This document shows, one piece after another, positions 1-64,000 of a DNA stretch of 64,000 bases. The first letter of the stretch is position 1; each line of letters opens with the position of its first letter. The notes below the pieces were generated by a model that did not search any database, had not been told where the DNA came from, and saw only the letters and a list, made by a program, of their open reading frames with translations. The DNA lies in IMG/VR virus record IMGVR_UViG_3300028829_003504, positions 62,001 to 126,000 of that record. One strand, written 5' to 3'. Made by a program: the position numbers and the translations under genes.

Positions 1-2
1 AT

Positions 3-617
3 GTTAGCCACAATAGTTACGACTTCTGTATCTTTGTTTATGCTGCCCCACATCCCGAGACCTGGCCACAATACAGCCTGGGTATTACGTTTAACAAAAA
101 CATTATCTTTCTTATATCTTAGGATTTCAGAAAATACTGTTCTTATGTCACAATTAGATACCATCTCGCCAATGTGTCCCGACACGTCTACTCTATAAAC
201 ATTACGCACAAGCTTCCCGAAACTTAGGACAAGTTTCGTTCCTTCCGTAACAGTAGTAACCGAGTGAGGAATTATATCAGGCCTAAAGGTAATAGAATCG
301 AAGCCTAATAGTTTTCGTCGCTTGATATATGCGGCCTTATTCTTCTTATGTCCCCATAGTTGAAGGACACCTCCACGTAAGGCATTACGTAAGGTGACGT
401 CCGTTCTAAGATAATCATATCCTGCCCACCAGTGAGAATTATCTACGTGTTGGCATATCTTAGTGCCTTCTTGATACTTAATTAATTTAAGGTCACGCCT
501 GATTAACTTGCTTAGCCATTGAGGTATGAGCCACATGACTAAGTATGGAGTTAAGAAGCTTGCGTTTTGCTTGTGTTCAATCCACTTTAAGAACTTTCTA
601 TTTTTCCAGAGGTACAT
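3..617 (-). CDS. 2OG-Fe(II) dioxygenase, prolyl-4-hydroxylase-like (partial; runs off left edge; absent from ORF track)
   Basis: Translated by hand from ATG at 617 (MYLWKNRKF...) and open to the window edge. Contains LIKYQEG..HVD (HxD), GGVLQL and FRPDIIPHSVTTVTEGTKLVLSF (distal His plus G-x-K), the canonical DSBH 2OG-oxygenase motif order. Confidence 0.75.
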   Translation of the reverse strand, partial: MYLWKNRKFLKWIEHKQNASFLTPYLVMWLIPQWLSKLIRRDLKLIKYQEGTKICQHVDNSHWWAGYDYLRTDVTLRNALRGGVLQLWGHKKNKAAYIKRRKLLGFDSITFRPDIIPHSVTTVTEGTKLVLSFGKLVRNVYRVDVSGHIGEMVSNCDIRTVFSEILRYKKDNVFVKRNTQAVLWPGLGMWGSINKDTEVVTIVAN

Positions 618-1422
618 TACCTTCATCCTTACTAATATTGAAGTTTACATTAACAGATTTAACAGTTGCATTAGGCATTATATGCAAATCAACTATCGTT
701 TTAGGTGTTTGTATAGTAGCAGTGAAGCTCGCGTTTGTTCGGGCGTTATCTGTCCACATCTCCTCGTCAATCTCATACAAGAAACGACTCTTACCTTCTT
801 CACCTGTAGGGTTATAGTCTACTACACTAGGCTCCAAGTTAATGAAGCTACGTGCCTGAAGCTTATATCCAAATAACAAGTGATACCATTTAACATCTTT
901 AATGGTACTGCCTAGTACTCTACAAAGATATCTATTCCACATACCGCGTGCAGCACTAACGCCTTTCATTGTAGTCCATGTTTCTTGGTGTGCTGCTACT
1001 TTACTGTCAGTTAAAGATTTACATTGCACCATGGACTTCATCTGTTCTTCGAGGCTAGCGGACATGTCCTCTATCATATCGTCGTTAGTTGGCTTGTTGA
1101 TGTAAGCCGCAGTGACTTCCTCTACACTCTTTTGTACCATAGAGTTAAGGCGTCTTATAGCAGCGGCCTCTAGGTCATTATGATCGTTCTCGACTGATGT
1201 GGGACCCCAAATAGAAGGTTCTTCTTCTAAATCAATTTCATCGAGATTCCCCACTTTAGGATCATGATCAGTGGTCCATACTTTCCAAGTATCTCCTTCG
1301 ACGTGTATATAATCTAAGACCTTTTTAGGGCAATGTACGAAGCGGCCTAAGCCTTCAATGGTTAACTCCCTGCTAGGCTGGCAACCAACGATATCGCAAG
1401 GACATTCCATATCCACACTCAT
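598..1422 (-). CDS. hypothetical protein resembling the C-terminal domain of contractile tail sheath proteins
   Basis: IRRLNSMVQKSVEEVTAAYINKPTNDDM and IVDLHIMPNATVKSVNVNFNISKDEG parallel the T4 gp18-type C-terminal motifs (VRRL...N...; YI.P......I.LNF). Confidence 0.45.
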   Translation of the reverse strand: MSVDMECPCDIVGCQPSRELTIEGLGRFVHCPKKVLDYIHVEGDTWKVWTTDHDPKVGNLDEIDLEEEPSIWGPTSVENDHNDLEAAAIRRLNSMVQKSVEEVTAAYINKPTNDDMIEDMSASLEEQMKSMVQCKSLTDSKVAAHQETWTTMKGVSAARGMWNRYLCRVLGSTIKDVKWYHLLFGYKLQARSFINLEPSVVDYNPTGEEGKSRFLYEIDEEMWTDNARTNASFTATIQTPKTIVDLHIMPNATVKSVNVNFNISKDEGNVPLEK

Positions 1423-1961
1423 TAGTAGATACCTTTACTAGCCAGGACTTGGTTCATTTCCATTTTCATTTTCTCAACAGCCATTGCCATCATGTCTCCG
1501 AACATATTAGTAGCCATGGTATTTGCGTGCTTTTCAAACTTGGCCTGCATAGCATCACTAGTGGCTATTTCAAGTTCTTCTTTATTATCAACCCATAGAC
1601 GTTGAATACTACACTTCCAGTCGTCGCCTTCCAGAAGCTTGGTCATCATAGGCTGTATTTCTTCAATCATGGCAGACCACACCATGTTTCTGAAAGGAGA
1701 GACCGAGGTCTGTACGTCATATAAAGTATCATTGCCGTGGAATCTACCATTGTATCTGCTAATGGTAACCTTTTTAGTAGGTTCTTCAAAGAATGCTTTC
1801 CACTCTTTCTCCACAAGAGCTTGGAACTGTTCGTCAGGTAATAAGTCAATCATTGTACCTTTGACCATGTTGCCTACTTTTTCTTGTATAGCTTTTGGGT
1901 CAAAATTTGTCATAGCATTAGTGCTCATGTTATATCCTCTCTGATGGGTGGTGGTCTTCAA
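1422..1961 (-). CDS. hypothetical protein
   Basis: 179-aa ORF tightly packed in the minus-strand gene run; the true start may be the second Met. Confidence 0.7.
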   Translation of the reverse strand: MKTTTHQRGYNMSTNAMTNFDPKAIQEKVGNMVKGTMIDLLPDEQFQALVEKEWKAFFEEPTKKVTISRYNGRFHGNDTLYDVQTSVSPFRNMVWSAMIEEIQPMMTKLLEGDDWKCSIQRLWVDNKEELEIATSDAMQAKFEKHANTMATNMFGDMMAMAVEKMKMEMNQVLASKGIY

Positions 1962-2415
1962 AAATATGAGGGAACATAATATTTGCTTCCTCTTCTGTGA
2001 TTTGTTTTACAGTATGGCAATTACCTCTGTATATCAAGCATACTAAGTCCCCGTCTACCTCCATATTGGTCAAATGTGCTTTAACATGGAAGAAACCAAT
2101 CTCGTCATTGTGGAATAAGTAAAACATTTGCTTAATAGGAGTCCTGACGCCATCATTAGGCATAAGTATTTCATCGTGTTTGAAAACAAGGAACTCACCT
2201 AGTACTTCTGTTAATTGACTAGGCTCACTATGGATATCAAATTTACCCATCTTACTTATATCCTGAGCATCACCCACGAACTGAGCACGGCGTCCCTTAG
2301 CATACCTAACTACTCCATCCTCCACATAGCGCCTAAGTGAAGTTAGGCTAACTGACCTAGGTAGTTTGGACGCATCAAGAGTCGTAGCCATTATATACAT
2401 ACTCCAGCTTTCCAT
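1930..2415 (-). CDS. hypothetical protein
   Basis: ORF in the packed minus-strand run. Confidence 0.65.
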   Translation of the reverse strand: MESWSMYIMATTLDASKLPRSVSLTSLRRYVEDGVVRYAKGRRAQFVGDAQDISKMGKFDIHSEPSQLTEVLGEFLVFKHDEILMPNDGVRTPIKQMFYLFHNDEIGFFHVKAHLTNMEVDGDLVCLIYRGNCHTVKQITEEEANIMFPHIFEDHHPSERI

Positions 2416-2780
2416 GAGGAAATGTGACTAATAGCACTGTAAGGGTGAATCTTACTCCGCTTAAAACTGTTTGCTTCACGTACAGTGGATGCCACATAGA
2501 TCTTGAAAGCCTCGTTCGTCTCAGCATGTTTAATGCAGGCACCAGGAGAGCCTATTACTATACTAGCCTTCGGACTCTCCATAAACAATTGTAGTATAAG
2601 TGACATCATACTCTCCCACTTAGTACCCTTTAACTTCTTGGAATCCACTATACTGTTTATGTACTGTGTCTCTAAATGCCTGAACGTTGAAACGTAAATG
2701 GTAGTACCCGCATCTGACGGTACTGGGTTATCTGCCCCTAAGACTGATCGTTTAGGTAAGATAGTATGGATAGGTGTCAT
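2391..2780 (-). CDS. hypothetical protein
   Basis: ORF preceded by an AGGA RBS and the ACTGTAAATA motif. Confidence 0.65.
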   Translation of the reverse strand: MTPIHTILPKRSVLGADNPVPSDAGTTIYVSTFRHLETQYINSIVDSKKLKGTKWESMMSLILQLFMESPKASIVIGSPGACIKHAETNEAFKIYVASTVREANSFKRSKIHPYSAISHISSWKAGVCI

Positions 2781-2818
2781 GTTAATTCCTTGCGCGTAGA
2801 ATGGTAGTACATGTTGGG

Positions 2819-2828
2819 TATTTACAGT
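2819..2828 (-). promoter_or_regulatory. candidate phage promoter element ACTGTAAATA
   Basis: The identical 10-mer also occurs at 51439-51448 and 53866-53875, each upstream of a minus-strand gene. Here it lies just downstream of a terminator. Confidence 0.5.
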
Positions 2829-2847
2829 TTGAGCATTCCTCAGACGT

Positions 2848-2872
2848 AAAAAAGGGCGACCGAAGTCACCCT
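2848..2872 (-). terminator. Rho-independent terminator
   Basis: Minus strand reads AGGGTGAC-TTCG-GTCGCCC-TTTTTT: stem, UUCG tetraloop and U tract. Confidence 0.85.
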
Positions 2873-2877
2873 AAGAA

Positions 2878-3207
2878 TTACCTGTAGTTTGCAGGAACAA
2901 TCCATACGTCATACATGGATGTTGTCTTATCTATAACGGCATATGAATGGTTCATTATCTTATATCCACTAAGTACCAATTTCCTACTCCCCAGATTAAG
3001 GGTTATGTTCAATGCGTTTCTAGAGAGCCCTTCAATTATTGATTTTAGCTCGACCTCGATTAATCTAAATCGCAGGCGATACATACCTTTTATTCTCCCA
3101 TCAGGTTGATATTCCAGACTACTAAACAGGTCGTTAATGTTAGTGTTCTTGGAAGTCATTATAGGCCTATTGTTGCCCATTCTAATATTCACACTAGCCG
3201 TATTCAT
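2878..3207 (-). CDS. hypothetical protein
   Basis: 109-aa ORF with GGAG RBS, ending just before the terminator. Confidence 0.65.
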   Translation of the reverse strand: MNTASVNIRMGNNRPIMTSKNTNINDLFSSLEYQPDGRIKGMYRLRFRLIEVELKSIIEGLSRNALNITLNLGSRKLVLSGYKIMNHSYAVIDKTTSMYDVWIVPANYR

Positions 3208-4463
3208 TAAAACTCCTCTAATAAGGCTAGTGCCGTATTCTCCTCCAATCTTGATCTGCTACTAATTAAAGAAGTAACAGGTATCATTGTGAATATATTG
3301 AAGTGATTACTTAACATGCCTGCGGTTTCCATATCCAAAGTCTTATCATCAAAGAACATATACTCCATGTGGGGACAATCAGGACTTCGGTATGGGTACT
3401 TACCATAAAACAGAGAGCGTGTGTCGGTCTCTCCATACAAGCTGTAGACAAAAGGCTTAATGTTATCTGAGTCATTCACAAACCAGAACGTTAGCAGAGG
3501 TACACACGTAGCCATCATATCTATCAACATCTGTTTTAAATTATCAGGAATCATGTGATGAATCCTTTTCCAGTCAGATTTATTTCGAACTATTTGCGTT
3601 TTGATTTTAGGGTCTGTACCAGGCAATACAAAGAACAGAGGTATCTCAGGCATTACACGTTGCTTAATGGCAACTGATTTACTTTTGCTAAATGCCATTA
3701 ATTCCCGAGTAGCTTTAGCCCTAGCAGTATCTTCAGGCAGTTCATAATCGTCGGCGACTTGTTCGCAGTTAAGGTTAGCGTAGACAAAGTATGCGTCTAT
3801 AGTACTCGATGCACGTTCAATGTCCTCGGCTTCGATAAGGGCAATTACTATGGCATTCTCTTTCTCGGCAAAAGGATTCCAATGATCATCATCATCTTCC
3901 GCTTTACTGCTATAGTCTTCGTTTTCCTCATAACCAACTACTTGCCAATTGAAGCTAACGTCACCTCGTTGACTAAACAATACATCTTGGAAGCTAAGAC
4001 AGGTGAATCTAAATAGAAACTTCGACACAGTATTATTCTTTATGATTAAGTTACCCTTAAGTCTTTCGAAATCAATACCAGCATGTGACAATTGGTCTGA
4101 TATCTCACATATCCTAGTCATTAGGCATTCGGAGAACGTTGATTGCTTCGATAGAACCTTATTGTGTTGGTGGTTTTCTATGTAGGCTTTAATGGCATCA
4201 AGTGTCTCTTGGTCCATAAGTTCACACATAAACGCATCACGAATCTCCAGAAGTAAACTACTTGAGTACACCGACATTACCCTATCATAGCAACCTTGCA
4301 GCAAAAGTTGTATTTCAAGCGAGTGTATCTGGCCAAGCAACGTAGTAAACTTGTCACTAACACCAAATTCTACGGTGTTATTTGGCACATCGTATAAAGG
4401 TTTAGGGAAGTCGCCCTTAACTGTTACGCGTAGTTCGTCTAACCATAAGTTTATATTTTTCAT
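3207..4463 (-). CDS. hypothetical protein
   Basis: 418-aa ORF with stop/start overlap. Confidence 0.8.
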   Translation of the reverse strand: MKNINLWLDELRVTVKGDFPKPLYDVPNNTVEFGVSDKFTTLLGQIHSLEIQLLLQGCYDRVMSVYSSSLLLEIRDAFMCELMDQETLDAIKAYIENHQHNKVLSKQSTFSECLMTRICEISDQLSHAGIDFERLKGNLIIKNNTVSKFLFRFTCLSFQDVLFSQRGDVSFNWQVVGYEENEDYSSKAEDDDDHWNPFAEKENAIVIALIEAEDIERASSTIDAYFVYANLNCEQVADDYELPEDTARAKATRELMAFSKSKSVAIKQRVMPEIPLFFVLPGTDPKIKTQIVRNKSDWKRIHHMIPDNLKQMLIDMMATCVPLLTFWFVNDSDNIKPFVYSLYGETDTRSLFYGKYPYRSPDCPHMEYMFFDDKTLDMETAGMLSNHFNIFTMIPVTSLISSRSRLEENTALALLEEF

Positions 4464-4941
4464 TACTCAATCTCCGTAGGGGCGGTCCTTGTCGTTTAAG
4501 ACTAGGTACTGTTGGTCTTCTATCTAAAGTTGCGATTACTGCTTTAGCTCTAGCTAGATACTGCTTACTGTGGTAGTCAGGGAAATACTTCTTAACCGTA
4601 TTTGATAACTTACCTAATACCTTACCTGTCTCCACTTCAAATGGAAATACCATAACAACTGCATGACCACCATAGTCTAGGTAACTGTGTACTTTGGTTA
4701 GCTTTACCATCCTAACCTTCTGACTCTTATCAGAAAGTAGGATAAATAAATTAGACAAAGATTGAGGAGCACCATCGTACCCAGCCTGTAATTTAAAATC
4801 GTGTACAACGGAGTCAGGAGACATTTGCATAATGTCTCGATCCGCCAACCTAATCTTTATACTTTTCTTATCGTCTGATAATACCAAATCACGTAAAGGG
4901 AACATTAAATTAGTTCCTAGCATCATTATACTATCTGTCAT
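4417..4941 (-). CDS. hypothetical protein
   Basis: 174-aa ORF in the operon. Confidence 0.7.
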   Translation of the reverse strand: MTDSIMMLGTNLMFPLRDLVLSDDKKSIKIRLADRDIMQMSPDSVVHDFKLQAGYDGAPQSLSNLFILLSDKSQKVRMVKLTKVHSYLDYGGHAVVMVFPFEVETGKVLGKLSNTVKKYFPDYHSKQYLARAKAVIATLDRRPTVPSLKRQGPPLRRLSNEKYKLMVRRTTRNS

Positions 4942-4952
4942 AGTACGAGACC

Positions 4953-5450
4953 TTACTTAAATGCGATTGCACGAGGCACGTAGACCCAACCGTCTATTTC
5001 GGATTCACGTTTATGCTCAATTTTATTACCTATCTGTACCGCATACATACGAGTAGTATCTGAGTAGGTGGCTTTATGGTAGTCGCCATTAATCCAAACG
5101 GCTATAGGTATGTGCATACATTCATCAGGAGGACTTCCTTTAGAGCATCGGTTAAGTACTACGGAAAATTGATAAGGAAGTACGTCTTCACCTTCTGATA
5201 TCTTAACCTCAGCTCTCCACAGGTATGGGCGAAGAAGTCTATTAAGTGCTTCTATATCTATACCTGTAAACAGATTCAAATGGTTAACATTAGAATGGAA
5301 TACTATATGTAAGGAATCACCATCCTTAACCGCTTTGTGGTTGCGTCGTTCCTCTCCTTCCCAATCCATACCGTTAATAGCTCGTTCAATTAGATCGTAC
5401 GCTGCTCCTACTAGATGTGGCCCACCTATAATTCTATCAAATGGCCTCAT
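4953..5450 (-). CDS. hypothetical protein
   Basis: 165-aa ORF with ATGA overlap. Confidence 0.7.
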   Translation of the reverse strand: MRPFDRIIGGPHLVGAAYDLIERAINGMDWEGEERRNHKAVKDGDSLHIVFHSNVNHLNLFTGIDIEALNRLLRPYLWRAEVKISEGEDVLPYQFSVVLNRCSKGSPPDECMHIPIAVWINGDYHKATYSDTTRMYAVQIGNKIEHKRESEIDGWVYVPRAIAFK

Positions 5451-6151
5451 ACCAATTCCTTATTATCCGGTTTAGTTTTGTCAATATCTTTCTGACGGCA
5501 TTCTTCACGGTTTTCATGGTCTACCTGGTAAGCGAATAATTCAGGCAGGATGAGATTATCTTTACGGTCGTACACGTTACAGCCTAAGTCTCTCATGTCA
5601 AGACGGATTCTAAAGTTCACGTACTTTTGGTTAAAACCCGGGCTACCTGTCCACTGCCACTGACTTAAGCAACTAGCAGCAAGCGTAGGCAGTACATCTT
5701 TAAAGAAGGAACTCCATCTATTGTTTTCTTCGCTGTCCTTAATTTTAGCCAAGTACTCGTTATTAGGTACTTTCCGACTACAATCAATACGTCCTACCGC
5801 AGCTTGGATAATTAGTGCTTGGCGTTTAACGACCTCGCTATGTCCGAGCTTTGATAAAGCGTTATCTGGATCATGGGAATACTCTTTAACCTGCGCTTTA
5901 GTTTTAGTAGGACAAGTGCCTTCCATATCAACTTTAGCTACAGGGTGGTATTGTTCGTCATGTACTACCCATTCTTCAATGTCGTCACACCACGCAGGCT
6001 CAGTACGATACTGATTAATAGTACCATCAGAGTCGGTAGCTAACCACCAACCGTCTAAGGCAAGTAGTGTCATACCGAAATACATTGTGCCTACGATTTT
6101 AGTTATGTTCTCAGGTTGTTCCTTTAATAGTTTCAAGTCTTTGTTCTCCAT
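5447..6151 (-). CDS. hypothetical phage protein (A.D.DG...Y...P...W domain)
   Basis: WWLATDSDGTINQYRTEPAWCDDIEEW resembles a segment of ORF 6922..7428. Confidence 0.75.
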   Translation of the reverse strand: MENKDLKLLKEQPENITKIVGTMYFGMTLLALDGWWLATDSDGTINQYRTEPAWCDDIEEWVVHDEQYHPVAKVDMEGTCPTKTKAQVKEYSHDPDNALSKLGHSEVVKRQALIIQAAVGRIDCSRKVPNNEYLAKIKDSEENNRWSSFFKDVLPTLAASCLSQWQWTGSPGFNQKYVNFRIRLDMRDLGCNVYDRKDNLILPELFAYQVDHENREECRQKDIDKTKPDNKELV

Positions 6152-6360
6152 TATCCATGTGTCTTTTGATTCAAGTATATAGCGCGAGCATGTGCTCTAT
6201 CCCAAATTCCTCTGTACCGATTATAAGGCCTAGGTACAGGACTGACACGCCAGTAGCGGTCAATGAAAACGATATGAGGTTTAGTGGCCTTAATGGCTCT
6301 GATACTTTGATTACCTTGATACTTTTTCATATTTAATCCTTTAAGGCTTCTACAATCCAC
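6151..6360 (-). CDS. small basic hypothetical protein
   Basis: Fills the gap between neighbouring genes; likely starts at MKKYQ (about 6330) after an AAGGA RBS. Confidence 0.55.
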   Translation of the reverse strand: MDCRSLKGLNMKKYQGNQSIRAIKATKPHIVFIDRYWRVSPVPRPYNRYRGIWDRAHARAIYLNQKTHG

Positions 6361-6824
6361 AGACCTACCATAGGTTCTTTCAGCTTAACTCTAATGCAGT
6401 TCTCACTGCTAATATTAACATGGCTAGTTTGAACTTCCCTTCTATAATCATCTAAGAGTCTAAGTTTTACTTGGCGGGTTCTAAGTACGTGGTGTATCTT
6501 GATATGTGTCTTACCTTCAGGTATTCTACCACTATCGTAGCCAGAACGTTCTTTAAAACTAGAAAGTTCTTTACGTTCTTTTTCGAACTCCGAGTCAAGC
6601 AGGTCGATTGCCTCTTGACTGATTTGGTATTTAGACGCTTCAACCGCAAGGCCTTTCCACTTTTCCACCTGTTGACTCAAGTACATAATACGGTCGCGCG
6701 TGGCTGTACAAACAGCTTCGTGGTTTAAATCATTGCGCATAAGCATACGAGCCATGTCCGCTATCTCGATGTCGCTCTTGTACCCGTAAGCTATTGTTTC
6801 TCTTGTTTCTTTGTCGCCTGTCAT
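6333..6824 (-). CDS. hypothetical protein
   Basis: 163-aa ORF with AGGA RBS. Confidence 0.7.
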   Translation of the reverse strand: MTGDKETRETIAYGYKSDIEIADMARMLMRNDLNHEAVCTATRDRIMYLSQQVEKWKGLAVEASKYQISQEAIDLLDSEFEKERKELSSFKERSGYDSGRIPEGKTHIKIHHVLRTRQVKLRLLDDYRREVQTSHVNISSENCIRVKLKEPMVGLWIVEALKD

Positions 6825-6921
6825 GATACTTCCTAAATATTGTATTCGTTAAATTACTTTGCTTTTATACAGGTGAGTTCAATCACACCCTGTACTACAC
6901 CAGAACCAAAAATCAGTTCCC

Positions 6922-7428
6922 TTAATAAAAGACATACACATGGGAATATAGAGTATTACTTTTAACTTTACGGTAATCACAGTCTCTAACCTCGGCTTCT
7001 TGCTTAACAGCTTTAGTGGCAGCGTATTCTGTAATACTATCGAGAGTGAAGTGTTGGTTGTCCGAGGCATCTTTAAGAATGAGGTATCTAATCTCCCTAT
7101 CGGTTAAAGTGTGGCACGAACTCTCAAGCTTATCGGCCTTGACTATAACGGATTTATATGTATCGGGGTCCACGTAGGTATTATCTATAAGTACGGCAAC
7201 ACATGTCGCTCTCTTGGGTAACCATCTACTTAATCTCGTATCGAATCGTGGGTGCTGGGAAAACATGTGGATGTCACCTGACTTGTCAAGCGCAGCGTAC
7301 CACCCAGGTATTACATTAACCATAATGCCGTCAAGAGTCAGACTCTTTGAGTCTACTACAGTGTTGAACTTAAAGCCATCTTCAATTGCCTTAGTTGCAT
7401 CATACTGTTTCGGTTTCTTAGTAACCAT
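6922..7428 (-). CDS. hypothetical phage protein
   Basis: AAGGAG RBS; WYAALDKSGDIHMFSQHP...W motif shared with 5447..6151. Confidence 0.75.
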   Translation of the reverse strand: MVTKKPKQYDATKAIEDGFKFNTVVDSKSLTLDGIMVNVIPGWYAALDKSGDIHMFSQHPRFDTRLSRWLPKRATCVAVLIDNTYVDPDTYKSVIVKADKLESSCHTLTDREIRYLILKDASDNQHFTLDSITEYAATKAVKQEAEVRDCDYRKVKSNTLYSHVYVFY

Positions 7429-7480
7429 TATAGCTCCTTAATTTCGTAACATAAGTTACAGTGTATTGTCTTAGTCTAGT

Positions 7481-8053
7481 TTACATTTTAGGTAACTGCA
7501 TCTTGTTCTGTATGATATGCCAGTTATCACATACATTGGTATAACCTAGCCAGTAGTCAGGAGCATACGTGAAATACCTATTGCCTTCATACCTAACATA
7601 GACAATCTGCGTATTAAAGCAAACGTAGTAATCGGTGAAGTTTCTAACTTGACCTGTATAAAGGACGTCATCGAACATACTAGGCATTCTGTATTCAATA
7701 ACAATCTCAGGCTCTACTGTTAGGACTTGGTGTAACTTAGTTACTGTGTTCTCAAGCTTTAACGGTAAATTGGTTACATATAGTAGCCAAGTCACTAAAC
7801 TTACTGACAGTGTACCCAGCAGGCAACGAGAAAAGAATATCCTTCGCTCATACTCGGTATAGGCGTCCCACCAAGCAATAATCTTAGCGCGTTTGTCGTA
7901 AGCCAGATGACTAATAAGACCGAACATGAAGAAGCCAGATCCTAATAGCAGCTTATATAATTTCTCCCAATCAGGTAGTAATAAATCGGCCGCTCCTATT
8001 ACTGCTACGGTGACTGCGACTAAGGCTAAATATACCTTATTCAATTTATTCAT
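7481..8053 (-). CDS. membrane protein
   Basis: About three hydrophobic segments (VYLALVAVTVAVIGAA; LLLGSGFFMFGLI; CLLGTLSVSLVTWLLYV). Confidence 0.7.
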   Translation of the reverse strand: MNKLNKVYLALVAVTVAVIGAADLLLPDWEKLYKLLLGSGFFMFGLISHLAYDKRAKIIAWWDAYTEYERRIFFSRCLLGTLSVSLVTWLLYVTNLPLKLENTVTKLHQVLTVEPEIVIEYRMPSMFDDVLYTGQVRNFTDYYVCFNTQIVYVRYEGNRYFTYAPDYWLGYTNVCDNWHIIQNKMQLPKM

Positions 8054-8492
8054 GAGTTACTCCAGGTGAACCCATCAATGCAACAGGTCTAATCAATGTA
8101 GGGTCGGCGTTACATACTGCCCCTACTGTTTTCAATGAATAGGCATAAGAAGTACGAGCTTCATCTGATAGTTCTCTATGGAATACACCCATACGTGATC
8201 TGCCGCGTATGTGATTTAATTTAGGCTCGGACATATTACCTGTTACAAGAAGACCACATTCCAACTTACACCAGAAATCTCTACGACAACCTATCAAGGC
8301 TATCTGAATCGGAGAATTCTTATGCAAGCCATAGTAGTCGCCGATTGTTTTCTTTTCAGGCTTCATGGCGTTATTAACAAACAGTGCATAAAAGATACCT
8401 GCTGCAATGTGGGAGTTACTATGTGTTGCTTCATCCAATAGCTCTTGCGTGGATAACTTAAGTGAGTTCTGCGGATCATCTGCGATAACCAT
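8046..8492 (-). CDS. hypothetical protein
   Basis: 148-aa ORF overlapping its neighbours. Confidence 0.65.
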   Translation of the reverse strand: MVIADDPQNSLKLSTQELLDEATHSNSHIAAGIFYALFVNNAMKPEKKTIGDYYGLHKNSPIQIALIGCRRDFWCKLECGLLVTGNMSEPKLNHIRGRSRMGVFHRELSDEARTSYAYSLKTVGAVCNADPTLIRPVALMGSPGVTHE

Positions 8493-8923
8493 TAACAGTG
8501 TTCCTCAAAGTCATCGCCTGGTGTAGGTCCAGGTGGTATTACGTAATCACAAAGCTTACCTTCGTAATGAGTAGTCTCGCCAGCAGAACTCATTACTTTA
8601 ATATCGTACAGTTGATTGAGAGGAGTACCATTTGGACAAGAATCGTGATAAGGAGTGCAGGTTAGTTCTACGTCATAGATGTAGCTGCTATCAGGAGTGT
8701 GATCGATAGACACAATCTTCATTCTGCTTGTACCTTCGTACAGGTGGTGCATAAGCAACGGAGCCACTTTACAAGGACTCGGTGCCATGTCCACAGGACG
8801 TTTAAGTATTTCCTGCAACTTAGGTAAAAGGGCTTCAAGATGGCAGTTGCTGTGCATGTAGAATTTACACGCTACTGTTTTGCCACCGATGTATTTAACT
8901 GTTATTATTGCGTTTGTGGACAT
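8492..8923 (-). CDS. hypothetical protein
   Basis: 143-aa ORF with AGGA RBS. Confidence 0.7.
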   Translation of the reverse strand: MSTNAIITVKYIGGKTVACKFYMHSNCHLEALLPKLQEILKRPVDMAPSPCKVAPLLMHHLYEGTSRMKIVSIDHTPDSSYIYDVELTCTPYHDSCPNGTPLNQLYDIKVMSSAGETTHYEGKLCDYVIPPGPTPGDDFEEHC

Positions 8924-9411
8924 TTTTTAATTCCTTGGTTTGGGTCAATAGGTTTAAGTGCGGTATTCATTATACCTTGAAAGTCATAATCTACACCTTC
9001 CTTTTTACGTACTTGGAAATCCTCAAGGGATTCTAGTTTGTTAAGTTTGAATATAGAACCACTAGGCATTACCCGTCGTATGTAGGTCTTTTCAAATACA
9101 TTAACTGATTTGAAGTTTAGGGGCTGCCTAGGTTCATTGGCCTTAATATAGTCTAGTGCAAAAGTAAATAGCTCATGGCCGTAGTCGTCTTCTCTAAGTT
9201 CACGCCCTACAATCATACAGCCCTTTATAGGACCTATGTCGAATTTACATTCATGTATATTAGAGGAACTGAGCTTGTCAAATATTTCTTGTAGCCGTAC
9301 CTGCAATGAGCTAAATAGAGTTACTTTAAGTAAAAATTCGGTGTCGTTATCAGTATTAACAAAGGATTCTTCAAGTATAGTACTTATCTGCTTAGGAGTT
9401 AATAAGGCCAT
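8905..9411 (-). CDS. hypothetical protein
   Basis: 168-aa ORF with TAATG overlap. Confidence 0.7.
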   Translation of the reverse strand: MALLTPKQISTILEESFVNTDNDTEFLLKVTLFSSLQVRLQEIFDKLSSSNIHECKFDIGPIKGCMIVGRELREDDYGHELFTFALDYIKANEPRQPLNFKSVNVFEKTYIRRVMPSGSIFKLNKLESLEDFQVRKKEGVDYDFQGIMNTALKPIDPNQGIKKCPQTQ

Positions 9412-9674
9412 TATAAGTCCAATATAGTTAGTACGAATTCTTTAGATGCCATAGGCTTAGGCTTATCTATAGGGCCTGCGAACTGTACGCCCTCACCTGT
9501 TACCTCCTCAATCCAGTCCGACACCTTTAATGTATCGACACCGCCTCCACCCTGACGTGTACAATAAATGCCATCGTGACCCTCCTGGGCAAAGAAGTAT
9601 TCTATACGTTGAGCTACCTCGGATTTGACCCAATAGTAACCTGGTACTTTTGGGCGCTGTTCAGTATATTGCAT
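9411..9674 (-). CDS. small hypothetical phage protein
   Basis: Carries P..PGYYWV and FAGPI..P motifs; first gene of the leftward run. Confidence 0.7.
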   Translation of the reverse strand: MQYTEQRPKVPGYYWVKSEVAQRIEYFFAQEGHDGIYCTRQGGGGVDTLKVSDWIEEVTGEGVQFAGPIDKPKPMASKEFVLTILDL

Positions 9675-9739
9675 AACTTAACCTTGCGTTATTGCTAATT
9701 TAGTACTATCTTTACACTTCACAGTATGCGAGTATTTAT

Positions 9740-10027
9740 ATGGGACAGCCTATAATAAGATTAGGTGATAAGTCTATAGGACATCCTCCTTGGGGCCCAA
9801 ATGCACCTATAGTTTCAAGCACCGACGTATTTGTCAACTCCATAGGTGTTGTTAGACTAGGGGATGACTACGCTGTCCACTCTAACGGTCCGTCACCTCA
9901 TCCTGAGAAAGCATTATCTAATAGCTCTACAGTGTATGTCAACGGAAAACTTGTACAGAGGACAGGCGACCCCTGCTCTTGCGGTGATACAGCAGGACCG
10001 GGCAGCCAGAATGTTTTTGCAGGATAA
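9740..10027 (+). CDS. PAAR-domain spike tip protein (T4 gp5.4-like)
   Basis: Three repeats IIRLGD / VVRLGD / VQRTGD, plus STVYVNG and CGD...GSQNVFAG with His/Cys metal ligands. Confidence 0.92.
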   Translation: MGQPIIRLGDKSIGHPPWGPNAPIVSSTDVFVNSIGVVRLGDDYAVHSNGPSPHPEKALSNSSTVYVNGKLVQRTGDPCSCGDTAGPGSQNVFAG

Positions 10028-10030
10028 CTT

Positions 10031-10429
10031 ATGAATACAGAAATTTCAACGAGTATTATTTACTCCGACTTAAACGCCCAAGCTTACATTACGCCTTATG
10101 ACATTGTAACTAATGTCGACGAGGCAGTACAGCGCCTACTTCTAGTACTAGCTACTCCGAAACGTACTAGGTGGAAGCGACCAGGCTTCGGTTCCCTTGT
10201 AGGTAACTTCCTATTCGATCCGATGGATTTAATAACAACGGAGCGTATACGAAACGAAATTCAGGATAGCGTTACTGATCCTGAGAACGACTTAACGGAC
10301 ATAACACTAGGTGAACTCGAAGTCGTACCCGATTACAATACAAGTAGTTACTACGTGAGAATTAAACTATCAATACCGAATCTACAAGACGATAAAGTCG
10401 TTGAGTTCGGATTAAGAGCAGGAGCCTAA
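10031..10429 (+). CDS. baseplate wedge / sheath initiator, gp25-like
   Basis: LATPKRTRWKRPGFGS...FLFDPMD matches the gp25/GPW family pattern (T..GER...P.FG....LF.P). Confidence 0.85.
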   Translation: MNTEISTSIIYSDLNAQAYITPYDIVTNVDEAVQRLLLVLATPKRTRWKRPGFGSLVGNFLFDPMDLITTERIRNEIQDSVTDPENDLTDITLGELEVVPDYNTSSYYVRIKLSIPNLQDDKVVEFGLRAGA

Positions 10430-10431
10430 TA

Positions 10432-11892
10432 ATGGCAAACAAACCTTTAAGTAAAGTAACTGTTAATTTTGAGGAATCTGTAGCCGAGCTTCTGTCAAAG
10501 TTTTCAGATAGCCTACCTTGGGCGAACAAACTAAAGTCTAACGTAGGTACCGTTCTAACAGATATGATTGCAGGTACTGCTACTAATAACCAATTCTATA
10601 TAGAGTTTGCCGCGCGTGAGGCCTTCCTTAAGACAGCAAAGCGGTATAGCTCAGTGTATGCGTTAACACGTAGCCTAGGTGTACGTATAGTAAGACGTAC
10701 TAGTGCAAAGACTACCGTTTCTGTTCAGAACACAAGTACATCCCAAATATTCATTCCAGCCTATGATAGCTTTGAGCTTGAGGGCCGTCCGTTCTACAAT
10801 AGAGAAGGTTTAATGTTTGAGCCTGCTGAGGTAAAACAGTTTGTTTTATTTGAAGGTATCATACAACGCAAAGAACTGAAATTATCGGAACTAGCTACCA
10901 ACTCTTTAGAAATAATAGTAGGGGAGCCTGGTTTTGTTATTAGTGATGACGATGTTAGGGTATTTACCACGGACCCTACAGGAACTATGACTGAATGGAC
11001 TAGACACGATGGCTCCCTTTTTGAACTTAATTCGGAAGATACTAAATTCTTCGATGCCACAACCGGAGACGGCGACGTTTCTTTACTTTTTGGTGATGGT
11101 ACTTTTGGCTCTGTTCCTGGATCAGATAGTACACTTACTATCGTATATGCCATAACTAGTGGGACTGATGGCAACCAAGGCCTATCAGGACTTAAAGTTA
11201 ACTACGCTAAGAACGATTTAATAACAGGTCAAAACATTGAGTCTATATTTGGAGGCACTGGTATTAAAGATAAGGTTTACTATAAAAAGTATGCGCCTTT
11301 CATGTACAATAGTAAGAAACGTATGGTTAGCCCCAGTGACTGGCATGGTAATATAGGCCTATATCCAGGAGTGGGTGATTTAAGTATCCTCAGCCAACGA
11401 GACATTGCACCTAATGACCCATCATGGCAGAACGTGGTTCGCGTATGTATATTGCCCGAAAACGGAAGCTCGTGGGGTGGTCAGAATCCAAGTCCTGAAT
11501 CGGCAGTGTGGACTGAATTCCTCAAGTGGGCTAAGAAACGCGTACGACCTAACACTACTATTCAGCCGTGGAATCCAAGTAAAATTCTTACAGACATAGT
11601 AGTCGAAGTAGCGGTATTCGAGGAGGTAGACACACAGTTGATGAAGGATTTATTAACCACAGTTATCAGCGGAATGTTCACGCATACTCCGGGCACTTTA
11701 GGTAAAGCTTTTACCCGTAGTGACTTAGATGAAGCCATAAAATACGACGATGATCAGCGTAGAGACGGCATAGATTACGTTAAGATAGTCAGTCCTATTG
11801 AAGATATTGAACCTAGTACAAGGCTAGAGTTTGTTAGTCCTAAAAGCATAACCGTTCTGGTACGTTATACAGAACGTGAATCATTCCTATAA
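10432..11892 (+). CDS. baseplate wedge protein (gp6 / baseplate J-like)
   Basis: REAFLKTAKRYSSV, LLFGDGTFGSVP, IVYAITSGTDGN and RMVSPSDW motifs; follows the gp25-like gene. Confidence 0.85.
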   Translation: MANKPLSKVTVNFEESVAELLSKFSDSLPWANKLKSNVGTVLTDMIAGTATNNQFYIEFAAREAFLKTAKRYSSVYALTRSLGVRIVRRTSAKTTVSVQNTSTSQIFIPAYDSFELEGRPFYNREGLMFEPAEVKQFVLFEGIIQRKELKLSELATNSLEIIVGEPGFVISDDDVRVFTTDPTGTMTEWTRHDGSLFELNSEDTKFFDATTGDGDVSLLFGDGTFGSVPGSDSTLTIVYAITSGTDGNQGLSGLKVNYAKNDLITGQNIESIFGGTGIKDKVYYKKYAPFMYNSKKRMVSPSDWHGNIGLYPGVGDLSILSQRDIAPNDPSWQNVVRVCILPENGSSWGGQNPSPESAVWTEFLKWAKKRVRPNTTIQPWNPSKILTDIVVEVAVFEEVDTQLMKDLLTTVISGMFTHTPGTLGKAFTRSDLDEAIKYDDDQRRDGIDYVKIVSPIEDIEPSTRLEFVSPKSITVLVRYTERESFL

Positions 11893-11902
11893 GTGAGTCA
11901 GC

Positions 11903-14900
11903 ATGGAAAAGAACTTATTAGACGTATTTCTTGAGTACACTAGAGGTAATCCCCTTTGGGATGACTTTATAAATGCTCTTGATGAATTCAACCAAGAACA
12001 GATACTATCTCCTATTAAAGAGCTTGAAAGTATACGTAACATTAATAGTAACACGGACCCTGTATTTATAGATAAAACCATTAGACAGCTAGGCTTAACT
12101 ATTAATAACCAACTGCTTAGTGCCAACCGTGAAAATATACATAAACTGTTCCACATGCTACCTCTGTATCATGAACTTTCTGGTACACCTAAGTTTCCTA
12201 GGTTTATAGAATTCTTACTAGGCAGGGGTTTTCGGGCAACACCTATGTATACGGTTGACTACCAAGATTTCTACGCAAAACCTAAAGGTAAGCTAGTTAC
12301 AGAAGGAGGCCTATGGTACAGTACTTCTCATATTGAGCTTTCTGTTGATGCTCAAGGCATAGAAGACTCTTTCAGTTTACGTATTGAACGCCGCGATCTA
12401 GTCGGCTTACTTGAAGCAGGCTTTACTCAAGAACAAATAAATGAACTTCGAGGTGTGGCCTTAGATTCGAATATACATGATAGATTTATAGTTGAGCATA
12501 TCATCCATAATAGAATAATTGAACTCTATTATGAGTTTGCTCCTATAGAAGACGTAGTAAAGCATATAGCCTTAGCACTTCCTGTAAGTGGTCAGGTGTT
12601 TATCGCAGGGTCAGTTACGATAAAGCCTAAAGAATATATAAAGTTAGACGAAAATGGAATTAAACGCCTAGAACTCATAGCGCCTTCAATAGTATATGGC
12701 CTTGAGGTATACAGCTTCAACATGAAGGTAGTATTGTCGGACGACAGCGAGGTAACACAGCCATGCCATTTGCTAAGCACTCTTCCTGAAGGCCTAGCAT
12801 CGAACAACGGGTCTAATATAGTGTTCAATGACGTTATGACTCAGACCGAGGTTCAGGTTACTGTCCTTTATCAAGGTACTTCTTTCCATAAGACAGTCCA
12901 GTTAATTCCGTTAGGTGTTCCTGCGGTACCTGATTCAGTATTCATTAGCGGTAAACGTAGAGTACTTGAAGGATTGACTGCTCAATTCAAATTGTACGGT
13001 GACTTCGGTTTTGAGCGTAAGCCTGTATTAGACCAAGATAACGTTGAGTGGTTAATAGATACAGATGATGCCTATTTCGAAGGAAGTATATTACACATTA
13101 GCGAAATATATGCAGAACAAAGTGCCGTAGTTACTGCCAATTACTTTGATTCTGATAATGTCCTACAGACGAATAGCATTAGCATAGATATAATTAACTC
13201 AGTTAAAGAAGTTAAGCCTATAGATTTAACTATTAATGTACCTACAGAAATGTTACAAGGTCAGAACTATACGATTACCGTTGACGCCAAGTACTCCGAC
13301 GGAAGCGTTAAAGAAGTTAGTGCTCACTTAAAGGCAGTTAGTAACAAAGCCAAGTTTAATTTTGATGGTGTTGTATATTCACCTGTAGTATCGCGGGATT
13401 ATGATACCACATTCATTGCTGAATTCCAAGACAAAGGAGTGGCCCTGACGAAAGAGCAAAAAGTTACTTTCGTCTACCCTAAACTAGAAGTGTTTAAGCT
13501 TACTGCCTTAGTTCCAGATTCAATCGAAGAAGGTACGCGACTGCCTCTAAGTTGTATAGCCCATTGGTGCAAAGCCAGTGATTTACCTTTAGTGCAATCT
13601 AAGATCAAAACAGAGCAACAAGTACAACTGTTTACTTCCGAAACGCAAGCTGCATGGAAACCTATAGGTATACATACCTTTGCAGCAGGAGCTGAGGGTT
13701 TTACATCTGACACAGAGATAGTAGCAGTAGAGGACGTAACAATTGATGGAAATCTATTAATAGTTCCTCAAGTAGACCAGACAAGCGACTTGATTATTGA
13801 AGCGCGTATAACTACTGAATCAGGTTTGAATGTTACAACCACAAAGTACATTCAAATTAAACCTATCGAGAATCGTATTGAAAGCGTGAAGATCTCAATT
13901 AGACAGAAACTATTTGAGGGTGAGAGCAACACCATGGCCATTGTAGCTAGCTGGTCGGACGACACTCAAACAGAACTTAAAATAGGTACGGAAGGTTCTT
14001 CGGTAGTCTCCGCTCAAGTATTGCATGAGGACGGGCTTGCACATCCTGAGCTTTATTTCGAGGATAACATTTTAAGATATACAGGTACGATTAGCGGTAT
14101 TAGCACTGTAACTGTCTATGTTCAATATACTCACATTAATTTGGATGGGGAGGAAGAGATACAATCTATACAAGAAACCGCATTGGTGTCAGTTGTACCT
14201 AAGATTGTACTTACGGATAGCATTAGAGTATTTGCCCCTGAGTCTAGGACTCTGGAGGACGGAACTTGGGCTATACCTAATAGAAGTCGCATGTTTATAA
14301 GAACAGAAGCCGAGTTTGAAGATGGTACTGTAGAAGATATAAAACCTGTTATTACTCCTTCGATGTTTATACCTTATAAAGAACAAGACGTACCTATAAA
14401 TGTAGTTACGGGTGATTTTGCTCTCAGAGATATGGTTAACATTCTTACTAATAAGACCCCAGAGGAGATCTACGCAGAATTAGCCAAGAAGTATTTTGGG
14501 TATTTCGACGTACAGTGGGTTCCAGAAGATAGAACTTTAATCTATATTGAAAATGATAAAGGTGAAGGGGTCAGTACAAGCATAGATAACATCACTGACT
14601 TTGGTCTCATTAGAAATCACCCAGACCTAATGTCCTACGTCGAATTCGAAGCCGTTAAAGAGATTACAGATTTTGACAGGCAGGTTACTAGGACATTAGT
14701 CCAAGCATCCAAAGTCAATGAAGAAACTGAAATAGAGTTGGCCTTTAGGTATTTCAAAGAGGAAATGGAACAAACAATCTTTATCCTAGAGCGAGAAACA
14801 CAGGCACATAACTTAATACTAAGTAAACGTATCACAGGTCCTATGGAATTCTATGGCAACGTACCTGCGGTAAGCTATGCCTTATACGTAAACTTCGATG

Positions 14901-16591
14901 ACAGAGGTGAAGAGTACGGAGTGTCGAATGACTGGGAACTTACCATACTTAATAAGCGTGAGGTTATGATTGCGCTAGGTATGCACTTTGAGATAGAGGA
15001 CTTTGAAGACAAGACCGACGAAACTCTTAATCAAATAATGCCTGATAGAAAGATTGTGGATATTGATGAAAATGGTTATGTATATCCTAAAGAAAACGTC
15101 GATGCCTTACTTAATATTAAAGCTTTGTATGATGACGGTAAAACTTCTTTCGAGCGTGACCTAGATGTTCAAATGCGTAGAGCCAATACCTACTTAGAAC
15201 GTCTATCTATAGTAGGCCCAAGTACTATAGAGGATATAGATGATGTTAATCTTGTCCTGGACGGAGCCATGAGTCACGTACCTTACAAATTACTCCTGTG
15301 GCGCGTAGGTGCCACAACGCCTGAGGAAGTAGTAGGCTTCTGGACTCTAGAGCAAAGTACCTCAAGTAGCGAGCAGGACTTACTAGGCATAAACGTGGGA
15401 GAGGGTGACGGTAAACTTTACATTAAAACTCAAGTAGAAAACCAGGATATATTCTTAGTAGCTTATTACGAAGAACAGTTTGATGATAGGCGCGAGTGGT
15501 TAGGTAAACGTAAGCGGATATTTATAAATGCTAATAGAGCAGTGAATAAGGTAAAGATAGATCCTGTTGGAGGCATAATTAACGATAATGGTATAATGCA
15601 GCTAAACGCTACTGTAACTCTAGAGGATGGGTCGCAAGTCCCATTGAGTCCTAACCAGGAGCAGACGTGGATAATAGTAGATAGTCCTGAGGGTCTTGAG
15701 ATTTCGGACAGCGGCCTTCTTACTATACCTAAACTTCACACCAATGCGGATGTTACTGTATCGGTAAATGTATTCAGTGGCAGTATATCAGTAGAGCACT
15801 CAATTACCTTTCTTGTTACGGCACGTAATGCCTTACAAGGTTTACGTATAGCAGGATATAAAGATATACGTGACGATTCAGTTATTCAAACTCAGGCCGT
15901 TTTGTTTAGGTCCAGCGATACGATAATGGACTATACAGCCGGTGAATTGGAAGGTACTAATTTCTGTAATACTAAGGAGTGCGTAACTAACGATTGCCAA
16001 TGGTCCATTAAAAGAGTCGATGGACTTAACACAGATAAAGTTAGCATTAACGAAGCTACAGGCTTACTGACTGTAGGAGCCTTTGATAAAGATTTCGGTC
16101 TCGAAATTACTGCTGAATATGCAGAGCCTGGGCAACCTACTGTTACACATAGTATAGTCATGGTAGTACATAGTTCCTTGCCTCGTTTCGGTATAGGTGA
16201 TTACGGAATTATCAATGAAGTTGAGATGAATACCCTTAGTAATAGAGTTAACAACCTTGATAAGGGAGGTAGCTTTAATATTAACGCGGAAGGTCCTACT
16301 GGAAGTACTAAGTATGGTTACTTTGCGCATAGAAAAGAGTTCGGTCGAGCAGTAGTTAAATCCATTAGTGAGTCTACAGACCATGGCTCTTGGGATGGGG
16401 CTAATTGGTCGATTGATGCGGCTGACTATGAGACGGAGACGGAACGACAGAATGCAATTACCAACTTTGGTACTGACCCTATAGAGATTGAAGTGTCTTA
16501 TGATAACTCGACTGATATTTGGTATCTATATCGTACTGAAAAGAATAATTTTGGTTTTGGTGAATTTGCCTACTACTATACAGTAGAATAG
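11903..16591 (+). CDS. large baseplate wedge / tail protein with multiple Ig-like repeats
   Basis: N-terminal gp7/gpI-like wedge region (IRQLGL...YHELSGT...IEFLLG), then repeated beta-sandwich units (A.YSDGS..V; W.I; IDENG.V; G.LTI). Confidence 0.7.
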   Translation: MEKNLLDVFLEYTRGNPLWDDFINALDEFNQEQILSPIKELESIRNINSNTDPVFIDKTIRQLGLTINNQLLSANRENIHKLFHMLPLYHELSGTPKFPRFIEFLLGRGFRATPMYTVDYQDFYAKPKGKLVTEGGLWYSTSHIELSVDAQGIEDSFSLRIERRDLVGLLEAGFTQEQINELRGVALDSNIHDRFIVEHIIHNRIIELYYEFAPIEDVVKHIALALPVSGQVFIAGSVTIKPKEYIKLDENGIKRLELIAPSIVYGLEVYSFNMKVVLSDDSEVTQPCHLLSTLPEGLASNNGSNIVFNDVMTQTEVQVTVLYQGTSFHKTVQLIPLGVPAVPDSVFISGKRRVLEGLTAQFKLYGDFGFERKPVLDQDNVEWLIDTDDAYFEGSILHISEIYAEQSAVVTANYFDSDNVLQTNSISIDIINSVKEVKPIDLTINVPTEMLQGQNYTITVDAKYSDGSVKEVSAHLKAVSNKAKFNFDGVVYSPVVSRDYDTTFIAEFQDKGVALTKEQKVTFVYPKLEVFKLTALVPDSIEEGTRLPLSCIAHWCKASDLPLVQSKIKTEQQVQLFTSETQAAWKPIGIHTFAAGAEGFTSDTEIVAVEDVTIDGNLLIVPQVDQTSDLIIEARITTESGLNVTTTKYIQIKPIENRIESVKISIRQKLFEGESNTMAIVASWSDDTQTELKIGTEGSSVVSAQVLHEDGLAHPELYFEDNILRYTGTISGISTVTVYVQYTHINLDGEEEIQSIQETALVSVVPKIVLTDSIRVFAPESRTLEDGTWAIPNRSRMFIRTEAEFEDGTVEDIKPVITPSMFIPYKEQDVPINVVTGDFALRDMVNILTNKTPEEIYAELAKKYFGYFDVQWVPEDRTLIYIENDKGEGVSTSIDNITDFGLIRNHPDLMSYVEFEAVKEITDFDRQVTRTLVQASKVNEETEIELAFRYFKEEMEQTIFILERETQAHNLILSKRITGPMEFYGNVPAVSYALYVNFDDRGEEYGVSNDWELTILNKREVMIALGMHFEIEDFEDKTDETLNQIMPDRKIVDIDENGYVYPKENVDALLNIKALYDDGKTSFERDLDVQMRRANTYLERLSIVGPSTIEDIDDVNLVLDGAMSHVPYKLLLWRVGATTPEEVVGFWTLEQSTSSSEQDLLGINVGEGDGKLYIKTQVENQDIFLVAYYEEQFDDRREWLGKRKRIFINANRAVNKVKIDPVGGIINDNGIMQLNATVTLEDGSQVPLSPNQEQTWIIVDSPEGLEISDSGLLTIPKLHTNADVTVSVNVFSGSISVEHSITFLVTARNALQGLRIAGYKDIRDDSVIQTQAVLFRSSDTIMDYTAGELEGTNFCNTKECVTNDCQWSIKRVDGLNTDKVSINEATGLLTVGAFDKDFGLEITAEYAEPGQPTVTHSIVMVVHSSLPRFGIGDYGIINEVEMNTLSNRVNNLDKGGSFNINAEGPTGSTKYGYFAHRKEFGRAVVKSISESTDHGSWDGANWSIDAADYETETERQNAITNFGTDPIEIEVSYDNSTDIWYLYRTEKNNFGFGEFAYYYTVE

Positions 16592-16631
16592 CAGTAATTT
16601 AAACTAAAGAAACAATTAAGGAAACTTTGAT

Positions 16632-18986
16632 ATGCCTGATATTATTAGCCTCGCAGATAAGCTGCGAATGACTACAGCAGGTAAGCAGTCTGCACTTAAC
16701 GCTGACCAAGGTGGAGTTTGGGTAGTACCTAAGTCTTTCGCTGTTGGTACCTTTACTGGAAGTGTTCCAAGTACCGTGCCTGATGATCTGCTTACAAGTC
16801 CCCTATATGGGGGCAATATACATTACGCTGAGGTAGTCAGTGAGCAATCCGTCCGTTTCACATTTGATATACCTACATCTGTAGGCACGGAAGCAGGGAT
16901 ACCAATCGGTGAGGTAGTTATATATCTAGATGATGGCACAGCATTCGCACACGCAGTACTAGCGGAACCTTACGTAAAGCGTAAGGGAATAGGTGTTCGC
17001 ATAGAAGCTATGCTGCATATATTAGAAGCACCTGCCGCAGTTATTAATGTTACATTAAGCGAATTAGGAAGTATTCCTAGCGTTGCCAATGTGGAAGCAT
17101 TACCTAGCCCTGTAACATCACTATCAAATGCTATTAGCGTCCTAGACTTAGTACAGAATGTAGATGGTTCTACTAGCCCGGGCGTTGTATGTAAGTATGG
17201 TAACGGAGGCCAACATTGGGGCTTCTATGGATATAGCCGTATATTCAGTGAGGCTTTAGGTATAGGTAATGCAGTATCTCCTGCTGAACTTAATCAGTCA
17301 ACTGCTATAACTGAATTTGAATTACAAAATGGTGACGAGTTTATTATCCAAGTAATATCGGGTAATGGTGCAGGCGAAACCCGACTATTCAAACTGAATG
17401 GAAGTGACGAAAACGCCAGCTTCGTAGCAGTAGGTTCCGCATTTACGGCCTTGAGTGATAATTCAGTTGTTAGTATATGGGCTCCAATTGGAGCTAGTGG
17501 TTCATCAGGATGTGCTTGGCCCCCACAAGCCGACGGAGTACCTACAGACTGGGTACTTACTAAGGGTGAAGATAGTTGTCCTGTATGGTCGCCTCCTTAT
17601 AAAAACAAAGCACAATCAATTACCCTGTACCGGGAGCCTAGCAAGTTAGAGCTAAAGCCTTTTAATACCATGGCTACTTCTGACCGTATGACTTATGATA
17701 TAGGAGATGTGTTCCCCGAGAACAATAACTTTGCCTTAGTTAATACTCAGGGTATAAATCAACATCGTAATGCTTTTGATGTAGTTGAAAACCGTATTGA
17801 GTTTAGTCAACGCCTAGTTAACCAGATCATTCTTGACATACGTACGTTCACAAGAGCACCAAGCTCAGGTACTAAGTTAATATGGCATACTGGTGAGCAT
17901 ACTGGTAATGGTAGTACTCAAGAGTTTGATATGCCTAGCTATATCGACAGTCCTGAGTTAGCAATTATTACCGTCGACCATGCGCAGCAAGCCCTTACCT
18001 CCTATACTTTAGATAAAGATAGAAGTAAGATTATCTTTACCGAAGCGCCACCTGCAGGTTCTGTTATTCAGATTAGAACAGTTGAGTATATACAGGAGGA
18101 AGGCTTTAGTACTGATATCGTTAGTGTGTCTATGAAGACTTCTGATCTTACAAACGTAATACTTCTTCCTATATCACCTGAGTCTAAAGACCAAGTATTC
18201 GTCAGTGAGCAGGGCTTCTGGGTACACGCCTCTAGTTATGAAGTAGTAGACAATCGTGTTATCTTCAATGGTTCAATTGAGCCAGAGACAAGCATGGAAG
18301 TTTTAGTATTCCAGAATATACGTGCCGAAGGTGTTGCTAGTGCTGACGTTAAAGGAATGGTAGTAGGTGCTGTAGCTACGGCTAAAGGTATTGAATTAAT
18401 ACGACATAATGCACCTAGTATAAAGTTACCTGCACCTGAATTCACTATCAAATCAGGCAGTGGTACCCGTGTGACAGGTCAGTACCCTGAATTCCTTATT
18501 GAAAGTACATTGGCTGAACAGATAGCAAAAGATAGCTTCAATAGTTTTAACGTCCAAGCTAAAGAAGAAGATGCCGAGCAAATTCTTATTACACAACGTA
18601 TTGAATTTAAAGGGGATATAATAGTACAAGCTAACGCGGACTTAATGGCTGAGCTTGGACCTGGTTTCATATCAGAAAGCGGATATGAGCGTGGTCAATT
18701 CGTACTAGGTGTAAGAACTACAGGTACAGTAGAGCCTGAGTATGGCCGCGGTATTAAAGGTACTGGTGAGTTTGGCATTAAAGCTGTTAGTGAGACACAA
18801 GCACAAGCATCAGGCTATGGTAATGCCAGTGTTACGCAATCGTGGAACATAATTAAAGCCAATCATCCTGCAGGCTATATAGACATTGTTGCTAAGATGC
18901 GTATATCTGACGCAAACATCAGTAAGTACGGAAGTAAACTTACAGCACTTTTAAACATAGTAGTGCTTCCTCAATTAGGTTCTTAG
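16632..18986 (+). CDS. tail fibre / baseplate-attached fibre protein
   Basis: N-terminus resembles tail-collar fibre domains (MTTAGKQSALNA; IGEVVIYLDDGTAFA). Repeated G.GST.EF...Q...Y....I.F.EAP units follow. Confidence 0.7.
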   Translation: MPDIISLADKLRMTTAGKQSALNADQGGVWVVPKSFAVGTFTGSVPSTVPDDLLTSPLYGGNIHYAEVVSEQSVRFTFDIPTSVGTEAGIPIGEVVIYLDDGTAFAHAVLAEPYVKRKGIGVRIEAMLHILEAPAAVINVTLSELGSIPSVANVEALPSPVTSLSNAISVLDLVQNVDGSTSPGVVCKYGNGGQHWGFYGYSRIFSEALGIGNAVSPAELNQSTAITEFELQNGDEFIIQVISGNGAGETRLFKLNGSDENASFVAVGSAFTALSDNSVVSIWAPIGASGSSGCAWPPQADGVPTDWVLTKGEDSCPVWSPPYKNKAQSITLYREPSKLELKPFNTMATSDRMTYDIGDVFPENNNFALVNTQGINQHRNAFDVVENRIEFSQRLVNQIILDIRTFTRAPSSGTKLIWHTGEHTGNGSTQEFDMPSYIDSPELAIITVDHAQQALTSYTLDKDRSKIIFTEAPPAGSVIQIRTVEYIQEEGFSTDIVSVSMKTSDLTNVILLPISPESKDQVFVSEQGFWVHASSYEVVDNRVIFNGSIEPETSMEVLVFQNIRAEGVASADVKGMVVGAVATAKGIELIRHNAPSIKLPAPEFTIKSGSGTRVTGQYPEFLIESTLAEQIAKDSFNSFNVQAKEEDAEQILITQRIEFKGDIIVQANADLMAELGPGFISESGYERGQFVLGVRTTGTVEPEYGRGIKGTGEFGIKAVSETQAQASGYGNASVTQSWNIIKANHPAGYIDIVAKMRISDANISKYGSKLTALLNIVVLPQLGS

Positions 18987-18987
18987 T

Positions 18988-21156
18988 ATGATTAATGAAA
19001 TTCGTTTAAGGACGTTTACTTCGCAGGTTGGAGAGGATAATGAAGTTCTCTCCAGAGACCCGAAGCAGAACGCTATAGAATACGAAGGAGATACAGGTCC
19101 CAATACTAGATTAGTTGAGGATGTCGCCTTCAATAAAAAACTAGGTGTACTAACATTCATTAGAAACAACGGTGAAGTCATTGAAGCAAGCGGGTTCTTA
19201 ACAGAGGATCAGATAGGGCACGGCCCTAAAGGTAAGGTAGGTAGAATAGGTAAAGCAGGTCGTGATGGTGAAGAAGGCCGACTAGGTAAAGAAGGACCTG
19301 CTGGATGTGAAGGTGCGCAAGGTAATGCGGGCGATAAAGGGATGTCAGGTAGAGATGGTGAGGATGGTCCTGTAGGTATAGCAGGTACTTCTGGATGTGA
19401 AGGAGATGTAGGCCCTGAGGGTGACGAAGGGGATAAAGGTCCTAAAGGATTCCAAGGATCGATGGGTAAAGACGGGTTAGACTGTATCATAGGCTGTCCT
19501 GGACCTAAAGGGGAACAAGGTTTAGGTACTTTTGTAGTACAAAAGGAAACACCTACTGAGGAGCACGTATACTTATGGGGCGTTCCTTTTGAGAGCGTTT
19601 TACCTGAGTTACCCAAAAAGCCTGATGATATGTCAGCTTCAATCAATTCTATAGTAGTTACTATGACTAAGGATAGAGGTACTACTTATACTGCTTCAGG
19701 CTCTTTAATAGTGAGCGACTTTAAAGGTGGTGTAGGACCTTTCTCTATCATTTGGACAGGTGACTATAAAGCTAAGTTAGGTATAACTAAGGATAGTATA
19801 AGTAACGACAGCCTAAGATTATCACTTGATGCCTCCGCTGAAATAGAACCAGGTGAGGTTGCTGAGATTGCTGGCGATGCCGTTGTTACCATAACGGATA
19901 CGTCAAATGGTAAACAGCTAGTTTTACCTACTACGTATGAATTTAAAGGGAGCAACAGTACGGTAGTTGCTCCTCCCATATACGGTAACGTACGTGATGC
20001 AGCCGTTGTTGAAGGTGATGACTTAAAGTTCTTAGTAACTACTACGAGTCCTTTACTCTCATCAGTACGAATCACATATACGCTAAAGTCAGGAACAGCA
20101 GGAACCTCCGACTACAAGGATTTGGGTCAAGGTTACATGGACTTAAGCATAGGCGTGGACCAGTTCTACGTTAATGTAGAAGCAATACGCGATTCTATAC
20201 CTAACGAAGATGTGGAAACAATGTCGGTTACTGTTAGTATTCCTGGCGTATCTGAATTAAATGCAGGTGATATGACAGCAATAGGTACTATTACTGAGGC
20301 TGATAGCCATATAGTACCTATTGTCCTAGGGCCTGCAGTGGTGACGGAGGGAAGTACTGCAAAAATAACCATCAGGCTAGGTGGTTCTTACATAGAAGGT
20401 GTCACCGGCGGCTACGCAGTTAAGTATAGAACATTATCGGATACAGCGGGTACGTCGGACTACGTAGCTCGGTCTGGGACTCTAACTTTCACCTATAGTT
20501 GGGAAGAGAAAGTCATTGAAATAGCAACAATAGATGATTCTATTGTTGAAGCCACTGAGCAGTTTTATTTTGAGTTGTACGATGCAGGTGCACATCTTGA
20601 CTTAGGTGGAGATACTAAAAAAGTTACGGTTACAGTTAATGACAATGACGAAACTTATAGGGGTTCTACCGGCGGTGGGTGTATAGGATGGGGTGCGAAA
20701 GTTGAAACGCCTGAAGGTACTACATCTATAGAGACTGTATTGATAGGTGATACTATCCTAGGATACGCTGAGCCTAGTATGTCAACAAGTGCTAATTCAA
20801 ACGATCCAGAAGTATTAAACTGGCACGCCCTTGAGTTAAGAGGCAAACGTGCTTGGGTTATGGTTACAAATGCTAGGCATGATACATACCCTCAATACAA
20901 AGTTATCAACGATCTTAACTTAACTTTCGATCATCCTGTCATGACTAAGCGTGATGGCGTATGGCAGTGGCTACCTGCCCTGCAAGTTATAGTTAGTGAT
21001 ATTGTCCTAGGCACTGATAGTCAAGAAGTCCCAGTTACAATAGCTACAGAAGTATACAAAGAACTTAAAGTAGTAGAGCTTGACGTTGAGCCTCACGATG
21101 TCTATTATGTTAACGACATACTAGTCCACAATGTGAATAAAATTGTACATAAGTAA
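18988..21156 (+). CDS. collagen-like fibre protein with two Calx-beta domains and a C-terminal Hint domain
   Basis: About 32 Gly-X-Y triplets; Calx-beta motifs (V.EG...Y.T.SGTAGTSDY; GTLTF...K.I.I.TIDD.IVE..E.F); GGG|C...TFDH...VHN. Confidence 0.85.
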   Translation: MINEIRLRTFTSQVGEDNEVLSRDPKQNAIEYEGDTGPNTRLVEDVAFNKKLGVLTFIRNNGEVIEASGFLTEDQIGHGPKGKVGRIGKAGRDGEEGRLGKEGPAGCEGAQGNAGDKGMSGRDGEDGPVGIAGTSGCEGDVGPEGDEGDKGPKGFQGSMGKDGLDCIIGCPGPKGEQGLGTFVVQKETPTEEHVYLWGVPFESVLPELPKKPDDMSASINSIVVTMTKDRGTTYTASGSLIVSDFKGGVGPFSIIWTGDYKAKLGITKDSISNDSLRLSLDASAEIEPGEVAEIAGDAVVTITDTSNGKQLVLPTTYEFKGSNSTVVAPPIYGNVRDAAVVEGDDLKFLVTTTSPLLSSVRITYTLKSGTAGTSDYKDLGQGYMDLSIGVDQFYVNVEAIRDSIPNEDVETMSVTVSIPGVSELNAGDMTAIGTITEADSHIVPIVLGPAVVTEGSTAKITIRLGGSYIEGVTGGYAVKYRTLSDTAGTSDYVARSGTLTFTYSWEEKVIEIATIDDSIVEATEQFYFELYDAGAHLDLGGDTKKVTVTVNDNDETYRGSTGGGCIGWGAKVETPEGTTSIETVLIGDTILGYAEPSMSTSANSNDPEVLNWHALELRGKRAWVMVTNARHDTYPQYKVINDLNLTFDHPVMTKRDGVWQWLPALQVIVSDIVLGTDSQEVPVTIATEVYKELKVVELDVEPHDVYYVNDILVHNVNKIVHK
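20680..21132 (+). other. Hint (intein-like / BIL-type) autoprocessing domain, about 151 aa
   Basis: Block A CIGWGAKVETPEG, block B LTFDHPV, blocks F/G VVELDVEPHDVYYVNDILVHN. The +1 residue is Val and there is no endonuclease insert. Confidence 0.85.
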
Positions 21157-21166
21157 GGAGAATTAA

Positions 21167-21799
21167 ATGTTAACTAGACCTCCTATGGAATCAGTTAATG
21201 CTAACGGTACTGCCAGTCAGACTGACGTTATAGTTAAAGACGGGAAGTTAGCTGCGGGTAACAAAGAAGATAGTCAAACCGCTGAGGTACAAGATATATT
21301 CTTCGATTCTACTGTCGGTATTCTCGTCATAGAGTTTACTAATGGTGAGACTAAGCGTGTATCTGGGTTCCCTACGTTCGGAACTATACCGGATGGTCCT
21401 GCAGGTCCTACAGGCGACCCTGGTGAAGACGGAAAAGAGGGACGTGACGGACGTGACGGTGAAACAGGAGCACCTGGATGCTTCGGGCCTATTGGACCTA
21501 AAGGAGTAGAGGGTGATCCCGGACGCAATGGCGAAGATGGAGCACCCGGAGCACCTGGACCTAAAGGCTGTCCTGGTCCAGCAGGTAATAAGGGACCTAA
21601 AGGGGAACCTGGAGATGTGGGGGAACCTGGAGTACAAGGACCTCCAGGTGATACAGGTCCTCAAGGCCCTGAGGGTGAGCGTGGTCCAGCAGGTAAAATC
21701 AACTATATCATAAGTACATCAGACCCAGGAACTAGCGCAGGTGCTGGCAGTATATGGATTAATCCTAACATTACAGAAACCAGCCCGGCTTGGCCGTAG
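21167..21799 (+). CDS. collagen-like fibre protein
   Basis: MLTRP N-terminus, about 33 uninterrupted Gly-X-Y triplets and a [13 protein letters not shown] cap. Confidence 0.85.
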
Positions 21800-21807
21800 G
21801 AGTTAGT

Positions 21808-22875
21808 ATGAGTGACGTTAAAACCAATATGCTAGATATCGGACATATTAGCGGTGACTTACGAGTCCAAGATGGAACGCTTAAAATTGTCCCTGATTCT
21901 ATGACGCCTAATGGCAATGTTACAGGATATATTGATAAAACAGGAGTCTTGACTATTGACATACCTGGCCACGGTACTATACAAGCAAACGGATTCCTAA
22001 CGCGTGCTGATATCGGTCAGGGGCATGAAGGCAATAGGGGAAATGAAGGCAGTAATGGAACTGACGGATCGATAGGATTAGATGGCTCCAAAGGTGTTAT
22101 AGGTGATAGGGGAGAAGTAGGTAGTAGAGGCGTACCTGGAGTAAGAGGACCCAGAGGCATGCAAGGCAGTTTTGGCCAAAATGGCAATAGTGGTGCGGAG
22201 GGAGTTAAAGGAGATGACGCCTTTGTTAATATGTTTATACAGGAGTCAGACCCAGGGGCTCCAGGCGCAGGCGCAGTATGGGTTAAACCTATATACACCC
22301 ACCTGCAAGAAGCCATTGCTGATATACAAGCCAATTGTAGTAGTGATGAAGATGAAGATACAGAGGAATTACCAGTCATTGAAGGTGATTCGGAATCACA
22401 TCCTTATACAAGTGATGGACATGCTACAGGTAGCTTAGTCGTTTACTTCGATACAAGTACGTACACCACTTTAGAAGACAGCGGTAAGGAATTCATACGT
22501 GTAGAAGAAGAAGAAAGATTCATACTAATACTTAGACTACTTTCGCCGTTACCTATTGATGCTGTATTCCAAGTGAAACTTAGAGAGGACCCTACTAATA
22601 TTGCATGGGCGGGATTCAAATGGGATTCAGATGACGCTAAGGGTACTGTAGAAAGAACACTTACAATACCAGCAGGTAAGTTAGTCTCTGATGAACTTAC
22701 CGCTTACGTTCCTGAGGATTGGGTAATCGCAAGCGATAGCGGTTATGGCGAACTTGCAATTTCGTCCGATTCAGGTAACAATCAAATAATGATTGACGAA
22801 AGTACGTACCAATTTGTCAGTGATTCCCCCAAATTGAACTATATTAAGATGCGAGTCTATCCTAAGATTTCGTAG
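21808..22875 (+). CDS. collagen-like fibre protein with C-terminal beta-rich domain
   Basis: GF.T...IG collagen lead-in, about 21 triplets and DPGAPGAGAVWVKP. Start placed at the ATG after a GGAG RBS (the track starts at 21790). Confidence 0.8.
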   Translation: MSDVKTNMLDIGHISGDLRVQDGTLKIVPDSMTPNGNVTGYIDKTGVLTIDIPGHGTIQANGFLTRADIGQGHEGNRGNEGSNGTDGSIGLDGSKGVIGDRGEVGSRGVPGVRGPRGMQGSFGQNGNSGAEGVKGDDAFVNMFIQESDPGAPGAGAVWVKPIYTHLQEAIADIQANCSSDEDEDTEELPVIEGDSESHPYTSDGHATGSLVVYFDTSTYTTLEDSGKEFIRVEEEERFILILRLLSPLPIDAVFQVKLREDPTNIAWAGFKWDSDDAKGTVERTLTIPAGKLVSDELTAYVPEDWVIASDSGYGELAISSDSGNNQIMIDESTYQFVSDSPKLNYIKMRVYPKIS

Positions 22876-22902
22876 TATTACATAATTTTCTAAACACGTG
22901 AG

Positions 22903-23400
22903 GTGCTTATGTTAACAAGACCACCACTAAATGCAATTGATGCTGGAGCCGAAAGCGGTGACGTAACTTCAAATGCACTTAATCTACAAGTAGAATCTAT
23001 TGACGATAGTATAGCGACTGAGCTTGGTGCTAAATACGATTCAGTCAATGGCTCTCTAGTTATATCATTCCCAGGATACCCACACCTTAGGATAAACGGC
23101 TTCATGACGCCTATTCATATTAAAGAAGGCAGACAAGGTAAACCTGGGTATGAAGGCAGAGAAGGAATCGAAGGCACTATAGGATCTGACGGAGAGCAAG
23201 GCCAGCAAGGATGTTTAGGCCCAGAGGGTCCTCAGGGACGTCCAGGTCAACGTGGACCTAGAGGTCAGATGGGTTCTCAAGGTGAGATTGGTCCTACGGG
23301 TCCTGATGGGGCTAAAGGAGAGCCTGGAGAATTTCTAGTCTATATACAGAACGACGAACCCGTAGGGGTGGAGCACGGTGCGCTGTGGGTGAAACAATAA
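22903..23400 (+). CDS. collagen-like fibre protein
   Basis: MLTRPP N-terminus, about 22 Gly-X-Y triplets and a GALWVK cap. Confidence 0.85.
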   Translation: MLMLTRPPLNAIDAGAESGDVTSNALNLQVESIDDSIATELGAKYDSVNGSLVISFPGYPHLRINGFMTPIHIKEGRQGKPGYEGREGIEGTIGSDGEQGQQGCLGPEGPQGRPGQRGPRGQMGSQGEIGPTGPDGAKGEPGEFLVYIQNDEPVGVEHGALWVKQ

Positions 23401-23412
23401 TTAGGAACTAAT

Positions 23413-26070
23413 ATGGCACTTAACTTAGAACTATCAAGTTCGAATGAAAAGTCAGTACTATACGATGGTGAGTACGGAGATTTAGACTACATAGAAAGCT
23501 CCTTAACTTTATATTTTAGTGTAGAAGGAACTAGCTCGTATTCTGTTACGATTATCGATGCGGATACAGGAAACGACCAGACGTCTATCGTACAAGTCGG
23601 TCAGGGAACACTAACCATAGACCTTCGTATTCTAAAAAGTTATTTCACAATAGGTACTACCGTATTCGGTGGTACTGTTGTGTTACAGATAGACGATAAT
23701 GATAGTACTGATACTGGTCAGTTTAACATCGACTTCCATTTCGCCGTTACAAATAACGCAGTATACGTGGCTCCAGTGACATTCGGCCTCAGTACAAACG
23801 GTATTGCCATTAGTACTGAGTTACAGCGCAGTAGTGGTATTGATTTCGTTGAGCGCGCCGCGTATCCTACGGTAGAAGTACTTGGAGGCTCAGGTCCTTT
23901 CGAGTACACTTGGGTTCCTGCAAACTTTGAACACTTCTTAATAGAATCAGTAGAAGGTCTTGATACAGACAAACCTACCGTAAACTATAAACTCGATGTT
24001 GCGTCGGACCTACCTGAAGAACTATTTAATTCCGATGGAGGCAAGTGGACTCAGACAGGTATATTTAACGTAAGCGTTCGAGATACCAGTAACGGTGATA
24101 TCTCGTTAGGAGAAGTATCCTGGAGCTTCACTGTTAGTGTACAGGAGGAGGAAAGAGGCGACTCGGTAGTTAAAGAAAGCAGAATCATACCAGGACGATT
24201 TAGAGTACGAAACCCTCTCAATAGCTTCTGGTATGACTTATGTTATTATGAAATGTACGTCTTTGATAAAGATTACCTACAGTGGATTAGACTATTCCCT
24301 AATAAGGTGTTTGTGCGCGATGGAGGCAGCAGTGATTGGATTGAAATAGGTTGCATTACTGATACTTCCTATGACGACCCTTGTGCAGGCTTCGGGTCAG
24401 GTACCGATTGTTCAGGTGAACCTCAAGATCCTCTTGCGGGATCTGGTGATGGATTTGGTTCTAATGGTCCTTCATACGATGTCGATACAGGATATCCTGC
24501 AGGCTTTGATATGCCTGACAGCTCACTCGGTGGCTACGGTATTAAGATTGCACCTAAAGCCACTGGTTACGATACTCCGGTAGGTTACATAATGCAGCGT
24601 CCCGGACTACAGTCGGAAGAATCTTATGATCCTACAGGTCTATCTGCCGATGAAGGCGCTCACGGTAAGTATAATAGTCCTAACTTAAATGGAGCCAGCA
24701 CTTGGGGTAGAGGTGCAGCGGTTACTGAGACTATATATGAATTACCTGCACAGAATGGTTATTACGAACTTCTCTATGCTGCTTACGATTCCGTTAGTAT
24801 CGATGTTTACTACGTAGGTCAGCGAGTAGCTACAACATGTGGACCTGTGCCTAAGTTGACGCGAGGTCTATTGACGTTTAATGTTAACATAGCGACAGGT
24901 CTAGGTGAAAGACGTATCATGATTAGGGTACGTGGTGCCGAGGATGTTAGATGGGCTTACCAAGTAGTAGGTCCTAAAGCTTCACCTGTGCTACAAGATT
25001 TCGATAACCAAGACGATGATGATTACGCAAATATCAATGAGTTTCTTTACGAAGAATCTGAAATGATGCAAACCCAGTACATAGGTACGCCTATGTTTCC
25101 TGCACCCTGTCACGGCACTGTAGGTAATGTAGATCAGACGTTTCCTTGGGCATTATCTGATAGAATTGAGACGCAAAACTGGTTTGAGTACTATCACTAT
25201 GTCGGCGAAAACGGGGGTCCAATGGTGCTCGATTTTAGCTCATGGGCAGCCGCTGACTACGTTGAAATCTGGCAAAATGGGGTTCGGATAGCTACATCTC
25301 AAGATTATAACCAAACTCCAGGCTATGTTGATTTTATATATGAAGCCCGTGAAGGCGTTCAAGATATAATGGTTAGAGTGCATACAGAATCAAAAGGTAT
25401 GGGTCAAGATTTAAGTACTTGGTACTATACACTATTCTGCCCTAACGCAATTGGCCACAGAAGACAACCATGGCCTTGTGGGCCTGACGTTATATACAGC
25501 ATGGGACATCCTGCCACAGAGGATAACTTTGATATAGATAACGGCGTCGAGCGTGGTGCCTTTAAAGTATACATGCGAGAGTGTACGGCTACTACATTAG
25601 TTAGAGTATTCAATAGAGACGGAGACTTGATAACGTCGATGACGGGCGAAGGTGACTTCGATGTAGAGGCTTTCAATTTCGATGTGGTTACAGGAGAAGT
25701 ACATAAGGATATATATGTACGTGTTGAGACTTCTATAGGGCATGGTTGGCAATACACCGTAAGTTGTCCAGTACCTTTACTTGATATAATACTAAAACCT
25801 GTAGACCCAAGTGTAGAGTGGTCTATAACCGATGAAATTATACAGGACGATTCTGAGTATGTCGAACTTATCGTAAGCATAAACAAAGCCCAATTGGTTG
25901 ATAGGTCTATTGATTGGGCTACTAGCAACGACACTGCGTATGACCTAACGGACTACTGTGCTGCTAACGGAACTGTGACAATACCTGCTGGACAGACTAG
26001 TATTAAGATTCAAATTAATTTAGCTCCTTGTGATGCTGAGGATGAGGATGAGGATGCACCTAGCACCTGA
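23413..26070 (+). CDS. acidic virion/fibre protein with repeated beta-sandwich domains and an incomplete C-terminal Calx-beta domain
   Basis: Three units ending W.Y.V/L.(C/G)P. The C-terminus IDWATSNDTA..LTDY....GTVTIPAGQTSIKIQI stops before the last Calx-beta strands. Confidence 0.75.
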   Translation: MALNLELSSSNEKSVLYDGEYGDLDYIESSLTLYFSVEGTSSYSVTIIDADTGNDQTSIVQVGQGTLTIDLRILKSYFTIGTTVFGGTVVLQIDDNDSTDTGQFNIDFHFAVTNNAVYVAPVTFGLSTNGIAISTELQRSSGIDFVERAAYPTVEVLGGSGPFEYTWVPANFEHFLIESVEGLDTDKPTVNYKLDVASDLPEELFNSDGGKWTQTGIFNVSVRDTSNGDISLGEVSWSFTVSVQEEERGDSVVKESRIIPGRFRVRNPLNSFWYDLCYYEMYVFDKDYLQWIRLFPNKVFVRDGGSSDWIEIGCITDTSYDDPCAGFGSGTDCSGEPQDPLAGSGDGFGSNGPSYDVDTGYPAGFDMPDSSLGGYGIKIAPKATGYDTPVGYIMQRPGLQSEESYDPTGLSADEGAHGKYNSPNLNGASTWGRGAAVTETIYELPAQNGYYELLYAAYDSVSIDVYYVGQRVATTCGPVPKLTRGLLTFNVNIATGLGERRIMIRVRGAEDVRWAYQVVGPKASPVLQDFDNQDDDDYANINEFLYEESEMMQTQYIGTPMFPAPCHGTVGNVDQTFPWALSDRIETQNWFEYYHYVGENGGPMVLDFSSWAAADYVEIWQNGVRIATSQDYNQTPGYVDFIYEAREGVQDIMVRVHTESKGMGQDLSTWYYTLFCPNAIGHRRQPWPCGPDVIYSMGHPATEDNFDIDNGVERGAFKVYMRECTATTLVRVFNRDGDLITSMTGEGDFDVEAFNFDVVTGEVHKDIYVRVETSIGHGWQYTVSCPVPLLDIILKPVDPSVEWSITDEIIQDDSEYVELIVSINKAQLVDRSIDWATSNDTAYDLTDYCAANGTVTIPAGQTSIKIQINLAPCDAEDEDEDAPST

Positions 26071-26226
26071 TACTTTCCTAGCTACTATACGTAAAGCTTT
26101 TGAATCTGTAATACCATTTATGTGATTTGATAACCATACAGTCATAAAGTATTAGGGAGTAAGGAGTTAGTAGACCTTGCAGGTAAGTCAGGTAAATGGT
26201 GGCAAGTACTTAATTAAGGAATTATA

Positions 26227-28020
26227 ATGGCAAAACGATTTCATGTTGACTTAGCGAATCCTAGTTTCGGAGTCATAGAAAAAGGTAAAGGAATTGTAAC
26301 GATTCTGGAGGTAGCTGAACCTTTACCTCCAGAGCGGCCTGAACCCGAACTAGTAAATGAATACATCTGGGAATGTATATTTGAAAACTTAGATGGTGAT
26401 GAGGTGAAGTCTGTACCTCATAATAGCGAAGAAGGCTACGAGTATATGATAGCCCATATAGATCTAGAAGGTGATAACGAGATTACTTGGAGCCACGTAG
26501 CTAGATTTATAGGGGACAATCCCACAGGTACACCTATGGCGCAGAATATAGATAGTGGTGTAGGCGTGAGTGACAATTTTGGTATATTTATAGATACGTC
26601 CAACGGTAGTTCTATAATAATTAAAATTATGCGTAGACCTCTACCTGTAGCTGCCGACGAAGACAGCAGAGTAACAGGAAATGAGTTCGTCCGTGTTAGC
26701 GGAAATGACTTAAGCTACCAGTGGGATTTAAACTACGAATACTACATAACCTGTACTTATGGCACACTATCTAACTATACAGGAACTATAATTACCGATG
26801 AAGTATCCTACGGCTATTCGAGCATAGATAAATCAACTGCTTGGATAGCAAACATCGATCAGGATAGGAAGAAGTGGGTAGGGTTTGGACATAAATCATC
26901 AGAGCCTGGTAATAAATCTTATCGTACAGTAGTTACAAAGAGATGTGACTTACACAGCGTATGGCGCAGGCCTTGGTCGGCATCTAGCCTTCCAGCTAGT
27001 GAGTTTGCCAATGAGCATAAACGTGTTAAGAATAACATGGATAGTCCTTCTACTACTTTAACGTTCGACTGGAAAGATAACAAAGAATACCTCGTCATGA
27101 TGGCGGATACTTCTTCTGACAACGAGGTAGCTTGCGCTAAAGTGTATACTACTCCTGGTCTGTTAGAAGTACCAGGCGTAACTAGACATAAATCAGGTAT
27201 TGCTGCACCTGGTGGTAACCCATCATGGATAGAATTCCTACAGACCAGCGTAGGCGGTAGTAAAAAGATAGAGGCGCACCACGGATATATATTAAATATA
27301 CTCGAAAGAGATATGTTCTATGACCCTGGGACGTGCGGCGCTGAAGGTTTCGTAGGTCCTGTTAGCTCTATTTCATCTTTAGCTAGTATTAACACAATAG
27401 GTAAAATCGCGTTTATGTCTGACACCCCAGGTATTACAAAATACGGGGCTTCGGCTACAGACGGTTCAGCTTTGGAAGTTGAGGCTTATATAGGGGACTG
27501 GACAGGCAATGTACCCGATGTATACAATGATAAGTATACTAGCGATATTCAAGGTATAGCGATACCTTATAGTTACGGTGGGGGTATCGCTAGTAACATG
27601 ACGCCTTCCGATCCGTATCTAGCCGAGTCAAAATCTACGGCTTGGAGAGGCTGGTACCTATCCGTCATAGACGAAACTGAACACACTTCTGGTATTAAGT
27701 ACAGTAAGATAACGAGTATCGATATTAACAAGTACGTAGATGGCCACACTTTAGTAATAAGGTGTGAGGACTCTGCTGATGGTGATTATACGCTTGAGAG
27801 TAATTCCTCGATAGTGGACAACAACACAGGACGCTCCGTTAGCCTTAGTGATATCTACGGAATCAGAACTAAAGCATTACACATAGGATTTCAAGATACC
27901 TTAGCAAGAAATCAGTCAGGAATGGATGCTGAGGTTACTATTGCTATTGAATTTGAATTTCATGATGGTACGATGTTTTCACATACATTGACTCTTGCCG
28001 CTAATAGTGAAATATATTAA
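26227..28020 (+). CDS. virion/fibre protein whose N-terminus matches the terminal strands of a Calx-beta domain
   Basis: AAGGA RBS; starts MAKRFHVDLANPSFGVIEKGKGIVTILE, followed by a Pro-rich linker. Confidence 0.75.
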   Translation: MAKRFHVDLANPSFGVIEKGKGIVTILEVAEPLPPERPEPELVNEYIWECIFENLDGDEVKSVPHNSEEGYEYMIAHIDLEGDNEITWSHVARFIGDNPTGTPMAQNIDSGVGVSDNFGIFIDTSNGSSIIIKIMRRPLPVAADEDSRVTGNEFVRVSGNDLSYQWDLNYEYYITCTYGTLSNYTGTIITDEVSYGYSSIDKSTAWIANIDQDRKKWVGFGHKSSEPGNKSYRTVVTKRCDLHSVWRRPWSASSLPASEFANEHKRVKNNMDSPSTTLTFDWKDNKEYLVMMADTSSDNEVACAKVYTTPGLLEVPGVTRHKSGIAAPGGNPSWIEFLQTSVGGSKKIEAHHGYILNILERDMFYDPGTCGAEGFVGPVSSISSLASINTIGKIAFMSDTPGITKYGASATDGSALEVEAYIGDWTGNVPDVYNDKYTSDIQGIAIPYSYGGGIASNMTPSDPYLAESKSTAWRGWYLSVIDETEHTSGIKYSKITSIDINKYVDGHTLVIRCEDSADGDYTLESNSSIVDNNTGRSVSLSDIYGIRTKALHIGFQDTLARNQSGMDAEVTIAIEFEFHDGTMFSHTLTLAANSEIY

Positions 28021-28030
28021 GGAGATTACT

Positions 28031-28585
28031 TTGCCTACTGTTCAAAAACATTGGCTAGTTAACGAATTGGACATTAATACTTATGACGGAAGTTATCAAG
28101 TAGAAGGTGTCCCTTACGTTAAGAACCAAAGCTGTGGCTTTATCATTAAACCTAATTGGGGACTTAGTGTTGACGTAGTTAGCGGTAAGACTATCTTGGG
28201 TCCTAAAAAAGGTAACTTAATGTTAGCTATAATACCGGATAGTACATTACATAAGTCCGAGTGGCTAGAAGGCCAGACGTCAGGTGTTATCGACATAGGG
28301 CGTTTTCATTACGAAGATAGCCAAAGCTACGACTTCACTATTGTATCCAAAAGGGAATCAGGTAAAGGAATAGTCGTACCTCCAGTAGGGACGCATAGCT
28401 TTAAGCAAGATGTATATTCATGGCTTAAATCCCCAGATGCTGCGGTATTTTCTTTCGAAATACATTTGGTAATTGATGACACAACGGATTATATACAAGA
28501 GTTCACTCCGTTATTAGTTAATTTAATAAAAACTCAGAAGTCCAGCAATATAGGCTTCCACGCCGAAGACAAAATAGAGGTATAG
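28031..28585 (+). CDS. hypothetical virion-associated protein
   Basis: TTG start after an AAGGAG RBS (the track begins at 27995, same frame). Confidence 0.65.
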   Translation: MPTVQKHWLVNELDINTYDGSYQVEGVPYVKNQSCGFIIKPNWGLSVDVVSGKTILGPKKGNLMLAIIPDSTLHKSEWLEGQTSGVIDIGRFHYEDSQSYDFTIVSKRESGKGIVVPPVGTHSFKQDVYSWLKSPDAAVFSFEIHLVIDDTTDYIQEFTPLLVNLIKTQKSSNIGFHAEDKIEV

Positions 28586-28587
28586 TA

Positions 28588-30975
28588 ATGGCTACTACCA
28601 ACTTTGCACCTCTGCTTACAGTGGGTGATGAATACGACTTGTCACCTTTTAGTGGCAGAAACATGGTAATACATGCCCAACGCAATAACACAGGATATAC
28701 GTATACATTCAGCATTGACATACTGACTGGTTTTGATCAAGATCGTTACTACGGTCTTATTGTACCTTCGGGACATGGAGAGATACCTCAATCCAATCCT
28801 AATCAGTTGTTTAAAATCACAGCCGATGCTAAGCTTGTACCTCTTAACTATAGTGATGGTCTTGCAGCACAGATTAGCTACCTTACAGGTGATGATGCAG
28901 GAACTCCAGATATCAATGTACATTGGGGATCAGTAGCCCAGCTTACGGTTATCTCAAGTACTGCAAATGAGGGAACTGAGGCGCTACTTAGAATATACAG
29001 GGATGGTGATACTTCGGGTGCGGTTGATATTAATATTGGTTTTATTCCGGGGACCGCGGACTTAGATGATGTACAGTCTATACCTCCATCTGTTACTATG
29101 CAGTCGGGCTTCTCGTTTGTGGATGTACCTATTACTATTAAGACTGACCTTGATTACGAAGGGGACCAGTCATTTTTATTAAGTGCCCAAATAGCAAATG
29201 CGCCTAATGGGGAGGAATGGACAGGTAGTAACTACAGGCAGTTGGTTATTGTAGATACAACTCCTGAATTTCCTGTAGATGTACCCGGTTGTATGGACGT
29301 TACCGCTAACAACTATAACGATGAGGCTACGATCGACAATGGCAGTTGTACCTATGACCCTGTAGTTGTACCAGGCTGTACTGACCCTCTAGCCAACAAC
29401 TATGATCCACTGGCTACTTCGAACAACGGCAGCTGTACATACGACCCAGTGGTGGTATACGGATGTACTGACCCTTCGGCAAGCAACTATAACCCACTAG
29501 CTACAGATAATGACAATTCCTGTGTCTATCCGCCTCCTGTAGTGGACTGTCTAGTCGTAGGAGACTTACTGGAAGTAGAACATTGGTTTAAAGTTTGGTT
29601 TATAGAGCCTGTTGACGGAGAACAGCTACACGACCAAGATTTAATTCAGTATAAGTGGAGCGGTGACTGGGTAACTGACCCTCGTATAGACCTATTCGAT
29701 TACTCGGAGAAAAATCGTGTAGCGATGTTCAAATTCACCAACACTATGTCTTCATCTGATAGTGACGTAGATGTAGACTACGAGGTAACAGCTTGGGCTA
29801 AAGATTTAAGGTTCATTACGTTAGATGTTACTGACGAAGATAGTGCCAATGTAAGCTTCTCTATGCCTTGTGTTATTGCAGGTAATACCCCAAGCTTTAG
29901 CGTAGGCGACATTACAGTTACGGAACCTAGTAGCGGTACCCTAAAAGCATCTGTTTATATAACGGCAAGCGAAGCCGTAACGGGTGGATCTATTACAATC
30001 GATTACTGTTCGAGTGATATAACCGCTACGTCATCTAGTGCCTCTGTAGATGGAGACAGAGATTACGAGCCTGCCTGCGGTACGGTTACTTTTGAAGTAG
30101 GTGAAAGCTCTAAACAAATAGATGTAACTATAAATACTGATAATCTGTACGAACCTTCCGAGACATTAAAGATGACCATATCTAATGTCAGTCGGGGCAG
30201 TATATCAGACTCGGTAGGTACTATAGAGATACAAGAATGGATTGTTCCTACAGTATCAGTTACTCTGGCGTCACAGGGAGCTACGAAAGAATTGTTTGTG
30301 GGTCGCGATACTTCCGGATCGACGGATGCGGTTGAGGTGACAGTAAACGGAAATGTCGAATCAAGACGTTTCTTGATGGAACAGGTCCTCAAGGACTATG
30401 ACATAGCTATATGTGATGAACCCGTTGAGACTGGTCACGGTAATGACGGATGTTCAGACAATTCTAATCCCCTGTCCCACTATAAAGGTGTTGCGGGTGC
30501 TACTAGTAATTTGACTGTCAACTATATAAATAGCATACAACCTCTTCTTGATTCAGGTACTCAGGAGATTAGTATCCTAGTAATGAATGATAGCTCCGAT
30601 GCAATATCCCATGATAACTCTGTATGGGATAACGAGTGGGCTTGGCTAGGAGCTTTAGGTATCCCTGTTACTCTGACCTTCATACGCGTAATAGGGCAGA
30701 CTCATATAGATAACGGTACAGGTAACTATGAATTGGCTCGCATCTGGTTTGAAGAAATCGTTGCTGCTGCACCAGGTAATGTAACGGCTTACTTTAAATC
30801 CTATAGCTCCTACACAACAGGCGCAGCCAGTGACCTAAATGATATACTAAGCAGTACAGTCAATAATGACTATGCGGCAACATGTAACGCCCGACCCGAT
30901 GACGTTATAATAGTAACAGCACCGGACGAAGACTCAGCCTTATCCTTAGCACAGGGAGCCATAACATGTCCTTAG
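28588..30975 (+). CDS. adhesin-like fibre protein: Calx-beta, 3x Cys repeat, Calx-beta, vWA-like domain
   Basis: Two Calx-beta motifs, GC(T/M)D..A.NY...AT..N.SC.Y repeats and the MIDAS-like DTSGS at 30307. Confidence 0.75.
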   Translation: MATTNFAPLLTVGDEYDLSPFSGRNMVIHAQRNNTGYTYTFSIDILTGFDQDRYYGLIVPSGHGEIPQSNPNQLFKITADAKLVPLNYSDGLAAQISYLTGDDAGTPDINVHWGSVAQLTVISSTANEGTEALLRIYRDGDTSGAVDINIGFIPGTADLDDVQSIPPSVTMQSGFSFVDVPITIKTDLDYEGDQSFLLSAQIANAPNGEEWTGSNYRQLVIVDTTPEFPVDVPGCMDVTANNYNDEATIDNGSCTYDPVVVPGCTDPLANNYDPLATSNNGSCTYDPVVVYGCTDPSASNYNPLATDNDNSCVYPPPVVDCLVVGDLLEVEHWFKVWFIEPVDGEQLHDQDLIQYKWSGDWVTDPRIDLFDYSEKNRVAMFKFTNTMSSSDSDVDVDYEVTAWAKDLRFITLDVTDEDSANVSFSMPCVIAGNTPSFSVGDITVTEPSSGTLKASVYITASEAVTGGSITIDYCSSDITATSSSASVDGDRDYEPACGTVTFEVGESSKQIDVTINTDNLYEPSETLKMTISNVSRGSISDSVGTIEIQEWIVPTVSVTLASQGATKELFVGRDTSGSTDAVEVTVNGNVESRRFLMEQVLKDYDIAICDEPVETGHGNDGCSDNSNPLSHYKGVAGATSNLTVNYINSIQPLLDSGTQEISILVMNDSSDAISHDNSVWDNEWAWLGALGIPVTLTFIRVIGQTHIDNGTGNYELARIWFEEIVAAAPGNVTAYFKSYSSYTTGAASDLNDILSSTVNNDYAATCNARPDDVIIVTAPDEDSALSLAQGAITCP
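29287..29529 (+). repeat. three tandem 29-aa (87-nt period) GCTD..A.NY...AT..N.SC.Y repeats
   Basis: Units start at 29287, 29374 and 29461, each with two Cys. Confidence 0.9.
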
Positions 30976-31637
30976 AAGTTCCTGTATTTGTACAGAACGT
31001 ACCCATTAGGCCTTTGCAGCGTAAAGTACAGTGGTACGAGTTTACGCCGTCAAAAGTAAATGGTTTCTTCGACTTCGTACTATCACAAGGGCGTAAGCCT
31101 ATAGGCCGTATCGATATATTCCTAGGAACTAAGTTAATTCAATCGACCAGTCCTACAGATGCACCTGAATTTGATATACAGACCTGGAAGAACTTTAATG
31201 CCAGTAAGTTTGCGATGGAGCCTAGAGGCGCTATTGAGTTTAGTAATATAGATAAATTCTTTATAAATAAAGATGATGTTATTTACGTCAGGATAGAGGC
31301 AGAATTACCGGCAGCCTTTAGATTTTCACTTAATAGATGCCATATCCTGGATTTAAGTGAGTCTATCGGCCTCGTTGTAGATGTATGTAATAGTACTAGA
31401 TTAATTGTCGATCAAGGCCGCCAACCTTGTAATTTCAGAATAGACTTTGGTAAGATACTTAGTACGGATTTTACTCTATCGGAGCATACCAGTAAGATAC
31501 TGTCGGTGCCTATTAGCGCAGACGCTTCGGTTGAGTGGTCTTATGTACCAGGCCGCGATATTAGAATTCGAAGTATAGAACTTTCTACCATAGTACCCTA
31601 TAAAACTAATATTCGAATAGTGAGGAGTAATGGCTAA
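30966..31637 (+). CDS. hypothetical virion-associated protein
   Basis: 223-aa beta-rich ORF with GGAG RBS. Confidence 0.7.
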   Translation: MSLEVPVFVQNVPIRPLQRKVQWYEFTPSKVNGFFDFVLSQGRKPIGRIDIFLGTKLIQSTSPTDAPEFDIQTWKNFNASKFAMEPRGAIEFSNIDKFFINKDDVIYVRIEAELPAAFRFSLNRCHILDLSESIGLVVDVCNSTRLIVDQGRQPCNFRIDFGKILSTDFTLSEHTSKILSVPISADASVEWSYVPGRDIRIRSIELSTIVPYKTNIRIVRSNG

Positions 31638-31845
31638 CTCAATCTTATTAAGAGCTAGGGATTCAGATGGGAGTTGGATTGAAAACTTCCATCTAGGTGC
31701 TTGGTTGATGCGCAATGAAGATAATACCGCTTGGGTACCAATGACAACTGCAAATACTAGAATCGCTAATCCTGATTATGATCCAAATGATTTAGATTCA
31801 ATTATGTGGTTGGTTCCCGGCGACCCAAGACAAACTGGAGATTAG
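31630..31845 (+). CDS. small Trp-repeat virion protein
   Basis: GAGGAG RBS; R.RD...W / MRN..N..W units resemble a segment of 23413..26070. Confidence 0.7.
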   Translation: MANSILLRARDSDGSWIENFHLGAWLMRNEDNTAWVPMTTANTRIANPDYDPNDLDSIMWLVPGDPRQTGD

Positions 31846-31846
31846 T

Positions 31847-32608
31847 ATGTTAACTAAACCGAAGATTAGTATGATAGCTCCAAGTCAGAACTCTGCTGAT
31901 AATGATGTAGTGAAGACGGCTGGAGGTAAGTTAAAGTCGGAGCAGAATGTAGTACCTATAGGGGACGCCGCAGTTAAGAGTGGCCGATATGATACTACGA
32001 CAGGCACTTTGATGATAACGTTAGGTGATGACAGTACTTTAGTCGTGGAGGGTTTTCCTACTGACCAGAGTATAGGAACTGGCCCTAAAGGTGATAGAGG
32101 TGCTGTAGGAAAAGGAGGCCGTCCTGGCAAGAACGGCAAAGATGGATTAGATGGCCCTCAAGGATGTCCAGGGTCTAAAGGAGATAAAGGTGAAATCGGT
32201 CCTACAGGGCCAGAAGGCCCTATGGGTATAACGGGTGAGCAAGGTATTCAAGGTATTCAGGGCCAGCAAGGTGACAGGGGACCTAAAGGAGAACCTGGGC
32301 AAGAACCTATTTACGTATACAGTGAAGCAGGTAGTGAAGAACGAACAGTACAATATGGCCGTGTCATGCTGTGGGGTCACTATCAGTCGGACGGTAGCGT
32401 TAACACTGCTGATGTTAGGTATCCTCAGGCTACAACTAGACTTACACAAACTGTAGTAGCCTTCTTCGCTAATCCTCAATCCGTTCAAGCTCAAAACTAT
32501 GAGATTGAAGCGCAGACGAAAGAAGGGTTTGCTCTACGCGTACCATCATCATTTGCCTTACCCCTTGATGACGATTGGGACTTCCAATGGATAGCACTAG
32601 GAGATTAA
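31847..32608 (+). CDS. collagen-like tail fibre with C-terminal lectin-like tip domain
   Basis: MLTKP N-terminus, about 24 triplets, and GRVMLWGH...V.YP.A...GF.....F.WIALG typical of fibre tips. Confidence 0.8.
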   Translation: MLTKPKISMIAPSQNSADNDVVKTAGGKLKSEQNVVPIGDAAVKSGRYDTTTGTLMITLGDDSTLVVEGFPTDQSIGTGPKGDRGAVGKGGRPGKNGKDGLDGPQGCPGSKGDKGEIGPTGPEGPMGITGEQGIQGIQGQQGDRGPKGEPGQEPIYVYSEAGSEERTVQYGRVMLWGHYQSDGSVNTADVRYPQATTRLTQTVVAFFANPQSVQAQNYEIEAQTKEGFALRVPSSFALPLDDDWDFQWIALGD

Positions 32609-32609
32609 T

Positions 32610-33104
32610 ATGTTTTATGCTTCGTATGACGTAAATAAAAAGGGCGATAACATAAAAGGATTCTATCCTTTAACTCACCCTGAGATACCTAAACAGTGTA
32701 TACAAATCACAGAAGCCCAGCGTGATAAAGTAATACGGTACCCAAACCATTTTCGTGTTGAATCCGGTAGGTTAATACAGATTAAAGACACGAGGCAGGA
32801 GCTACAGAGACGGAGATTAAGTAATATCCGTAAAGAAGCTAATGCTAAGAACAAGTCGCCTATAATAGTAGGGAATCTAAAGTATTTTGTAGATTCCACG
32901 TTCTTAGGCAATCTTAATCTTAATTTAAGTGTATGCTCAAATTTAAAAGGTCATGTATGTTCTCTATGGGCTGTCAATAGTTCAGGTGATTGGGAATTTA
33001 TAGTACATGATAAACAGATGCTAATTGATGTGGCTGTTGCTTTCAACTCTAGGCGAGAATCTATATCTAGAGAATTGTACGGTCAATCACCTAGTGATAC
33101 TTAA
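32610..33104 (+). CDS. tail fibre assembly chaperone-like protein
   Basis: GFY...HPEIPKQCIQITE pattern of Tfa-type chaperones; directly follows a fibre gene. Confidence 0.6.
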   Translation: MFYASYDVNKKGDNIKGFYPLTHPEIPKQCIQITEAQRDKVIRYPNHFRVESGRLIQIKDTRQELQRRRLSNIRKEANAKNKSPIIVGNLKYFVDSTFLGNLNLNLSVCSNLKGHVCSLWAVNSSGDWEFIVHDKQMLIDVAVAFNSRRESISRELYGQSPSDT

Positions 33105-33127
33105 ATCAAACTAAACGGAAATTAACG

Positions 33128-33988
33128 ATGGATGAAAAATTAGTTACATTCGTTGATCGTTGTCTAAGCATTGCTGCTGAAAGAGAATTGGCTTACGACA
33201 AGCCAATTATCATAGTAGTAAAGGCTCCAACGACAGGTGAAACTACTCGCATAGTAATAGCCCATAGTGAACCTCATGGTTTAGTGTTACCTTTAAACGT
33301 TACATGGGTAGTATCGGATTCAGACGACCTCGCATATAAGAAAGTATTCAAGCGTTCTTCAAAATCTACTGAGGTACCTTTTGAAAATACCTGGAGTGAA
33401 CTCACTACGTACGAAGAGGTGTTTACTCCTTTTCAGTACTACGCAGATGAAGATCTTCCAGAAGTAGACTACATTGTAGGTGAAGTAGCAGACCATCTAG
33501 ATAAGACCAGTGACGACGATGTACACGGAAGTACGTCCTATACCAACGGAAGAATTTCCGTCTTACAGGGTTCTTTCGGAGCTGTTTACCAGAATCTGAA
33601 CCAACGTATCGTGTACAATGATCAAAGGATTAGAGAACTGGAGAGTGTAAGCTCTGAAGGTTTATCTGAAACCATATTAGCCCTTGAGTTAGGTGGTTTA
33701 GAAAGAGACGCAATACTAACTGACCTTACTGATCGTATAGTGGATATAGAGAATGGAAGTTCAGGAGGCGGGTCCACTGGATACAACAGCTATACGAAAA
33801 TAGTATCAGATGCGGATACGTCTTGGGTTATAGACCATAACTTTGGCACCAAAGGCCTTATATGTCAAATATATGATGAAGACTTTAATCCTGTACTGCC
33901 TTCAAGTATGCAGGCAATCAGCGATAATCGTTTGATAGTACTATTTGACGTGGACCAAGCAGGTCGGGCTGTTTTAATCAGTACATAG
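33128..33988 (+). CDS. virion structural protein with coiled coil and C-terminal W.I.HN.G domain
   Basis: SWVIDHNFGTKGLICQIYD...V.P....V.F...AGRAVL. Confidence 0.75.
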   Translation: MDEKLVTFVDRCLSIAAERELAYDKPIIIVVKAPTTGETTRIVIAHSEPHGLVLPLNVTWVVSDSDDLAYKKVFKRSSKSTEVPFENTWSELTTYEEVFTPFQYYADEDLPEVDYIVGEVADHLDKTSDDDVHGSTSYTNGRISVLQGSFGAVYQNLNQRIVYNDQRIRELESVSSEGLSETILALELGGLERDAILTDLTDRIVDIENGSSGGGSTGYNSYTKIVSDADTSWVIDHNFGTKGLICQIYDEDFNPVLPSSMQAISDNRLIVLFDVDQAGRAVLIST

Positions 33989-33989
33989 G

Positions 33990-34937
33990 TTGTACATCAT
34001 GATAAGACTCAAGACCCGGATCCTCGTTGCACTTATTTTTATGCTGTTTAGTAAATCAATATGGTCGTCATATACTCTCTTCCATAAAGATGAATTTACA
34101 ATGGCCGTAGTTAGATCCCCTGTCGGTTCTTATTACGGTAATCCATATATAAGATATATTGCCGAACACCTAGATCAAGTAGGTGTCCATGTTATATATA
34201 TCAAACCTACTATCACGAAAACACGCATACCCTCTAACTATCAAATAAACTTGATTGCAGGTAAGATACTAAAAACATCTCCTAAACAAGTACTAGCTAG
34301 TGACTCCCTAATAAAAAGGTTGAAGGAAGCATTGCCCTTTAAATGGCACAGTAGACTAAGACCTTTCTCTTTTGTAGATCTAGGATCGTCATATATTGAG
34401 CAGTATTCCATGAAGTTAAGGAATTTCATAGAATCCTCAAATTTTTCGTATGACCGAATCTATATACTACATGATCAGACCCCTTTCAGCACTGAAAGGG
34501 CTTTGAGCATAAGAGGTAACCTCATAAAAGCTAAATTCCCAATCTCCAAAATAACATTAGTAACCATTAAGAACTTCCATAGTATAGGTGCGGAACTTAG
34601 GAAGATTTCACATAAGCCTCCTTCTATTATAATCAATAGCATCTTTGTTATAAATGACCTGGAGGTTAATAAGTTGAGGTATAGTGATGACGCTAAACAG
34701 TCAATATTAGATAACAACAGAAAGCATTTAGATATAGGTTTCTGGGTAGCCCGTGATAACGAGGCTTTAATCATAGAACCTAACCCGAAAGATTTCTACG
34801 ACTATTTAATTCTAGGTAAAGAGATTTCACCTGTGCGAGTTAATCTTTACGTCAATAAGAAAAGAATGAATAAACTAAAAATGCAACACATGTATATCAA
34901 TGGCATGGGTGATTTAGATGGATTACTAGACAGATGA
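33990..34937 (+). CDS. secreted/periplasmic protein, possibly periplasmic substrate-binding fold
   Basis: N-terminal signal-like segment (RILVALIFMLFSKSIWS). RIYILHDQTPFS and LYVNKKRMNKLKM resemble ABC substrate-binding proteins. Confidence 0.5.
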   Translation: MYIMIRLKTRILVALIFMLFSKSIWSSYTLFHKDEFTMAVVRSPVGSYYGNPYIRYIAEHLDQVGVHVIYIKPTITKTRIPSNYQINLIAGKILKTSPKQVLASDSLIKRLKEALPFKWHSRLRPFSFVDLGSSYIEQYSMKLRNFIESSNFSYDRIYILHDQTPFSTERALSIRGNLIKAKFPISKITLVTIKNFHSIGAELRKISHKPPSIIINSIFVINDLEVNKLRYSDDAKQSILDNNRKHLDIGFWVARDNEALIIEPNPKDFYDYLILGKEISPVRVNLYVNKKRMNKLKMQHMYINGMGDLDGLLDR

Positions 34938-35248
34938 CTACGAGAAAGAAATTTAAACTACTACTCATTCTAGTAATTGCAGTTGTAGGGATAACAACAA
35001 TAAGTCATTTCTCCGTATCAAGTGGAATACAAAAAGAGCGTGAGAAGATTAGAGAGGACATTGTCTGTATATCCGCTATATGCTTAGATACAGGAATAGG
35101 TAATGAATGTTTTACCTTACCTTCGACAATAAGTAAAATATCGATTGTGGAAGATTTGAACGTCTTCGGAGCAAAGAGATTAATTATAGAGCCTGGCGAT
35201 AGTAGCTGCGGTGTAATAAGGAATGGTGGTACTAATGGAGTTCCTTGA
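34934..35248 (+). CDS. small single-pass membrane protein with 4 periplasmic Cys
   Basis: Basic N-terminus followed by LLLILVIAVVGITTI; ATGA overlap. Confidence 0.65.
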   Translation: MTTRKKFKLLLILVIAVVGITTISHFSVSSGIQKEREKIREDIVCISAICLDTGIGNECFTLPSTISKISIVEDLNVFGAKRLIIEPGDSSCGVIRNGGTNGVP

Positions 35249-35783
35249 TTTACTCCTCAACAGCCCTGTAGCCGTGATAGTACTTACAGTAATACTTTGC
35301 TGTTTTACTGCTTATGGTTATTTATCAGTACTTCCGATGATGGAACGTAATGATATGTTGAACAAGAGGAATAAAGAGCTTGAAGACAAGCTCTTAACAC
35401 AAGGCGGAGTAATAACTACGTTACTTCCGCAGTTGGAATCCTTTATAGGTACAGACTTCAAGGACACCTTACGAGGAGTCAGTGATAGTCTATTGCTTCT
35501 TCAGGAGTCAGTTAACCAATTGAAGGCTTCGGCTAGAGATACTAGTAACCTATACAGTAAGTTCGATGCTTTAAAAGATAAGATTGACCGTATAGATTCC
35601 GTTATAAACAAACACCCAAATAACCTTGAGTCTGAAATGGCTGAACTTAAAAGGTCAGTAAGCGATATACATAGTGAGTGCGTCGGGCTATTGAGACGTT
35701 ACGATAGTATCGCAGGGGCGCTTATTCAAAATAACACTGGCCGAATGGACGGTCAGCCGGTGCACTTGGAAGGCCTAAGATGA
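35223..35783 (+). CDS. membrane-anchored coiled-coil protein
   Basis: N-terminal TM (VAVIVLTVILCCFTAYGYL) followed by heptad-rich helices. Confidence 0.7.
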   Translation: MVVLMEFLDLLLNSPVAVIVLTVILCCFTAYGYLSVLPMMERNDMLNKRNKELEDKLLTQGGVITTLLPQLESFIGTDFKDTLRGVSDSLLLLQESVNQLKASARDTSNLYSKFDALKDKIDRIDSVINKHPNNLESEMAELKRSVSDIHSECVGLLRRYDSIAGALIQNNTGRMDGQPVHLEGLR

Positions 35784-36538
35784 TATTCATTAAAAACAAC
35801 ATAAATTTCAGGCAAGTTAGTGCATTGGCGCAATCTAACTTCCTACGAAGTAAAAGTTTCATGCTAAATGAAGTGTTGAAGTCAGAAAAACACGTATTCA
35901 GCAGTACCTCAAAAGAGATACTGCTGCAAACCTACAAGGTGTGGACGGATTTACTCATAGTGACAGAAGACTTCTTCGTAAGTAATAGTAAATCCGTCTG
36001 TGACGCAGAGGCTTTGGATTTTCTCAACTCCGAAGCTAAGAAACGTGTTGAAGTATTACGTAAACATTTCGTGTCTAAACCGGAGTGGTTTGATCAAGAG
36101 TTTATAAACGTATGGCTTGAGATACAGGATTCGCGTAAGGTACAACTTAAGCAAACTCTGTCCCACACGGCATTAAATGAATCAGCTACTTCGGCATATA
36201 ACAGTATGACGTTGCACCTTATATCATTTATGAACCACGTATTATTTACATTACATGAAATAGACTACCTCTTGTACTTCAACGATAGAGAGGATTTTCT
36301 ACCTTTTGTGTACATTGACACGGTAGATGTTAATTTTAATATAGCTACTGGTAATTGCTATTCCTCTACGAGGATTGACATATACCGAGCTTTGAATCTA
36401 CTTAATACGGAAACCATAGAAATTAAAAATGGTTTCCGTAAAGAGCAACTGGAAGATGATAGTAAATTCGCTAAAGCGTATAAAGCTATAACTTCCGAAA
36501 TTGAATCACGTGGCATAACGATAGGTTGTATTACGTAG
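35780..36538 (+). CDS. hypothetical helical protein
   Basis: 252-aa ORF with ATGA overlap. Confidence 0.7.
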   Translation: MIFIKNNINFRQVSALAQSNFLRSKSFMLNEVLKSEKHVFSSTSKEILLQTYKVWTDLLIVTEDFFVSNSKSVCDAEALDFLNSEAKKRVEVLRKHFVSKPEWFDQEFINVWLEIQDSRKVQLKQTLSHTALNESATSAYNSMTLHLISFMNHVLFTLHEIDYLLYFNDREDFLPFVYIDTVDVNFNIATGNCYSSTRIDIYRALNLLNTETIEIKNGFRKEQLEDDSKFAKAYKAITSEIESRGITIGCIT

Positions 36539-36574
36539 ATATTTAAAACTAAACCTTAATTGGAGAATTCTTTT

Positions 36575-38257
36575 ATGAATTTATTAGGTAATTTGGCATT
36601 AACCGGTGGCGGTGTCATCAAGAAGCTTCGCCCAGAAAACTTAGCAGCAGATCCAGTATCTCCTTTAGTGAGCCAAATATGGTTTAATACAGTAGACCTG
36701 GCATTAAAATACTTTGACGGCACTGAGGTACACCAAATCGCCCAAGGTGGTGATTTAGACGAATACTTACGCCGTGACGGTTCCTTACAAATGGGTGCCG
36801 ATTTAGAATTATCAAGTGTAGATCAAACGGCTTCTACGGATTTATCGGCCGTATCTAAAGGTCATTTAAACACGGAGCTTGATAAGAAAGAATTAGTTCT
36901 TACAGGTGCCGCTACTACTATAGCACATGACGATCTAGATGCTGACCTAGCACTTGTCTCTGATGCTGCAGGTAAAGTAAGTGCCTCGGCTACTACTTCC
37001 GCACAAGTAGGCTACTTATCTACTTTGACTTCTGACGTCCAGGTTCAGCTAGATAGTAAAGAAGACGCTCTTGGGTATACTCCGTTAGATAAAGCTGGAG
37101 ATGCAATGTCAGGCCAGTTGGCTATGAATACAAATGCTATTGTAGGCTTACCTGCAGCGGTTGACGCAACTTCACCTGTACGTCTTGCGGAATTTGACGG
37201 CTTTATAGCTGGGTTTAATTGGCAAGAAGATGTCATTGCAATTCAAACCGATGCTTTGACCGATCCAGGAGCCGCTCCTGAGGAAGGCGCTCGTTACGTA
37301 ATCTCAGATGCAGCTAACCTACATGCCAACTTCGGTACTATTGCAGATGTAGAAAACAATGACATCGTAGAGTTCGATGGTACTGACTTCGTAGTAACTT
37401 TTGACGCTAACGTTGTTACTGATCCAGATGGTGCAATGGTTTGGAACACAGGCGCTGCAAACAACTACCGCTTAATCTCAGATGTGTGGACTCCTTTCTA
37501 CGGCCTAGATAATCTAATCGCCGGTACTGGTCTTATTAAATCAGGCCAAACGTTTGATGTGAACTTAGGTGCAGGTATCGGCGAAACACCTTTTGACGAA
37601 GTAGGTATTGACTACGCACCTAATGGTGGTCTTTGGACTCAGGTAGCAGGCGTTGAGTCCACCGACTCTGCGTCTACTTTAGCAATCAAGCTTAATGGTT
37701 CTTCGTTAAAAACTACCGTACTAGGTCTTGAAATCAACGCTGACGGCATCGACGAAACAATGCTAGTTAGTTCTGCTTTAGGTAACGGATTACAAGGCGG
37801 TTCGGGTGTTACTCTTAACGTTAAAGGCGATACGGGTATTACCGTTTCAGAAACTGGTGTTGCTTTCGATGAAACTTATGGCGATGAACGTTACGCTACT
37901 CTATCCGGTGCTACATTCACTGGTATTATTAAAGGTGTTACGCCAGTCGATGATGAAGACTTATCTACTAAAGGTTATATTGACACGGCTGATGCCTTAA
38001 TCAATGAAGCCATTACGGCACTAAGTACTAAAGTAGGAGGTGGTCACTTTGTATATGAAGAAGTTACTACTCCAGCTTCTAGCCACGTTGTAGTTCACAA
38101 TTTTGCCAACAAGTATGTTGACGTTACGGTTGTGGATACTTCGGATGAAGTTATCCTACCTGATAGCATATCTTATACTGATGATAACACTGTGACTGTT
38201 GGCTTCACTAGCCCAATCCTTTGTAGAGTCATTATAACAGGTGCTAACAAGTCGTAG
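36575..38257 (+). CDS. fibre-like virion structural protein
   Basis: Start placed at the ATG after a GGAG RBS. QIWFNT....KYFDG, YLRRDGS..M, LGYTPLDKAGDAMSG, LIAGTGL.K.G and a C-terminal HNF domain. Confidence 0.75.
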   Translation: MNLLGNLALTGGGVIKKLRPENLAADPVSPLVSQIWFNTVDLALKYFDGTEVHQIAQGGDLDEYLRRDGSLQMGADLELSSVDQTASTDLSAVSKGHLNTELDKKELVLTGAATTIAHDDLDADLALVSDAAGKVSASATTSAQVGYLSTLTSDVQVQLDSKEDALGYTPLDKAGDAMSGQLAMNTNAIVGLPAAVDATSPVRLAEFDGFIAGFNWQEDVIAIQTDALTDPGAAPEEGARYVISDAANLHANFGTIADVENNDIVEFDGTDFVVTFDANVVTDPDGAMVWNTGAANNYRLISDVWTPFYGLDNLIAGTGLIKSGQTFDVNLGAGIGETPFDEVGIDYAPNGGLWTQVAGVESTDSASTLAIKLNGSSLKTTVLGLEINADGIDETMLVSSALGNGLQGGSGVTLNVKGDTGITVSETGVAFDETYGDERYATLSGATFTGIIKGVTPVDDEDLSTKGYIDTADALINEAITALSTKVGGGHFVYEEVTTPASSHVVVHNFANKYVDVTVVDTSDEVILPDSISYTDDNTVTVGFTSPILCRVIITGANKS

Positions 38258-38283
38258 TATGATACGCTTAGTTAGTTGAATTA

Positions 38284-38305
38284 AAGGGGACTTCGGTCCC
38301 CTTTT
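38284..38305 (+). terminator. Rho-independent terminator
   Basis: AAGGGGAC-TTCG-GTCCCCTTTT. Confidence 0.85.
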
Positions 38306-38332
38306 AGCCTTTCAATACCATAAGGACTTTAT

Positions 38333-38932
38333 ATGAAATCTTTCGGTAATATAGATATGCAGAATAATGTACTCAAGAATGTTGTACTTGAAGATTTAGA
38401 CGCATTTCCCGCTAATCCTAAGGTAGGATCTTTTGCTTTAATCCAAAAACGACTAATGGTCTGTTTGGAGTTACAAGACACTGTACCTCTTTGGTTCCCT
38501 CTGGGTTCTGAGATAAGTACCCACACTCATACTCAAAGTGAAGACGAATCAGTGTGGGTTATAAATCATGATCTAGGTAGTTCGACGGTTTTAGTACAAG
38601 CCTATGATGTAAATAACAAAGTCATTATACCTGATGATATTGACCTAAGTCTAAAAGACACTGCGGTAATTACGTTCGCAGTTCCTATACAAGGTCGTGC
38701 CATTATTATGTTAGGTAATATTACAGGTATGGCTAAACCTGAAGTCCGCTTCGAGCAATCATTTACTGTCAATGCTACATGGACGCTTAATCATGGACTT
38801 GGGTATAATCCTATTATCCGTTGTATAAAAGATGGCCTAGAGATACAACCTCAGTCTATCGTACATGATTCCACAACTACCGCTACTATTACTTTCAGTG
38901 AACCTGTTTCAGGTAAAGTAGTGGCTATATAG
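38333..38932 (+). CDS. virion structural protein with two W.I.H.LG domains
   Basis: VWVINHDLGS and TWTLNHGLGY units; N-terminus resembles that of 36575. Confidence 0.75.
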   Translation: MKSFGNIDMQNNVLKNVVLEDLDAFPANPKVGSFALIQKRLMVCLELQDTVPLWFPLGSEISTHTHTQSEDESVWVINHDLGSSTVLVQAYDVNNKVIIPDDIDLSLKDTAVITFAVPIQGRAIIMLGNITGMAKPEVRFEQSFTVNATWTLNHGLGYNPIIRCIKDGLEIQPQSIVHDSTTTATITFSEPVSGKVVAI

Positions 38933-38942
38933 GGAGTACATT

Positions 38943-39158
38943 ATGCTTAAACGATCACAACCTGTCAATTACGTACAAGAGAACCCTTCTACTACTTGGA
39001 TTATTCCACATACGTTAGGTGAAATTGTAGCAGTAGACGTTTTTGTAGACTTAGGTGAAATTGCATTAGAGAAAATACTTGCTCCTACAAAGTTTGAGGA
39101 AAATCAAGTCACTATATCGTTCAGTCAGCCTATGAAAGGTAAAGCTCGCGTAGTGTGA
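38943..39158 (+). CDS. single W.I.H.LG-domain protein
   Basis: TWIIPHTLGE...VTISFSQPMKGKARVV. Confidence 0.75.
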   Translation: MLKRSQPVNYVQENPSTTWIIPHTLGEIVAVDVFVDLGEIALEKILAPTKFEENQVTISFSQPMKGKARVV

Positions 39159-39198
39159 TATCGTTTTAAACGTGTTTACTTAATACTGTTAAACACCC

Positions 39199-39218
39199 GC
39201 TACATCGAAAGGTGTAGC
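39199..39218 (+). other. GAAA-tetraloop hairpin (possible terminator or processing site)
   Basis: GCTACATC-GAAA-GGTGTAGC in an intergenic gap, with no clear U tract. Confidence 0.5.
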
Positions 39219-39242
39219 ATTAACATACAAGAGGATAAATTT

Positions 39243-39815
39243 ATGTTAACTGATGGCATTCAACTGGTAGGTGCATCTAAGATCCAACGCGAGATGGTAA
39301 ATTCATCTAGACGTGGTCCTATACTTCCATTAGAGCCAGTAAGCTCACAGTTATTCCAATTAACTGAAACAGAGGGCACTAACACTCCCGGTATTTATGT
39401 GTACAGCCTTACTGAGGAAGAATGGGTTCCCGTAGGTGATACAGAATCGCATCCATATGACATAGCGATGTCAGTATGGGGCCGCCCAATGAGCTACCGC
39501 TCTATAGCTAAGATTGTAAGTCCACGCACTATAATCTTCGACGAAGGCTTAATTAAGTGCAAGGCCGTATGTGATGAGGCCTCATCGGTCCGTGTCGATT
39601 TTCAAATAAAGATTAAGAATGTGTCTAATGTGGACACCACAATAGGCGTTTTAACGTTCATGCCTGGTGAATTAATTGGGTCTTTTACTAGCTCTTTAGG
39701 CCACGATGCGTTACTTCAAGAAAATGACCACTTATTCTTGATTAATGAAGCTGATCGGGATGTAAGCTTGCGCGATTTGTCAATCACCCTAACAGGGCGT
39801 CTAGCTACCTTATAA
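39243..39815 (+). CDS. virion structural protein
   Basis: GAGGA RBS; GIYVY....W..., PYDIA. Confidence 0.7.
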   Translation: MLTDGIQLVGASKIQREMVNSSRRGPILPLEPVSSQLFQLTETEGTNTPGIYVYSLTEEEWVPVGDTESHPYDIAMSVWGRPMSYRSIAKIVSPRTIIFDEGLIKCKAVCDEASSVRVDFQIKIKNVSNVDTTIGVLTFMPGELIGSFTSSLGHDALLQENDHLFLINEADRDVSLRDLSITLTGRLATL

Positions 39816-39821
39816 GGAGGA

Positions 39822-40817
39822 ATGAATATGTTTTCTTCAGGATTCGACAGATCTTTATCTGAAAGGTTTACAACTCAGCAAGATGGAAGTCACGCCATAC
39901 TGCTATACGACTCAGAAAAACCTGCTTCCGTGGATGATGTGGTGTTTAAAACATTGAGTGAGGCTTTAGAGAGTGCTTCCGCTGTAGCTTATGCTAGTAT
40001 AAGTAGAACTGCTCCTAACTCTTGCACATTAAGCCAAATAGGGTCTGCAGGTTTATCAAAATTTACAGAACGAACGTTCGTATCGAATGACGATAGTAAT
40101 GGTACTGCGGTGTTTGTTAAAAAACCTACTTATATTACGTCTTACTTAAGACCTGAAGGTCCCACGAACGCACAGTTAATTAGTTTGCGTCTATATGGTG
40201 GTGAGTATATTCAGTCAGTCACAGGTGTGAGATCTTGGGGAGAAGGCCGTAGCTTGGAGTATGTCTATGATGATGCTATTCTATTTGATGGACTCTTTAT
40301 ACATTCTAAGGATTTTAATAGCAGAAGTAGTTACCTTACAGACATATACGTATACGCCAGAGATAGTGACGACGATGTTTGGGTACTACAGCAAGTATTT
40401 CGTGACGGTCAGATTCAAGGTAAAAAGTACGCAGTGTTTACCTCACCTTTTACAGCGAAGCAGATTAAATTTAGTATCGTAGCCTACGACTTCGACAACA
40501 GATATAATTCAAATGACCATACAGCTGACGTATATTCCATAATACCATATACGTCAGCTAGGCCTACGTCTATGGATACAGAGAGTGTCGATCCTAAATG
40601 GGGTATCATGGTATATCCCCCTAGCATCTCAGGTTCGTATAGCTCAGAGTTACGAACGGAAATAAAATCTATGCTTCTCGATGTGGGTTTAACAGGGTCT
40701 AATGCTGCACTTAGATTTCCTAGTTTACCCCTCAGTGGTACAGATTCAGATGTATTCGAGACTAGGCAAATTGTTTTCGGAGAACTGTTCAATACATGGA
40801 ATGACCCTAGAAGTTAA
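39822..40817 (+). CDS. virion protein (paralogue family) with discoidin/F5-8-like insert
   Basis: ILLYDSEKP...W.....DVG..GS.A.L.F scaffold; the insert contains YVYA.D.DDVW......F..PF.AKQIKF. Confidence 0.65.
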   Translation: MNMFSSGFDRSLSERFTTQQDGSHAILLYDSEKPASVDDVVFKTLSEALESASAVAYASISRTAPNSCTLSQIGSAGLSKFTERTFVSNDDSNGTAVFVKKPTYITSYLRPEGPTNAQLISLRLYGGEYIQSVTGVRSWGEGRSLEYVYDDAILFDGLFIHSKDFNSRSSYLTDIYVYARDSDDDVWVLQQVFRDGQIQGKKYAVFTSPFTAKQIKFSIVAYDFDNRYNSNDHTADVYSIIPYTSARPTSMDTESVDPKWGIMVYPPSISGSYSSELRTEIKSMLLDVGLTGSNAALRFPSLPLSGTDSDVFETRQIVFGELFNTWNDPRS

Positions 40818-40920
40818 GATGGCGTCATTGGACGGCGTATAGTATTGAGTGTGATCAGTCTAGCGCCTTGTAAAATTAACTTAAGTAAGTCTTGTACTTA
40901 AAAGGCTTTTAGGAGATATA

Positions 40921-42198
40921 ATGAGTGTGATAAATGTTCCTGCACTCCAGGATTTACTGCACGTATACCACTCCAATTCAGGTAAATTTCAGATATTCCT
41001 TTTTGAGGGAACTATGCCACAACCATCTGAGATTAAAGCCTGTTTGGATTATGACGATGACTTAGCTGAGGTGTTCAACTTAGCTCCGACAATAGATGCA
41101 ATAGAGAACTTAGGCCCTAAACTCCTATACTATATGAACACTCCATTTACGTCTAATGGGGCAGAAGGTACTGCTAAAGTAGAAAAGTTGCATAACAAGT
41201 TAAAGTTCTCTATGGGTGAAGCTAGCACAGACCAAGCATTTGCGGTAGTGGACGGCACTGCGACCTTTGCTGTTATGGCGTGGACTAGTAGTGACGCACT
41301 TCCCCTAAAAACTACAAGCTATGGAATGTTAGTAGGATCGTTTGGCTTGGAAGGCTCAGGCTGTGACTTCGAAGGCTCGTCTGACGTTATTATAGGCTCC
41401 GCGACTATAATATTTTCCGATTTGGAGTTAAGATTACGTGAAGGGTCAGACCCTTTAGCTTTTGTAGATTTTACAGGGCTGGGCCAAGAAACAAGGCAAT
41501 GGATTGGGATGACCCAGCACGGCTCTGACGTATTCGCTTGCGATAAGTCTTTCGTATATAAGCAGACAGGAGGTACAGGCGACTTCGTAGTAACTGCTTT
41601 TGCGGAGATGGATTGGACAGATCTAACATCTCTAAATGGCCAATTGTATGGCTGTGTAGGTGGTGCTGGAGGTTCGGGTGCTATATATAAGATGAATACT
41701 ATTACTAATGCTATAGTGGTACAAGGAGGTCCCATAGACGCACAATGGGTTTGCCTTACGTCAGATGGTACCGACGTATATGCTGCTGCTTTCCAAGGAT
41801 TAGTATATAAGCAGACAGGAGGTACGGGCGACTTCACATCAATTAATACAGAAATCCAAGATTGGGGAGGTTTAGCAATACATGAAGGTAGTTTGTATGG
41901 AGCTACCTTAGCCTCTATTATGGTATACAATGAAGATTCCGTAAACTTCGAAGCTATGACAGGCTTTCCTGAGCTAGCCTACTACGATGACCTAGAGAGC
42001 ACACCTTCGGGTCTTTATGTCGCATGTAAGCAGTCTACTTATGCAGGTATATGGAGACTTCAATTAGATTCAGATACCTCAGGTCTTGCGATCCATAGAC
42101 CTTATACAAGTGCTTGTAGATCTTTGTCTCTTACGGAGTACGGATTGTACATCGGAACGGATAATGATATCCATGTATCAATAGGTGAACCTATTTAA
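40921..42198 (+). CDS. virion protein (paralogue family) with C-terminal beta-propeller-like repeats
   Basis: IFLFEGTMP scaffold, then W..L....G.(L/V)Y(A/G) blade repeats. Confidence 0.7.
   Translation: MSVINVPALQDLLHVYHSNSGKFQIFLFEGTMPQPSEIKACLDYDDDLAEVFNLAPTIDAIENLGPKLLYYMNTPFTSNGAEGTAKVEKLHNKLKFSMGEASTDQAFAVVDGTATFAVMAWTSSDALPLKTTSYGMLVGSFGLEGSGCDFEGSSDVIIGSATIIFSDLELRLREGSDPLAFVDFTGLGQETRQWIGMTQHGSDVFACDKSFVYKQTGGTGDFVVTAFAEMDWTDLTSLNGQLYGCVGGAGGSGAIYKMNTITNAIVVQGGPIDAQWVCLTSDGTDVYAAAFQGLVYKQTGGTGDFTSINTEIQDWGGLAIHEGSLYGATLASIMVYNEDSVNFEAMTGFPELAYYDDLESTPSGLYVACKQSTYAGIWRLQLDSDTSGLAIHRPYTSACRSLSLTEYGLYIGTDNDIHVSIGEPI
41554..41835 (+). repeat. 33-nt direct repeat (1 mismatch), 249 nt apart
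   Basis: GTATATAAGCAGACAGGAGGTAC(A/G)GGCGACTTC at 41554 and 41803, encoding VYKQTGGTGDF. Confidence 0.9.
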
Positions 42199-42300
42199 CA
42201 ATAAGATAATTTAATATAGTGATACGTTCTTGTAGCACTTGTAAAAACATGGGGGTTGTTCGCATAGACCCCAAATTTTAAACTATAATGGAATCACATT

Positions 42301-43239
42301 ATGTATTTAGATAATGCTTATCAATTTTCGTACGGACTTGCTTCAAGTCCTTTTAGATCTTCATGGGGCTTGGCTCTATTCGCTGGCGCCGTTCCAGAGA
42401 ACATCGAGGGCGTATCATTTGATATGTCTAAGGCAGACGAGGTATTTAAGAATGCCGAGTGTCAGATGAATATAGATGCTTCAATAATTAACGGAGACAG
42501 CGTTCGTTTCTTACGTGGCAATACCTTAGGTGATACGTTACTACAAAACAAGATCCACTTCTTCGATGAAGTACTTGCTACGTGGTACTTCATCCCACAG
42601 GAAGCGAACGTGTTATCTACACTTAAAGATACGTTCCTTATACAAGATAAACTTACATTCATGTCTGGGTACGGCTCTATATTTAACCCAGAAACTACTA
42701 CGGCCATCGATTTTGACGCCGCTTTAGATGATCCTAAGAACTTAGAGATAGAGTATGTCTTCAATGAAGAAGTTACAGTTTCAGCCATTCATGCTAAAGC
42801 AGCTAATGCGGCAGCCTTAGGTACTACTCTACATGTGTTCGTTCGTGACGCGGGTGATACTACGTGGACTGAAATCGGCACAGGCCTTACTAATGCTTTC
42901 TCGGGATTACTTGAGTTAGGCGATAGTGCTACAGGTACTAAATTTAAAGTTGTTTCGACTTGTACTAATAAACACAGTATTGCTACCTTACTTCTATGTG
43001 GTGACACAGATCCTACTCAATCTGCGCGACCTCCTGTAACATGGGCAATGATATACCCTCTAGTAAATCCATCATCAGTATATGAAGTGTCTAAAGAGCT
43101 TCCTGTTATTATTATGGATGCAGGTGGACCTGAAGTACAACTACCGTTAACGTTGAATAGCGCTACAGCTATAGCGGAAATCCCATTCAACGTAATTAAC
43201 CTTAAAATCAGTTCACCTTACCTAGAGGAGACAGTATAA
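42301..43239 (+). CDS. virion protein (paralogue family) with discoidin-like insert
   Basis: LALFAGAVP...TWAMIYP...MDAGGP scaffold; insert EYVFNEEVTVSAI...WTEI...TKFKV. Confidence 0.7.
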   Translation: MYLDNAYQFSYGLASSPFRSSWGLALFAGAVPENIEGVSFDMSKADEVFKNAECQMNIDASIINGDSVRFLRGNTLGDTLLQNKIHFFDEVLATWYFIPQEANVLSTLKDTFLIQDKLTFMSGYGSIFNPETTTAIDFDAALDDPKNLEIEYVFNEEVTVSAIHAKAANAAALGTTLHVFVRDAGDTTWTEIGTGLTNAFSGLLELGDSATGTKFKVVSTCTNKHSIATLLLCGDTDPTQSARPPVTWAMIYPLVNPSSVYEVSKELPVIIMDAGGPEVQLPLTLNSATAIAEIPFNVINLKISSPYLEETV

Positions 43240-43754
43240 TGATAAAGATATCTGAATCAATTAAGGTAGGATACACCCATAGCGTCCTAACCTCGGATAG
43301 TCAGAGCCATAACATAATGTTCTTTGAAGGCGTTATGCCTACTCGTGCTGAGTACCTGGCCCTAGTCTCTCCGTTCAGATCCTTAGGCCTGTTAAGCATG
43401 TCGGATCTACTTAATGCAATCGTATCACATGATGCGAGTAACGCTATTTTAGGATATGTATATACGGCGGCTACCGTTAAACCTAAACGTCTTAGTCCAG
43501 ACCGTACGTCGTTCCCTTTCTCTAATAGTCAAGCGGATTTGACGTGGAGAAAAGATGGAACCTTAGGTTTCTTCGTTTTAGCTCTAGGTCCTACGGTAAA
43601 TACAGACCTGACAACTTCGAAAGGAGTTAAATCTGTTATTATAGGCACGGCTGGTGATGTAGGTAGTGGGGCGGATATCGAACTTCTTGGTGGTAATATT
43701 GAGCAAAACCAAGAATACAGAATTAACGATATCGTAGTACAGTTAAACACTTAA
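43239..43754 (+). CDS. virion protein (paralogue family, minimal scaffold)
   Basis: IMFFEGVMP...DGTLGFF...GTAGDVGSGADIEL. Confidence 0.7.
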   Translation: MIKISESIKVGYTHSVLTSDSQSHNIMFFEGVMPTRAEYLALVSPFRSLGLLSMSDLLNAIVSHDASNAILGYVYTAATVKPKRLSPDRTSFPFSNSQADLTWRKDGTLGFFVLALGPTVNTDLTTSKGVKSVIIGTAGDVGSGADIELLGGNIEQNQEYRINDIVVQLNT

Positions 43755-43766
43755 CGGGGATTATGT

Positions 43767-44549
43767 ATGGGACTTCTAGCAGTCATCAATGACGTATTTG
43801 GTTTGAATGAGCCCGGTGTGTTCTCCATGAATATGGTACCACTGAATACCGTGTTAGAGTCAGATAACATAACTTCATTTAGTCTTAACAGTGCTTTGCG
43901 TCCTATGGATATCGGGTTTGAGATTGATTATGGAGTACCTACATTCTCCCTAATCAACGAAACGGTTGTTGGTGATGAAAATCGCTATACGACCGTTTCG
44001 GCATTTACTCTCTTGCAGGGTGAGTTTGACCCGCATACAGATTATGATTACTCAAACTTCCGGATAAGTACACCACTAAGCCGGAGCGTGTTCATTGGGG
44101 CGAAGGCGACTACCTTAGAAGGATATTCAATAACGGATATACTTTATAAGGATATAAACCTGGACGTTAACGTTACTCTCATTAGTCTTACGAGAATAGC
44201 TTATGCTACTTTCTCAGGACTACCTTTAATCCCAGAACTTATATTGTCCTTTTTAGCTTTAGATGAACTAGTTTCAGACCAACAGTCACCTGACCCAGAT
44301 ACATCAGTCAGACCTACTATTAGTAGTAGCTGTACGTTAGACCTAGTCGATCCTAAAGAGGATGTATCTATAAGAGTTTTAGGTGCGAACGAAGTAGGGA
44401 TTAGCACGCAAAGTGTAGCGAGCGAAAATACCAACATTCTCTCTAGCAGGGATGTTGAATTAGAGTCAGCTAAACTTGCTGCAGGTACACTCTCCCTATT
44501 AGGGGACGTTGTAGTTATGTATGATGATGGACTTGTTACTTACGTATAA
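43767..44549 (+). CDS. hypothetical protein
   Basis: 260-aa acidic ORF. Confidence 0.65.
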   Translation: MGLLAVINDVFGLNEPGVFSMNMVPLNTVLESDNITSFSLNSALRPMDIGFEIDYGVPTFSLINETVVGDENRYTTVSAFTLLQGEFDPHTDYDYSNFRISTPLSRSVFIGAKATTLEGYSITDILYKDINLDVNVTLISLTRIAYATFSGLPLIPELILSFLALDELVSDQQSPDPDTSVRPTISSSCTLDLVDPKEDVSIRVLGANEVGISTQSVASENTNILSSRDVELESAKLAAGTLSLLGDVVVMYDDGLVTYV

Positions 44550-44553
44550 CAGC

Positions 44554-44579
44554 GATTGGGTTTCTTAGGAAGCCCAATC
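44554..44579 (+). terminator. hairpin, probable terminator
   Basis: GATTGGGTTTC-TTAG-GAAGCCCAATC followed by TTATT. Confidence 0.55.
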
Positions 44580-44598
44580 TTATTATCTTGGAGTAAAT

Positions 44599-45075
44599 AT
44601 GAGCGGGTTAGCGAGCACAAGCCTGCCTATCAAAGGCGGCATAAGTCTTTGGATATTCGATACCATAGATGTATTTAGTGAATACCAGTTTGATAAGGTA
44701 ATGCAGAATGTCCTTGAAGGTTCAGTAGATTTAGTGGTAAGATTTGAACCTGGGAGTATTGCCTTATCCAACTTAGGAGACATGAATTGGATAGACCCTG
44801 ATCATCAAGTATCAACATTTCATGTTACAGTAGATAGATTAAAACCATTAGAGTCTAACGATAGTTATATCTCTAATTATGACGTTATTGGCACTAGATA
44901 TCCGACTGGTGACTTATACTTTAATGTAAACGTAGGTAATGAATTTACCCATGACATTATCACAATAGAGTCCGAAGACGTAATCTTTAACGCGGAATAC
45001 GTAGGCGGCAGTATAATACTGCAGGTTACAATTCCCGAAACACCAGTAACAGACGAAATAATAACCTTTGAATAG
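44599..45075 (+). CDS. hypothetical protein
   Basis: 158-aa ORF with GGAG RBS. Confidence 0.65.
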   Translation: MSGLASTSLPIKGGISLWIFDTIDVFSEYQFDKVMQNVLEGSVDLVVRFEPGSIALSNLGDMNWIDPDHQVSTFHVTVDRLKPLESNDSYISNYDVIGTRYPTGDLYFNVNVGNEFTHDIITIESEDVIFNAEYVGGSIILQVTIPETPVTDEIITFE

Positions 45076-45628
45076 GACTGACGAAATGATTAAAGTGTCA
45101 AAAAGTATAGCTGCTGCCAATATAGTAAGATTAATAGACCAGGCTTTTTATACAGGGGTCTATGTGTTTGAAACCCCTGAAGGTGGTATTACCGATGCCC
45201 AAAAAGATGCAGCCTTAGATGCAGCACGTAGCACAAAAGGTTTAATAACACCTTCCGCCCTAAAACAGTCTTTAAATGATCTAGGATGTAAGGTGTTAGC
45301 AGGTAATGGTTACTATAAAAATGATTGTCCTTGGTACCAACCTGCACATAATAAATTAATCATAGGTTTCTCAGGAGCGGTAGCAGCAGATCCCTTAAAA
45401 TTCATAGAAGAAGGTAAGATGTCAATGGCAGTCGTATTAGCTGCTTCTAATTCTGGGGTAGGTTCCAATTACCCTGGGATGACATACGGCGGAGATACGG
45501 TAGGTACAGCTTTCTTTTTTGACGTAGGTGAAATAGATAGCGAATCTGATTTGGAATTCCTAGAACTTGACGTGACCTCTGAATCAGCAATAGCCGTTAA
45601 TGACATATCGTTGACGCTCGGAGTATAG
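45068..45628 (+). CDS. virion protein (paralogue family)
   Basis: MIKVS.SI start like 43239 (MIKISESI); FDVGEIDSESDLEF...VNDI. The real start may be the internal MIKVS. Confidence 0.7.
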   Translation: MNRTDEMIKVSKSIAAANIVRLIDQAFYTGVYVFETPEGGITDAQKDAALDAARSTKGLITPSALKQSLNDLGCKVLAGNGYYKNDCPWYQPAHNKLIIGFSGAVAADPLKFIEEGKMSMAVVLAASNSGVGSNYPGMTYGGDTVGTAFFFDVGEIDSESDLEFLELDVTSESAIAVNDISLTLGV

Positions 45629-45711
45629 GGCATTACGCGAGCGTGGTATTAAGTCTCGCTCGCTTTATATAATTTATATGTAAGTTAAATCAAAAAGCAA
45701 TAGGATACTAT

Positions 45712-45963
45712 ATGTTAATGCAAAATTTCGGTGGTCTCAGAGCAGTAGGTGAGAAGGCCTCAATAATGATCCGTTTGACGTCTGAGAGTAAGGGACTTAG
45801 TGAGATGCAAGAGGCTTACCAAGCTGTCTTACAAGGGCTTTTGACCGAAAAGGGTATAGAGTCTCCTTTTGACTCTCAAGATGCCACACAGATAAAGGCG
45901 TTCTTTGACGAAGCATCTAGACGATGGAAGAACTATATAGCTGATAATAGTATAGCGGTGTAA
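45712..45963 (+). CDS. small hypothetical protein
   Basis: AGGA RBS; YQ....L...GI.SP.......K.FF......W helical motif. Confidence 0.65.
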   Translation: MLMQNFGGLRAVGEKASIMIRLTSESKGLSEMQEAYQAVLQGLLTEKGIESPFDSQDATQIKAFFDEASRRWKNYIADNSIAV

Positions 45964-45980
45964 TCCGGGAGTTAATACCT

Positions 45981-46292
45981 ATGGAAGAAATTGAAGTAGG
46001 AGCCTTACTAGGTTACATTACGGATTATTCATGGGGTTACATCGTCCTAGCCTTCATGTCATGGGCCAGCGGCGTGATAGTACACTATATAAAAAAGTGT
46101 AAGCGGGACGATATCTCTTTCATCGAGTACTGGACCAGTCATATTGATGCAAGTATATCAAGCATAGCGCTAGGCTTAGTTGCCTTCATCACAACATTAA
46201 CGAATGAGCCTAATGCCAGTATTCTTACTTATTTTGGAATAGGCTACGCCATAGATAGCATGATAAACAAAGCTAAAGGCAAGAATCATTAA
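45981..46292 (+). CDS. holin-like membrane protein
   Basis: Two to three TM segments and a basic C-terminal tail (KAKGKNH); first gene of the lysis cluster. Confidence 0.55.
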   Translation: MEEIEVGALLGYITDYSWGYIVLAFMSWASGVIVHYIKKCKRDDISFIEYWTSHIDASISSIALGLVAFITTLTNEPNASILTYFGIGYAIDSMINKAKGKNH

Positions 46293-46371
46293 GATCGAAA
46301 AAGCATAATAACCTCTCTGGCTTAGGTCAGACAAATTCGTATTCAATAATACATATTAAAGGAGTATACTC

Positions 46372-46731
46372 ATGACTGAATTAAAAACACCAGTTACCCA
46401 AAAGAAAGCTATTCTAGATAAACTGGATGATACAAAAAGTAGAAGTTGGTTAAAATGGGTTCTAATCATCTTAGTTGCTGTAGGTAGTGCCTTATTTCTG
46501 ATGATGGGAGATAGACGTAGTAGTCAAATGTTAAATCAACGGAAGAAAGAAATCCATACCAGACAAAAAGATGCTAAGATAGACATGGTAGTTAATAGTC
46601 GTGAGGCTATAGATAACCAGGAAGAGAAGATAGAGCAAGTCCGCCAGGAGTATGCAACTAAGACAGAGAAGATTAAAGGTCTTAGTACAGAAAATGAAGT
46701 ATTTACTTCTTGGGAAGATGGAGCCACGTAA
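46372..46731 (+). CDS. i-spanin-like protein (TM plus periplasmic coiled coil)
   Basis: WLKWVLIILVAVGSALFLMM followed by a charged helix; abuts a lipoprotein gene. Confidence 0.6.
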   Translation: MTELKTPVTQKKAILDKLDDTKSRSWLKWVLIILVAVGSALFLMMGDRRSSQMLNQRKKEIHTRQKDAKIDMVVNSREAIDNQEEKIEQVRQEYATKTEKIKGLSTENEVFTSWEDGAT

Positions 46732-47213
46732 TGAAGAAATTATTTTTTACTGCCTTAATCTTGTCAGTCCTTACCGGCTGCATGTCCCCTCCTGAGTTCC
46801 CTGTATCGGACTTACGTATTAGCAATATGCCGAACTTAGAAGGTCAGGTAATAGACGCTATAGCTGTTCCAGATAAACCTAAAGGTGCGCTTGAGAGTAT
46901 CGTATCAGATGATGGGACTCAAGGTAAAGTACTAACATTCAATAGTGCAGAAGTTAAAAGATTATTGGCTATACACAATGCGGCGGAAGGTAATGCCAAA
47001 CTCGTTAAAGAAATGAATAAGCTCCTTTCTATGTATGTGCAGCAAGCTAATATGATTAAAGATTTAGCAGAATTAGAGGAAGCCCGTTCAGCTCGCCTTG
47101 AGTCGGATTTAGCTTACTCTGATTATAAACTTAAAGAGCAGCAGTTGGAAAGCAAAATTGAAACATGGAGCTGGAAGATAGTTGCATTCATAGCACTGGC
47201 CGTAGGATTGTAA
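46731..47213 (+). CDS. spanin-like outer-membrane lipoprotein with hydrophobic C-terminus
   Basis: MKKLFFTALILSVLTG|C lipobox, a coiled coil and the terminal WSWKIVAFIALAVGL. Confidence 0.65.
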   Translation: MKKLFFTALILSVLTGCMSPPEFPVSDLRISNMPNLEGQVIDAIAVPDKPKGALESIVSDDGTQGKVLTFNSAEVKRLLAIHNAAEGNAKLVKEMNKLLSMYVQQANMIKDLAELEEARSARLESDLAYSDYKLKEQQLESKIETWSWKIVAFIALAVGL

Positions 47214-47215
47214 TA

Positions 47216-47554
47216 ATGATTAGAAATTTAAACCGAGAGAACCTGTACGCACGATGTTTCCGTTTTGTTTTTGTTCTAATAGCATTAGGGCTAGTCTACT
47301 TTATATTTAGTACAAGCCCTAATGTGAAGTTCCCGTTAATGTTACATAAGTTGAGTATGGTGACAGTAGCTGCCATCATAGGTTACTTCTTAGATTACAT
47401 ACTTTTCCCGAACTTTAGACCAGGAGATTTGGCTAAAGTCATTGAGGATGAAAAATATCCTACTAGGGGTCTGTATCAGCTTGTAGGTATGTGCAACATA
47501 CGTAGAGCGATTATCATCGTAGGTATGATAATTGGAGTTAGTCAAGGAGTATAG
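47216..47554 (+). CDS. putative 2/3-TM holin (Holin_2-3-like)
   Basis: LHKLSMVTVAAIIGYFLDYILFPNFRP and RRAIIIVG....V..G match this holin family's pattern; lies upstream of the lysin. Confidence 0.75.
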   Translation: MIRNLNRENLYARCFRFVFVLIALGLVYFIFSTSPNVKFPLMLHKLSMVTVAAIIGYFLDYILFPNFRPGDLAKVIEDEKYPTRGLYQLVGMCNIRRAIIIVGMIIGVSQGV

Positions 47555-47560
47555 ATTATT

Positions 47561-48235
47561 ATGATAAAGCCAGCCCTTGTTCTGGCTTTTTCTGTTTTTG
47601 TGGTAGGATGTACTACTGAGAAGCAGAAGAGCCCGACACCCGTAGAAGAAAAGCCTTATACTTTAGTTTGGGTCGAGAGCACCCAGTCTATACCTAGCAA
47701 TGCTAACCAGTATAAGGCTGATATAATTAGACATGCCCAAGCGACTTTTGGGATCAATGCACCTATAAGTATACTGGCCGCACAGATTCATAAAGAGAGT
47801 ACATGGAGAGAGGACGCCAAGAGTCCTTACGCCGAAGGCTTAGCTCAATTTACACCACAGACGGAAGAGCACGTTAAGAACAAATATCCTGTGTTATCGT
47901 ATGGTGATGCACTAAATCCTATATGGTCTATACAGGCTCAGATGCTATACGACAATGAGCTTAAAACTAAAGTAGATGCCATAGACGAGTGTAACGACTG
48001 GGCCTTAACATTTGCAATGTATAACGGAGGTAGTGGTTGGATATGGAAAGAGAAAAATCTAGCAGAAGCTTCCGGGGTAGACAGGAATCAATATTTTGAT
48101 GGAGTTGAGAATTTTAATGGAGGACGTAGATTAAGTGCTAAGAAAGAAAACAGAGACTATCCTAGAAAGATAATACTAGAATTACAGATGATGTACCAAG
48201 AGGGAGGTTGGTCTGGAGTCATAATCTGTGATTAG
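47561..48235 (+). CDS. SLT-family lytic transglycosylase endolysin with lipoprotein-like signal
   Basis: AAQIHKES (catalytic Glu), A.GLAQF.P, YNGG.GW and ENRDYP.KI; N-terminal LAFSVFVVG|C. Confidence 0.85.
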   Translation: MIKPALVLAFSVFVVGCTTEKQKSPTPVEEKPYTLVWVESTQSIPSNANQYKADIIRHAQATFGINAPISILAAQIHKESTWREDAKSPYAEGLAQFTPQTEEHVKNKYPVLSYGDALNPIWSIQAQMLYDNELKTKVDAIDECNDWALTFAMYNGGSGWIWKEKNLAEASGVDRNQYFDGVENFNGGRRLSAKKENRDYPRKIILELQMMYQEGGWSGVIICD

Positions 48236-48257
48236 GGGGATTGGTTTTAAATCCCCT
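48236..48257. terminator. hairpin between convergent transcription units
   Basis: GGGGATT-GGTTTTA-AATCCCC between the stops at 48235 (+) and 48262 (-). Confidence 0.55.
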
Positions 48258-48261
48258 CCAT

Positions 48262-48783
48262 CTAGTAACTTGATGTATCACTACTGCCTACCATTGCAGG
48301 CAGGCGGTTGATAAGTTCTTTGACTTTCAATGCGGCCTTAGGGGGATTGTCTGATAGTATATCCTCAAGTTTACACATAGTAGTTTTCTCCAAGTCCTCT
48401 TTAGAATACAAACGGTTATGATAACTCCATAGTTCTATATTGAAGTCTATAAGCAACTTTCTCACATTAGAACCGTGAGTCTCGTACCGGGCTAGTAAGC
48501 AAACGGGGTCAACGTCGAATTTCTCGGCAATACCCATCAAGGTCAGTGTTGTATCTCCATAGTTAATGTTAATGGATCTAGATCTCTCCTCTAACCCGTA
48601 TAGCACGAATATAGATTGAAGGTCACTCTCATCAAGATCCATACCACGTATGATCTCTAAAGGGTTAGTACTATTTGAGGCGACAGCAATAAGTTTAGCG
48701 TATATTGGATTACTCATTGATTGCATCTCAAGATGCGCACAGGTTAGAGAACGTTTTATTTTCTTAGTAACAGTGGTTTGCAT
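48262..48783 (-). CDS. hypothetical protein (possible HTH-like segment)
   Basis: AGGA RBS; TLMGIAEKFDVDPVCLLARY. Confidence 0.65.
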   Translation of the reverse strand: MQTTVTKKIKRSLTCAHLEMQSMSNPIYAKLIAVASNSTNPLEIIRGMDLDESDLQSIFVLYGLEERSRSININYGDTTLTLMGIAEKFDVDPVCLLARYETHGSNVRKLLIDFNIELWSYHNRLYSKEDLEKTTMCKLEDILSDNPPKAALKVKELINRLPAMVGSSDTSSY

Positions 48784-48814
48784 GGTCTATTCCTTTTTAA
48801 AGCAGGCCAGATAC

Positions 48815-49555
48815 TTAAATTTTAGTTCTGACCTCAGAAGAATCAACGCCTAAAGAATCCAATATATCGCACATATCTAGTAATCTCTGTCGGAGTCGCC
48901 AGCTCTCCAAGGTATCAGAAGTAGTGTTTAATTTGGTCAATAATCGAGCAGTTCGACTTTTGTATGTGTCTATACTAGATGAAAAAACAGCCCCGTCAGA
49001 GTAGCTTTGGAGGCGTGTTAAAGCGCTTTGGGCGGTGTCCGTAGGGACTTCATCTAGCCACACTAGGCTTTTAGGGTTAACTTGCACATAGTCACTATGT
49101 AGCATAATATAAGGTTCTTTCTCTCCCCATACGGCCATAATCAAAAGATCATAGTCAGGCTTAACTAGTAATATGGGTTGGCACTCAAAACGCAGTTTGC
49201 CGTCAGGATTACCGAACGTAGTGTTGTGTACTAAGTCGGTCTTAGTGATATATGAGGCACTATCTATATCACTAAGTAATTGACGGCCAGCTAAGGTCCT
49301 AGTATCTGGAAAGTGTGCGTACAAATTATCATACCCACTTTCCACAACGAGACGTTTATGTCGAAACATAGGGTTATCTACCAAGTATGAATATGCAAGG
49401 TAAGGGTTTTGTTTTGAGTCAGCACCTATATCTTCCGCATCATACTTAGCAAGAACGTCCAATCTCGCTAGTCGTTCATCGGCCTTTAAAATTTGCAGAT
49501 TGCGAAGGCGAGAACTAAGCTCACCTCCAACCACTACGTAATAGTATAGGTTCAT
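48815..49555 (-). CDS. hypothetical protein
   Basis: 246-aa ORF in the packed run. Confidence 0.7.
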   Translation of the reverse strand: MNLYYYVVVGGELSSRLRNLQILKADERLARLDVLAKYDAEDIGADSKQNPYLAYSYLVDNPMFRHKRLVVESGYDNLYAHFPDTRTLAGRQLLSDIDSASYITKTDLVHNTTFGNPDGKLRFECQPILLVKPDYDLLIMAVWGEKEPYIMLHSDYVQVNPKSLVWLDEVPTDTAQSALTRLQSYSDGAVFSSSIDTYKSRTARLLTKLNTTSDTLESWRLRQRLLDMCDILDSLGVDSSEVRTKI

Positions 49556-50233
49556 TTACTTTCTTCTCTTGTGGGACCTTTTAGTCTTACCGATAGCGTG
49601 TTTTATTGTAGTCTTTAAGTACATCTGTCCTCTGATTTTCTTGGAGGCGTTGATGGCGTCAGCGGATGCACATATAGGACTTATAAATCTCTCGTCGTCG
49701 TCAATCTCCACTGCCCCTACTTTGTATATACCTGCGCCTGCATCGTCTATAAAAACATCGTTAAAGTCCGACATAGTAAAAGCTATTTGATAATCAGCAG
49801 AGGGTACTAATGGGTCTAGGCCACATCCTTCGGTAAAGTGTACTGCTTTAAGTCCGCAGTACTCACGGTAGTTGTATCTACTATCAGTACCCGTCAGTAG
49901 CACCACTAGCGTTACGTTACTTCTTTCGGCTACATCAATGAAATACTCCGGAGTGGTAATAGATCCATCTAAACAGTCAGGGTCAATAGACGCGAAGTGT
50001 TGTAATAACTTAGACTCATTATTATGTTGGGATTCTTTTATAGATACTATAAAATGACTATTGCTTTCATCTAACGTGATGGCTTCTACGAAAGGAGACA
50101 TCAATGCTGTGCATTGTATAAGTTCAAATAGCTGCTTCAATTCAGGACTGTCTGACTTGACATTTTTCTTCAAAGAACCAAAAGCCCAGTTCCATGTTTC
50201 GACATAGAAGTCGGATTTGTTTAATACGCCCAT
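49556..50233 (-). CDS. hypothetical protein
   Basis: AGGAG RBS and a basic C-terminal tail. Confidence 0.7.
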   Translation of the reverse strand: MGVLNKSDFYVETWNWAFGSLKKNVKSDSPELKQLFELIQCTALMSPFVEAITLDESNSHFIVSIKESQHNNESKLLQHFASIDPDCLDGSITTPEYFIDVAERSNVTLVVLLTGTDSRYNYREYCGLKAVHFTEGCGLDPLVPSADYQIAFTMSDFNDVFIDDAGAGIYKVGAVEIDDDERFISPICASADAINASKKIRGQMYLKTTIKHAIGKTKRSHKRRK

Positions 50234-50243
50234 GGTAATTCTC

Positions 50244-50783
50244 CTACAAAGTTATCTCAATGTGTTCGTCTATATAGTTCAATCTACTTATGTTATCTAC
50301 GTCAATAGATAGATTCTCAAGTGAATTTACTATGTCGCCAGGCATTACTGAAATCAAGTTGCCTTCAGGCAAGCCTATCTGTTTGGCTATTACATCGTAT
50401 TGAGATAAACATTCGGTGGATTTTATATCTATGAATGCCTGACTTAAGCTCAGTAGTACGTCATTCATCCAATGACCCGGATTGAATATCCTACCATTAC
50501 ACAGCAGTAGTACGTCAATATCATCTTCGCTAGTCATACCTCTTTTAGTCATAACTATGAAGGAAGTAGTTTGGGCATTACCAGTCGAATGAGGGTCGGA
50601 TTCATTAGATGTAGAATCAACACAGAAGATTTTATAATCTACATCTAATAAAATTTGAGACTCTACCTGCAGACTGTACATGAGATTAAGGCTGCCATCT
50701 ACATCTACTGTTTTTGGTATAGGCGCAATAGCCTTGATGACTTCAGGTAGCACATTAGGTTGAAATAGTTGTGAGTTCATCAT
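50244..50783 (-). CDS. hypothetical protein
   Basis: 179-aa ORF. Confidence 0.7.
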   Translation of the reverse strand: MMNSQLFQPNVLPEVIKAIAPIPKTVDVDGSLNLMYSLQVESQILLDVDYKIFCVDSTSNESDPHSTGNAQTTSFIVMTKRGMTSEDDIDVLLLCNGRIFNPGHWMNDVLLSLSQAFIDIKSTECLSQYDVIAKQIGLPEGNLISVMPGDIVNSLENLSIDVDNISRLNYIDEHIEITL

Positions 50784-50789
50784 ATTACC

Positions 50790-51362
50790 TTATCGTCTTG
50801 CTTTGAATTTATAAAGAATCAAAGTTCGATCAGGGTACTCTTCAAGTACTTCGTTTATAACAGGCACAATCAACTTTAAAGGAGTACCGTTGTTACCTAC
50901 ACCAGGCTGAGCCAATGCGATTCGCCCATGAGGGTAAAGGTTAAATAGCTGTCGCAGTGAATCTGCAAAATGTTTAAGGTTAATATGACCAGTGTGATCG
51001 CTATAGTGCTTCTTGGTCTTAAAGTTACCATAGCCGAACTGTATGTATAAGTTTACCAGGTCCGTACCTTTATCCGTAGTGCAAGCTTTAATTGTACCTA
51101 ATTTAGATTCGTTACCTTTACCGCTTTCTTTATCCACTTGGGAGAACTGTGGATATTTTTCAGAAAGAGTACGTAGTACGCCTACGCCCATGGCATTGAA
51201 GCAGTTCATGCCAACAGCAAGGACATCAAAGTCTTTACTGTTTAAATCTCGAAAGACGTTAGACTCACGCTCAACTATGCGAGAGGTACCCGTCTGAATT
51301 GTAGCTTTGGAGCCTATGCCCCCTGCCAGAAGTTCTTCTAATTTTTTGTTACTGACTTTCAT
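50790..51362 (-). CDS. macrodomain (ADP-ribose binding/hydrolase) protein
   Basis: G.NCFNAMGVGV....KYP....D....G...KLG, VNLY.QF.YG and IALAQPGVG.G match the phage macrodomain pattern. Confidence 0.75.
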   Translation of the reverse strand: MKVSNKKLEELLAGGIGSKATIQTGTSRIVERESNVFRDLNSKDFDVLAVGMNCFNAMGVGVLRTLSEKYPQFSQVDKESGKGNESKLGTIKACTTDKGTDLVNLYIQFGYGNFKTKKHYSDHTGHINLKHFADSLRQLFNLYPHGRIALAQPGVGNNGTPLKLIVPVINEVLEEYPDRTLILYKFKARR

Positions 51363-51437
51363 TTTTCTCTGTCTCCTAGAGGATAATTAAGTTAACTCAA
51401 GTTGAGTATTCCTTTATATTGATTATTGGTCTAATAT

Positions 51438-51878
51438 CTATTTACAGTTTTGTGATTCTTTAACCGTAGGATAAATAGATTCGTGTAAACTAGATACTTC
51501 TTTGCCGTAGTGTAGGTCAGCGTCTAAAGCGGTTATTTCATTTGCTTCATCAGGGAAGATAGCAGAGTCGTCATATACGAAGACCTTACCGTGACGTGAT
51601 ATTAGGTTGTACGCGAATGAGGCCATCTGGTCTAAAGTCTTACTGCCATACCGAATAGTTAAATCTACCCAGAACGTTCCGTTATCGAGCTTAGCAAGCA
51701 TGACCGCGTGTGGGTCATCCCCGGTAAAGAAACCTACAGGCTCAAACAGGTCTTGCTTAACGTCAAGCCAAGTACAACCAGTGAACATCTTATCCCGCTT
51801 AACAGCTTTGTTTGAGAAAAACTTCTCAAATGCCTCTGCATCATCAGGCTCTATAATAAATACGTAGTCTAAACTCAT
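51438..51878 (-). CDS. hypothetical protein
   Basis: 146-aa ORF. Confidence 0.7.
   Translation of the reverse strand: MSLDYVFIIEPDDAEAFEKFFSNKAVKRDKMFTGCTWLDVKQDLFEPVGFFTGDDPHAVMLAKLDNGTFWVDLTIRYGSKTLDQMASFAYNLISRHGKVFVYDDSAIFPDEANEITALDADLHYGKEVSSLHESIYPTVKESQNCK
51439..51448 (-). promoter_or_regulatory. candidate promoter element ACTGTAAATA
   Basis: Second copy of the motif, overlapping a stop codon upstream of the macrodomain gene. Confidence 0.4.
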
Positions 51879-51879
51879 G

Positions 51880-52329
51880 CTATTTCACCAACGATAAATG
51901 GGATTTCTTTTTAACGGGCGCTACTACTTCCGCAGGAGCCATTTGATTAATATAAGGGTTGAGCACTTCTTGGTACAACGTTTCGTTAGTAGGAGATATA
52001 GCAGTTAGGTTAATCATACTACCTACTGGTATAAACAAGTCAGTTGCCTTTCCTTCAAATCGAACTAACGTGTGAATAAATCCACCATCTATATTAAACA
52101 TACTGATAGCGTCAGGCGATACGTCAAGAGTAACACATAGGTTGTTAATCTTGTCTTCAGGTATTCCTTCAAATATACGCTTATTAGTTTCAGGATTAAC
52201 GACTAATATACGGCCGTATATCTTATTTACGTTATCGTCATTAGCCATCACGTCAATGATTGCAGTAATAAGGGCCGTGCGGACCTCATCGGCTAAAGGA
52301 TTATACCCACCTGTCTGTAACATTATCAT
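51880..52329 (-). CDS. sspB: SspB-like ClpXP specificity adaptor
   Basis: VTLDVSPDAI...I......VRFEGK...L.IPV..M core; C-terminal KKKSHLSLVK resembles the ClpX-binding tail (E. coli PALRVVK). Confidence 0.75.
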   Translation of the reverse strand: MIMLQTGGYNPLADEVRTALITAIIDVMANDDNVNKIYGRILVVNPETNKRIFEGIPEDKINNLCVTLDVSPDAISMFNIDGGFIHTLVRFEGKATDLFIPVGSMINLTAISPTNETLYQEVLNPYINQMAPAEVVAPVKKKSHLSLVK

Positions 52330-52338
52330 AGTGTTTCC

Positions 52339-53349
52339 TTATGTGAACATCAGCGATGTCATCTTGAATTTCTTTTTAAGTTTACGTATCTTGTCACCAT
52401 CGATCTCACCCATACGCATATCATCCATACTAGGTAAATCTTCGATGTCTATTTTAATACGTGCTAGTTTACGTGTTAGTGAGAAAGGAGGCAGTATGCC
52501 TTTCGTTCCTTTATCACCTCGCATTGCTCTCTTCCAAACGGCTGTACCCTTTATATCTTTACGTACTGCCTTTAGTTTACTTAACTTACCGTACTCGTTA
52601 AGTAACCCAACTGCCGTCTTAGATCCGATACCGTCGACGCCCGTAATGTTATCCACCTTATCACCGCATAGCATTAAGTACTCAATGATTTGGTTGACTT
52701 TAACTCCGAAATGTTTAATACATTCTTCGTCATTGCCTATCCTAACTTCAGGTAGCTTACCTTGAGCAGGCATAACATGCGTAACCTTACCTTCGACAGC
52801 AACCTGAGCAAAATCTTTATCACGACTTTGAAGTTCAATGATTGCATTGTCTTGGTTCTGGTAAGCTATACTTCCTAAGTAATCGTCGGCCTCATAAGGC
52901 GCGCCTATAACAACGCATATACCACTTGCCTTAAGGTATCGTTGAATCCATTTGATTTGCTCACGCATAGAGTCGGCAACCTCAGGGTCTTTACTACGAT
53001 TGCCTTTGTATGAATGAGAATGCTCTTTATCGTCGGGCTTTACCATGCCACAAGTTATAGCGCGTTTAGGATTCGATTCAACCCACTCTTCAATCAAGTC
53101 ATGGCGGAATGTTTTGAACGAAGGTACATCGAACGCAACACAGATACGATGGTCTTTAATGCCTTCGCGCTTACGTCTGTTTATCAAAGACATAATCATT
53201 GTGTTGAACCCTTTAATAGCATTGGTATTAAAGCCTTTACCATTATCGAGTTTACCAAAGCCTACTGCATAGAACGCACGGTTGGCCCAGTTGTTACCAT
53301 CAATTAGATCTAAGTGAGGTAATTGCTTCTTCTGTTTCTTCTTTGCCAT
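52339..53349 (-). CDS. 5'-3' exonuclease / flap endonuclease (Pol I N-terminal domain-like)
   Basis: LIDGNN..NRAFYA, VAFD, YKGNR, YEADD, SRDKDFAQ and LCGDKVDNITGVDGIGSKTA (H3TH). Confidence 0.92.
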   Translation of the reverse strand: MAKKKQKKQLPHLDLIDGNNWANRAFYAVGFGKLDNGKGFNTNAIKGFNTMIMSLINRRKREGIKDHRICVAFDVPSFKTFRHDLIEEWVESNPKRAITCGMVKPDDKEHSHSYKGNRSKDPEVADSMREQIKWIQRYLKASGICVVIGAPYEADDYLGSIAYQNQDNAIIELQSRDKDFAQVAVEGKVTHVMPAQGKLPEVRIGNDEECIKHFGVKVNQIIEYLMLCGDKVDNITGVDGIGSKTAVGLLNEYGKLSKLKAVRKDIKGTAVWKRAMRGDKGTKGILPPFSLTRKLARIKIDIEDLPSMDDMRMGEIDGDKIRKLKKKFKMTSLMFT

Positions 53350-53834
53350 TAGTAGATTATCTCGGATTTATGTTCGATGACGATAGTTGGATTGTTATCG
53401 GTCAGACGAATCTCATTAGTGTAGTGTGCCATACCGTTGTCTTCAAGGTTTGTGAAGATAGGTGACAAGAATGATTTCTTAAATTTATAATCTTCGCTGG
53501 AAGGTTCCAACTCATAGCCTAAGTGGATGATGCTGTCGTATCTACCTAACGTGTTGAGGACTGAACTACCTGCTGTCCTGAACTGAAAGATTACATTGTG
53601 TACAGGAGGAAGACAGGCATCTATATACATGTCGGCTAAGTACGGAATAGGTTTACCTAAATCTATATCACCCATCACTTTAGTATGAAGTTCCGATAAC
53701 GATTCTTCTGTGTTGAACTTAGAGGCGAGTGCTAGAACTAAAGACGACATACGTTCGCCACCTTCAGGTAGATGTATTTTAACGGCAGTAAAACCATTAC
53801 ATGTGATTGCTATTAAGCCTGAGTACTTAGTCAT
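53349..53834 (-). CDS. hypothetical protein
   Basis: AGGA RBS; downstream of ACTGTAAATA. Confidence 0.65.
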   Translation of the reverse strand: MTKYSGLIAITCNGFTAVKIHLPEGGERMSSLVLALASKFNTEESLSELHTKVMGDIDLGKPIPYLADMYIDACLPPVHNVIFQFRTAGSSVLNTLGRYDSIIHLGYELEPSSEDYKFKKSFLSPIFTNLEDNGMAHYTNEIRLTDNNPTIVIEHKSEIIY

Positions 53835-53865
53835 GCTATATTCCTAGTTATCTTCTATTACTCTC

Positions 53866-53875
53866 TATTTACAGT
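53866..53875 (-). promoter_or_regulatory. candidate promoter element ACTGTAAATA
   Basis: Third copy, between a terminator and the next start codon. Confidence 0.5.
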
Positions 53876-53889
53876 ATAGTGGAGACCTG

Positions 53890-53914
53890 AAAAAGGGCAG
53901 CCTGAGCCACCCTC
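53890..53914 (-). terminator. Rho-independent terminator
   Basis: Minus strand reads GAGGGTGGC-TCAG-GCTGCCC-TTTTT. Confidence 0.75.
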
Positions 53915-53916
53915 TT

Positions 53917-54195
53917 TTAGTCTTGCTCTTTAATTGAGCCCTTGGCAATTCTACCCGTATAGTCCTTGTAGACTTCTTTTAATGTATGCCTACCCATGTT
54001 CATTACTGACTCTACGAATAGGTAGTTAGGCGATGAATTAGGAAACGTTAAATCGTACAAGTTACGAAGCTCGGACTTAATATCTTCTGGGTCTTTACCA
54101 AGAGTGACGACCACAGAAACTCTGTTTGAAGCTTCATTCATGCTTATTAAAAGAGGTGTCACACAATGATGACACATTACCTGAGTCTTTAGCAT
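53917..54195 (-). CDS. small hypothetical protein
   Basis: 92-aa ORF with CxxC. Confidence 0.55.
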   Translation of the reverse strand: MLKTQVMCHHCVTPLLISMNEASNRVSVVVTLGKDPEDIKSELRNLYDLTFPNSSPNYLFVESVMNMGRHTLKEVYKDYTGRIAKGSIKEQD

Positions 54196-54207
54196 AATGA
54201 GTTAGAT

Positions 54208-54597
54208 CTAGTTCCAGGTCTCTTCCGCTTCATCGTCGTCCTCCTCCTCTTCATCGTCGTCATCTACACCAACGTACATTGTTACCAGTACTAAGACTGA
54301 TGGACATGGACCAGTCAATCGAATTACCTGAGTAACAAGGACCCCGCCTAGCTCTGAAATCTCCTCAGCTAAATCTCCTCCTAAATCAGCCAAGTAAGAC
54401 GCAAAAGCTGGTACCAAAAGCTCAGCAGTAGTGTAATCTATAATATCAGAGGCAGGTAGATACTCCTCCGCTACGTCTCCAAACCCTGATATAAGCTCTG
54501 CATGTTCTTGGTAATCGTCTAGACCCTCAGGTATGATAATTACTTTAGGTTCCGTTGTAAGTTCTATTTTAGCATATCCGAATAGTTGGTCGTTCAT
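54208..54597 (-). CDS. acidic hypothetical protein
   Basis: D/E-rich C-terminal tail; ATGA overlap. Confidence 0.7.
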   Translation of the reverse strand: MNDQLFGYAKIELTTEPKVIIIPEGLDDYQEHAELISGFGDVAEEYLPASDIIDYTTAELLVPAFASYLADLGGDLAEEISELGGVLVTQVIRLTGPCPSVLVLVTMYVGVDDDDEEEEDDDEAEETWN

Positions 54598-54917
54598 TTT
54601 GATGTCCTTAATGTATGTGCTTTATGTAACGCACGGAGTTTCGTTTCGTTTGTAGACTCAACCATAGCGTAATAGTACTCGTAGGTTAAATCGGGGTTAT
54701 CTGAGATCTGCATAGGAGTATACTTAGAGTAAAAATCAGCGCTGACAATTGATGTCAACTCCTTAATGTAGTCCATTTGATCTTGCTTACTCAGTAGGTT
54801 ATCTATATCTAGATCAAATGAATTCCAGCTTCCCTCTCCTACTAAAGAAGAGGTATAGCCTCCCATATACTGGTCTGCATACCACTTAGTGAGTTCTTCT
54901 AATGTAGTTTCTTCCAT
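54594..54917 (-). CDS. hypothetical protein
   Basis: GGAGG RBS. Confidence 0.7.
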   Translation of the reverse strand: MEETTLEELTKWYADQYMGGYTSSLVGEGSWNSFDLDIDNLLSKQDQMDYIKELTSIVSADFYSKYTPMQISDNPDLTYEYYYAMVESTNETKLRALHKAHTLRTSK

Positions 54918-54926
54918 GTCACCTCC

Positions 54927-55289
54927 TTAAATATCAAATAAGAAACCATTCACAGTAGCGTTAGACTTAGATAGAAGGCTTACATCTGAAACTGTGCCGT
55001 CTAGAAAGTAATTAACTTTCTGGATGACTAGGCCCATAGCCACAATAAAGGGTTCTGGAAATTCACTGATGTTGGTTAGCACTTTTATATCACTACTGAG
55101 AGTAAGGTCGGTAATATTGTCACCACTAGCTGTACTAAGGTAAACGTATTCAGGAACAACTCTATCTTTAAAGCTGAACCTAACGCCTATCCCGTATTGA
55201 GGAGATTTAACACATTGGAATATAAGTCTCAAACCAATAGAATCGGGCTTCTTCTTTTTAAGTCTATCTGCAAAAGTTACTATATCCAT
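54927..55289 (-). CDS. hypothetical protein
   Basis: TAATG overlap. Confidence 0.7.
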   Translation of the reverse strand: MDIVTFADRLKKKKPDSIGLRLIFQCVKSPQYGIGVRFSFKDRVVPEYVYLSTASGDNITDLTLSSDIKVLTNISEFPEPFIVAMGLVIQKVNYFLDGTVSDVSLLSKSNATVNGFLFDI

Positions 55290-56134
55290 TATCTTAAACT
55301 CGCTTGTCGTGCTGTCTCAATAGGTGATATATAATCACCTTGGTTCATCTTCTTAACTTTCAGTAGGACCGAACTCATACGCTTTGATATACGCTCAGGC
55401 AGTACGTTCCTTAAATGCGTATACGTAGCGACATTAAGTGGGTAGAAACCTACCTGGGATCTAAAAAATAGTTCATTCTCAAGTTCCTCTCGCAAGTGTT
55501 CTTTTATATGGCCCGGAGAAGTAAGGCGCTCCATGGCAATCAATTTAAACAAAGCTCTGTAAAAATGATCAAGAAAGAATGTAATATCAGGCTGATCAAA
55601 GAAATAGACAGGCATTATTATAGCCATGTCTACATACAGCTTCCAGTACTCTTCTTCGGACTTTAAGTTTAAGGCGCGTCCTTTGTCATCAAGTTTGAAT
55701 TTACTTTGATTTACGTCCACTGAGTCAAACAAAGCCCGGTCCATCGAACGCGCAAATAACTCACGGTCTTGCTGTAGGTGCATTCTAGTCAATGAGGCGG
55801 TCAGTATGTTATTTGAATTCTCGTAGTAGCCGAGATTGAATAAGTATGGCTCGTTAATCTCACGTCTCCAAAGGTAAGCGCCTCGTGCTGTAAATCTAGG
55901 ACGGTCGGAACCGTCTTTGAATCCAAAAGAGTATAAGTTACCTGCATTACGCTTACTAATACTTTTAAATATAGAATAATAAAAAGAGTCTAATAGTTCT
56001 TTCTGTAATTCCATTATTTCTTTATAGGTAGGGCTCATGCCGCTTGCTTTACGTACGGCAGTCTTTACTTTATTCTTACGCGACAATATGGATGAATACC
56101 ACTTGCTTAGTTTTTTAAACATATTAAAGTCCAC
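55289..56134 (-). CDS. hypothetical protein downstream of portal
   Basis: 281-aa ORF. Confidence 0.7.
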   Translation of the reverse strand: MDFNMFKKLSKWYSSILSRKNKVKTAVRKASGMSPTYKEIMELQKELLDSFYYSIFKSISKRNAGNLYSFGFKDGSDRPRFTARGAYLWRREINEPYLFNLGYYENSNNILTASLTRMHLQQDRELFARSMDRALFDSVDVNQSKFKLDDKGRALNLKSEEEYWKLYVDMAIIMPVYFFDQPDITFFLDHFYRALFKLIAMERLTSPGHIKEHLREELENELFFRSQVGFYPLNVATYTHLRNVLPERISKRMSSVLLKVKKMNQGDYISPIETARQASLR

Positions 56135-58010
56135 TTCTTTTCATTGCATCCAACTCAGATTTTCTAGGCTTCTTAGAAGTCCTAGTGCGGTGAGTAAGAG
56201 GCGTTTGTTGATTAGCGGTAATCTCTCCCATCGCTCGTACTATGCTACCATTAGCTTGCTCGTTCGCAAGTTTCTGATTATAAATCCATTTCTTTTTGCC
56301 TGTACGAGTCTGACCCACAATCTCTGATTGCTCACCGAAGTCCCGACTAGCTAGAGATTGACGACCCTTTCCTGCTAGGACTCGGCTACGTGGACCTACT
56401 ACGGAGCTAAATGATTCCATGTCGTCGTCACCGCCACCACCATAAGTTTTCTTAAGATCTTTGAGACGTTTATCATACTCAAGAATCTGGCGCTGCATTG
56501 ACATATCTTCTTCTTGATTCATTAACAGAGTATCTAAGTTGAATCCACCTGCGGCAGCTAAAGCACGTAAAGGTACAGGTACGCCTAGCTCTTGCATACC
56601 TCGTAACATTTCCATTCTATTGGAATCTGCCTCTGGGCTAAGCTGCTTGCTCCAATGTATAGTAGGGATAAATAACTTACTGCCGTCTTGCATACGCCTT
56701 AGCTTATCTTCAATATCACCATCCATTAAACCTGTCTTGGTGATTATCTTACCCTTTCGGTTTATGGAGTAACCGTTCATCATAGATACAAGAGGGAATA
56801 CTTTGTTGTAGAATATGCGCCTAGTGAGACTATCACGGAAAGCTTTCATACTCTCGATGAATACAGTTAACGACCCTTCCATGTTGGCGTAGGTTGCCTC
56901 CCCTGACAGGAACGCCTCACTGATACCTAAAGCCCTAAGCTTGAACATAGAGGTTTGGTCCCATAAGTCAGTGACTTTCCAGAAGTCACCACCCTGCCTG
57001 AATTCATCTACCGATACACCTAAGCGTGTTGCTACGATAGCGCCCAACGGATCTAAATCCGCATTTTGGAATATATCAGTCATGAACTCTAATTCATCAA
57101 TGCTGGGTTCCCACTGGTCACCATCACCCATCTGTAAGTGCATGATACCACGCTGACGTTTACCACTTTCAACTAAAGTACCACGGAATAGATTCTTCTC
57201 TATTAGATAAATAGGAACTACTCGACGGTACCAAGAACTACCTTCCCCGAAGGAGAATGTTCTTCGAGGTAAATATATCGTACCTAGGGGGTCGAGCTCC
57301 AAGTTACCTGATTCCAACTTGTTTACAAAATCACTACCTAGTTTCTTCTTTAACATTTTAATACGAGGACTATCCATACTTAAAGTCTTGCGGACTTCAT
57401 CGGGTATCTTCATATTAATAATAGGGTCTTGTGAGTAGAAAGGAAGAGGACTAATTTCTGCGTTATCTAATCGGTGATTCATCATATCAATGAACCGCTT
57501 TTCGTTCTTACTGTATAGCATTGAACTTAAGTAAGATCCAGTAACTAGATGATCAGTTGTTATCTCAGGCATAGCCGTACGTAGATTTAACATCTCTACT
57601 GCTTCGCGGTAGGGTGCTAAGTACTTATCATCTGCACCCCCGATACTAAACTCACTAAAAGGTAAGGTAGCGTACATATCGGTAGCACTGCCACACACTG
57701 CGTCATGGTGGTATATGTCTCTATAGAGATTAAATAACATTTTGTCAGGATGGTCTAGATCGAAACCTTCCATTAACGGACTCATGTCAATGCCCAAGTC
57801 AACGCTACCTACCTGGATATTACCTGCAGAAGAGCCTTGCCCTGATGAGGTAGATCTGAATGATTTATTTTTAGTATTCGCTTGGTCTAAGTCTAATACC
57901 TTCTGTCTGACTCGAGGTGAAGAAGCACCTATGCGGGAATTCCCACCCAAAGCAATCTTACGCTTATCAGTTTCTGCCGCAGATTGTGCTGTACTACGCT
58001 TGAACTTCAT
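56124..58010 (-). CDS. probable portal protein
   Basis: 628 aa, next to TerL. YRDIYHHD.V.GSA.D.YA.LP and LRALGISEAFLSGEATYAN fit portal-type helices. Confidence 0.7.
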   Translation of the reverse strand: MKFKRSTAQSAAETDKRKIALGGNSRIGASSPRVRQKVLDLDQANTKNKSFRSTSSGQGSSAGNIQVGSVDLGIDMSPLMEGFDLDHPDKMLFNLYRDIYHHDAVCGSATDMYATLPFSEFSIGGADDKYLAPYREAVEMLNLRTAMPEITTDHLVTGSYLSSMLYSKNEKRFIDMMNHRLDNAEISPLPFYSQDPIINMKIPDEVRKTLSMDSPRIKMLKKKLGSDFVNKLESGNLELDPLGTIYLPRRTFSFGEGSSWYRRVVPIYLIEKNLFRGTLVESGKRQRGIMHLQMGDGDQWEPSIDELEFMTDIFQNADLDPLGAIVATRLGVSVDEFRQGGDFWKVTDLWDQTSMFKLRALGISEAFLSGEATYANMEGSLTVFIESMKAFRDSLTRRIFYNKVFPLVSMMNGYSINRKGKIITKTGLMDGDIEDKLRRMQDGSKLFIPTIHWSKQLSPEADSNRMEMLRGMQELGVPVPLRALAAAGGFNLDTLLMNQEEDMSMQRQILEYDKRLKDLKKTYGGGGDDDMESFSSVVGPRSRVLAGKGRQSLASRDFGEQSEIVGQTRTGKKKWIYNQKLANEQANGSIVRAMGEITANQQTPLTHRTRTSKKPRKSELDAMKRSGL

Positions 58011-58013
58011 AAA

Positions 58014-58232
58014 CTATTCCTTAATAGGAGAAGATACACGACAGCCGTTACACCATATTACATCTTCATCATTAATTATCTTAACAGGCTTCATAGCTCC
58101 ATGACACTTTGGACATTCGGCGTATTTACTCTCCATAGACGTACTTTCCATCTTAGGGTCTTTGTTACTTGATTCAGATGTATTTGTGTCTATATCTACA
58201 CTGTCGAGTGGATTGAAAAACTTATTAGTCAT
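58014..58232 (-). CDS. small zinc-ribbon protein
   Basis: CPKC...WCNGCRV; GGAG RBS. Confidence 0.7.
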   Translation of the reverse strand: MTNKFFNPLDSVDIDTNTSESSNKDPKMESTSMESKYAECPKCHGAMKPVKIINDEDVIWCNGCRVSSPIKE

Positions 58233-58269
58233 TTGTTATTCTCCGTATGTTGTACTACTAAATTATGAA

Positions 58270-61200
58270 CTACCTTTGTTTATTACCAAGGGACTTACTA
58301 GTACCTATTAAGCTCCTAGTATTATTCATCTTACCTGTAGATCCCTTAGACCCGTAAGAGGCTACTCCTAGTGCGGCTTTACTCTTACTACTTACTACTG
58401 AACCTTTTAAAATATCTATAAAATCTGGGTTAGTTAATCCCCACATACACAACACAGATGCTCTCCATATATCATCAGTAAGGTCATCCCCTTTAATGAC
58501 GGTCTTACCTGCATCCTGTACAGTCAACATTTGTAAGATAAAATGCTCTACTGGCATCCTTTCAAAACACATAGGGTATTCATCATGAGTACTTAAGGCT
58601 AAGATATCATCAAACTCTTGCTTAACGTGAGGTCTAGGTATAAGTATTTGTTGTTGTTGCATCCTGGTTTTAAAATCAACGAAGTCACTATACTTAAGGC
58701 TATACTGTTTCCACAAGTCAATATCCGTACTAATTTCAGCATCTTGCAGTAGCTTTATACTGTTCCATCTATCGGCTAATAGTATCTTTACATTTCGAGC
58801 CTCTATAAGAGGTATCATAATGTTTTCATATATCTTAGGATAATGTAGAGGTATGCTAGGTAATGGATTTATTTCAACGACAATATCAAGTACAGGTATT
58901 ACAACTTCTTCACCATTAACCTCTACTTTCTGCAAGCTGCCTATACTCAAGGCAAAACAGTTATTACTGTAGCCGGCATCGACTGCCATAACGGACTTGC
59001 CTTCGCAGGACTTAACTTTATCTACATAGCCCCATCGATACTTAGCTCCGTCTTTTGCTTTGTATATCTTGTAAGTGACGTTTGCAAAATTACGACCAGT
59101 CTTCTTTATAATACCTTTAACCAGTTCTTCCGACGTAATGAATGGGTTACTAGATAGTGGGGGTTGAGCTCCATAATCCCGCATCGCGGTACCGTGATCT
59201 TTTCGGAATTCATCGTCTAAATCGGCGCGCGTTACGTCGGGGTTCATTTCCCAAGTAGGCTTATGTAGACCTAGTAGTTTTTTACTGCCGTGTGACTGCC
59301 TGATTAATTCACATATCTTATCACGTTGCGAACTAGGTGAACTGATATTCATAAAGTAACCTGTTAAGGCTTCATCGTATTCGGAGGCTAACTGCCTGCG
59401 CTCACTGTTACGTACGGTACGTAACGAACGCTCAAGTGCAATGTAAACTTCCGAGCCGTTAATCTTAACCTTGCTGCTGTTCTTGTCATTGTCGAACCAG
59501 CCGATTTCATCAACCGAATTTGACACAAGCATGCCGCTTGCTTGGTATGCGTGTTCCGGAATGTTGACAGTCATATCATAGGTCTTAACCTTGATCTTAC
59601 TAGGTTTAACATATTCTATTTCTGAGGTAAATAAATCAAACTCCTTAGTAGGTTCGTAGTAGTCCTCATACATACTTTGCCCATCGGTGTCATAAGCAGT
59701 ACTATTGCGCCTAAAATCAAAACCTATGTGACTAACAAATATACGACTGAACTCTCGGCTCATATCAAGTCTATATAGAAAAACTTTCCTGTCACCGTAT
59801 TTATAATCAACCTTATGCCAATCACCCTTACTTCCGTATTTAGTTTTCTTAAAACTAGATGCTATCCTAAGTCTAAGCAAAAGTTGTTGGATCTGCTTTA
59901 TAAGCTCTTTACTTGTTGATCGGTAGTAAACAGTTTTTCGGCTAAGGAAGCCTCCATCACAATCGAACGCAGATCTAATGTAGGACATCGCACAGGATTC
60001 AGGTGCCTGTAAAATACTCCAAGGTACCTGCTTATATGCACTGTAGTCCGAAGTGCATCCTATTTTCTGTAAGAACTCTATAATAGGTCTGTGACTTATG
60101 GAGGCTCGATATACTTTCTTACCAAGACGTTTAGTTTGCAAATGTCTTGGAGCGATACCAAATGTCCGCACCACTTTATCACAGTAATCATTATACTTAT
60201 CTAAGTTAGTTGTATCGAATCTATATCCACGTTGACCTTTATCTTGCACATTACCGTCAGCAGTTAGATAACCTAAGATGCTTGCTAGGTCATCTGTCAT
60301 ACACTCAGGCAAAACAACATTTAGCCCATCGTGGGAACTATCAAGTATTAAGTCTGAAAGATTAAACTTGTCCGTGATATTGTAGTAACAACGTTCCATG
60401 CCCGTGTACATGACGCCTTTACGGTAGTGCCGTTCGATCATACCGCTACGTCTAAGTTGAGTCATTACCTTAGTAAGGGCTTTCGACCCGTTAGAGGCTT
60501 CTTTAATTTCTTTACGCGTAAAGTTTACAAGCTTAGCCATAGCAGCATAAACTATCTGCTTGCTAGATGATTGGGTTGGTTGCACCACAGTAAATTTCAA
60601 TTCGCGGCTAAACTCAGCACCTGTCGATATAACTACTCTATCAGTCTCTAGTAGATTCTTTAACTTAACTTTCTTGAACTTATTGTTACGGTAAACACAA
60701 ATCTTATGTTCAGGTGTAGCCTTTAACTCCTGTCCAGATTTAAGTTTGAGTCCCCATATTTCTTTTGTTCCCGTGCAGACATGTTTAGTTATCTCGCCGT
60801 AACTAGCTCCTACGTTTGTCCAACACCAACCTTCTTTAATCTTATCCATTCTAATAAGACCTTCACTAGTGCTTATCAGTTGATCTCCAGGTATACAACC
60901 AAATATACGTGTTCTACCACGAAGCGTTCGTTTATCAGGTCCTGCAGGATATACCATAAGACTACGGTGTCTGTAAAGTACGAATGTATCTTTTAACTTA
61001 AATATTTCATGGCCATACTTCTGCTCATAACGTCTAAGCAGTGCATGATATTTTTGAAACCAAGGGCTTTCACACAGGTACTGATAATATGGTTCCCATA
61101 AAGTATCTTTAGCCTGAGCATAGGTTAGAGCTACGAAAGTTCCGTGGAATACGGTGTTTGATTTAACCCTAAATAGCTGGGTGGGTTTTTGAGCTTTGAG

Positions 61201-61830
61201 TATACGGTGGGTAAGATAAGTACTTAACATTGCGACGAGGGCGGACTTACCAGAACGCTGTCCTGCGTTAACTGCGAGTTCATTGTAGAAGTTTAGTTCT
61301 TCGTCACGCATCATGTGAGAACGTCTAGCCTGGCACTTAGGACAAACACCATACTCTAACAGTACTACTCTGCGTTCGAATTCTACTAATCCGTCTTGAG
61401 GGTCGTGACCCCCATCATCCATCCACTCAAGGTCAGAACATCGGGCGCAATACTCTGAGAAAAGCTTAACGCCAATGAGTGCTTGCTCTAGGTACGGAGG
61501 CATATCTGAACCGAGGAATTCCTCGTTCGTGCACCAATCGTAATAGTTCTTTGCTTGGGACATGGAGCTATCGTCGATTTTTAAATCTCTAGGAACTATG
61601 TCCTTAGAATCGACTACTTCTGATATAACAGCGAAGAGGTCTCTCTCCTCGTTTGCATATTGCTTAGCAAGATCACTAGGTTCCCCTATCATAGCCATGT
61701 CTGTATTATTCGCTGAGACCTCTAAATCAGTCTCCTCGTCAGTCAGGCCTATAAGATCAGAAATCCCTGAAACTAGTCCAGGGTTTTTGTTTCTGACTGC
61801 AACAGGGGATGATCTCTTCTTACGAGCCAT
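58270..61830 (-). CDS. terL: terminase large subunit containing an intein
   Basis: Walker A AGQRSGKS, ALTYAQA, spliced Walker B RTRIFG|SVDEIGW, coupling ISSP and RNase H-like AVDAG...DDI nuclease motifs; N-terminal CxxC pairs. Confidence 0.9.
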   Translation of the reverse strand: MARKKRSSPVAVRNKNPGLVSGISDLIGLTDEETDLEVSANNTDMAMIGEPSDLAKQYANEERDLFAVISEVVDSKDIVPRDLKIDDSSMSQAKNYYDWCTNEEFLGSDMPPYLEQALIGVKLFSEYCARCSDLEWMDDGGHDPQDGLVEFERRVVLLEYGVCPKCQARRSHMMRDEELNFYNELAVNAGQRSGKSALVAMLSTYLTHRILKAQKPTQLFRVKSNTVFHGTFVALTYAQAKDTLWEPYYQYLCESPWFQKYHALLRRYEQKYGHEIFKLKDTFVLYRHRSLMVYPAGPDKRTLRGRTRIFGCIPGDQLISTSEGLIRMDKIKEGWCWTNVGASYGEITKHVCTGTKEIWGLKLKSGQELKATPEHKICVYRNNKFKKVKLKNLLETDRVVISTGAEFSRELKFTVVQPTQSSSKQIVYAAMAKLVNFTRKEIKEASNGSKALTKVMTQLRRSGMIERHYRKGVMYTGMERCYYNITDKFNLSDLILDSSHDGLNVVLPECMTDDLASILGYLTADGNVQDKGQRGYRFDTTNLDKYNDYCDKVVRTFGIAPRHLQTKRLGKKVYRASISHRPIIEFLQKIGCTSDYSAYKQVPWSILQAPESCAMSYIRSAFDCDGGFLSRKTVYYRSTSKELIKQIQQLLLRLRIASSFKKTKYGSKGDWHKVDYKYGDRKVFLYRLDMSREFSRIFVSHIGFDFRRNSTAYDTDGQSMYEDYYEPTKEFDLFTSEIEYVKPSKIKVKTYDMTVNIPEHAYQASGMLVSNSVDEIGWFDNDKNSSKVKINGSEVYIALERSLRTVRNSERRQLASEYDEALTGYFMNISSPSSQRDKICELIRQSHGSKKLLGLHKPTWEMNPDVTRADLDDEFRKDHGTAMRDYGAQPPLSSNPFITSEELVKGIIKKTGRNFANVTYKIYKAKDGAKYRWGYVDKVKSCEGKSVMAVDAGYSNNCFALSIGSLQKVEVNGEEVVIPVLDIVVEINPLPSIPLHYPKIYENIMIPLIEARNVKILLADRWNSIKLLQDAEISTDIDLWKQYSLKYSDFVDFKTRMQQQQILIPRPHVKQEFDDILALSTHDEYPMCFERMPVEHFILQMLTVQDAGKTVIKGDDLTDDIWRASVLCMWGLTNPDFIDILKGSVVSSKSKAALGVASYGSKGSTGKMNNTRSLIGTSKSLGNKQR
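59518..60897 (-). mobile_element. intein (460 aa) with LAGLIDADG homing endonuclease
   Basis: Starts CIPGDQLISTSEG; block B ATPEHK; LAGLIDADG-like LGYLTADG and SAFDCDG; ends TYDMTV...HAYQASGMLVSN, with +1 Ser. Confidence 0.92.
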
Positions 61831-62686
61831 CTATACCGTCCATTCGTCGTGGGTTAGAAAAACCCCTAGTAGTACCTAGAGGATTACCTTTATTTTGTTT
61901 ACCTGATTTAGTTCTCGCGTGTGCATTCTCTAGCTCAGACCTATACTTAGTAAACTGGGCGCTGTGCTTTGCCTGCTTTAAGTCCTTATCCGTGTTGGCG
62001 ATAATGTTGGCGATAAACTGCTCCAACATTAAGTGCTTCATCCGCTTAGATAAGTTTTTTTGTTTCTCTAAAAGATAACTAACTAAGTCTGCCTGAGTAA
62101 CAGCGTGTATATAAGACTCTAAGGAAGTATCAGGCTCGATGTCCGCACCGAAACAATCCCGCATAACGGCTTCCAAATGGGCATTAGCACTATCGCCAGC
62201 AAAAGCAAGAGGAGCATGAGAGGCTAACATTAACTCAGTCATTTCCTCAGTAATGGTTTTAGTGTTTTCTACAATATTTTCTATATAGTCTTCATCTACG
62301 TCGATGACATTACCGAAAGGTATAGAACTTTCGTCTATAGTAGGTACAGAAGATAGTATAGTAGGTACTAAGTGATTCCGATGCTCGACTTCAACGACTT
62401 CATCAGGTCCTATTAGTATACCTTCGTCGTCAAATTCGCCGTCGTCGTAAGACGGGACTACGCTCTCACCATCAAGGTCGCTGTCCCAAATAGGTTCATC
62501 ATAATCATCGACGTAGGCAGGTTCGATAACAACTCTATCAGTAACTGGGATAGCTTGGCTACCGTCTAATGTAGGTAATATGTAAACACCGCTAAGTCCA
62601 TCAGTAATGAACCCGTGTATTTCAGAGGAGGGGTTCGCCTCCCCTGAGCAAGCCCCGTAAACGGGATGCTCTAGGTTCTTTGTCAT
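61820..62686 (-). CDS. acidic hypothetical protein upstream of terL
   Basis: 288-aa ORF overlapping both neighbours; no recognisable motif. Confidence 0.65.
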   Translation of the reverse strand: MTKNLEHPVYGACSGEANPSSEIHGFITDGLSGVYILPTLDGSQAIPVTDRVVIEPAYVDDYDEPIWDSDLDGESVVPSYDDGEFDDEGILIGPDEVVEVEHRNHLVPTILSSVPTIDESSIPFGNVIDVDEDYIENIVENTKTITEEMTELMLASHAPLAFAGDSANAHLEAVMRDCFGADIEPDTSLESYIHAVTQADLVSYLLEKQKNLSKRMKHLMLEQFIANIIANTDKDLKQAKHSAQFTKYRSELENAHARTKSGKQNKGNPLGTTRGFSNPRRMDGIDGS

Positions 62687-64000
62687 TCTAGTGCGAAATC
62701 CTTCTTACGTTTCTTGCTTGATTTATCTTTAAGGGCTTTCTTACTACTTCCAATACGCTTACTACGTTTGAAGCCTTTACCTTTAACTTTTTTGGCATCA
62801 TCATTAAGGAGGGATCCATCTGAGTCGTTGTCGTCGTCATCGGAAGGATCAAGTCGCTTAGTTGAAGAGCCATCCATGTTGCTGACTCGCATTCTGTCAA
62901 ACTCCTCTTTCAAGTCAAACGGCATTAACTCACCGTCACGGTTCTTATCTACTTTAATGTGTAGGATTTTCTCAGCACGGACTTCCTCCTCAGAGTAGTT
63001 CCACTTCCACATAACGTCACAATGTTCTTTAATACCTTTAGAGTAACGTAGCTTACTTGAGGTATCATCCAATTGACAAAGTAGTATAACTAGAGTACCT
63101 GTCGCTACCGAAAAACGCTTACAGATTGCGGCAATCTCAGATAATTTACGCCATTGATTTTCGTCATCAACCCCGTCCAGTAGACTGATGTAATCCAAAC
63201 AGATTACCTTATAGTTAAACGGACGGACCATTGATAGTACCTCATCTATGGTCATAGACTTTGTAGGTGCAACTAAGCCAAACTGAGTACCAGCTTTCAA
63301 TTTAAGTGCATCCCACTCCAACATTTTACGCTCAAGCTCTTTCTTCTCGCGCTTAGATAATTTACCTTGCTTGATCTTCCAGAACGGAGCTCCTGTTACC
63401 ATAGCGATTAAGCGATTAGTCTCTTGCTCAATACTCATTTCCAATGTAATACGGACAGTACTTATCGAGTTTAAGTCATTTAGATTTGCCAGTAGATTGG
63501 TTGAAGTTACTGATTTACCTCCTGACGTTGTAGCTGCGATAATCATAACGCCTGACGTAGGGAGTCCGCCGCTGTGTTCATCAAAGTCCTTGTAGCCCGT
63601 CTTGTACATACGTTCGGCAGGAGAATAGAGAACCTTATTGAGGACTTTCTGCATGTTACCACGCAAACCAAAGTTATAGATAGTCTGATCTTCTGAGTAG
63701 TTGCGATTGGCGTGATTCATATCGTTCCCGATTTCCTCAAACACACTCTCAACGTCAACGGACTCTCCTTCTAAGGCCTCACTAATCTTTTTACCTATAT
63801 CGTATAGCGACCTAATCTTACGATACCCATCTAACTGCTCCACTAAGGCTTTCGTCGATCTCTTAGTCTTACAGGGTTTAACATCTGTTTCTTCAAACAG
63901 TTCTCGATACTCTTCACTCAGTCCAGGGTCTTGGAGAAGGTCTTCCCAATCCATAATCTGGGCTTTCTTCTGAGCTATCTTTTGAAAACGGCTAAGTGCT
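62683..64000 (-). CDS. DnaB-like replicative helicase (5' end beyond window)
   Basis: YKTGYKDFD...GGL, Walker A AATTSGGKS, TLEMS..Q, CLDYISL, LCQL and VDKNRDG. The frame stays open upstream of the ATG at 63954 to the window edge. Confidence 0.88.
   Translation of the reverse strand, partial: ALSRFQKIAQKKAQIMDWEDLLQDPGLSEEYRELFEETDVKPCKTKRSTKALVEQLDGYRKIRSLYDIGKKISEALEGESVDVESVFEEIGNDMNHANRNYSEDQTIYNFGLRGNMQKVLNKVLYSPAERMYKTGYKDFDEHSGGLPTSGVMIIAATTSGGKSVTSTNLLANLNDLNSISTVRITLEMSIEQETNRLIAMVTGAPFWKIKQGKLSKREKKELERKMLEWDALKLKAGTQFGLVAPTKSMTIDEVLSMVRPFNYKVICLDYISLLDGVDDENQWRKLSEIAAICKRFSVATGTLVILLCQLDDTSSKLRYSKGIKEHCDVMWKWNYSEEEVRAEKILHIKVDKNRDGELMPFDLKEEFDRMRVSNMDGSSTKRLDPSDDDDNDSDGSLLNDDAKKVKGKGFKRSKRIGSSKKALKDKSSKKRKKDFALE

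What the first reader, a model, noticed from the sequence alone, without database searches (positions are those of the whole stretch)
3..617. Unlisted prolyl-4-hydroxylase-like 2OG oxygenase in a collagen-rich phage
Seen: a minus-strand ORF missed by the track, with HVD...GG.L...H.V..V..GTK. Established: collagen-type P4Hs (animal, Chlorella virus, Bacillus anthracis) bind 2-oxoglutarate with a Lys in H-x7-G-x-K, whereas many other 2OG oxygenases use Arg. The phage's collagens contain many Y-position prolines (GDP, GAP, GEP, GCP, GKP, GRP). Inference: the phage may hydroxylate its own fibre collagens. Phage 2OG oxygenases have many other substrates, and this gene lies outside the structural operon.
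Basis: partly seen in the sequence, partly recalled or inferred. Interest (0 to 1): 0.6.

Follow-up and report, generated by a model that had tools for sequence, protein, structure and literature searches.

The report
Small accessory phage 2OG oxygenase
The gene is real and encodes a small iron/2-oxoglutarate oxygenase of the broad prolyl-hydroxylase-like superfamily in a jumbo phage, but comparison across phages gives no support for the idea that it hydroxylates the phage's collagen-like fibres.

Summary
The minus-strand ORF exists and its motifs are as described. The window cuts it: the full gene is 233-236 aa and its stop lies 85 nt left of the window. Residues ~24-141 form a minimal double-stranded beta-helix with H60-x-D62, H121 and K131. 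Residues ~143-236 are a helical extension of unknown fold. It belongs to a small phage family (33 representatives among 1.84 billion proteins; phrog_13746, unknown function) that weakly matches Pfam PF13640.

The collagen idea fails four tests:
- The Lys is not a family trait. Position 131 is Arg in 25 of 35 members, including the four closest relatives.
- Of 14 near-complete phage genomes carrying the family, 7 have no collagen gene.
- In this phage's own clade (Lu11/PaBG/NCTB/Erwinia-Dickeya jumbo phages), 24 of 24 contigs carry the orthologous collagen fibre genes, but only this phage has the oxygenase. Four cultured relatives match none of four 2OG-oxygenase Pfam families tested.
- Y-position proline is no more frequent here (0.12) than in those relatives (0.06-0.14).

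The gene sits in a variable accessory block. Relatives elsewhere lie beside nucleotide-metabolism, NAD-salvage and RtcB genes. It is most likely an accessory dioxygenase with a non-collagen substrate, which remains unknown. This is an ordinary finding of modest interest.

The parts
3..617 (-). The part of the oxygenase gene that lies in the window. The likely start is the ATG at 617 (an alternative ATG is at 626). The ORF continues 85 nt beyond the left edge of the window to its stop at G000:C1:8315-8317. The full product is 233 aa (P0003) or 236 aa (P0002).
   Evidence: 54% identical relative P0004
204..557 (-). Minimal double-stranded beta-helix (cupin-type) 2OG/Fe(II) oxygenase domain, residues ~24-141 of P0002. 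Eight strands between residues 44 and 141.
   Evidence: phrog_13746 E 2.2e-15 over residues 24-141; PF13640 E 0.0068 over residues 47-135; AlphaFold2 model with pLDDT mostly above 85 over this part; Foldseek and VIA matches
441..449 (-). Codons for His60-Val61-Asp62, the HxD part of the predicted metal-binding triad, at the end of strand 57-60.
   Evidence: sequence; H in 32/35 and D in 33/35 members
264..266 (-). Codon for His121, the distal His of the predicted triad. It is preceded by the family's F-R-P-D motif (residues 114-117).
   Evidence: sequence; H in 33/35 members
234..236 (-). Codon for Lys131, the predicted 2-oxoglutarate C5-carboxylate ligand at the start of the last barrel strand. 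It is Arg in most relatives.
   Evidence: sequence; R 25, K 5, V/L 5 of 35
3..200 (-). The in-window part of the C-terminal extension (residues 143-236; helices 158-175, 200-214, 220-230). Only 10 of the 35 aligned sequences carry an extension (9 of them 86-101 residues). Fold and role are unknown.
   Evidence: conserved in P0004; no stand-alone homologue next to short-form genes; no usable look-alike
598..1422 (-). Upstream co-directional ORF (274 aa, no family match). It overlaps the oxygenase start by 20-29 nt, so the two are read as one operon.
   Evidence: absent from four relatives and only a weak match in NCTB
18988..23400 (+). CONTEXT ONLY (tested, not linked): four adjacent collagen-repeat fibre genes (722, 210, 355 and 163 aa) in the plus-strand structural block.
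   Evidence: orthologues with the same triplet counts occur in relatives without the oxygenase
31847..32608 (+). CONTEXT ONLY: fifth collagen-repeat gene (253 aa).

Best explanation
The gene encodes a small accessory Fe(II)/2-oxoglutarate dioxygenase of the prolyl-hydroxylase-like (PF13640/P4Hc) superfamily. It is carried by a ~262-kb jumbo phage of the Lu11/PaBG/NCTB/Erwinia-Dickeya ('Lupandier') group.

Shown:
- An eight-stranded double-stranded beta-helix of only ~115 residues.
- It presents His60, Asp62 and His121 in the positions of the iron-binding triad, and Lys131 in the position of the 2-oxoglutarate C5-carboxylate ligand.
- A lineage-specific helical C-terminal extension follows the barrel.

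Inferred mechanism:
- The enzyme binds Fe(II) and 2-oxoglutarate.
- It decarboxylates 2-oxoglutarate to succinate and uses the resulting ferryl species to hydroxylate its substrate.

Inferred role:
- It is made from a variable, non-structural gene block together with nucleotide-metabolism and other auxiliary genes.
- It acts during infection on a target other than the phage's collagen-like fibres.
- My best guess is a side chain of a host or phage protein, as in the bacterial EF-Tu prolyl hydroxylase PPHD and the ribosomal-protein hydroxylases. This guess rests on the 2OG-oxygenase structural matches being mostly protein hydroxylases.
- The actual substrate is unknown.
For: Enzyme class:
- Motifs in the sequence.
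- Conservation of H60, D62, R74, GG85-86, FRPD114-117, H121, G129 and S135 across 35 relatives.
- PF13640 matched by 24 of 35 members, best E 5e-7.
- AlphaFold2 model with mean pLDDT 82.8; the triad residues sit at the canonical strand ends.
- Foldseek against solved structures puts P4Hs, PPHD, PiuC, PolD and PHD2 on top.
- BFVD top hits are the RP12 and Phabio homologues, labelled 2OG-Fe(II) oxygenase, with target TM-scores 0.85 and 0.66.
- No AlkB or TET/JBP structure appears among the top matches.

Accessory and non-structural:
- The gene lies in a minus-strand block that diverges from the baseplate/fibre block.
- dCMP deaminase, a UvrD helicase and a ThyA-like gene lie downstream.
- In Phabio the homologue lies among PRPP synthetase, NAPRTase and ThyA. 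In Vp_R1 it lies among ThyX, DNA ligase and RNR.
- Across 22 lineages, RtcB lies within 1.8 kb on the same strand in 4, and NAPRTase within 4.4 kb in 4. dCMP deaminase (within 2.2 kb) and ThyA (3.4-8.8 kb away) are each nearby in 3. No frequently shared neighbour family that I annotated was structural.
- The flanking ORFs are themselves missing from most relatives.

Not collagen-linked:
- 7 of 14 near-complete family-carrying genomes have no collagen gene.
- 24 of 24 clade contigs have collagen genes, but only 1 of 24 has the oxygenase.
- The profile search passed its positive control, 5 of 5.
- Alexandra, AD1, JA11 and fHe-Yen9-02 match none of PF13640, PF13661, PF03171 or PF13759.
- The Y-position Pro fraction is 0.12 here and 0.06-0.14 in relatives.
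Against: - Activity was not measured.
- This protein itself scores below the Pfam cut-off (17.8 against 27 bits).
- It has no sequence match to any solved structure, even as a profile.
- The family's N-terminal W..GRQ motif reads W..HKQ here.
- A ~115-residue core is much smaller than characterised 2OG protein hydroxylases. It lacks their substrate-binding loops and N-terminal helices.
- The 'protein substrate' step is only a majority vote of weak structural neighbours. The nucleotide-metabolism and RtcB neighbourhoods would fit a nucleic-acid or metabolite substrate equally well.
Confidence: 0.55

Rival explanations
1. One reading: the enzyme is a phage collagen prolyl 4-hydroxylase. It would convert Y-position prolines of the phage's own collagen-like fibre proteins to 4-hydroxyproline and so stabilise their triple helices.
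For: - The superfamily is the right one.
- Lys131 has the spacing seen in collagen-type P4Hs (that they use Lys is from my own knowledge).
- The phage has five collagen ORFs with 16 Y-position prolines.
- Lu11, Phabio and RP12, which carry short-form homologues, also have collagen ORFs.
- 7 of 14 near-complete family-carrying genomes have collagen genes. I did not measure the base rate in unrelated large phages, so a mild enrichment is not excluded.
Against: - Lys is a minority state in the family (5 of 35), and the four nearest relatives have Arg.
- Half of the near-complete family-carrying genomes have no collagen gene.
- All 24 clade contigs have the orthologous collagen genes, with identical triplet counts in the four relatives examined, but only this phage has the oxygenase.
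- Four cultured, infective relatives match none of four Pfam 2OG-oxygenase families tested.
- Y-position Pro is not enriched here.
- The gene is ~18 kb from the first collagen gene, on the other strand, in an accessory block.
- Prokaryotic and phage collagen-like proteins generally fold without hydroxyproline (PMC8968730).
Confidence: 0.05
2. The substrate is a nucleic acid or nucleotide. The enzyme would oxidise a base or sugar in DNA, RNA/tRNA or a free nucleotide, for repair, modification or evasion of host defence, together with the neighbouring nucleotide-metabolism or RNA-repair genes.
For: - In this phage the neighbours are dCMP deaminase, a UvrD helicase, and a ThyA-like gene next to a PP-binding (carrier-protein) gene.
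- In Vp_R1 they are ThyX, DNA ligase and RNR.
- RtcB RNA ligase lies within 1.8 kb on the same strand in 4 of 22 lineages.
Against: - No match to AlkB (PF13532) or TET/JBP families in Pfam, in a scan that lists matches up to E 10, though its filters drop most above about 0.1. None among the top structural hits either.
- The neighbourhood is not conserved. No neighbour family is shared by more than 4 of 22 lineages.
- Early/auxiliary blocks of large phages commonly mix unrelated functions (my own knowledge).
Confidence: 0.17
3. The substrate is a small metabolite. The enzyme would be a PiuC/YbiX- or PolD-like oxygenase that alters host metabolism during infection, for example iron, amino-acid or NAD-related metabolism.
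For: - PiuC, the Shewanella PiuC-like protein 3dkq and PolD are among the best Foldseek and VIA hits.
- There is a weak NCBIfam hit to the PiuC-type model NF003974 (E 0.009).
- NAPRTase lies within 4.4 kb in 4 of 22 lineages, and PRPP synthetase is a neighbour in Phabio and Vp_R1.
- A small barrel without peptide-binding loops suits a small substrate.
Against: - All these matches are weak and tied with protein hydroxylases.
- No biosynthetic partner is conserved next to the gene.
Confidence: 0.17
4. The protein is not an enzyme. It would be a cupin-fold binding or regulatory protein that merely keeps oxygenase-like residues.
For: - Three family members (P0008, P0010, P0027) have an incomplete or lost metal triad, and five lack the basic residue.
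Against: - This protein keeps all of H60, D62, H121 and K131.
- The triad is kept in at least 32 of 35 members, together with the PF13640-type R74 and GG85-86 motifs. That indicates selection for catalysis.
Confidence: 0.05

Closest known systems
phrog_13746 and its cultured-phage members: Ralstonia phage RP12 ORF126 (BAW19100.1; UniProt A0A1L7N0V4, auto-named '2OG-Fe(II) oxygenase'), Pseudomonas phage Phabio PHABIO_345, Lu11_0349, Vibrio phage Vp_R1 VPR_024
   Same: Same family. phrog_13746 matches at E 2.2e-15. tblastn gives 31-40% identity over the barrel. The A1 profile matches these genes at E 1e-38 to 1e-47. The RP12 model superposes with target TM-score 0.85. All keep HxD...H and the FRPD and G-x-R/K-x-x-L-S motifs, and all sit in non-structural regions.
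   Different: Those proteins are 116-148 aa, the barrel only, and have Arg at position 131. The window's protein is 233-236 aa, has a ~95-residue helical C-terminal extension and has Lys131. Only 10 of the 35 aligned sequences carry such an extension. None has a tested function.
Collagen-type prolyl 4-hydroxylases: PBCV-1 vCPH (5c5t), Bacillus anthracis P4H (3itq), Chlamydomonas P4H (3gze, 2jij), human C-P4H-II (7zsc)
   Different: No detectable sequence similarity. The core is about half the size and lacks their N-terminal helices and substrate loops. The Lys is not conserved in the family. There is no phyletic link to collagen genes.
Bacterial and animal protein prolyl hydroxylases of the PHD type: Pseudomonas PPHD acting on EF-Tu (4j25, 4iw3), PHD2/EGLN1, Trichoplax and Dictyostelium PHDs
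   Different: These enzymes are ~200 aa or more, with a substrate-clamping loop. There is no sequence-level match, and no target is known for the phage protein.
PiuC/YbiX (PKHD-type) Fe(II)/2OG oxygenases (9qn4, 3dkq) and PolD (9blq)
   Same: Among the best structural hits, with a weak NCBIfam hit to NF003974.
   Different: The score is far below the family cut-off (15.5 against 143 bits). These proteins are ~200-230 aa, and the physiological substrate of PiuC-type proteins is itself unclear (my own knowledge).
2OG-Fe(II) oxygenases of cyanophages and giant viruses (phrog_61; BFVD entries from S-CAM7, S-RIM50, Catovirus and others)
   Same: Viral accessory genes of the same superfamily. They are structurally similar at E 1e-5 to 1e-4. 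phrog_61 gives a weak hit (E 0.016).
   Different: They are a different, larger subfamily (150-660 aa). Their functions are also mostly untested.

Membership tests
2OG/Fe(II) oxygenase superfamily, PF13640 (P4Hc-like) branch | HxD/E...H metal-binding triad on the double-stranded beta-helix | tested here: met
   H60-V-D62 and H121 are in the sequence. They are conserved in 32-33 of 35 relatives. In the model they lie at the end of strand 57-60 and the start of strand 121-123.
2OG/Fe(II) oxygenase superfamily, PF13640 (P4Hc-like) branch | Basic residue (Arg or Lys) about 10 residues after the distal His, on the last barrel strand, to bind the 2-oxoglutarate C5 carboxylate | tested here: met
   K131 is at His121+10, at the start of strand 131-141. 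The position is R or K in 30 of 35 relatives.
2OG/Fe(II) oxygenase superfamily, PF13640 (P4Hc-like) branch | Score above Pfam's gathering threshold for PF13640 | tested here: not met
   17.8 bits against a 27-bit cut-off, E 0.0068. 24 of 35 relatives match at E <= 0.1, best 5e-7. Membership is therefore at the level of a distant branch, not a scored member.
2OG/Fe(II) oxygenase superfamily, PF13640 (P4Hc-like) branch | Double-stranded beta-helix fold closest to solved 2OG oxygenases | tested here: inconclusive
2OG/Fe(II) oxygenase superfamily, PF13640 (P4Hc-like) branch | Fe(II)- and 2-oxoglutarate-dependent turnover | not testable with these tools
   Needs purified protein.
Collagen-type prolyl 4-hydroxylase (C-P4H, vCPH, BaP4H, plant/algal P4H) | Lys rather than Arg as the 2-oxoglutarate C5 ligand | tested here: met
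   K131 is present. However it is Arg in 25 of 35 relatives, including the four closest. The Lys is a conservative variant, not an inherited P4H trait. That collagen P4Hs use Lys is from my own knowledge.
Collagen-type prolyl 4-hydroxylase (C-P4H, vCPH, BaP4H, plant/algal P4H) | Recognisable sequence similarity to characterised P4H catalytic domains | tested here: not met
   No solved chain matched at E <= 10, with either the single sequence or the family profile.
Collagen-type prolyl 4-hydroxylase (C-P4H, vCPH, BaP4H, plant/algal P4H) | Full catalytic domain (~200 aa) with N-terminal helices and peptide-binding loops around the barrel | tested here: not met
Collagen-type prolyl 4-hydroxylase (C-P4H, vCPH, BaP4H, plant/algal P4H) | Occurs together with its collagen substrate across genomes | tested here: not met
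   Collagen genes are absent from 7 of 14 near-complete genomes that carry the family. The family is absent from 23 of 24 clade contigs, all of which carry collagen genes. The positive control passed 5 of 5.
Collagen-type prolyl 4-hydroxylase (C-P4H, vCPH, BaP4H, plant/algal P4H) | 4-hydroxyproline formed in Gly-X-Pro repeats | not testable with these tools
   Needs mass spectrometry or an enzyme assay.
phrog_13746 (phage protein family, function unknown) | Significant match to the family profile over most of its length | tested here: met
   E 2.2e-15, 58 bits; protein residues 24-141 against profile positions 17-120 of 125.

The most novel reading that the evidence does not exclude
The ~95-150-residue phage proteins of this family, and this long form, may be the smallest working 2OG/Fe(II) dioxygenases known. 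If so, they would be a host-takeover tool of large phages that hydroxylates a component of the host translation or RNA-repair apparatus. Candidate targets would be EF-Tu, a ribosomal protein or a tRNA. The hint is the recurrent position next to RtcB and nucleotide/NAD-salvage genes. A less likely but still open variant is that, in the subset of phages that also have collagen fibres, the enzyme moonlights as a fibre prolyl hydroxylase.
Probability: 0.12. Interest if true: 0.6.

Novelty: new member of a known kind. Interest (0 to 1): 0.22.

Why it matters
A phage-encoded collagen prolyl hydroxylase would have been a first for bacteriophages. It would also have been a useful tool for making hydroxylated recombinant collagens in bacteria. 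The evidence here says this gene is not that. The collagen fibres of this jumbo-phage clade are universal and evidently work without any such enzyme. The oxygenase is a sporadic accessory gene that is also found in phages without collagen.

What remains is a small, poorly known family of unusually short 2OG-oxygenase-like proteins in large phages, with unknown substrate. It deserves a biochemical look but is not a surprise. Accessory 2OG oxygenases are common in large phages (my own knowledge). UniProt already auto-names the RP12 homologue '2OG-Fe(II) oxygenase' and labels the Phabio homologue a Fe2OG dioxygenase domain protein.

Tried and rejected
Searches that found nothing:
- Megablast of the region against 50,697 phage records found no match.
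- The word-index protein search with residues 1-145 found only the protein itself and one relative. I therefore ran the exhaustive search.
- Sequence searches of the PDB with the protein and with the family profile found nothing at E <= 10.
- No Pfam or PHROG family matched the seven ORFs nearest the gene. Only the dCMP deaminase matched.
- Literature searches found no study of this family or of hydroxyproline in phage fibres.

Scans of IMG/VR:
- A scan with the five long forms found only this phage.
- A scan with eight short forms found 35 loci.
- A scan with the single portal protein found only this phage. A four-sequence portal alignment was needed to reach the clade.

Ideas rejected:
- I tested whether the C-terminal extension is a separate neighbouring gene in short-form phages, which would give a functional link through gene fusion. 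It is not.
- The language-model and structure look-alike search of the extension gave nothing usable.
- NCTB's two other PF13640-like ORFs are not hidden orthologues of this gene. They do not match the family profile.

Steps not taken:
- The 311-kb ENA contig of the closest relative (L002) and two IMG/VR contigs (L022, L023) are not held, so they could not be searched for collagen.
- I did not measure the base rate of collagen genes in unrelated large phages. Whether 7 of 14 is an enrichment is unknown.
- I did not run a direct DNA-pattern check for G-X-Y runs in the collagen-negative genomes. The pattern would have been long repeated typed text.
- No complex prediction was run, because I do not claim a binding pair.
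- No reads tools were used.
- No alternative genetic code was used.
Full report
**1. What is at the coordinates**

- The frame at window 3..626 on the minus strand is open and runs off the left edge of the window.
- The window is bases 8400-72399 of an 82,973-base record.
- In that record the ORF is L001:8315-9025(-), 236 aa (P0002).
- Public gene callers start it at the second ATG, window 617, giving 233 aa (P0003). That codon has AAGGA about 8 nt upstream.
- The gene overlaps the end of the upstream 274-aa ORF. A small 82-aa membrane-type ORF follows 9 nt after its stop.
  - His60-Val-Asp62 (window 449-441);
  - Gly85-Gly86;
  - His121 (266-264);
  - Gly129-Thr-Lys131 (Lys at 236-234).

**2. 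What phage it is**

- The identical protein lies on a 261,788-bp IMG/VR contig with direct terminal repeats, estimated 100% complete. The record held here is therefore only part of a jumbo-phage genome.
- A 54%-identical relative lies on a 311-kb ENA contig with the same gene order.
- The portal protein is 59% identical to that of phage NCTB. It is 51-55% identical to those of Erwinia phage Alexandra, Dickeya phages AD1 and JA11, and Yersinia phage fHe-Yen9-02.
- These belong to the 'Lupandier group' of PaBG, Lu11, NCTB and the Dickeya/Erwinia jumbo phages (PMC7412058).
- The record has three gene blocks:
  - a minus-strand block of mostly unknown and nucleotide-metabolism genes, which contains the target;
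  - a diverging plus-strand structural block with PAAR, baseplate wedge, a 1562-aa tail protein and the collagen genes;
  - a second minus-strand block with portal and terminase.

**3. The protein and its family**

- Pfam gives only a sub-threshold match to PF13640 (2OG-FeII_Oxy_3): E 0.0068, 17.8 bits against a 27-bit cut-off.
- PHROGs places residues 24-141 in phrog_13746, function unknown, at E 2.2e-15.
- NCBIfam gives a faint hit to the PiuC-type model.
- The PDB holds no sequence relative, for the protein or for its family profile.
- tblastn against phage records finds 14 records from 10 phages, all annotated as hypothetical proteins: Lu11, RVTF4, RP12, RP31, Viktualia, Phabio, HRDY3, D6, Vp_R1 and SJSY21.
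- The exhaustive search of 1.84 billion representatives finds only 33 proteins at E <= 1e-3. Eight are 216-235 aa and one is 178 aa. The other 24 are 94-157 aa.
- The alignment shows the layout typical of PF13640:
  - H-x-D, then R74-x-N, then G85-G86-x-F;
  - then F-R-P-D-x3-H121;
  - then G129-x-[RK]131-x-x-L-S135.
- 24 of the 35 aligned sequences match PF13640, best E 5e-7.

**4. Predicted structure**

- The AlphaFold2 model built on this alignment has mean pLDDT 82.8.
- It shows eight strands between residues 44 and 141.
  - The HxD sits at the end of strand 57-60.
  - His121 opens strand 121-123.
  - Lys131 opens strand 131-141.
  - This is the canonical double-stranded beta-helix arrangement.
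- Three helices follow (158-175, 200-214, 220-230), after a poorly predicted loop.

**5. Fold comparison**

- Foldseek against the PDB puts P4H-superfamily enzymes on top, but only at E ~3e-4. AspH and plain cupins are mixed in. The top enzymes are:
  - the Phytophthora and Chlamydomonas P4Hs;
  - Pseudomonas PPHD, PiuC and PolD;
  - PHD2, human C-P4H-II and the B. anthracis P4H.
- Against viral models, the RP12 and Phabio homologues stand out (E 5e-11 and 5e-10). UniProt labels them '2OG-Fe(II) oxygenase' and 'Fe2OG dioxygenase domain-containing protein'. Cyanophage and giant-virus 2OG oxygenases follow.
- No AlkB or TET/JBP protein appears near the top.
- The fold and motifs therefore say 2OG oxygenase of the P4H-like superfamily. 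They cannot say which substrate.

**6. The Lys argument**

- Position 131 is Arg in 25 of 35 members, Lys in 5 and Val/Leu in 5.
- The four closest relatives (37-54% identical) all have Arg.
- Three of the other four Lys members have an incomplete or lost metal triad.
- An ordinary PF13640 ORF in phage NCTB has the same H-x7-G-x-R spacing.
- The Lys is a conservative variant within an Arg family. It is not a mark of collagen-P4H ancestry.

**7. Co-occurrence with collagen, tested both ways**

First direction: is collagen present where the family is present?
- Lu11, Phabio and RP12 have collagen ORFs, and Vp_R1 has only a sub-threshold hit.
- Across 34 IMG/VR contigs carrying the family, 11 have a collagen match. 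Among the 14 that are at least 90% complete, 7 have none.

Second direction: is the family present where collagen is present?
- All five closest cultured relatives carry 5-6 collagen matches. None matches the family profile.
- The same profile search finds the known positives at E 1e-38 or better, 5 of 5.
- Across 24 clade contigs retrieved through the portal protein, 24 have collagen genes (20 of 20 that are at least 90% complete). Only this phage has the oxygenase.
- Alexandra, AD1, JA11 and fHe-Yen9-02 also match none of PF13640, PF13661, PF03171 or PF13759.
- NCTB has two other, unrelated PF13640-like ORFs.

Orthology and proline content:
- The collagen genes are orthologous. Their uninterrupted runs have exactly 23, 34, 29 and 24-25 triplets in this phage and in the four relatives examined (NCTB, Alexandra, JA11, fHe-Yen9-02).
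- The Y-position Pro fraction is 0.12 here, against 0.06, 0.12, 0.11 and 0.14 in those relatives.
- Infective phages with the same fibres and the same proline content therefore do without any such enzyme.
- This agrees with the general finding that prokaryotic collagen-like proteins fold without hydroxyproline (PMC8968730).

**8. Genomic context**

- In this phage the gene lies ~18 kb from the first collagen gene, on the opposite strand.
- Downstream lie the small membrane ORF, two further unknown ORFs, dCMP deaminase, a UvrD helicase and, further on, an acetyltransferase, a carrier-protein gene and a ThyA-like gene.
- The long-form relatives on short contigs show the same local order.
- In Phabio the homologue lies among PRPP synthetase, NAPRTase and ThyA.
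- In Vp_R1 it lies among ThyX, DNA ligase, RNR and PRPP synthetase.
- I clustered all ORFs of 42 loci (22 lineages at 70% identity).
  - No neighbour is widely conserved.
  - RtcB lies within 1.8 kb on the same strand in 4 lineages.
  - NAPRTase lies within 4.4 kb in 4, and dCMP deaminase within 2.2 kb in 3.
  - ThyA lies 3.4-8.8 kb away in 3.
  - No frequently shared neighbour family that I annotated was structural.
- The ORFs flanking the gene in this phage are themselves absent from Alexandra, AD1, JA11 and fHe-Yen9-02.
- The gene therefore sits in a variable accessory region.

**9. The C-terminal extension**

- It is conserved among the long forms.
- It has no family match, no stand-alone counterpart beside short-form genes and no usable look-alike.
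- Its role is unknown. Substrate recognition or oligomerisation would be the obvious guesses.

**10. Conclusion**

- The protein is best read as an accessory Fe(II)/2-oxoglutarate dioxygenase from a distant, unusually small branch of the P4H-like superfamily.
- The specific proposal that it hydroxylates the phage's collagen fibres is not supported. I put it at about 5%.
- The substrate is unknown. I favour a non-collagen protein target (about 40% within the enzyme reading) over nucleic-acid or metabolite targets (about 17% each). These odds rest on weak structural neighbours and on context.
- All translations used genetic code 11.

Noticed in passing
window 58270-61830 (-): The 1186-aa terminase large subunit is interrupted in frame by an intein with a LAGLIDADG homing endonuclease. 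Pfam LAGLIDADG_3 matches residues 614-703 at E 1.6e-16. Intein_splicing matches residues 345-771 at 35.5 bits, just under its 35.8-bit cut-off. The terminase PHROG matches in three separate stretches.
   Followed up: partly
window 18988-23400 and 31847-32608 (+); L053-L056: The uninterrupted Gly-X-Y runs of the fibre proteins have exactly conserved lengths (23, 34, 29 and 24-25 triplets) in this phage, NCTB, Alexandra, JA11 and fHe-Yen9-02. The portal proteins are only 51-59% identical. This suggests the triple-helix length is under strong constraint, like a ruler.
   Followed up: partly
window 18988-23400 and 31847-32608 (+): Four of the five collagen runs contain one or two Cys at the X position (GCE, GCF, GCP, GCL). 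These are possible inter-chain disulfide sites.
   Followed up: no
window 18988-21156 (+) and 28588-30975 (+): The 722-aa collagen protein and a 795-aa neighbouring ORF each carry a Calx-beta domain (E ~1.5e-13).
   Followed up: no
L003 19250-20702 (same phage contig, outside the window): A 79-aa PP-binding (acyl-carrier-like) gene sits directly before a 668-aa ThyA-like gene. The same pair occurs in the 311-kb relative (L002). This may be a DNA base-modification module.
   Followed up: no
L057 2166-2786 and L058 1687-2313 (phage NCTB): The closest cultured relative, NCTB, carries two other PF13640-like oxygenase ORFs (206 and 208 aa). They do not belong to the family studied here. 2OG oxygenases therefore come and go as accessory genes in this clade.
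   Followed up: partly
L020, L030-L032, L040 (IMG/VR contigs): In several large-phage lineages the short-form oxygenase gene is directly adjacent to an RtcB RNA-ligase gene. RtcB follows within ~30 nt in L020 and L030-L032, and sits immediately upstream in L040. RtcB lies within 1.8 kb on the same strand in 4 of 22 lineages.
   Followed up: partly
L001 8058-8306 (-), just left of the window: A small 77-82-aa ORF with an N-terminal hydrophobic segment follows the long-form oxygenase gene in this phage and in three metagenomic loci (two relatives). The gap is 9 nt in this phage, and the genes abut or overlap in the relatives. The arrangement suggests translational coupling.
   Followed up: no

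What the first reader, a model, noticed from the sequence alone, without database searches (positions are those of the whole stretch)
19306..32167. Cysteines at a fixed register (triplets 10 and 20) in four collagen paralogues
Seen: counting from the first uninterrupted Gly-X-Y, a Gly-Cys-Y triplet falls at position 10 in ORFs 18988 (codon 19306), 21167 (21479), 22903 (23212) and 31847 (32165). It recurs exactly 30 aa later in 18988 (19396) and 21167 (21569). ORF 18988 also has CIIGCP around triplet 30-31, while ORF 21808 lacks the Cys. Cys is rare inside collagen helices. Inference: the cysteines form inter-chain disulfide or three-Cys metal knots that set chain register, or give periodic sites for cross-linking fibres.
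Basis: seen in the sequence. Interest (0 to 1): 0.6.

Follow-up and report, generated by a model that had tools for sequence, protein, structure and literature searches.

The report
Register-locked cysteines in phage collagen fibres
Four collagen-like tail-fibre proteins of a jumbo phage each keep one cysteine exactly ten Gly-X-Y triplets into the helix, a position conserved across this whole phage group, and two of the proteins co-evolve as if they sit together in register, perhaps as the first mixed-chain collagen helix outside animals.

Summary
The window belongs to a 261,788-bp jumbo myophage related to PaBG, NCTB and the Erwinia and Dickeya "hairy" phages.

Five paralogues (A to E) share a ~75-aa N-domain, a collagen helix of fixed length (29+4, 34, 22, 23 and 25 triplets) and a post-helix motif.

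- **Triplet 10.** The X-position Cys is the most conserved non-Gly helix position (91% of representatives). It is present in 67 of 67 database relatives. No X/Y cysteine occurs anywhere except triplets 10 and 20.
- **Triplet 30 in A.** Cys replaces Gly at triplet 30 in every A orthologue examined.
- **Triplet 20.** Cys-20 is present in both A and B or in neither, in 42 of 42 genomes, with four concordant changes on the tree.
- **A–B charge.** A and B helices have compensating net charge at the same height (independent contrasts r = -0.78). A–D and B–D controls show no such relation.

Best reading: the cysteines are periodic interchain disulfide staples, and A and B assemble in register, possibly as an A·B2 heterotrimer. 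The chemistry is untested. This is a new variant of a known kind.

The parts
10432..11892 (+). Baseplate wedge protein (T4 gp6-like), at the start of the tail-fibre module
   Evidence: phrog_219 baseplate wedge subunit, E 1e-60. It has one invariant Cys across 16 orthologues.
11903..16591 (+). Large tail protein (1562 aa)
   Evidence: phrog_14098 tail protein, E 6e-145. No Cys column is shared with the window's copy.
16632..18986 (+). 784-aa conserved protein immediately upstream of A. It was used as a Cys-free anchor to collect syntenic loci.
   Evidence: phrog_21488, E 3e-217. Weak match to the T7 tail-fibre N-domain. 35 loci were found with it. No conserved Cys.
18988..21156 (+). Paralogue A (722 aa): N-domain, collagen helix, post-helix motif, Calx-beta domain, Hint-like C-terminal end
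   Evidence: Pfam Collagen and Calx-beta. phrog_38766 and phrog_8745.
19222..19482 (+). A helix, 29 uninterrupted Gly-X-Y triplets
   Evidence: The count of 29 is the same in A orthologues of other genomes.
19306..19308 (+). A Cys107, triplet 10 X
   Evidence: Conserved in A except in the Salmondvirus-like clade.
19396..19398 (+). A Cys137, triplet 20 X
   Evidence: Present only where B also has Cys-20, in 42 of 42 genomes.
19483..19485 (+). A Cys166, in the Gly position of triplet 30
   Evidence: Present in every A orthologue examined.
19495..19497 (+). A Cys170, triplet 31 X, seen only in this phage's A
20401..20649 (+). Calx-beta domain of A
   Evidence: Pfam PF03160, E 2e-13.
20665..21153 (+). 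Hint/intein-like C-terminal domain of A (Cys565 at its start, H-N near its end)
   Evidence: Pfam Hint_2, E 0.077, below the cut-off. Pho RadA intein E 1e-3 and gp41-1 intein E 3e-3. The NCTB orthologue is annotated 'contains intein domain'.
21167..21799 (+). Paralogue B (210 aa): N-domain, 34-triplet helix (21395-21700), short C-terminal motif
21431..21457 (+). Triplets 5-7 of B, the conserved G-(K/R)-D/E repeats that precede Cys-10 in the family
   Evidence: Triplet 7 Y is Asp in 89% and triplet 7 X is Arg in 68% of representatives.
21479..21481 (+). B Cys105, triplet 10 X
   Evidence: Present in every B orthologue seen.
21569..21571 (+). B Cys135, triplet 20 X
   Evidence: Co-occurs with A Cys-20.
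21790..22875 (+). Paralogue C (start TTG 21790 or ATG 21808): 22-triplet helix (22021-22218) without Cys. Triplet 10 is G-D-R, with the Asp codon at 22051-22053.
   Evidence: An extra paralogue with G-D-R at triplet 10 also occurs in L079.
22903..23400 (+). Paralogue D: 23-triplet helix (23128-23334). The likely true start is ATG 22909.
   Evidence: The database copy P0001 is 163 aa.
23212..23214 (+). D Cys, triplet 10 X
   Evidence: Present in every D orthologue in the unbiased sample.
31847..32608 (+). Paralogue E (253 aa): 25-triplet helix (32081-32305) and a ~100-aa C-terminal domain
32165..32167 (+). E Cys107, triplet 10 X
   Evidence: Present in every E orthologue seen.

Best explanation
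The five genes encode collagen-like baseplate fibres. All are built on one plan:

- a ~75-aa beta-rich N-terminal domain that fixes where the helix starts;
- a triple helix of invariant length;
- a short post-helix motif.

Selection keeps single cysteines at fixed heights above the N-domain:

- triplet 10 in all four main fibre types;
- triplet 20 in A and B of some lineages;
- triplet 30, in the Gly position, in A.

The most likely mechanism is oxidation to interchain disulfide staples about every 8.6 nm once the virion leaves the reducing cytoplasm. No phage-encoded thiol oxidoreductase was found. The staples would lock register and stiffen helices that lack hydroxyproline.

A and B are not independent fibres. 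Their helices are equally long, carry compensating charge at equal heights, and gain or lose Cys-20 together. They therefore lie in direct, in-register contact.

The favoured form is a mixed triple helix, about one A chain with two B chains, in which the triplet-20 bridge involves A. The alternative form is two homotrimers packed side by side and cross-linked, as in collagen VI tetramers.

**Shown:** the conservation, the register, the A-B co-variation of Cys-20 and of charge.
**Inferred:** disulfide chemistry, heterotrimer stoichiometry, mechanical role.
For: 1. **Exact register and conservation.**. Gly-to-Ala breaks in some A and D helices do not shift the Cys from triplet 10 or 20.
2. **Synonymous codon turnover at the site.**
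3. **Cys-20 concordance.** 42 of 42 distinct genomes: 13 have it in both A and B, 29 in neither. There are 4 changes of each trait on the tree. All 3 independent pairs (4 counting weak branches) change together and none changes singly.
4. **Not gene conversion.** X/Y identity between A and B around triplets 18-23 within a genome is 0.15, against 0.167 for permuted genomes (p 0.84).
5. **Charge complementarity scored on triple-helix contact pairs.** A alone nets about 0 (negative in 14 of 26). B alone nets +21. A·B2 nets +20, z 2.9 against shuffled A triplets. The control mixed combinations A·D2 and D·B2 give z of about 1. A register-shift scan peaks at zero shift.
6. **Within-genome against permuted genomes.** 19.3 against 13.7 +/- 0.67, p <= 2e-4. 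The result also holds without triplets 1-8. Controls: A-D p 0.43, D-B p 0.10.
7. **Net charge of triplets 1-9.** Spearman -0.77. Independent contrasts r -0.78 (41 contrasts), -0.48 for triplets 11-19 and -0.32 for triplets 21-29. Controls 0.03 and -0.20. Polarity is swapped in L082, L077 and L083.
8. **Stoichiometry hint.** Slope of qB on qA is -0.52 +/- 0.08, and A+2B has the smallest spread.
9. **Equal length.** The conserved post-helix Pro lies at offset 110 from the helix start in both A and B in most lineages.
10. **Precedents.** One Cys per chain inside the collagen VI helix makes supramolecular disulfides, including one 30 residues into the helix that joins parallel helices (PMC12354898). 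Same-level Cys-S-S-Cys forms within type I trimers at Gly and Y sites (PMC6039012).
Against: - No chemical evidence exists that any of these thiols is oxidised.
- Phage particles assemble in a reducing cytoplasm, and no thioredoxin, DsbA or glutaredoxin gene was found in five complete genomes. The Erv1 search was uninformative because its control was silent.
- X-position side chains point away from the helix axis, so a same-level disulfide inside one helix is strained (own knowledge).
- With one Cys per chain, three chains cannot all pair.
- The sign test on Cys-20 is underpowered (p 0.25 with 3 pairs).
- The charge score is a heuristic. The tree for the contrasts was built from B+D themselves with a quick search.
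- B alone scores as well as A·B2, so B homotrimers are not disfavoured.
- The Salmondvirus-like clade lost Cys-10 in A but not in B, so triplet 10 does not behave like triplet 20.
Confidence: 0.45

Rival explanations
1. Every fibre is an independent homotrimer, and the cysteines only staple chains within that trimer: one disulfide plus one spare thiol per level. A and B do not touch. Their shared Cys-20 state and opposite charges reflect parallel selection, for example on overall fibre stability or on the net charge of the baseplate periphery.
For: - Homotrimers are the rule for phage fibres and prokaryotic collagen-like proteins (PMC8968730).
- Same-level disulfides within one trimer are known to form (PMC6039012).
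- Loss of Cys-10 in A alone, and in C alone, is tolerated.
- B alone has a strongly favourable charge-pair score.
Against: - It does not explain 42 of 42 concordance of Cys-20 with four joint changes.
- It does not explain the segment-by-segment charge compensation specific to A-B, which is absent for A-D and B-D.
- It does not explain why A alone is electrostatically neutral to repulsive.
Confidence: 0.18
2. All fibres are homotrimers, but they are bundled side by side and in register because their homologous N-domains dock at one height. The odd third thiol of each trimer bridges to a neighbouring trimer, as in collagen VI tetramers, C1q or adiponectin hexamers. A3 and B3 are neighbours held by opposite charge and by the triplet-20 bridge.
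For: - The Cys sits at the same height in four fibre types.
- One Cys per chain leaves an unpaired thiol in any homotrimer.
- The A-B co-variation fits lateral contact as well as a mixed helix.
- The 30-residue spacing equals one turn of a 10/3 triple helix, so Cys-10 and Cys-20 of one chain would face the same side (own knowledge).
- Collagen VI is a precedent.
Against: - A homotrimers would carry up to +27 net charge over nine triplets and score about 0 or negative on internal charge pairs.
- The charge slope is near -0.5 rather than the -1 expected for a 3:3 pairing.
- Complementarity was detected with a within-helix contact scheme and peaks at exact register. That is a sharper dependence than loose lateral packing predicts.
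Confidence: 0.22
3. The thiols stay reduced and serve a non-redox role. Together with the conserved G-R-D-G-R-D triplets just before it, Cys-10 would be part of a recognition site for a shared baseplate socket, an assembly chaperone or a metal ion. For Cys-30 of A, it could be a core metal site.
For: - Triplets 5-10 form the only conserved block in the helix. That looks like a binding site common to all fibres.
- Assembly takes place in a reducing cytoplasm without phage redox enzymes.
- Cys-30 of A occupies the axis-facing Gly position.
Against: - No candidate partner with a matching conserved feature was found. The two nearest structural proteins have no conserved Cys, and the wedge has one.
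- A pure recognition role does not predict joint loss of Cys-20 in A and B.
- Cys is an unusual choice for a non-covalent contact and is otherwise excluded from these helices.
Confidence: 0.12
4. The pattern is inherited from the common ancestor of the paralogues and has no function of its own.
For: The paralogues are clearly homologous along their whole length.
Against: - The X/Y positions around it have diverged to 9-23% identity, while Cys-10 stays at 91-100%.
- Both Cys codons are used at the site.
- Cys is absent from every other X/Y position.
Confidence: 0.02

Closest known systems
Collagen-like phage tail fibre and minor tail proteins (Pfam PF01391 in PHROG tail-fibre families; the prophage collagen-like proteins of E. 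coli O157, PMC3368898)
   Same: Gly-X-Y helix flanked by non-collagen domains, encoded in the baseplate and fibre module, and lacking hydroxyproline.
   Different: The generic members sampled here almost never carry Cys in the helix (2 of about 55). This family has a fixed-register Cys, invariant helix lengths, and four to five paralogues per genome.
Collagen VI: a single cysteine inside each chain's triple-helical domain
   Same: One Cys per chain embedded in the helix at a conserved distance from its end. In alpha3 it lies 30 residues into the helix, where two parallel helices are joined (PMC12354898). Here Cys-10 is the 29th residue of the helix.
   Different: Collagen VI is an animal extracellular heterotrimer oxidised in the ER. 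There is no sequence relation, and disulfides are not shown here.
Cystine knots at collagen helix ends (type III G-P-C-C-G; the FACIT two-Cys junction)
   Same: Cysteines used to tie the three chains of a helix. Window A has two Cys four residues apart at triplets 30-31.
   Different: Knots need two Cys per chain at the helix end. Triplets 10 and 20 have one Cys in mid-helix. The second Cys of window A is not conserved.
C1q and adiponectin: collagen-stalk proteins joined by an odd cysteine
   Same: A single Cys per chain leaves one thiol free to link two trimers. C1q is also a heterotrimer of paralogous chains of equal length (own knowledge).
   Different: Their Cys lies in the N-terminal non-collagen segment, not inside the helix. 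They are animal proteins.
Designed charge-paired collagen heterotrimers (acidic plus basic chains)
   Same: An acidic and a basic chain of equal length, complementary through Y-to-X' charge pairs. The same scoring logic detects the A-B signal.
   Different: These are synthetic peptides. A natural viral or prokaryotic example is not described in the literature searched.

Membership tests
Collagen triple-helix repeat (PF01391) | Long uninterrupted Gly-X-Y repeats | tested here: met
   22-34 perfect triplets in A-E. Pfam Collagen E 4e-8 to 1e-17, above the cut-off.
Collagen triple-helix repeat (PF01391) | Three chains wound into a triple helix | not testable with these tools
   The only complex job was not folded by the tool. 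It needs CD, native mass spectrometry or a structure.
Phage baseplate-attached tail fibre | Encoded in the baseplate and fibre module and related to known tail-fibre families | tested here: met
   The genes follow the gp6-like wedge and tail proteins. There are hits to phrog_8745, 5073, 6320 and 366. Synteny holds in PaBG, NCTB and the Erwinia and Dickeya phages.
Phage baseplate-attached tail fibre | Present in the virion at the baseplate | not tested
   Relatives are annotated 'virion structural protein' or 'tail fiber protein', which is annotation only. Day et al. name them as candidates for the 'hairs' (PMC6143709).
Collagen cystine knot (type III or FACIT type) | Two closely spaced Cys per chain at the end of the helix | tested here: not met
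   Triplets 10 and 20 carry a single mid-helix Cys. Only window A has a second Cys at triplet 31, and it is not conserved.
Helix-embedded cross-linking cysteine (collagen VI type, functional class) | A single conserved Cys per chain inside the helix at a fixed distance from its end | tested here: met
Helix-embedded cross-linking cysteine (collagen VI type, functional class) | The Cys is disulfide-bonded to another chain or molecule | not testable with these tools
   Needs non-reducing gels or disulfide mapping.
Heterotrimeric collagen | Distinct chains with helices of matching length and register | tested here: met
   A has 29+1+3 triplets and B has 34. The conserved Pro is at offset 110 in both in most lineages.
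Heterotrimeric collagen | Chain-specific complementarity that co-evolves | tested here: met
   The A-D and B-D controls are negative.
Heterotrimeric collagen | Different chains physically present in one triple helix | not testable with these tools
An experiment is needed.
Intein / Hint domain (C-terminal end of A) | N-terminal Cys nucleophile, T-x-x-H block, terminal H-N, and a following Cys/Ser/Thr | tested here: inconclusive
   Cys565, T-F-D-H and H-N are present. The residue after H-N is Val. Pfam Hint_2 scores 13.8 bits against a cut-off of 28.4. There are weak intein matches in the PDB.

The most novel reading that the evidence does not exclude
A and B form a natural heterotrimeric collagen-like helix (about A·B2) in a bacteriophage. 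Chain selection would be coded by opposite charge along the helix, and the chains would be locked by disulfide staples spaced exactly ten triplets apart. This would be the first mixed-chain collagen helix outside animals, and the first in which the helix itself, rather than a non-collagen domain, carries the selection code.
Probability: 0.35. Interest if true: 0.8.

Novelty: new variant of a known kind. Interest (0 to 1): 0.66.

Why it matters
Collagen-like phage fibres are common but poorly understood. Prokaryotic and viral collagens are treated as plain homotrimers without cross-links.

- A family-wide cysteine at a fixed height would be a natural solution to stabilising and registering hydroxyproline-free helices. 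That is of direct interest for recombinant collagen materials.
- The A-B co-variation gives a concrete, testable case of two phage fibre proteins that must meet in register. It may show how nature encodes heterotrimer selection inside a triple helix.
- It also points to which proteins may build the unexplained 'hairs' and fibre network of this jumbo-phage group.

Tried and rejected
- **Near-identity DNA search in the phage collection.** No match. A protein-level search found the relatives.
- **First locus scan with the D alignment.** The scan pattern contained the Cys itself, so it is biased. Its loci were not used for statistics on D and served only to look at outliers. That look showed that L034-L042 are unrelated collagen-like proteins.
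- **N-domain.** The model has pLDDT 79 and five strands. Foldseek against the PDB gave nothing at E <= 0.001, and a profile search of PDB sequences gave nothing credible. The fold remains unassigned.
- **Common non-collagen disulfide partner.** The 784-aa and 1562-aa neighbours have no conserved Cys, and the wedge has one. This idea is weakly supported at best.
- **Phage-encoded thiol oxidoreductases.** Thioredoxin, DsbA and glutaredoxin were absent from five complete genomes. The Erv1/ALR search was uninformative because the control was silent.
- **Gene conversion as the cause of the A-B Cys-20 concordance.** Rejected.
- **Complex prediction of A(1-200) with two B chains.** The tool did not fold it because of a likeness filter on chain 1.
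- **Charge relation involving E.** No signal was seen in a smaller, clade-biased sample. In that subset A-D was -0.47 (p 0.08), driven by the Salmondvirus-like clade, and this was not pursued.
- **Other tools and codes.** No reads tools were used. No alternative genetic code was needed.

Full report
**What the window is.** The window is part of an IMG/VR virus record. It is base-for-base identical over the A-D region to a 261,788-bp contig with direct terminal repeats, rated 100% complete. There is no near-identical DNA in the phage collection. At protein level the relatives are jumbo myophages: NCTB, Pseudomonas phage PaBG, and the Erwinia and Dickeya genera Alexandravirus, Salmondvirus and Rivsvirus. 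Day et al. call this group the 'hairy Myoviridae' and say the proteins of the hairs are unknown, with the tail-fibre proteins as candidates (PMC6143709). The region is a baseplate and fibre module. It contains a gp6-like wedge, a 1562-aa tail protein, a conserved 784-aa protein, then the collagen-like genes interleaved with large fibre proteins. Gene order is the same in eight annotated relatives.

| Paralogue | Triplets | Cys positions |
|---|---|---|
| A | 29 | triplet 10 X (nt 19306), triplet 20 X (19396), then C-I-I-G-C |
| B | 34 | triplet 10 (21479), triplet 20 (21569) |
| C | 22 | none (triplet 10 is G-D-R) |
| D | 23 | triplet 10 (23212) |
| E | 25 | triplet 10 (32165) |

The count starts at the same place in all five because they share a homologous ~75-aa N-terminal domain ending in G-(F/L)-x-T-x-x-x-I-G. 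All five also share a post-helix motif: a hydrophobic strand, then (D/Q)-P, then G-x-hydrophobic-W. The paralogues are therefore one module with different helix lengths and tips.

**Is it more than chance or ancestry?** To avoid ascertainment bias I collected loci with the Cys-free 784-aa neighbour as anchor, which gave 35 IMG/VR loci. I added 11 more lineages found through B-type proteins.

- Helix lengths are invariant: A has 29 triplets plus C-I-x plus 3 more, B has 34, D has 23 and E has 24 or 25.
- Cys at triplet 10 X is present in every B, D and E. It is present in every A except the Salmondvirus-like clade.
- Where a helix has a Gly-to-Ala break before the site, the Cys still falls at triplet 10 counted from the N-domain.
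- Among 47 representatives at <=80% identity, triplet-10 X is the most conserved non-Gly position (91%, 0.49 bits). Next come Asp at triplet 7 Y (89%) and Arg at triplet 7 X (68%). X/Y identity between paralogue classes is only 9-23%.
- All 121 Cys among 6156 X/Y positions lie at triplet 10 or 20.
- Both Cys codons occur at the site in every class.
- In a profile search of the large protein set, 67 of 67 listed proteins with the N-domain have Cys-10. Generic collagen-like hits without the N-domain almost never have Cys. Word-based candidate retrieval may add a small bias to this count.

**New features of the Cys pattern.**

- In A, the residue after the 29th triplet is Cys in every orthologue. 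Cys thus occupies the Gly position of triplet 30, one residue short of a third 30-residue step. The second Cys of the window's C-I-I-G-C is seen only in this phage's A.
- Cys-20 occurs in A and B together or in neither, in 42 of 42 distinct genomes: 13 with both and 29 with neither.
- On a B+D tree each trait changes four times. All three independent pairs on supported branches (four counting weak ones) change together and none changes singly. The sign test cannot reach significance with so few pairs (p 0.25). The same pattern appears on the anchor-protein tree.
- The sequences flanking Cys-20 in A and B are no more alike within a genome than between genomes. Gene conversion therefore does not explain the concordance.
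- C has Asp at triplet 10 both here and in the extra paralogue of the related contig L079.

**A and B co-evolve.** I scored interchain charge pairs using the standard one-residue stagger: Y of one chain against X of the next chain, in the same and the following triplet.

- A alone nets about zero. It is negative in 14 of 26 lineages and no better than its own shuffled triplets. B alone nets +21.
- Mixed A·B2 helices net +20, which is z = 2.9 above shuffled A.
- The A-D and D-B controls give z of about 1.
- Sliding A against B gives a maximum at zero shift, while D against B shows none.
- Across 20 lineages, real genome pairs score 19.3 against 13.7 +/- 0.67 for permuted pairs (p <= 2e-4). This also holds without triplets 1-8. 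The controls are not significant.
- The net charge of triplets 1-9 is opposite in A and B (Spearman -0.77, n = 22). Polarity is reversed in L082, L077 and L083.
- Phylogenetically independent contrasts give r = -0.78 for triplets 1-9, -0.48 for 11-19 and -0.32 for 21-29. The A-D and B-D controls give 0.03 and -0.20.
- The slope of B charge on A charge is -0.52 +/- 0.08, and A+2B has the smallest spread. This hints at one A per two B, though regression dilution prevents a firm claim.
- The conserved post-helix Pro lies at offset 110 in both proteins in most lineages.

Caveats: the score is a heuristic, the tree is a quick one built from B and D, and charges are discrete.

**Mechanism.** The sequences show selection for thiols at fixed heights and direct in-register coupling of A and B. 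I infer that the thiols form interchain disulfides after release from the cell.

- No thioredoxin, DsbA or glutaredoxin gene is present in five complete genomes. The Erv1 search was uninformative.
- Same-level disulfides within a trimer are known from type I collagen variants at Gly and Y positions. At a Gly site the bond even helps refolding past the break (PMC6039012). That fits Cys-30 of A.
- Helix-embedded single cysteines that link helices are known from collagen VI, including one 30 residues into the helix (PMC12354898).
- A spacing of 30 residues is one full turn of a 10/3 triple helix (own knowledge). Successive cysteines of one chain would then face the same side.
- For triplets 10 and 20 a metal knot is unlikely, because X side chains point outward (own knowledge).

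I favour a mixed A/B helix over side-by-side homotrimers for four reasons. A alone is electrostatically poor. The complementarity follows within-helix contacts at exact register. The slope is near -0.5. Only A tolerates Gly breaks. The side-by-side model is not excluded. [quoted passage not shown] The mixed helix would therefore be new.

**What could not be done.** The N-domain model found no structural relative. No experiment on thiol state exists in the papers searched.

**Verdict.** This is a new variant of a known kind, with a credible and testable route to a more novel result.

Noticed in passing
window 20665-21153 (+), C-terminal 163 aa of A: A Hint/intein-like domain at the very end of a tail-fibre protein. 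It has Cys565 at its start, a T-x-x-H block, and H-N seven residues before the stop, but Val rather than Cys/Ser/Thr follows. This suggests self-cleavage of the C-terminal end rather than splicing. Most orthologues of A lack it. NCTB is annotated with intein domains at the same place.
   Followed up: partly
window about 29280-29540 (+), inside ORF 28588-30975: Three tandem ~27-aa repeats, each bracketed by two Cys (G-C-x-D ... N-x-S-C-x-Y), with no Pfam match. They look like small disulfide loops in a distal fibre protein. That would mean this phage does use extracellular disulfides.
   Followed up: partly
L066:18003-18956 (+): The B orthologue of this contig carries a C-terminal extension with 11 extra cysteines (C-C, C-x-C-C and similar). 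It lacks Cys-20.
   Followed up: no
window 21790-22875 (+); L079:6640-7503: An extra paralogue C sits between B and D. It is found only here and in the nearest relative L079. Both have Asp in place of Cys at triplet 10. The L079 copy also has two non-Gly triplets (7-8).
   Followed up: partly
window 22903-22911: D more likely starts at ATG 22909 (M-L-T-R-P-P, as in B and E, and as in the 163-aa database copy) than at GTG 22903.
   Followed up: yes
A helices in L066, L069 and L078-L083: Gly-to-Ala or Gly-to-Gln breaks at triplets 5, 6, 7 or 16 recur in A-type helices of several lineages. They never occur in B. One D (L017) has such a break at triplet 7.
   Followed up: partly
L049, L051, L053 (Salmondvirus-like clade): In this clade A has lost Cys-10 and is short (324 aa). 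Its triplets 1-9 are strongly basic (+5 to +6), B is neutral and D is unusually acidic (-4 to -5). This raises the possibility of a different partner in this clade.
   Followed up: no
window 10432-11892 (+): The gp6-like wedge protein has a single Cys that is invariant in 16 orthologues (about residue 340 of the ORF). It is the only conserved Cys among the three proteins upstream of the fibres.
   Followed up: no
P0077, P0102, P0117 (database proteins): These proteins have a T7 tail-fibre N-domain followed by the same Y-D-x-x-T-G-x-L-T hairpin motif and a long collagen helix without any Cys. The pre-helix hairpin is therefore wider spread than the Cys register.
   Followed up: no
L077:6781-7632; PaBG and AD1 loci (L002, L003): HNH endonuclease genes lie inside or next to the fibre gene cluster in several relatives. 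In L077 one sits between B and D.
   Followed up: no

What the first reader, a model, noticed from the sequence alone, without database searches (positions are those of the whole stretch)
18988..32608. Candidate covalently assembled collagen/Calx-beta fibre system on the virion
Seen: five collagen-like paralogues (18988, 21167, 21808, 22903, 31847) share a lead-in domain (G.L.I......GF.T...I..G), and four share a cap ending in a W(V/I/G) motif. They are interleaved with Calx-beta, Cys-repeat and vWA-like proteins. One chain ends in a Hint domain and one Calx-beta domain is split over two genes. Inference: these parts build long whisker-like, possibly heterotrimeric fibres, joined by Cys cross-links, Hint-driven processing/ligation and strand complementation. 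That would be an extracellular-matrix-like adhesive coat resembling the 'hairs' of hairy jumbo myoviruses. I know of no described assembly mechanism of this kind, but could not search for one.
Basis: partly seen in the sequence, partly recalled or inferred. Interest (0 to 1): 0.75.

Follow-up and report, generated by a model that had tools for sequence, protein, structure and literature searches.

The report
Collagen-stalk tail fibre module with self-cutting Hint
This is the tail-fibre/whisker gene block of a marine jumbo phage: five short collagen-like stalk proteins, one made with a self-cutting intein-like end domain, plus adhesin proteins, one of which was split in two through the middle of a folded domain. 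The parts are real and partly undescribed, but covalent fibre assembly is not shown.

Summary
Five paralogues carry a shared ~75-aa lead-in, 22-34 Gly-X-Y triplets and a Trp cap. Calx-beta domains, a 3x 29-aa two-Cys repeat and a C-terminal vWA domain (p795) lie between them. p722 ends in a Hint domain. One Calx-beta sandwich is split between p885 and p597.

The block is the conserved tail-fibre module next to the baseplate genes of the PaBG/Y3/JA/NCTB "hairy" jumbo myophages. About 30 relatives have the same gene order and fixed triplet numbers per paralogue.

The Hint is an A-type bacterial-intein-like (BIL) domain with all catalytic residues. It belongs to a large family that sits at the extreme C-terminus of fibre-like proteins, after a poly-Gly linker and before a short Lys-containing tail. 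It is missing from orthologues that end exactly at the junction, so self-removal is the most likely role. Ligation is untested.

The Calx-beta split is conserved in at least four lineages and is intact in NCTB. Donor-strand-like complementation is plausible; the complex prediction gave only weak support.

Unequal but conserved helix lengths argue for homotrimers, not heterotrimers. An almost invariant Cys at triplet 10 is unexplained.

Verdict: a new variant of a known kind, of moderate interest.

The parts
18988..21156 (+). p722, collagen paralogue type A. Lead-in aa 1-78; collagen aa 79-180 (29 triplets, Cys-containing break, 4 more); Trp cap to about aa 205; Ig-like region with a GGxGPFxxxW motif to about aa 334; Calx-beta-like repeat about aa 335-445; Calx-beta aa 472-554; Gly linker; Hint; 7-aa tail.
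   Evidence: Pfam Collagen and Calx-beta. phrog_38766 match at aa 40-340. Orthologues in about 30 relatives. Coordinates.
20680..21132 (+). A-type BIL (Hint) autoprocessing domain of p722: Cys565 (after GGG), Thr646-x-x-His649, His714-Asn715.
   Evidence: phmmer finds 517 relatives. Alignment A2 has these residues invariant or nearly so. The profile hits BIL domain 2lwy at E 6e-14. AF2 pLDDT is 91.6. Best Foldseek matches are the BIL domains 2lwy and 6y75, then mini-inteins and Hedgehog.
21133..21153 (+). C-terminal tail after His-Asn (VNKIVHK). The +1 residue is Val, not a nucleophile.
   Evidence: Across the family, tails have a median length of 7 aa and 128 of 132 contain Lys.
21167..21799 (+). 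p210, type B: lead-in, 34 triplets, Trp cap, nothing else.
21808..22875 (+). p355 (361 aa from TTG 21790), an extra type C' paralogue: lead-in, 22 triplets, Trp cap and a 190-aa C-terminal domain of unknown fold. It lacks the triplet-10 Cys.
   Evidence: Its best hits are the 164-aa type C proteins of relatives. It is present only in the window's sub-lineage: 405 aa in L005, 186 aa in L033. RBS shown.
22903..23400 (+). p165, type C: lead-in, 23 triplets, Trp cap. The likely true start is ATG 22909.
23413..26070 (+). p885: lineage-specific N-terminal part; conserved Cys/Trp-rich core (aa 262-788, phrog_26008); truncated Calx-beta (about aa 800-873) that ends at ..LAPC870 plus an acidic tail.
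   Evidence: phrog_26008 E 4e-106. Core alignment A4. Calx-beta profile positions 24-87 only, E 0.0033. Mapped onto the intact NCTB domain.
26071..26226 (.). 157-nt spacer at the fission point, the only long gap in the block.
   Evidence: Stops in all frames. No similarity to L005. No terminator, no stable fold (z 0.6), no Rfam match. The same spacer is in the identical complete genome L008.
26227..28020 (+). p597. Residues 2-30 are the last two strands of the split Calx-beta, followed by a Pro-rich linker, a conserved WEC motif (Cys50) and domains of unknown fold.
   Evidence: Residues 4-28 align to the intact NCTB Calx-beta; 0 of 2000 shuffles score as high. The hairpin is conserved in four lineages. 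In the predicted complex, residues 2-30 form the interface. The Atlas search gave nothing usable.
27995..28585 (+). p196, unknown function. The start is uncertain: the L005 homologue aligns from aa 36. The gene is absent in L033.
28588..30975 (+). p795, adhesin-like: weak Calx-beta-like repeat (aa 129-202); three 29-aa two-Cys repeats (aa 232-317); Calx-beta (aa 437-537); C-terminal vWA domain (about aa 560-795) with D-T-S-G-S-T at aa 574-579.
30966..31845 (+). p223 and the conserved small p71. p71 precedes the type D paralogue in all lineages. Functions unknown.
   Evidence: Synteny.
31847..32608 (+). p253, type D: lead-in, 25 triplets, divergent cap, 100-aa C-terminal domain.

Best explanation
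This is the tail-fibre/whisker module of a marine jumbo myophage of the PaBG-Y3-JA-NCTB lineage.

(1) Stalks. Each collagen paralogue most likely forms its own homotrimer. The shared ~75-aa lead-in docks it to the tail or baseplate, or nucleates the helix. The triple helix is a spacer of fixed length, about 19-29 nm. The Trp cap closes the helix.

(2) Type A (p722). It carries Ig-like and Calx-beta domains at its distal end. It is made as a precursor with a C-terminal A-type BIL (Hint) domain. That domain cuts itself off at Gly564|Cys565 by an N-to-S acyl shift and resolution of the thioester. Asn715 cyclisation releases the 7-aa tail. The mature fibre therefore ends where Hint-less orthologues end.

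(3) p885 and p597. They are the two halves of a formerly single protein, cut inside a Calx-beta sandwich. The first ~30 residues of p597 supply the two missing strands. This resembles donor-strand complementation in pili and joins the conserved core to a variable distal part.

(4) p795. With Calx-beta, Cys repeats and a terminal vWA domain, it is the likely adhesin.

Shown: domain identities, catalytic residues, synteny, and the location and conservation of the split.
Inferred: homotrimers, the attachment site, actual cleavage, complementation, and the adhesin role.
For: Lineage and context:
- Relatives and synteny place the block after the PAAR spike, gp25-like and wedge genes.
- The homologue of window 36560-38257 (PaBG gp257) was found in PaBG virions by mass spectrometry.

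Stalks:
- About 30 relatives keep four paralogue types with 29, 34, 23 and 24-25 triplets.

Hint:
- Cys1, TxxH and HN are invariant or nearly so.
- Sequence and fold are BIL-like.
- In 135 of the 150 best family members the domain ends within 25 aa of the C-terminus.
- The -1 residue is Gly in 81 of 112, and a +1 nucleophile is rare.
- JA29_099 ends exactly at Y3_110's Hint junction.

Split Calx-beta:
- The two pieces map contiguously onto NCTB's intact domain.
- The split point is the same in L005 and L033 and the hairpin-first N-terminus also occurs in P0240.
- The hairpin is 27/32 identical between window and L005, against 55% for the whole protein.
- Complex prediction: weak support, score 0.55 against a best control of 0.01. 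That mark was reached by 51 of 78 solved complexes and 2 of 108 mismatched pairs.

Adhesin:
- The top vWA fold matches (Z 11.4-11.7) include the pilus-tip adhesin PitA; the LapA adhesin vWFA domain scores Z 9.8. The D-x-S-G-S-T motif is conserved.
Against: - No virion proteomics or imaging exists for this phage, and none was available to me for the collagen proteins of relatives. The 14-band PaBG gel did not list them.
- Cleavage by the Hint is inferred from residues only.
- The complex score of 0.55 lies in the band the tool calls more often wrong than right unless the guess was likely beforehand.
- The vWA domain has no Pfam hit, and Foldseek TM-scores are below 0.5.
- A Cys at the same helix position in nearly all paralogues could mean contacts between paralogues that the homotrimer model does not explain.
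- The near-universal Lys in the Hint tails hints at chemistry beyond simple hydrolysis.
Confidence: 0.55

Rival explanations
1. The paralogues co-assemble, partly as heterotrimers, into long fibres. The fibres are joined covalently by disulfides and by Hint-generated thioesters captured by amines of partner proteins, and they form the hair coat of the virion.
For: - A Cys sits at the X position of triplet 10 in nearly all paralogue types and lineages.
- Cys870 at the split point of p885 is conserved in window, L005 and L033 but absent from NCTB's intact domain. Cys50 of p597 is conserved in four lineages.
- 128 of 132 Hint tails contain Lys, a possible acceptor.
- One of the closest structural matches is the Tetrahymena BUBL BIL2 domain, which I recall, from memory and not checked here, as conjugating a ubiquitin-like domain to lysines.
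- The hair proteins of this phage group are still unknown.
Against: - Helix lengths differ between paralogues and are conserved, which does not fit registered heterotrimers.
- The Hint is missing in JA-type phages, which are hairy, and in PaBG.
- The tail is too short to recruit a nucleophile, unlike Hedgehog's sterol-recognition region.
- No acceptor has been identified.
- Virions assemble in a reducing cytoplasm.
Confidence: 0.12
2. The Hint is a selfish or neutral BIL cassette that hops between hypervariable fibre genes, and the Calx-beta split is a neutral gene fission. Neither has an assembly role. The fibres are ordinary independent homotrimers.
For: - The Hint is present or absent sporadically among orthologues. 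There are extra copies on the large protein in NCTB, L023, L026 and L005, and solo 153-aa Hint ORFs.
- Hint copies group partly by genome rather than by host gene.
- BIL domains are described as residents of hypervariable regions.
- The window lacks the Hint that L005 has on the p885 homologue.
Against: - Catalytic residues are strictly kept.
- The poly-Gly linker and the Lys tail are conserved family features.
- The split is kept at the same residue in at least three sequenced junctions, and the donor hairpin is more conserved than the rest of p597.
Confidence: 0.2
3. Location alternative. The short cap-only stalks (types B, C, D) are the 'hairs' on the sheath or head of hairy myophages, not baseplate fibres.
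For: - Types B and C are only lead-in, helix and cap, with no receptor-binding domain.
- The clade is described as hairy, and its tail fibre proteins are named as candidates.
- In an unrelated hairy phage the hairs are thin, flexible and attached in rings on the sheath and on the capsid.
Against: - The genes lie inside the baseplate/tail-fibre block.
- There are only five copies per genome.
- No localisation data exist.
Confidence: 0.3

Closest known systems
Tail-fibre module of Erwinia phage vB_EamM_Y3, Dickeya phages JA/AD1, Pseudomonas phage PaBG and phage NCTB
   Same: Gene order is the same: PAAR, gp25-like, wedge, ~1500-aa protein, ~780-aa protein, then the collagen paralogues. There are four orthologous collagen types with the same triplet numbers. 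Y3 and NCTB also have a Hint on type A.
   Different: The window's sub-lineage adds two Calx-beta domains to type A and a fifth paralogue (C'). It splits the large protein through a Calx-beta domain. It replaces the ILEI-domain protein of Y3/JA with Calx-beta/vWA proteins.
A-type bacterial intein-like (BIL) domains (PDB 2lwy; Amitai 2003 and Dassa 2004, as summarised in PMC7765530)
   Same: Hint fold, Cys1, block B TxxH, terminal His-Asn, no +1 nucleophile, no endonuclease, and residence in variable surface-type proteins.
   Different: Here the domain is at the extreme C-terminus, after a poly-Gly linker and before a 1-15-aa Lys-containing tail. It sits on phage fibre-like proteins. Activity is untested.
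Self-cleaving C-terminal intramolecular chaperone domains of phage tailspikes and fibres (Peptidase S74; from my own knowledge)
   Same: A C-terminal domain of a trimeric fibre that is absent from the mature protein.
   Different: The fold and chemistry are unrelated, and there is no Pfam S74 match. A chaperone role for the Hint is only an analogy.
Hedgehog Hog domain
   Same: A C-terminal Hint that cleaves at a Gly-Cys junction through a thioester. The fold matches 1at0 and 6tyy.
   Different: There is no sterol-recognition region, only a 7-aa tail. His-Asn is present at the end.
Donor-strand complementation in chaperone-usher pili (from my own knowledge)
   Same: An Ig-like sandwich that lacks its terminal strands is completed by the N-terminal extension of the next subunit, which is encoded by a separate gene.
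   Different: Here two strands of a Calx-beta domain are donated. The arrangement arose by gene fission, since the domain is intact in NCTB. No chaperone is known, and complementation is only predicted.
vWA tip adhesins of Gram-positive and type V pili (PitA, RrgA, GBS104, Mfa5) and the LapA vWFA domain
   Same: A terminal vWA fold with a MIDAS-like D-x-S-x-S motif on a fibre-borne protein.
   Different: No sequence-level match to Pfam VWA. Metal and ligand binding are untested.

Membership tests
Collagen triple-helix repeat proteins (PF01391) | Long uninterrupted Gly-X-Y repeats that score above the Pfam threshold | tested here: met
   All five ORFs score 33-64 bits against a cut-off of 27.2. 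Runs are 22-34 triplets long.
Collagen triple-helix repeat proteins (PF01391) | Formation of a trimeric triple helix | not testable with these tools
   Needs CD spectroscopy or a structure of the expressed protein.
A-type BIL (Hint superfamily) | Hint fold | tested here: met
   AF2 pLDDT is 91.6. The best Foldseek hit is BIL domain 2lwy, E 3.7e-8, TM by target 0.81.
A-type BIL (Hint superfamily) | N-terminal Cys nucleophile, block B Thr-x-x-His, C-terminal His-Asn | tested here: met
   Cys565, Thr646/His649 and His714-Asn715 are present. They are invariant or at least 90% conserved in 52 relatives.
A-type BIL (Hint superfamily) | No nucleophile at +1 and no homing endonuclease | tested here: met
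   +1 is Val716. Across the family, +1 is Ser 9, Thr 5 and Cys 0 of 145. The domain is about 150 aa.
A-type BIL (Hint superfamily) | Auto-cleavage at its N- and/or C-terminal junction | not testable with these tools
   Needs expression of wild type against C565A and N715A.
Canonical intein | Inserted within a conserved host protein, with a C-extein starting with Cys/Ser/Thr so that the exteins are spliced | tested here: not met
   The domain is terminal. Only 7 residues follow it, and +1 is Val. A true intein with a LAGLIDADG domain lies elsewhere in the window.
Pretoxin HINT (PF07591) of polymorphic toxins | The Hint is followed by a C-terminal toxin domain | tested here: not met
   40 of 84 family members match the PT-HINT model, but the tail after His-Asn has a median of 7 aa.
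Hedgehog Hog domain | The Hint is followed by a sterol-recognition region and lacks a terminal His-Asn | tested here: not met
   The tail is 7 aa and His-Asn is present.
Calx-beta (PF03160) | Pfam match above the gathering score | tested here: met
   p722 scores 51.1 bits and p795 scores 51.2 bits against a cut-off of 27. The p885 C-end matches only profile positions 24-87 at 17.9 bits, as expected for a truncated copy.
von Willebrand factor A domain | Rossmann-like vWA fold | tested here: met
   The top 50 VIA-align matches are nearly all vWA domains, Z up to 11.7 with 150-170 residues aligned. Foldseek support is weaker: E 2e-4 to 4e-3, TM below 0.5.
von Willebrand factor A domain | MIDAS motif D-x-S-x-S plus downstream Thr and Asp | tested here: inconclusive
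   S-G-S-T is invariant, and Asp precedes it wherever the column is present. The downstream Thr and Asp were not assigned. There is no Pfam VWA hit.
PaBG/Y3/JA 'hairy Myoviridae' lineage | Shared core proteins and synteny | tested here: met
   The 784-aa protein is 35-41% identical over 99% of its length to 67 records of this group only. Module synteny holds.
PaBG/Y3/JA 'hairy Myoviridae' lineage | Hair-like appendages on the virion | not testable with these tools
   This is an uncultured marine metagenomic phage.

The most novel reading that the evidence does not exclude
The C-terminal Hint is a built-in ligation device rather than a disposable domain. The Gly564 thioester would be resolved by an amine: either the almost universal Lys of the Hint's own short tail or a Lys/N-terminus of a partner virion protein. 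That would give an isopeptide-capped or cross-linked fibre tip. In the same apparatus, a genetically split Calx-beta domain would be re-formed by donor-strand complementation and locked by a Cys870-Cys50 disulfide. Together this would be a phage appendage assembled with extracellular-matrix-like covalent chemistry.
Probability: 0.12. Interest if true: 0.85.

Novelty: new variant of a known kind. Interest (0 to 1): 0.55.

Why it matters
**Candidates for the hairs.** The proteins that make the hairs of hairy jumbo myophages are still unknown. This analysis defines a compact, conserved candidate set. It also gives testable features: fixed helix lengths, an invariant Cys, and a shared docking domain.

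**A large family of terminal Hint domains.** There are 517 cluster representatives of self-processing Hint domains on fibre-like proteins. As far as the paper library shows, the family has not been analysed. It may be a second, chemically different answer to the problem that the self-cleaving chaperone domains of tailspikes solve. It could also be a source of compact C-terminal cleavage or ligation tags.

**A naturally split Ig-like domain.** A split kept in several lineages is a clean natural case of protein joining by strand complementation. That is of interest for fibre modularity and host-range engineering.

Tried and rejected
- **Megablast** of the block against GenBank phages found nothing. 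Relatives were reached only at the protein level.
- **Pfam alone** barely sees the Hint (Hint_2, E 0.069). It gave nothing for p885, p597, p196, p223, the lead-in, the Cys repeat or the vWA domain.
- **Lead-in domain:** a profile search against PDB found nothing.
- **vWA domain:** a profile search against PDB by sequence found nothing.
- **p597:** the Atlas search gave no usable hit.
- **157-nt spacer:** I considered an intron, translational bypass or an assembly error. I rejected these because there are stops in all frames, no stable fold (z 0.6), no Rfam family and no terminator. The sequence is identical in a complete 262-kb genome. L033 has the same split with only an 11-nt gap.
- **Remnant of L005's Hint cassette in the spacer:** no similarity. 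The 177-aa domain inserted in L005 has only a marginal 27-aa resemblance to the p597 C-end, E 0.007.
- **Complex prediction** for the split domain returned 'weak support': 0.55 against a best control of 0.01. The mark was reached by 51 of 78 solved complexes and 2 of 108 mismatched pairs. I cite it as weak only.
I rebuilt the alignment without that row.
- **The Y3 paper** (Res Microbiol 2018), which should hold virion proteomics, is not in the library.
- **One literature search was wasted** on over-general terms.

Full report
**What the window is**

The block lies on the + strand in a run of tightly packed genes. The conserved 784-aa protein just upstream matches 67 phage records, all from one group: Erwinia Y3-like, Dickeya JA/AD1, Pseudomonas PaBG/Lu11-like and phage NCTB. 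Identity is 35-41% over 99% of its length. No nucleotide-level match exists in GenBank phages.

The window is part of an 82,973-nt IMG/VR record. An identical 21.6-kb stretch lies in a complete 261,788-bp genome with direct terminal repeats. The source is a marine metagenome.

In NCTB, PaBG, Y3 and JA29 the same gene order holds: PAAR spike, gp25-like protein, baseplate wedge, a ~1500-aa tail protein and a ~780-aa protein, then the collagen-like 'tail fibre' genes. The downstream homologue of window 36560-38257 is PaBG gp257, which mass spectrometry found in PaBG virions. So the block is a tail/baseplate appendage module.

**The collagen paralogues**

Pfam Collagen is significant in all five ORFs. 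They share a ~75-aa lead-in with an invariant G..L..GF.T...I..G pattern. A profile of 26 lead-ins finds exactly five copies in the complete genome, all in this block. The lead-in has no Pfam or PDB relative.

I compared about 30 relatives: 25 IMG/VR loci, four GenBank phages and two metagenome contigs. There are four orthologous types with fixed helix lengths:
- Type A has 29 triplets, then a Cys-containing break.
- Type B has 34 triplets.
- Type C has 23 triplets.
- Type D has 24-25 triplets.

The window's sub-lineage has a fifth paralogue, C', with 22 triplets. It is a duplicate of type C with a variable C-terminal domain.

Types B and C are nothing but lead-in, helix and a ~25-aa Trp cap. 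At 0.286 nm per residue (textbook value) the helices would be about 19-29 nm long. Lengths that differ between paralogues yet stay constant across genera argue for separate homotrimers that act as spacers of defined length. They argue against registered heterotrimers.

One feature is unexpected. A Cys occupies the X position of the 10th triplet, 28 residues after the first Gly, in nearly every paralogue of every lineage. The exceptions are JA-type A and C'. I cannot explain it.

**The Hint domain**

Pfam alone gives only E 0.069. A full phmmer scan of 1.84 billion representatives gave 517 relatives. Among the best of them:
- In 135 of the best 150 the domain ends within 25 residues of the protein's C-terminus.
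- The residue before the first Cys is Gly in 81 of 112, usually within a poly-Gly run.
- The +1 residue after His-Asn is almost never a nucleophile.
- Cys1, Glu, Asp and the terminal His-Asn are invariant, and Thr-x-x-His is at least 90% conserved.

The family profile hits the Clostridium thermocellum BIL domain (2lwy, E 6e-14) and then inteins. A confident model (pLDDT 91.6) is closest to BIL domains, then to mini-inteins and Hedgehog. These are the features of A-type BIL domains as summarised in PMC7765530.

Of 84 full-length members, 15 carry collagen repeats. Others carry Calx-beta, fn3, PKD, Big_2 or phage fibre tip domains. 58 match the Y3_110 PHROG.

Within the phage group the Hint is sporadic:
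- Type A carries it in Y3-like, NCTB-like, L026-like and window-like phages.
- It is absent in JA-type phages and in PaBG.
- The large downstream protein carries a second copy in NCTB, L023, L026 and L005.
- NCTB and L023 also have a solo 153-aa Hint ORF.

JA29_099 ends exactly where Y3_110's Hint begins. Hint copies group partly by genome rather than by host gene (with long-branch caveats).

The simplest reading is a self-removing C-terminal cassette. Cleavage would occur at Gly564|Cys565 through a thioester, and Asn715 cyclisation would free the tail VNKIVHK.

What happens to the thioester is unknown. One observation keeps a ligation-type outcome open: 128 of 132 short tails contain Lys, 3.7-fold over background, and seven of the eight one-residue tails are Lys. 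I found no paper that links intein-like domains with tail fibres. Deposited annotations of NCTB and Y3 already note an 'intein domain'.

**The split Calx-beta**

p885 ends in a Calx-beta that matches only profile positions 24-87. p597 begins with a sequence that looks like the last two strands.

NCTB's 1304-aa protein holds an intact copy. Its columns 37-81 align to the p885 C-end and columns 82-106 to p597 residues 4-28. The two pieces are contiguous, and 0 of 2000 shuffles reach either score.

The same cut is seen at the p885|p597 junction in L005 and L033, and P0240 begins with the same hairpin. In L033 the upstream protein ends at ..LAPC, and the next gene starts 11 nt later.

The donor hairpin is 27/32 identical between window and L005, while the whole protein is 55% identical. 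In L005 a 177-aa domain plus a Hint is inserted at the cut. The window instead has a 157-nt spacer without structure, terminator or RNA family.

A complex prediction of p885 aa 780-885 with p597 aa 1-45 gave weak support. The score was 0.55 against a best control of 0.01. That mark was reached by 51 of 78 solved complexes and 2 of 108 mismatched pairs. The interface used p597 residues 2-30.

Cys870 at the cut is present in window, L005 and L033, the split forms whose junction I could read, but not in NCTB's intact domain. Cys50 of p597 is conserved in all four lineages. A locking disulfide is possible but untested.

The arrangement works like donor-strand complementation in pili, but it arose by gene fission. 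I found no paper that describes this for phage fibres.

**The adhesin-like proteins**

p795 has the following parts:
- a weak Calx-beta-like repeat;
- three 29-aa two-Cys repeats (87-nt period);
- a significant Calx-beta domain;
- a C-terminal domain whose seven homologues keep a D-x-S-G-S-T motif.

The model of that C-terminal domain (pLDDT 81) matches vWA domains almost exclusively in an exhaustive structural search. Z reaches 11.7, and the matches include pilus-tip adhesins and LapA. Foldseek agrees only weakly.

p885's conserved core (phrog_26008) is shared by the whole group. p597, p196, p223 and p71 remain without assignment.

**Verdict**

- This is a fibre apparatus of a 'hairy' jumbo phage lineage, built from extracellular-matrix-type domains.
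- It very probably includes Hint autoprocessing and plausibly strand complementation.
- Heterotrimers are disfavoured.
- Covalent ligation and a coat-like matrix are not supported by any test I could run.

Compared with what is known, the module is a new variant of a known kind. Three sub-findings appear unanalysed in the papers I could search:
- the terminal BIL family with its Lys tail;
- the conserved split Calx-beta;
- the invariant triplet-10 Cys.

Noticed in passing
window 58270-61830 (-): A 1186-aa ORF holds a canonical intein with a LAGLIDADG endonuclease (Pfam LAGLIDADG_3 E 1.6e-16; Intein_splicing E 1.1e-8, 35.5 bits against a curated cut-off of 35.8). The Hint profile also picked it up weakly. 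I did not identify the host protein.
   Followed up: partly
window 21133-21153, and the Hint family (P0081-P0229): Short tails after the terminal His-Asn almost always contain Lys: 128 of 132, 3.7x background, and seven of the eight one-residue tails are 'K'. This could be an acceptor, a catalytic helper or codon bias. It is unresolved.
   Followed up: partly
window 19306-19308, 21479-21481, 23212-23214, 32165-32167 (Cys107/105/104/107 of p722, p210, p165, p253): A Cys sits at the X position of the 10th Gly-X-Y triplet in nearly all paralogue types across about 30 phages. It is absent only in JA-type A and in the extra C' paralogue. Some lineages have a second Cys at triplet 20.
   Followed up: partly
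window 26020-26022 (Cys870 of p885) and 26374-26376 (Cys50 of p597): A Cys lies right at the fission point in the split forms (window, L005, L033) but not in NCTB's intact Calx-beta. A conserved WEC motif lies 20 residues after the donor hairpin. A locking disulfide is conceivable.
   Followed up: no
L001 21948-22409; L023 8373-8834: NCTB-type phages have a free-standing 153-aa Hint ORF directly after the type A fibre gene. It is very divergent, with a long branch in the tree.
   Followed up: no
L005 14606-18232: In the closest relative, the p885 homologue is 1208 aa. It carries an extra 177-aa domain and a Hint inserted exactly at the Calx-beta cut. That Hint groups with NCTB-type Hints, not with the Hint on L005's own type A protein.
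   Followed up: partly
window 26199-26228: The 157-nt spacer holds a sigma-70-like match (10 of 12) just upstream of p597. It is the only long intergenic gap in the block. The match is a consensus hit only.
   Followed up: no
window 22903-22911 and 27995-28100: Start codons are uncertain. p165 probably begins at ATG 22909 (MLTRPP, as in its paralogues and in L005). The p196 homologue in L005 aligns only from residue 36.
   Followed up: partly
window 19600-19990 and 23800-24200: p722 and the N-terminal part of p885 share a GGxGPFxYxW motif reminiscent of SprB-type Ig-like repeats (Pfam SprB, E 0.12 only).
   Followed up: no
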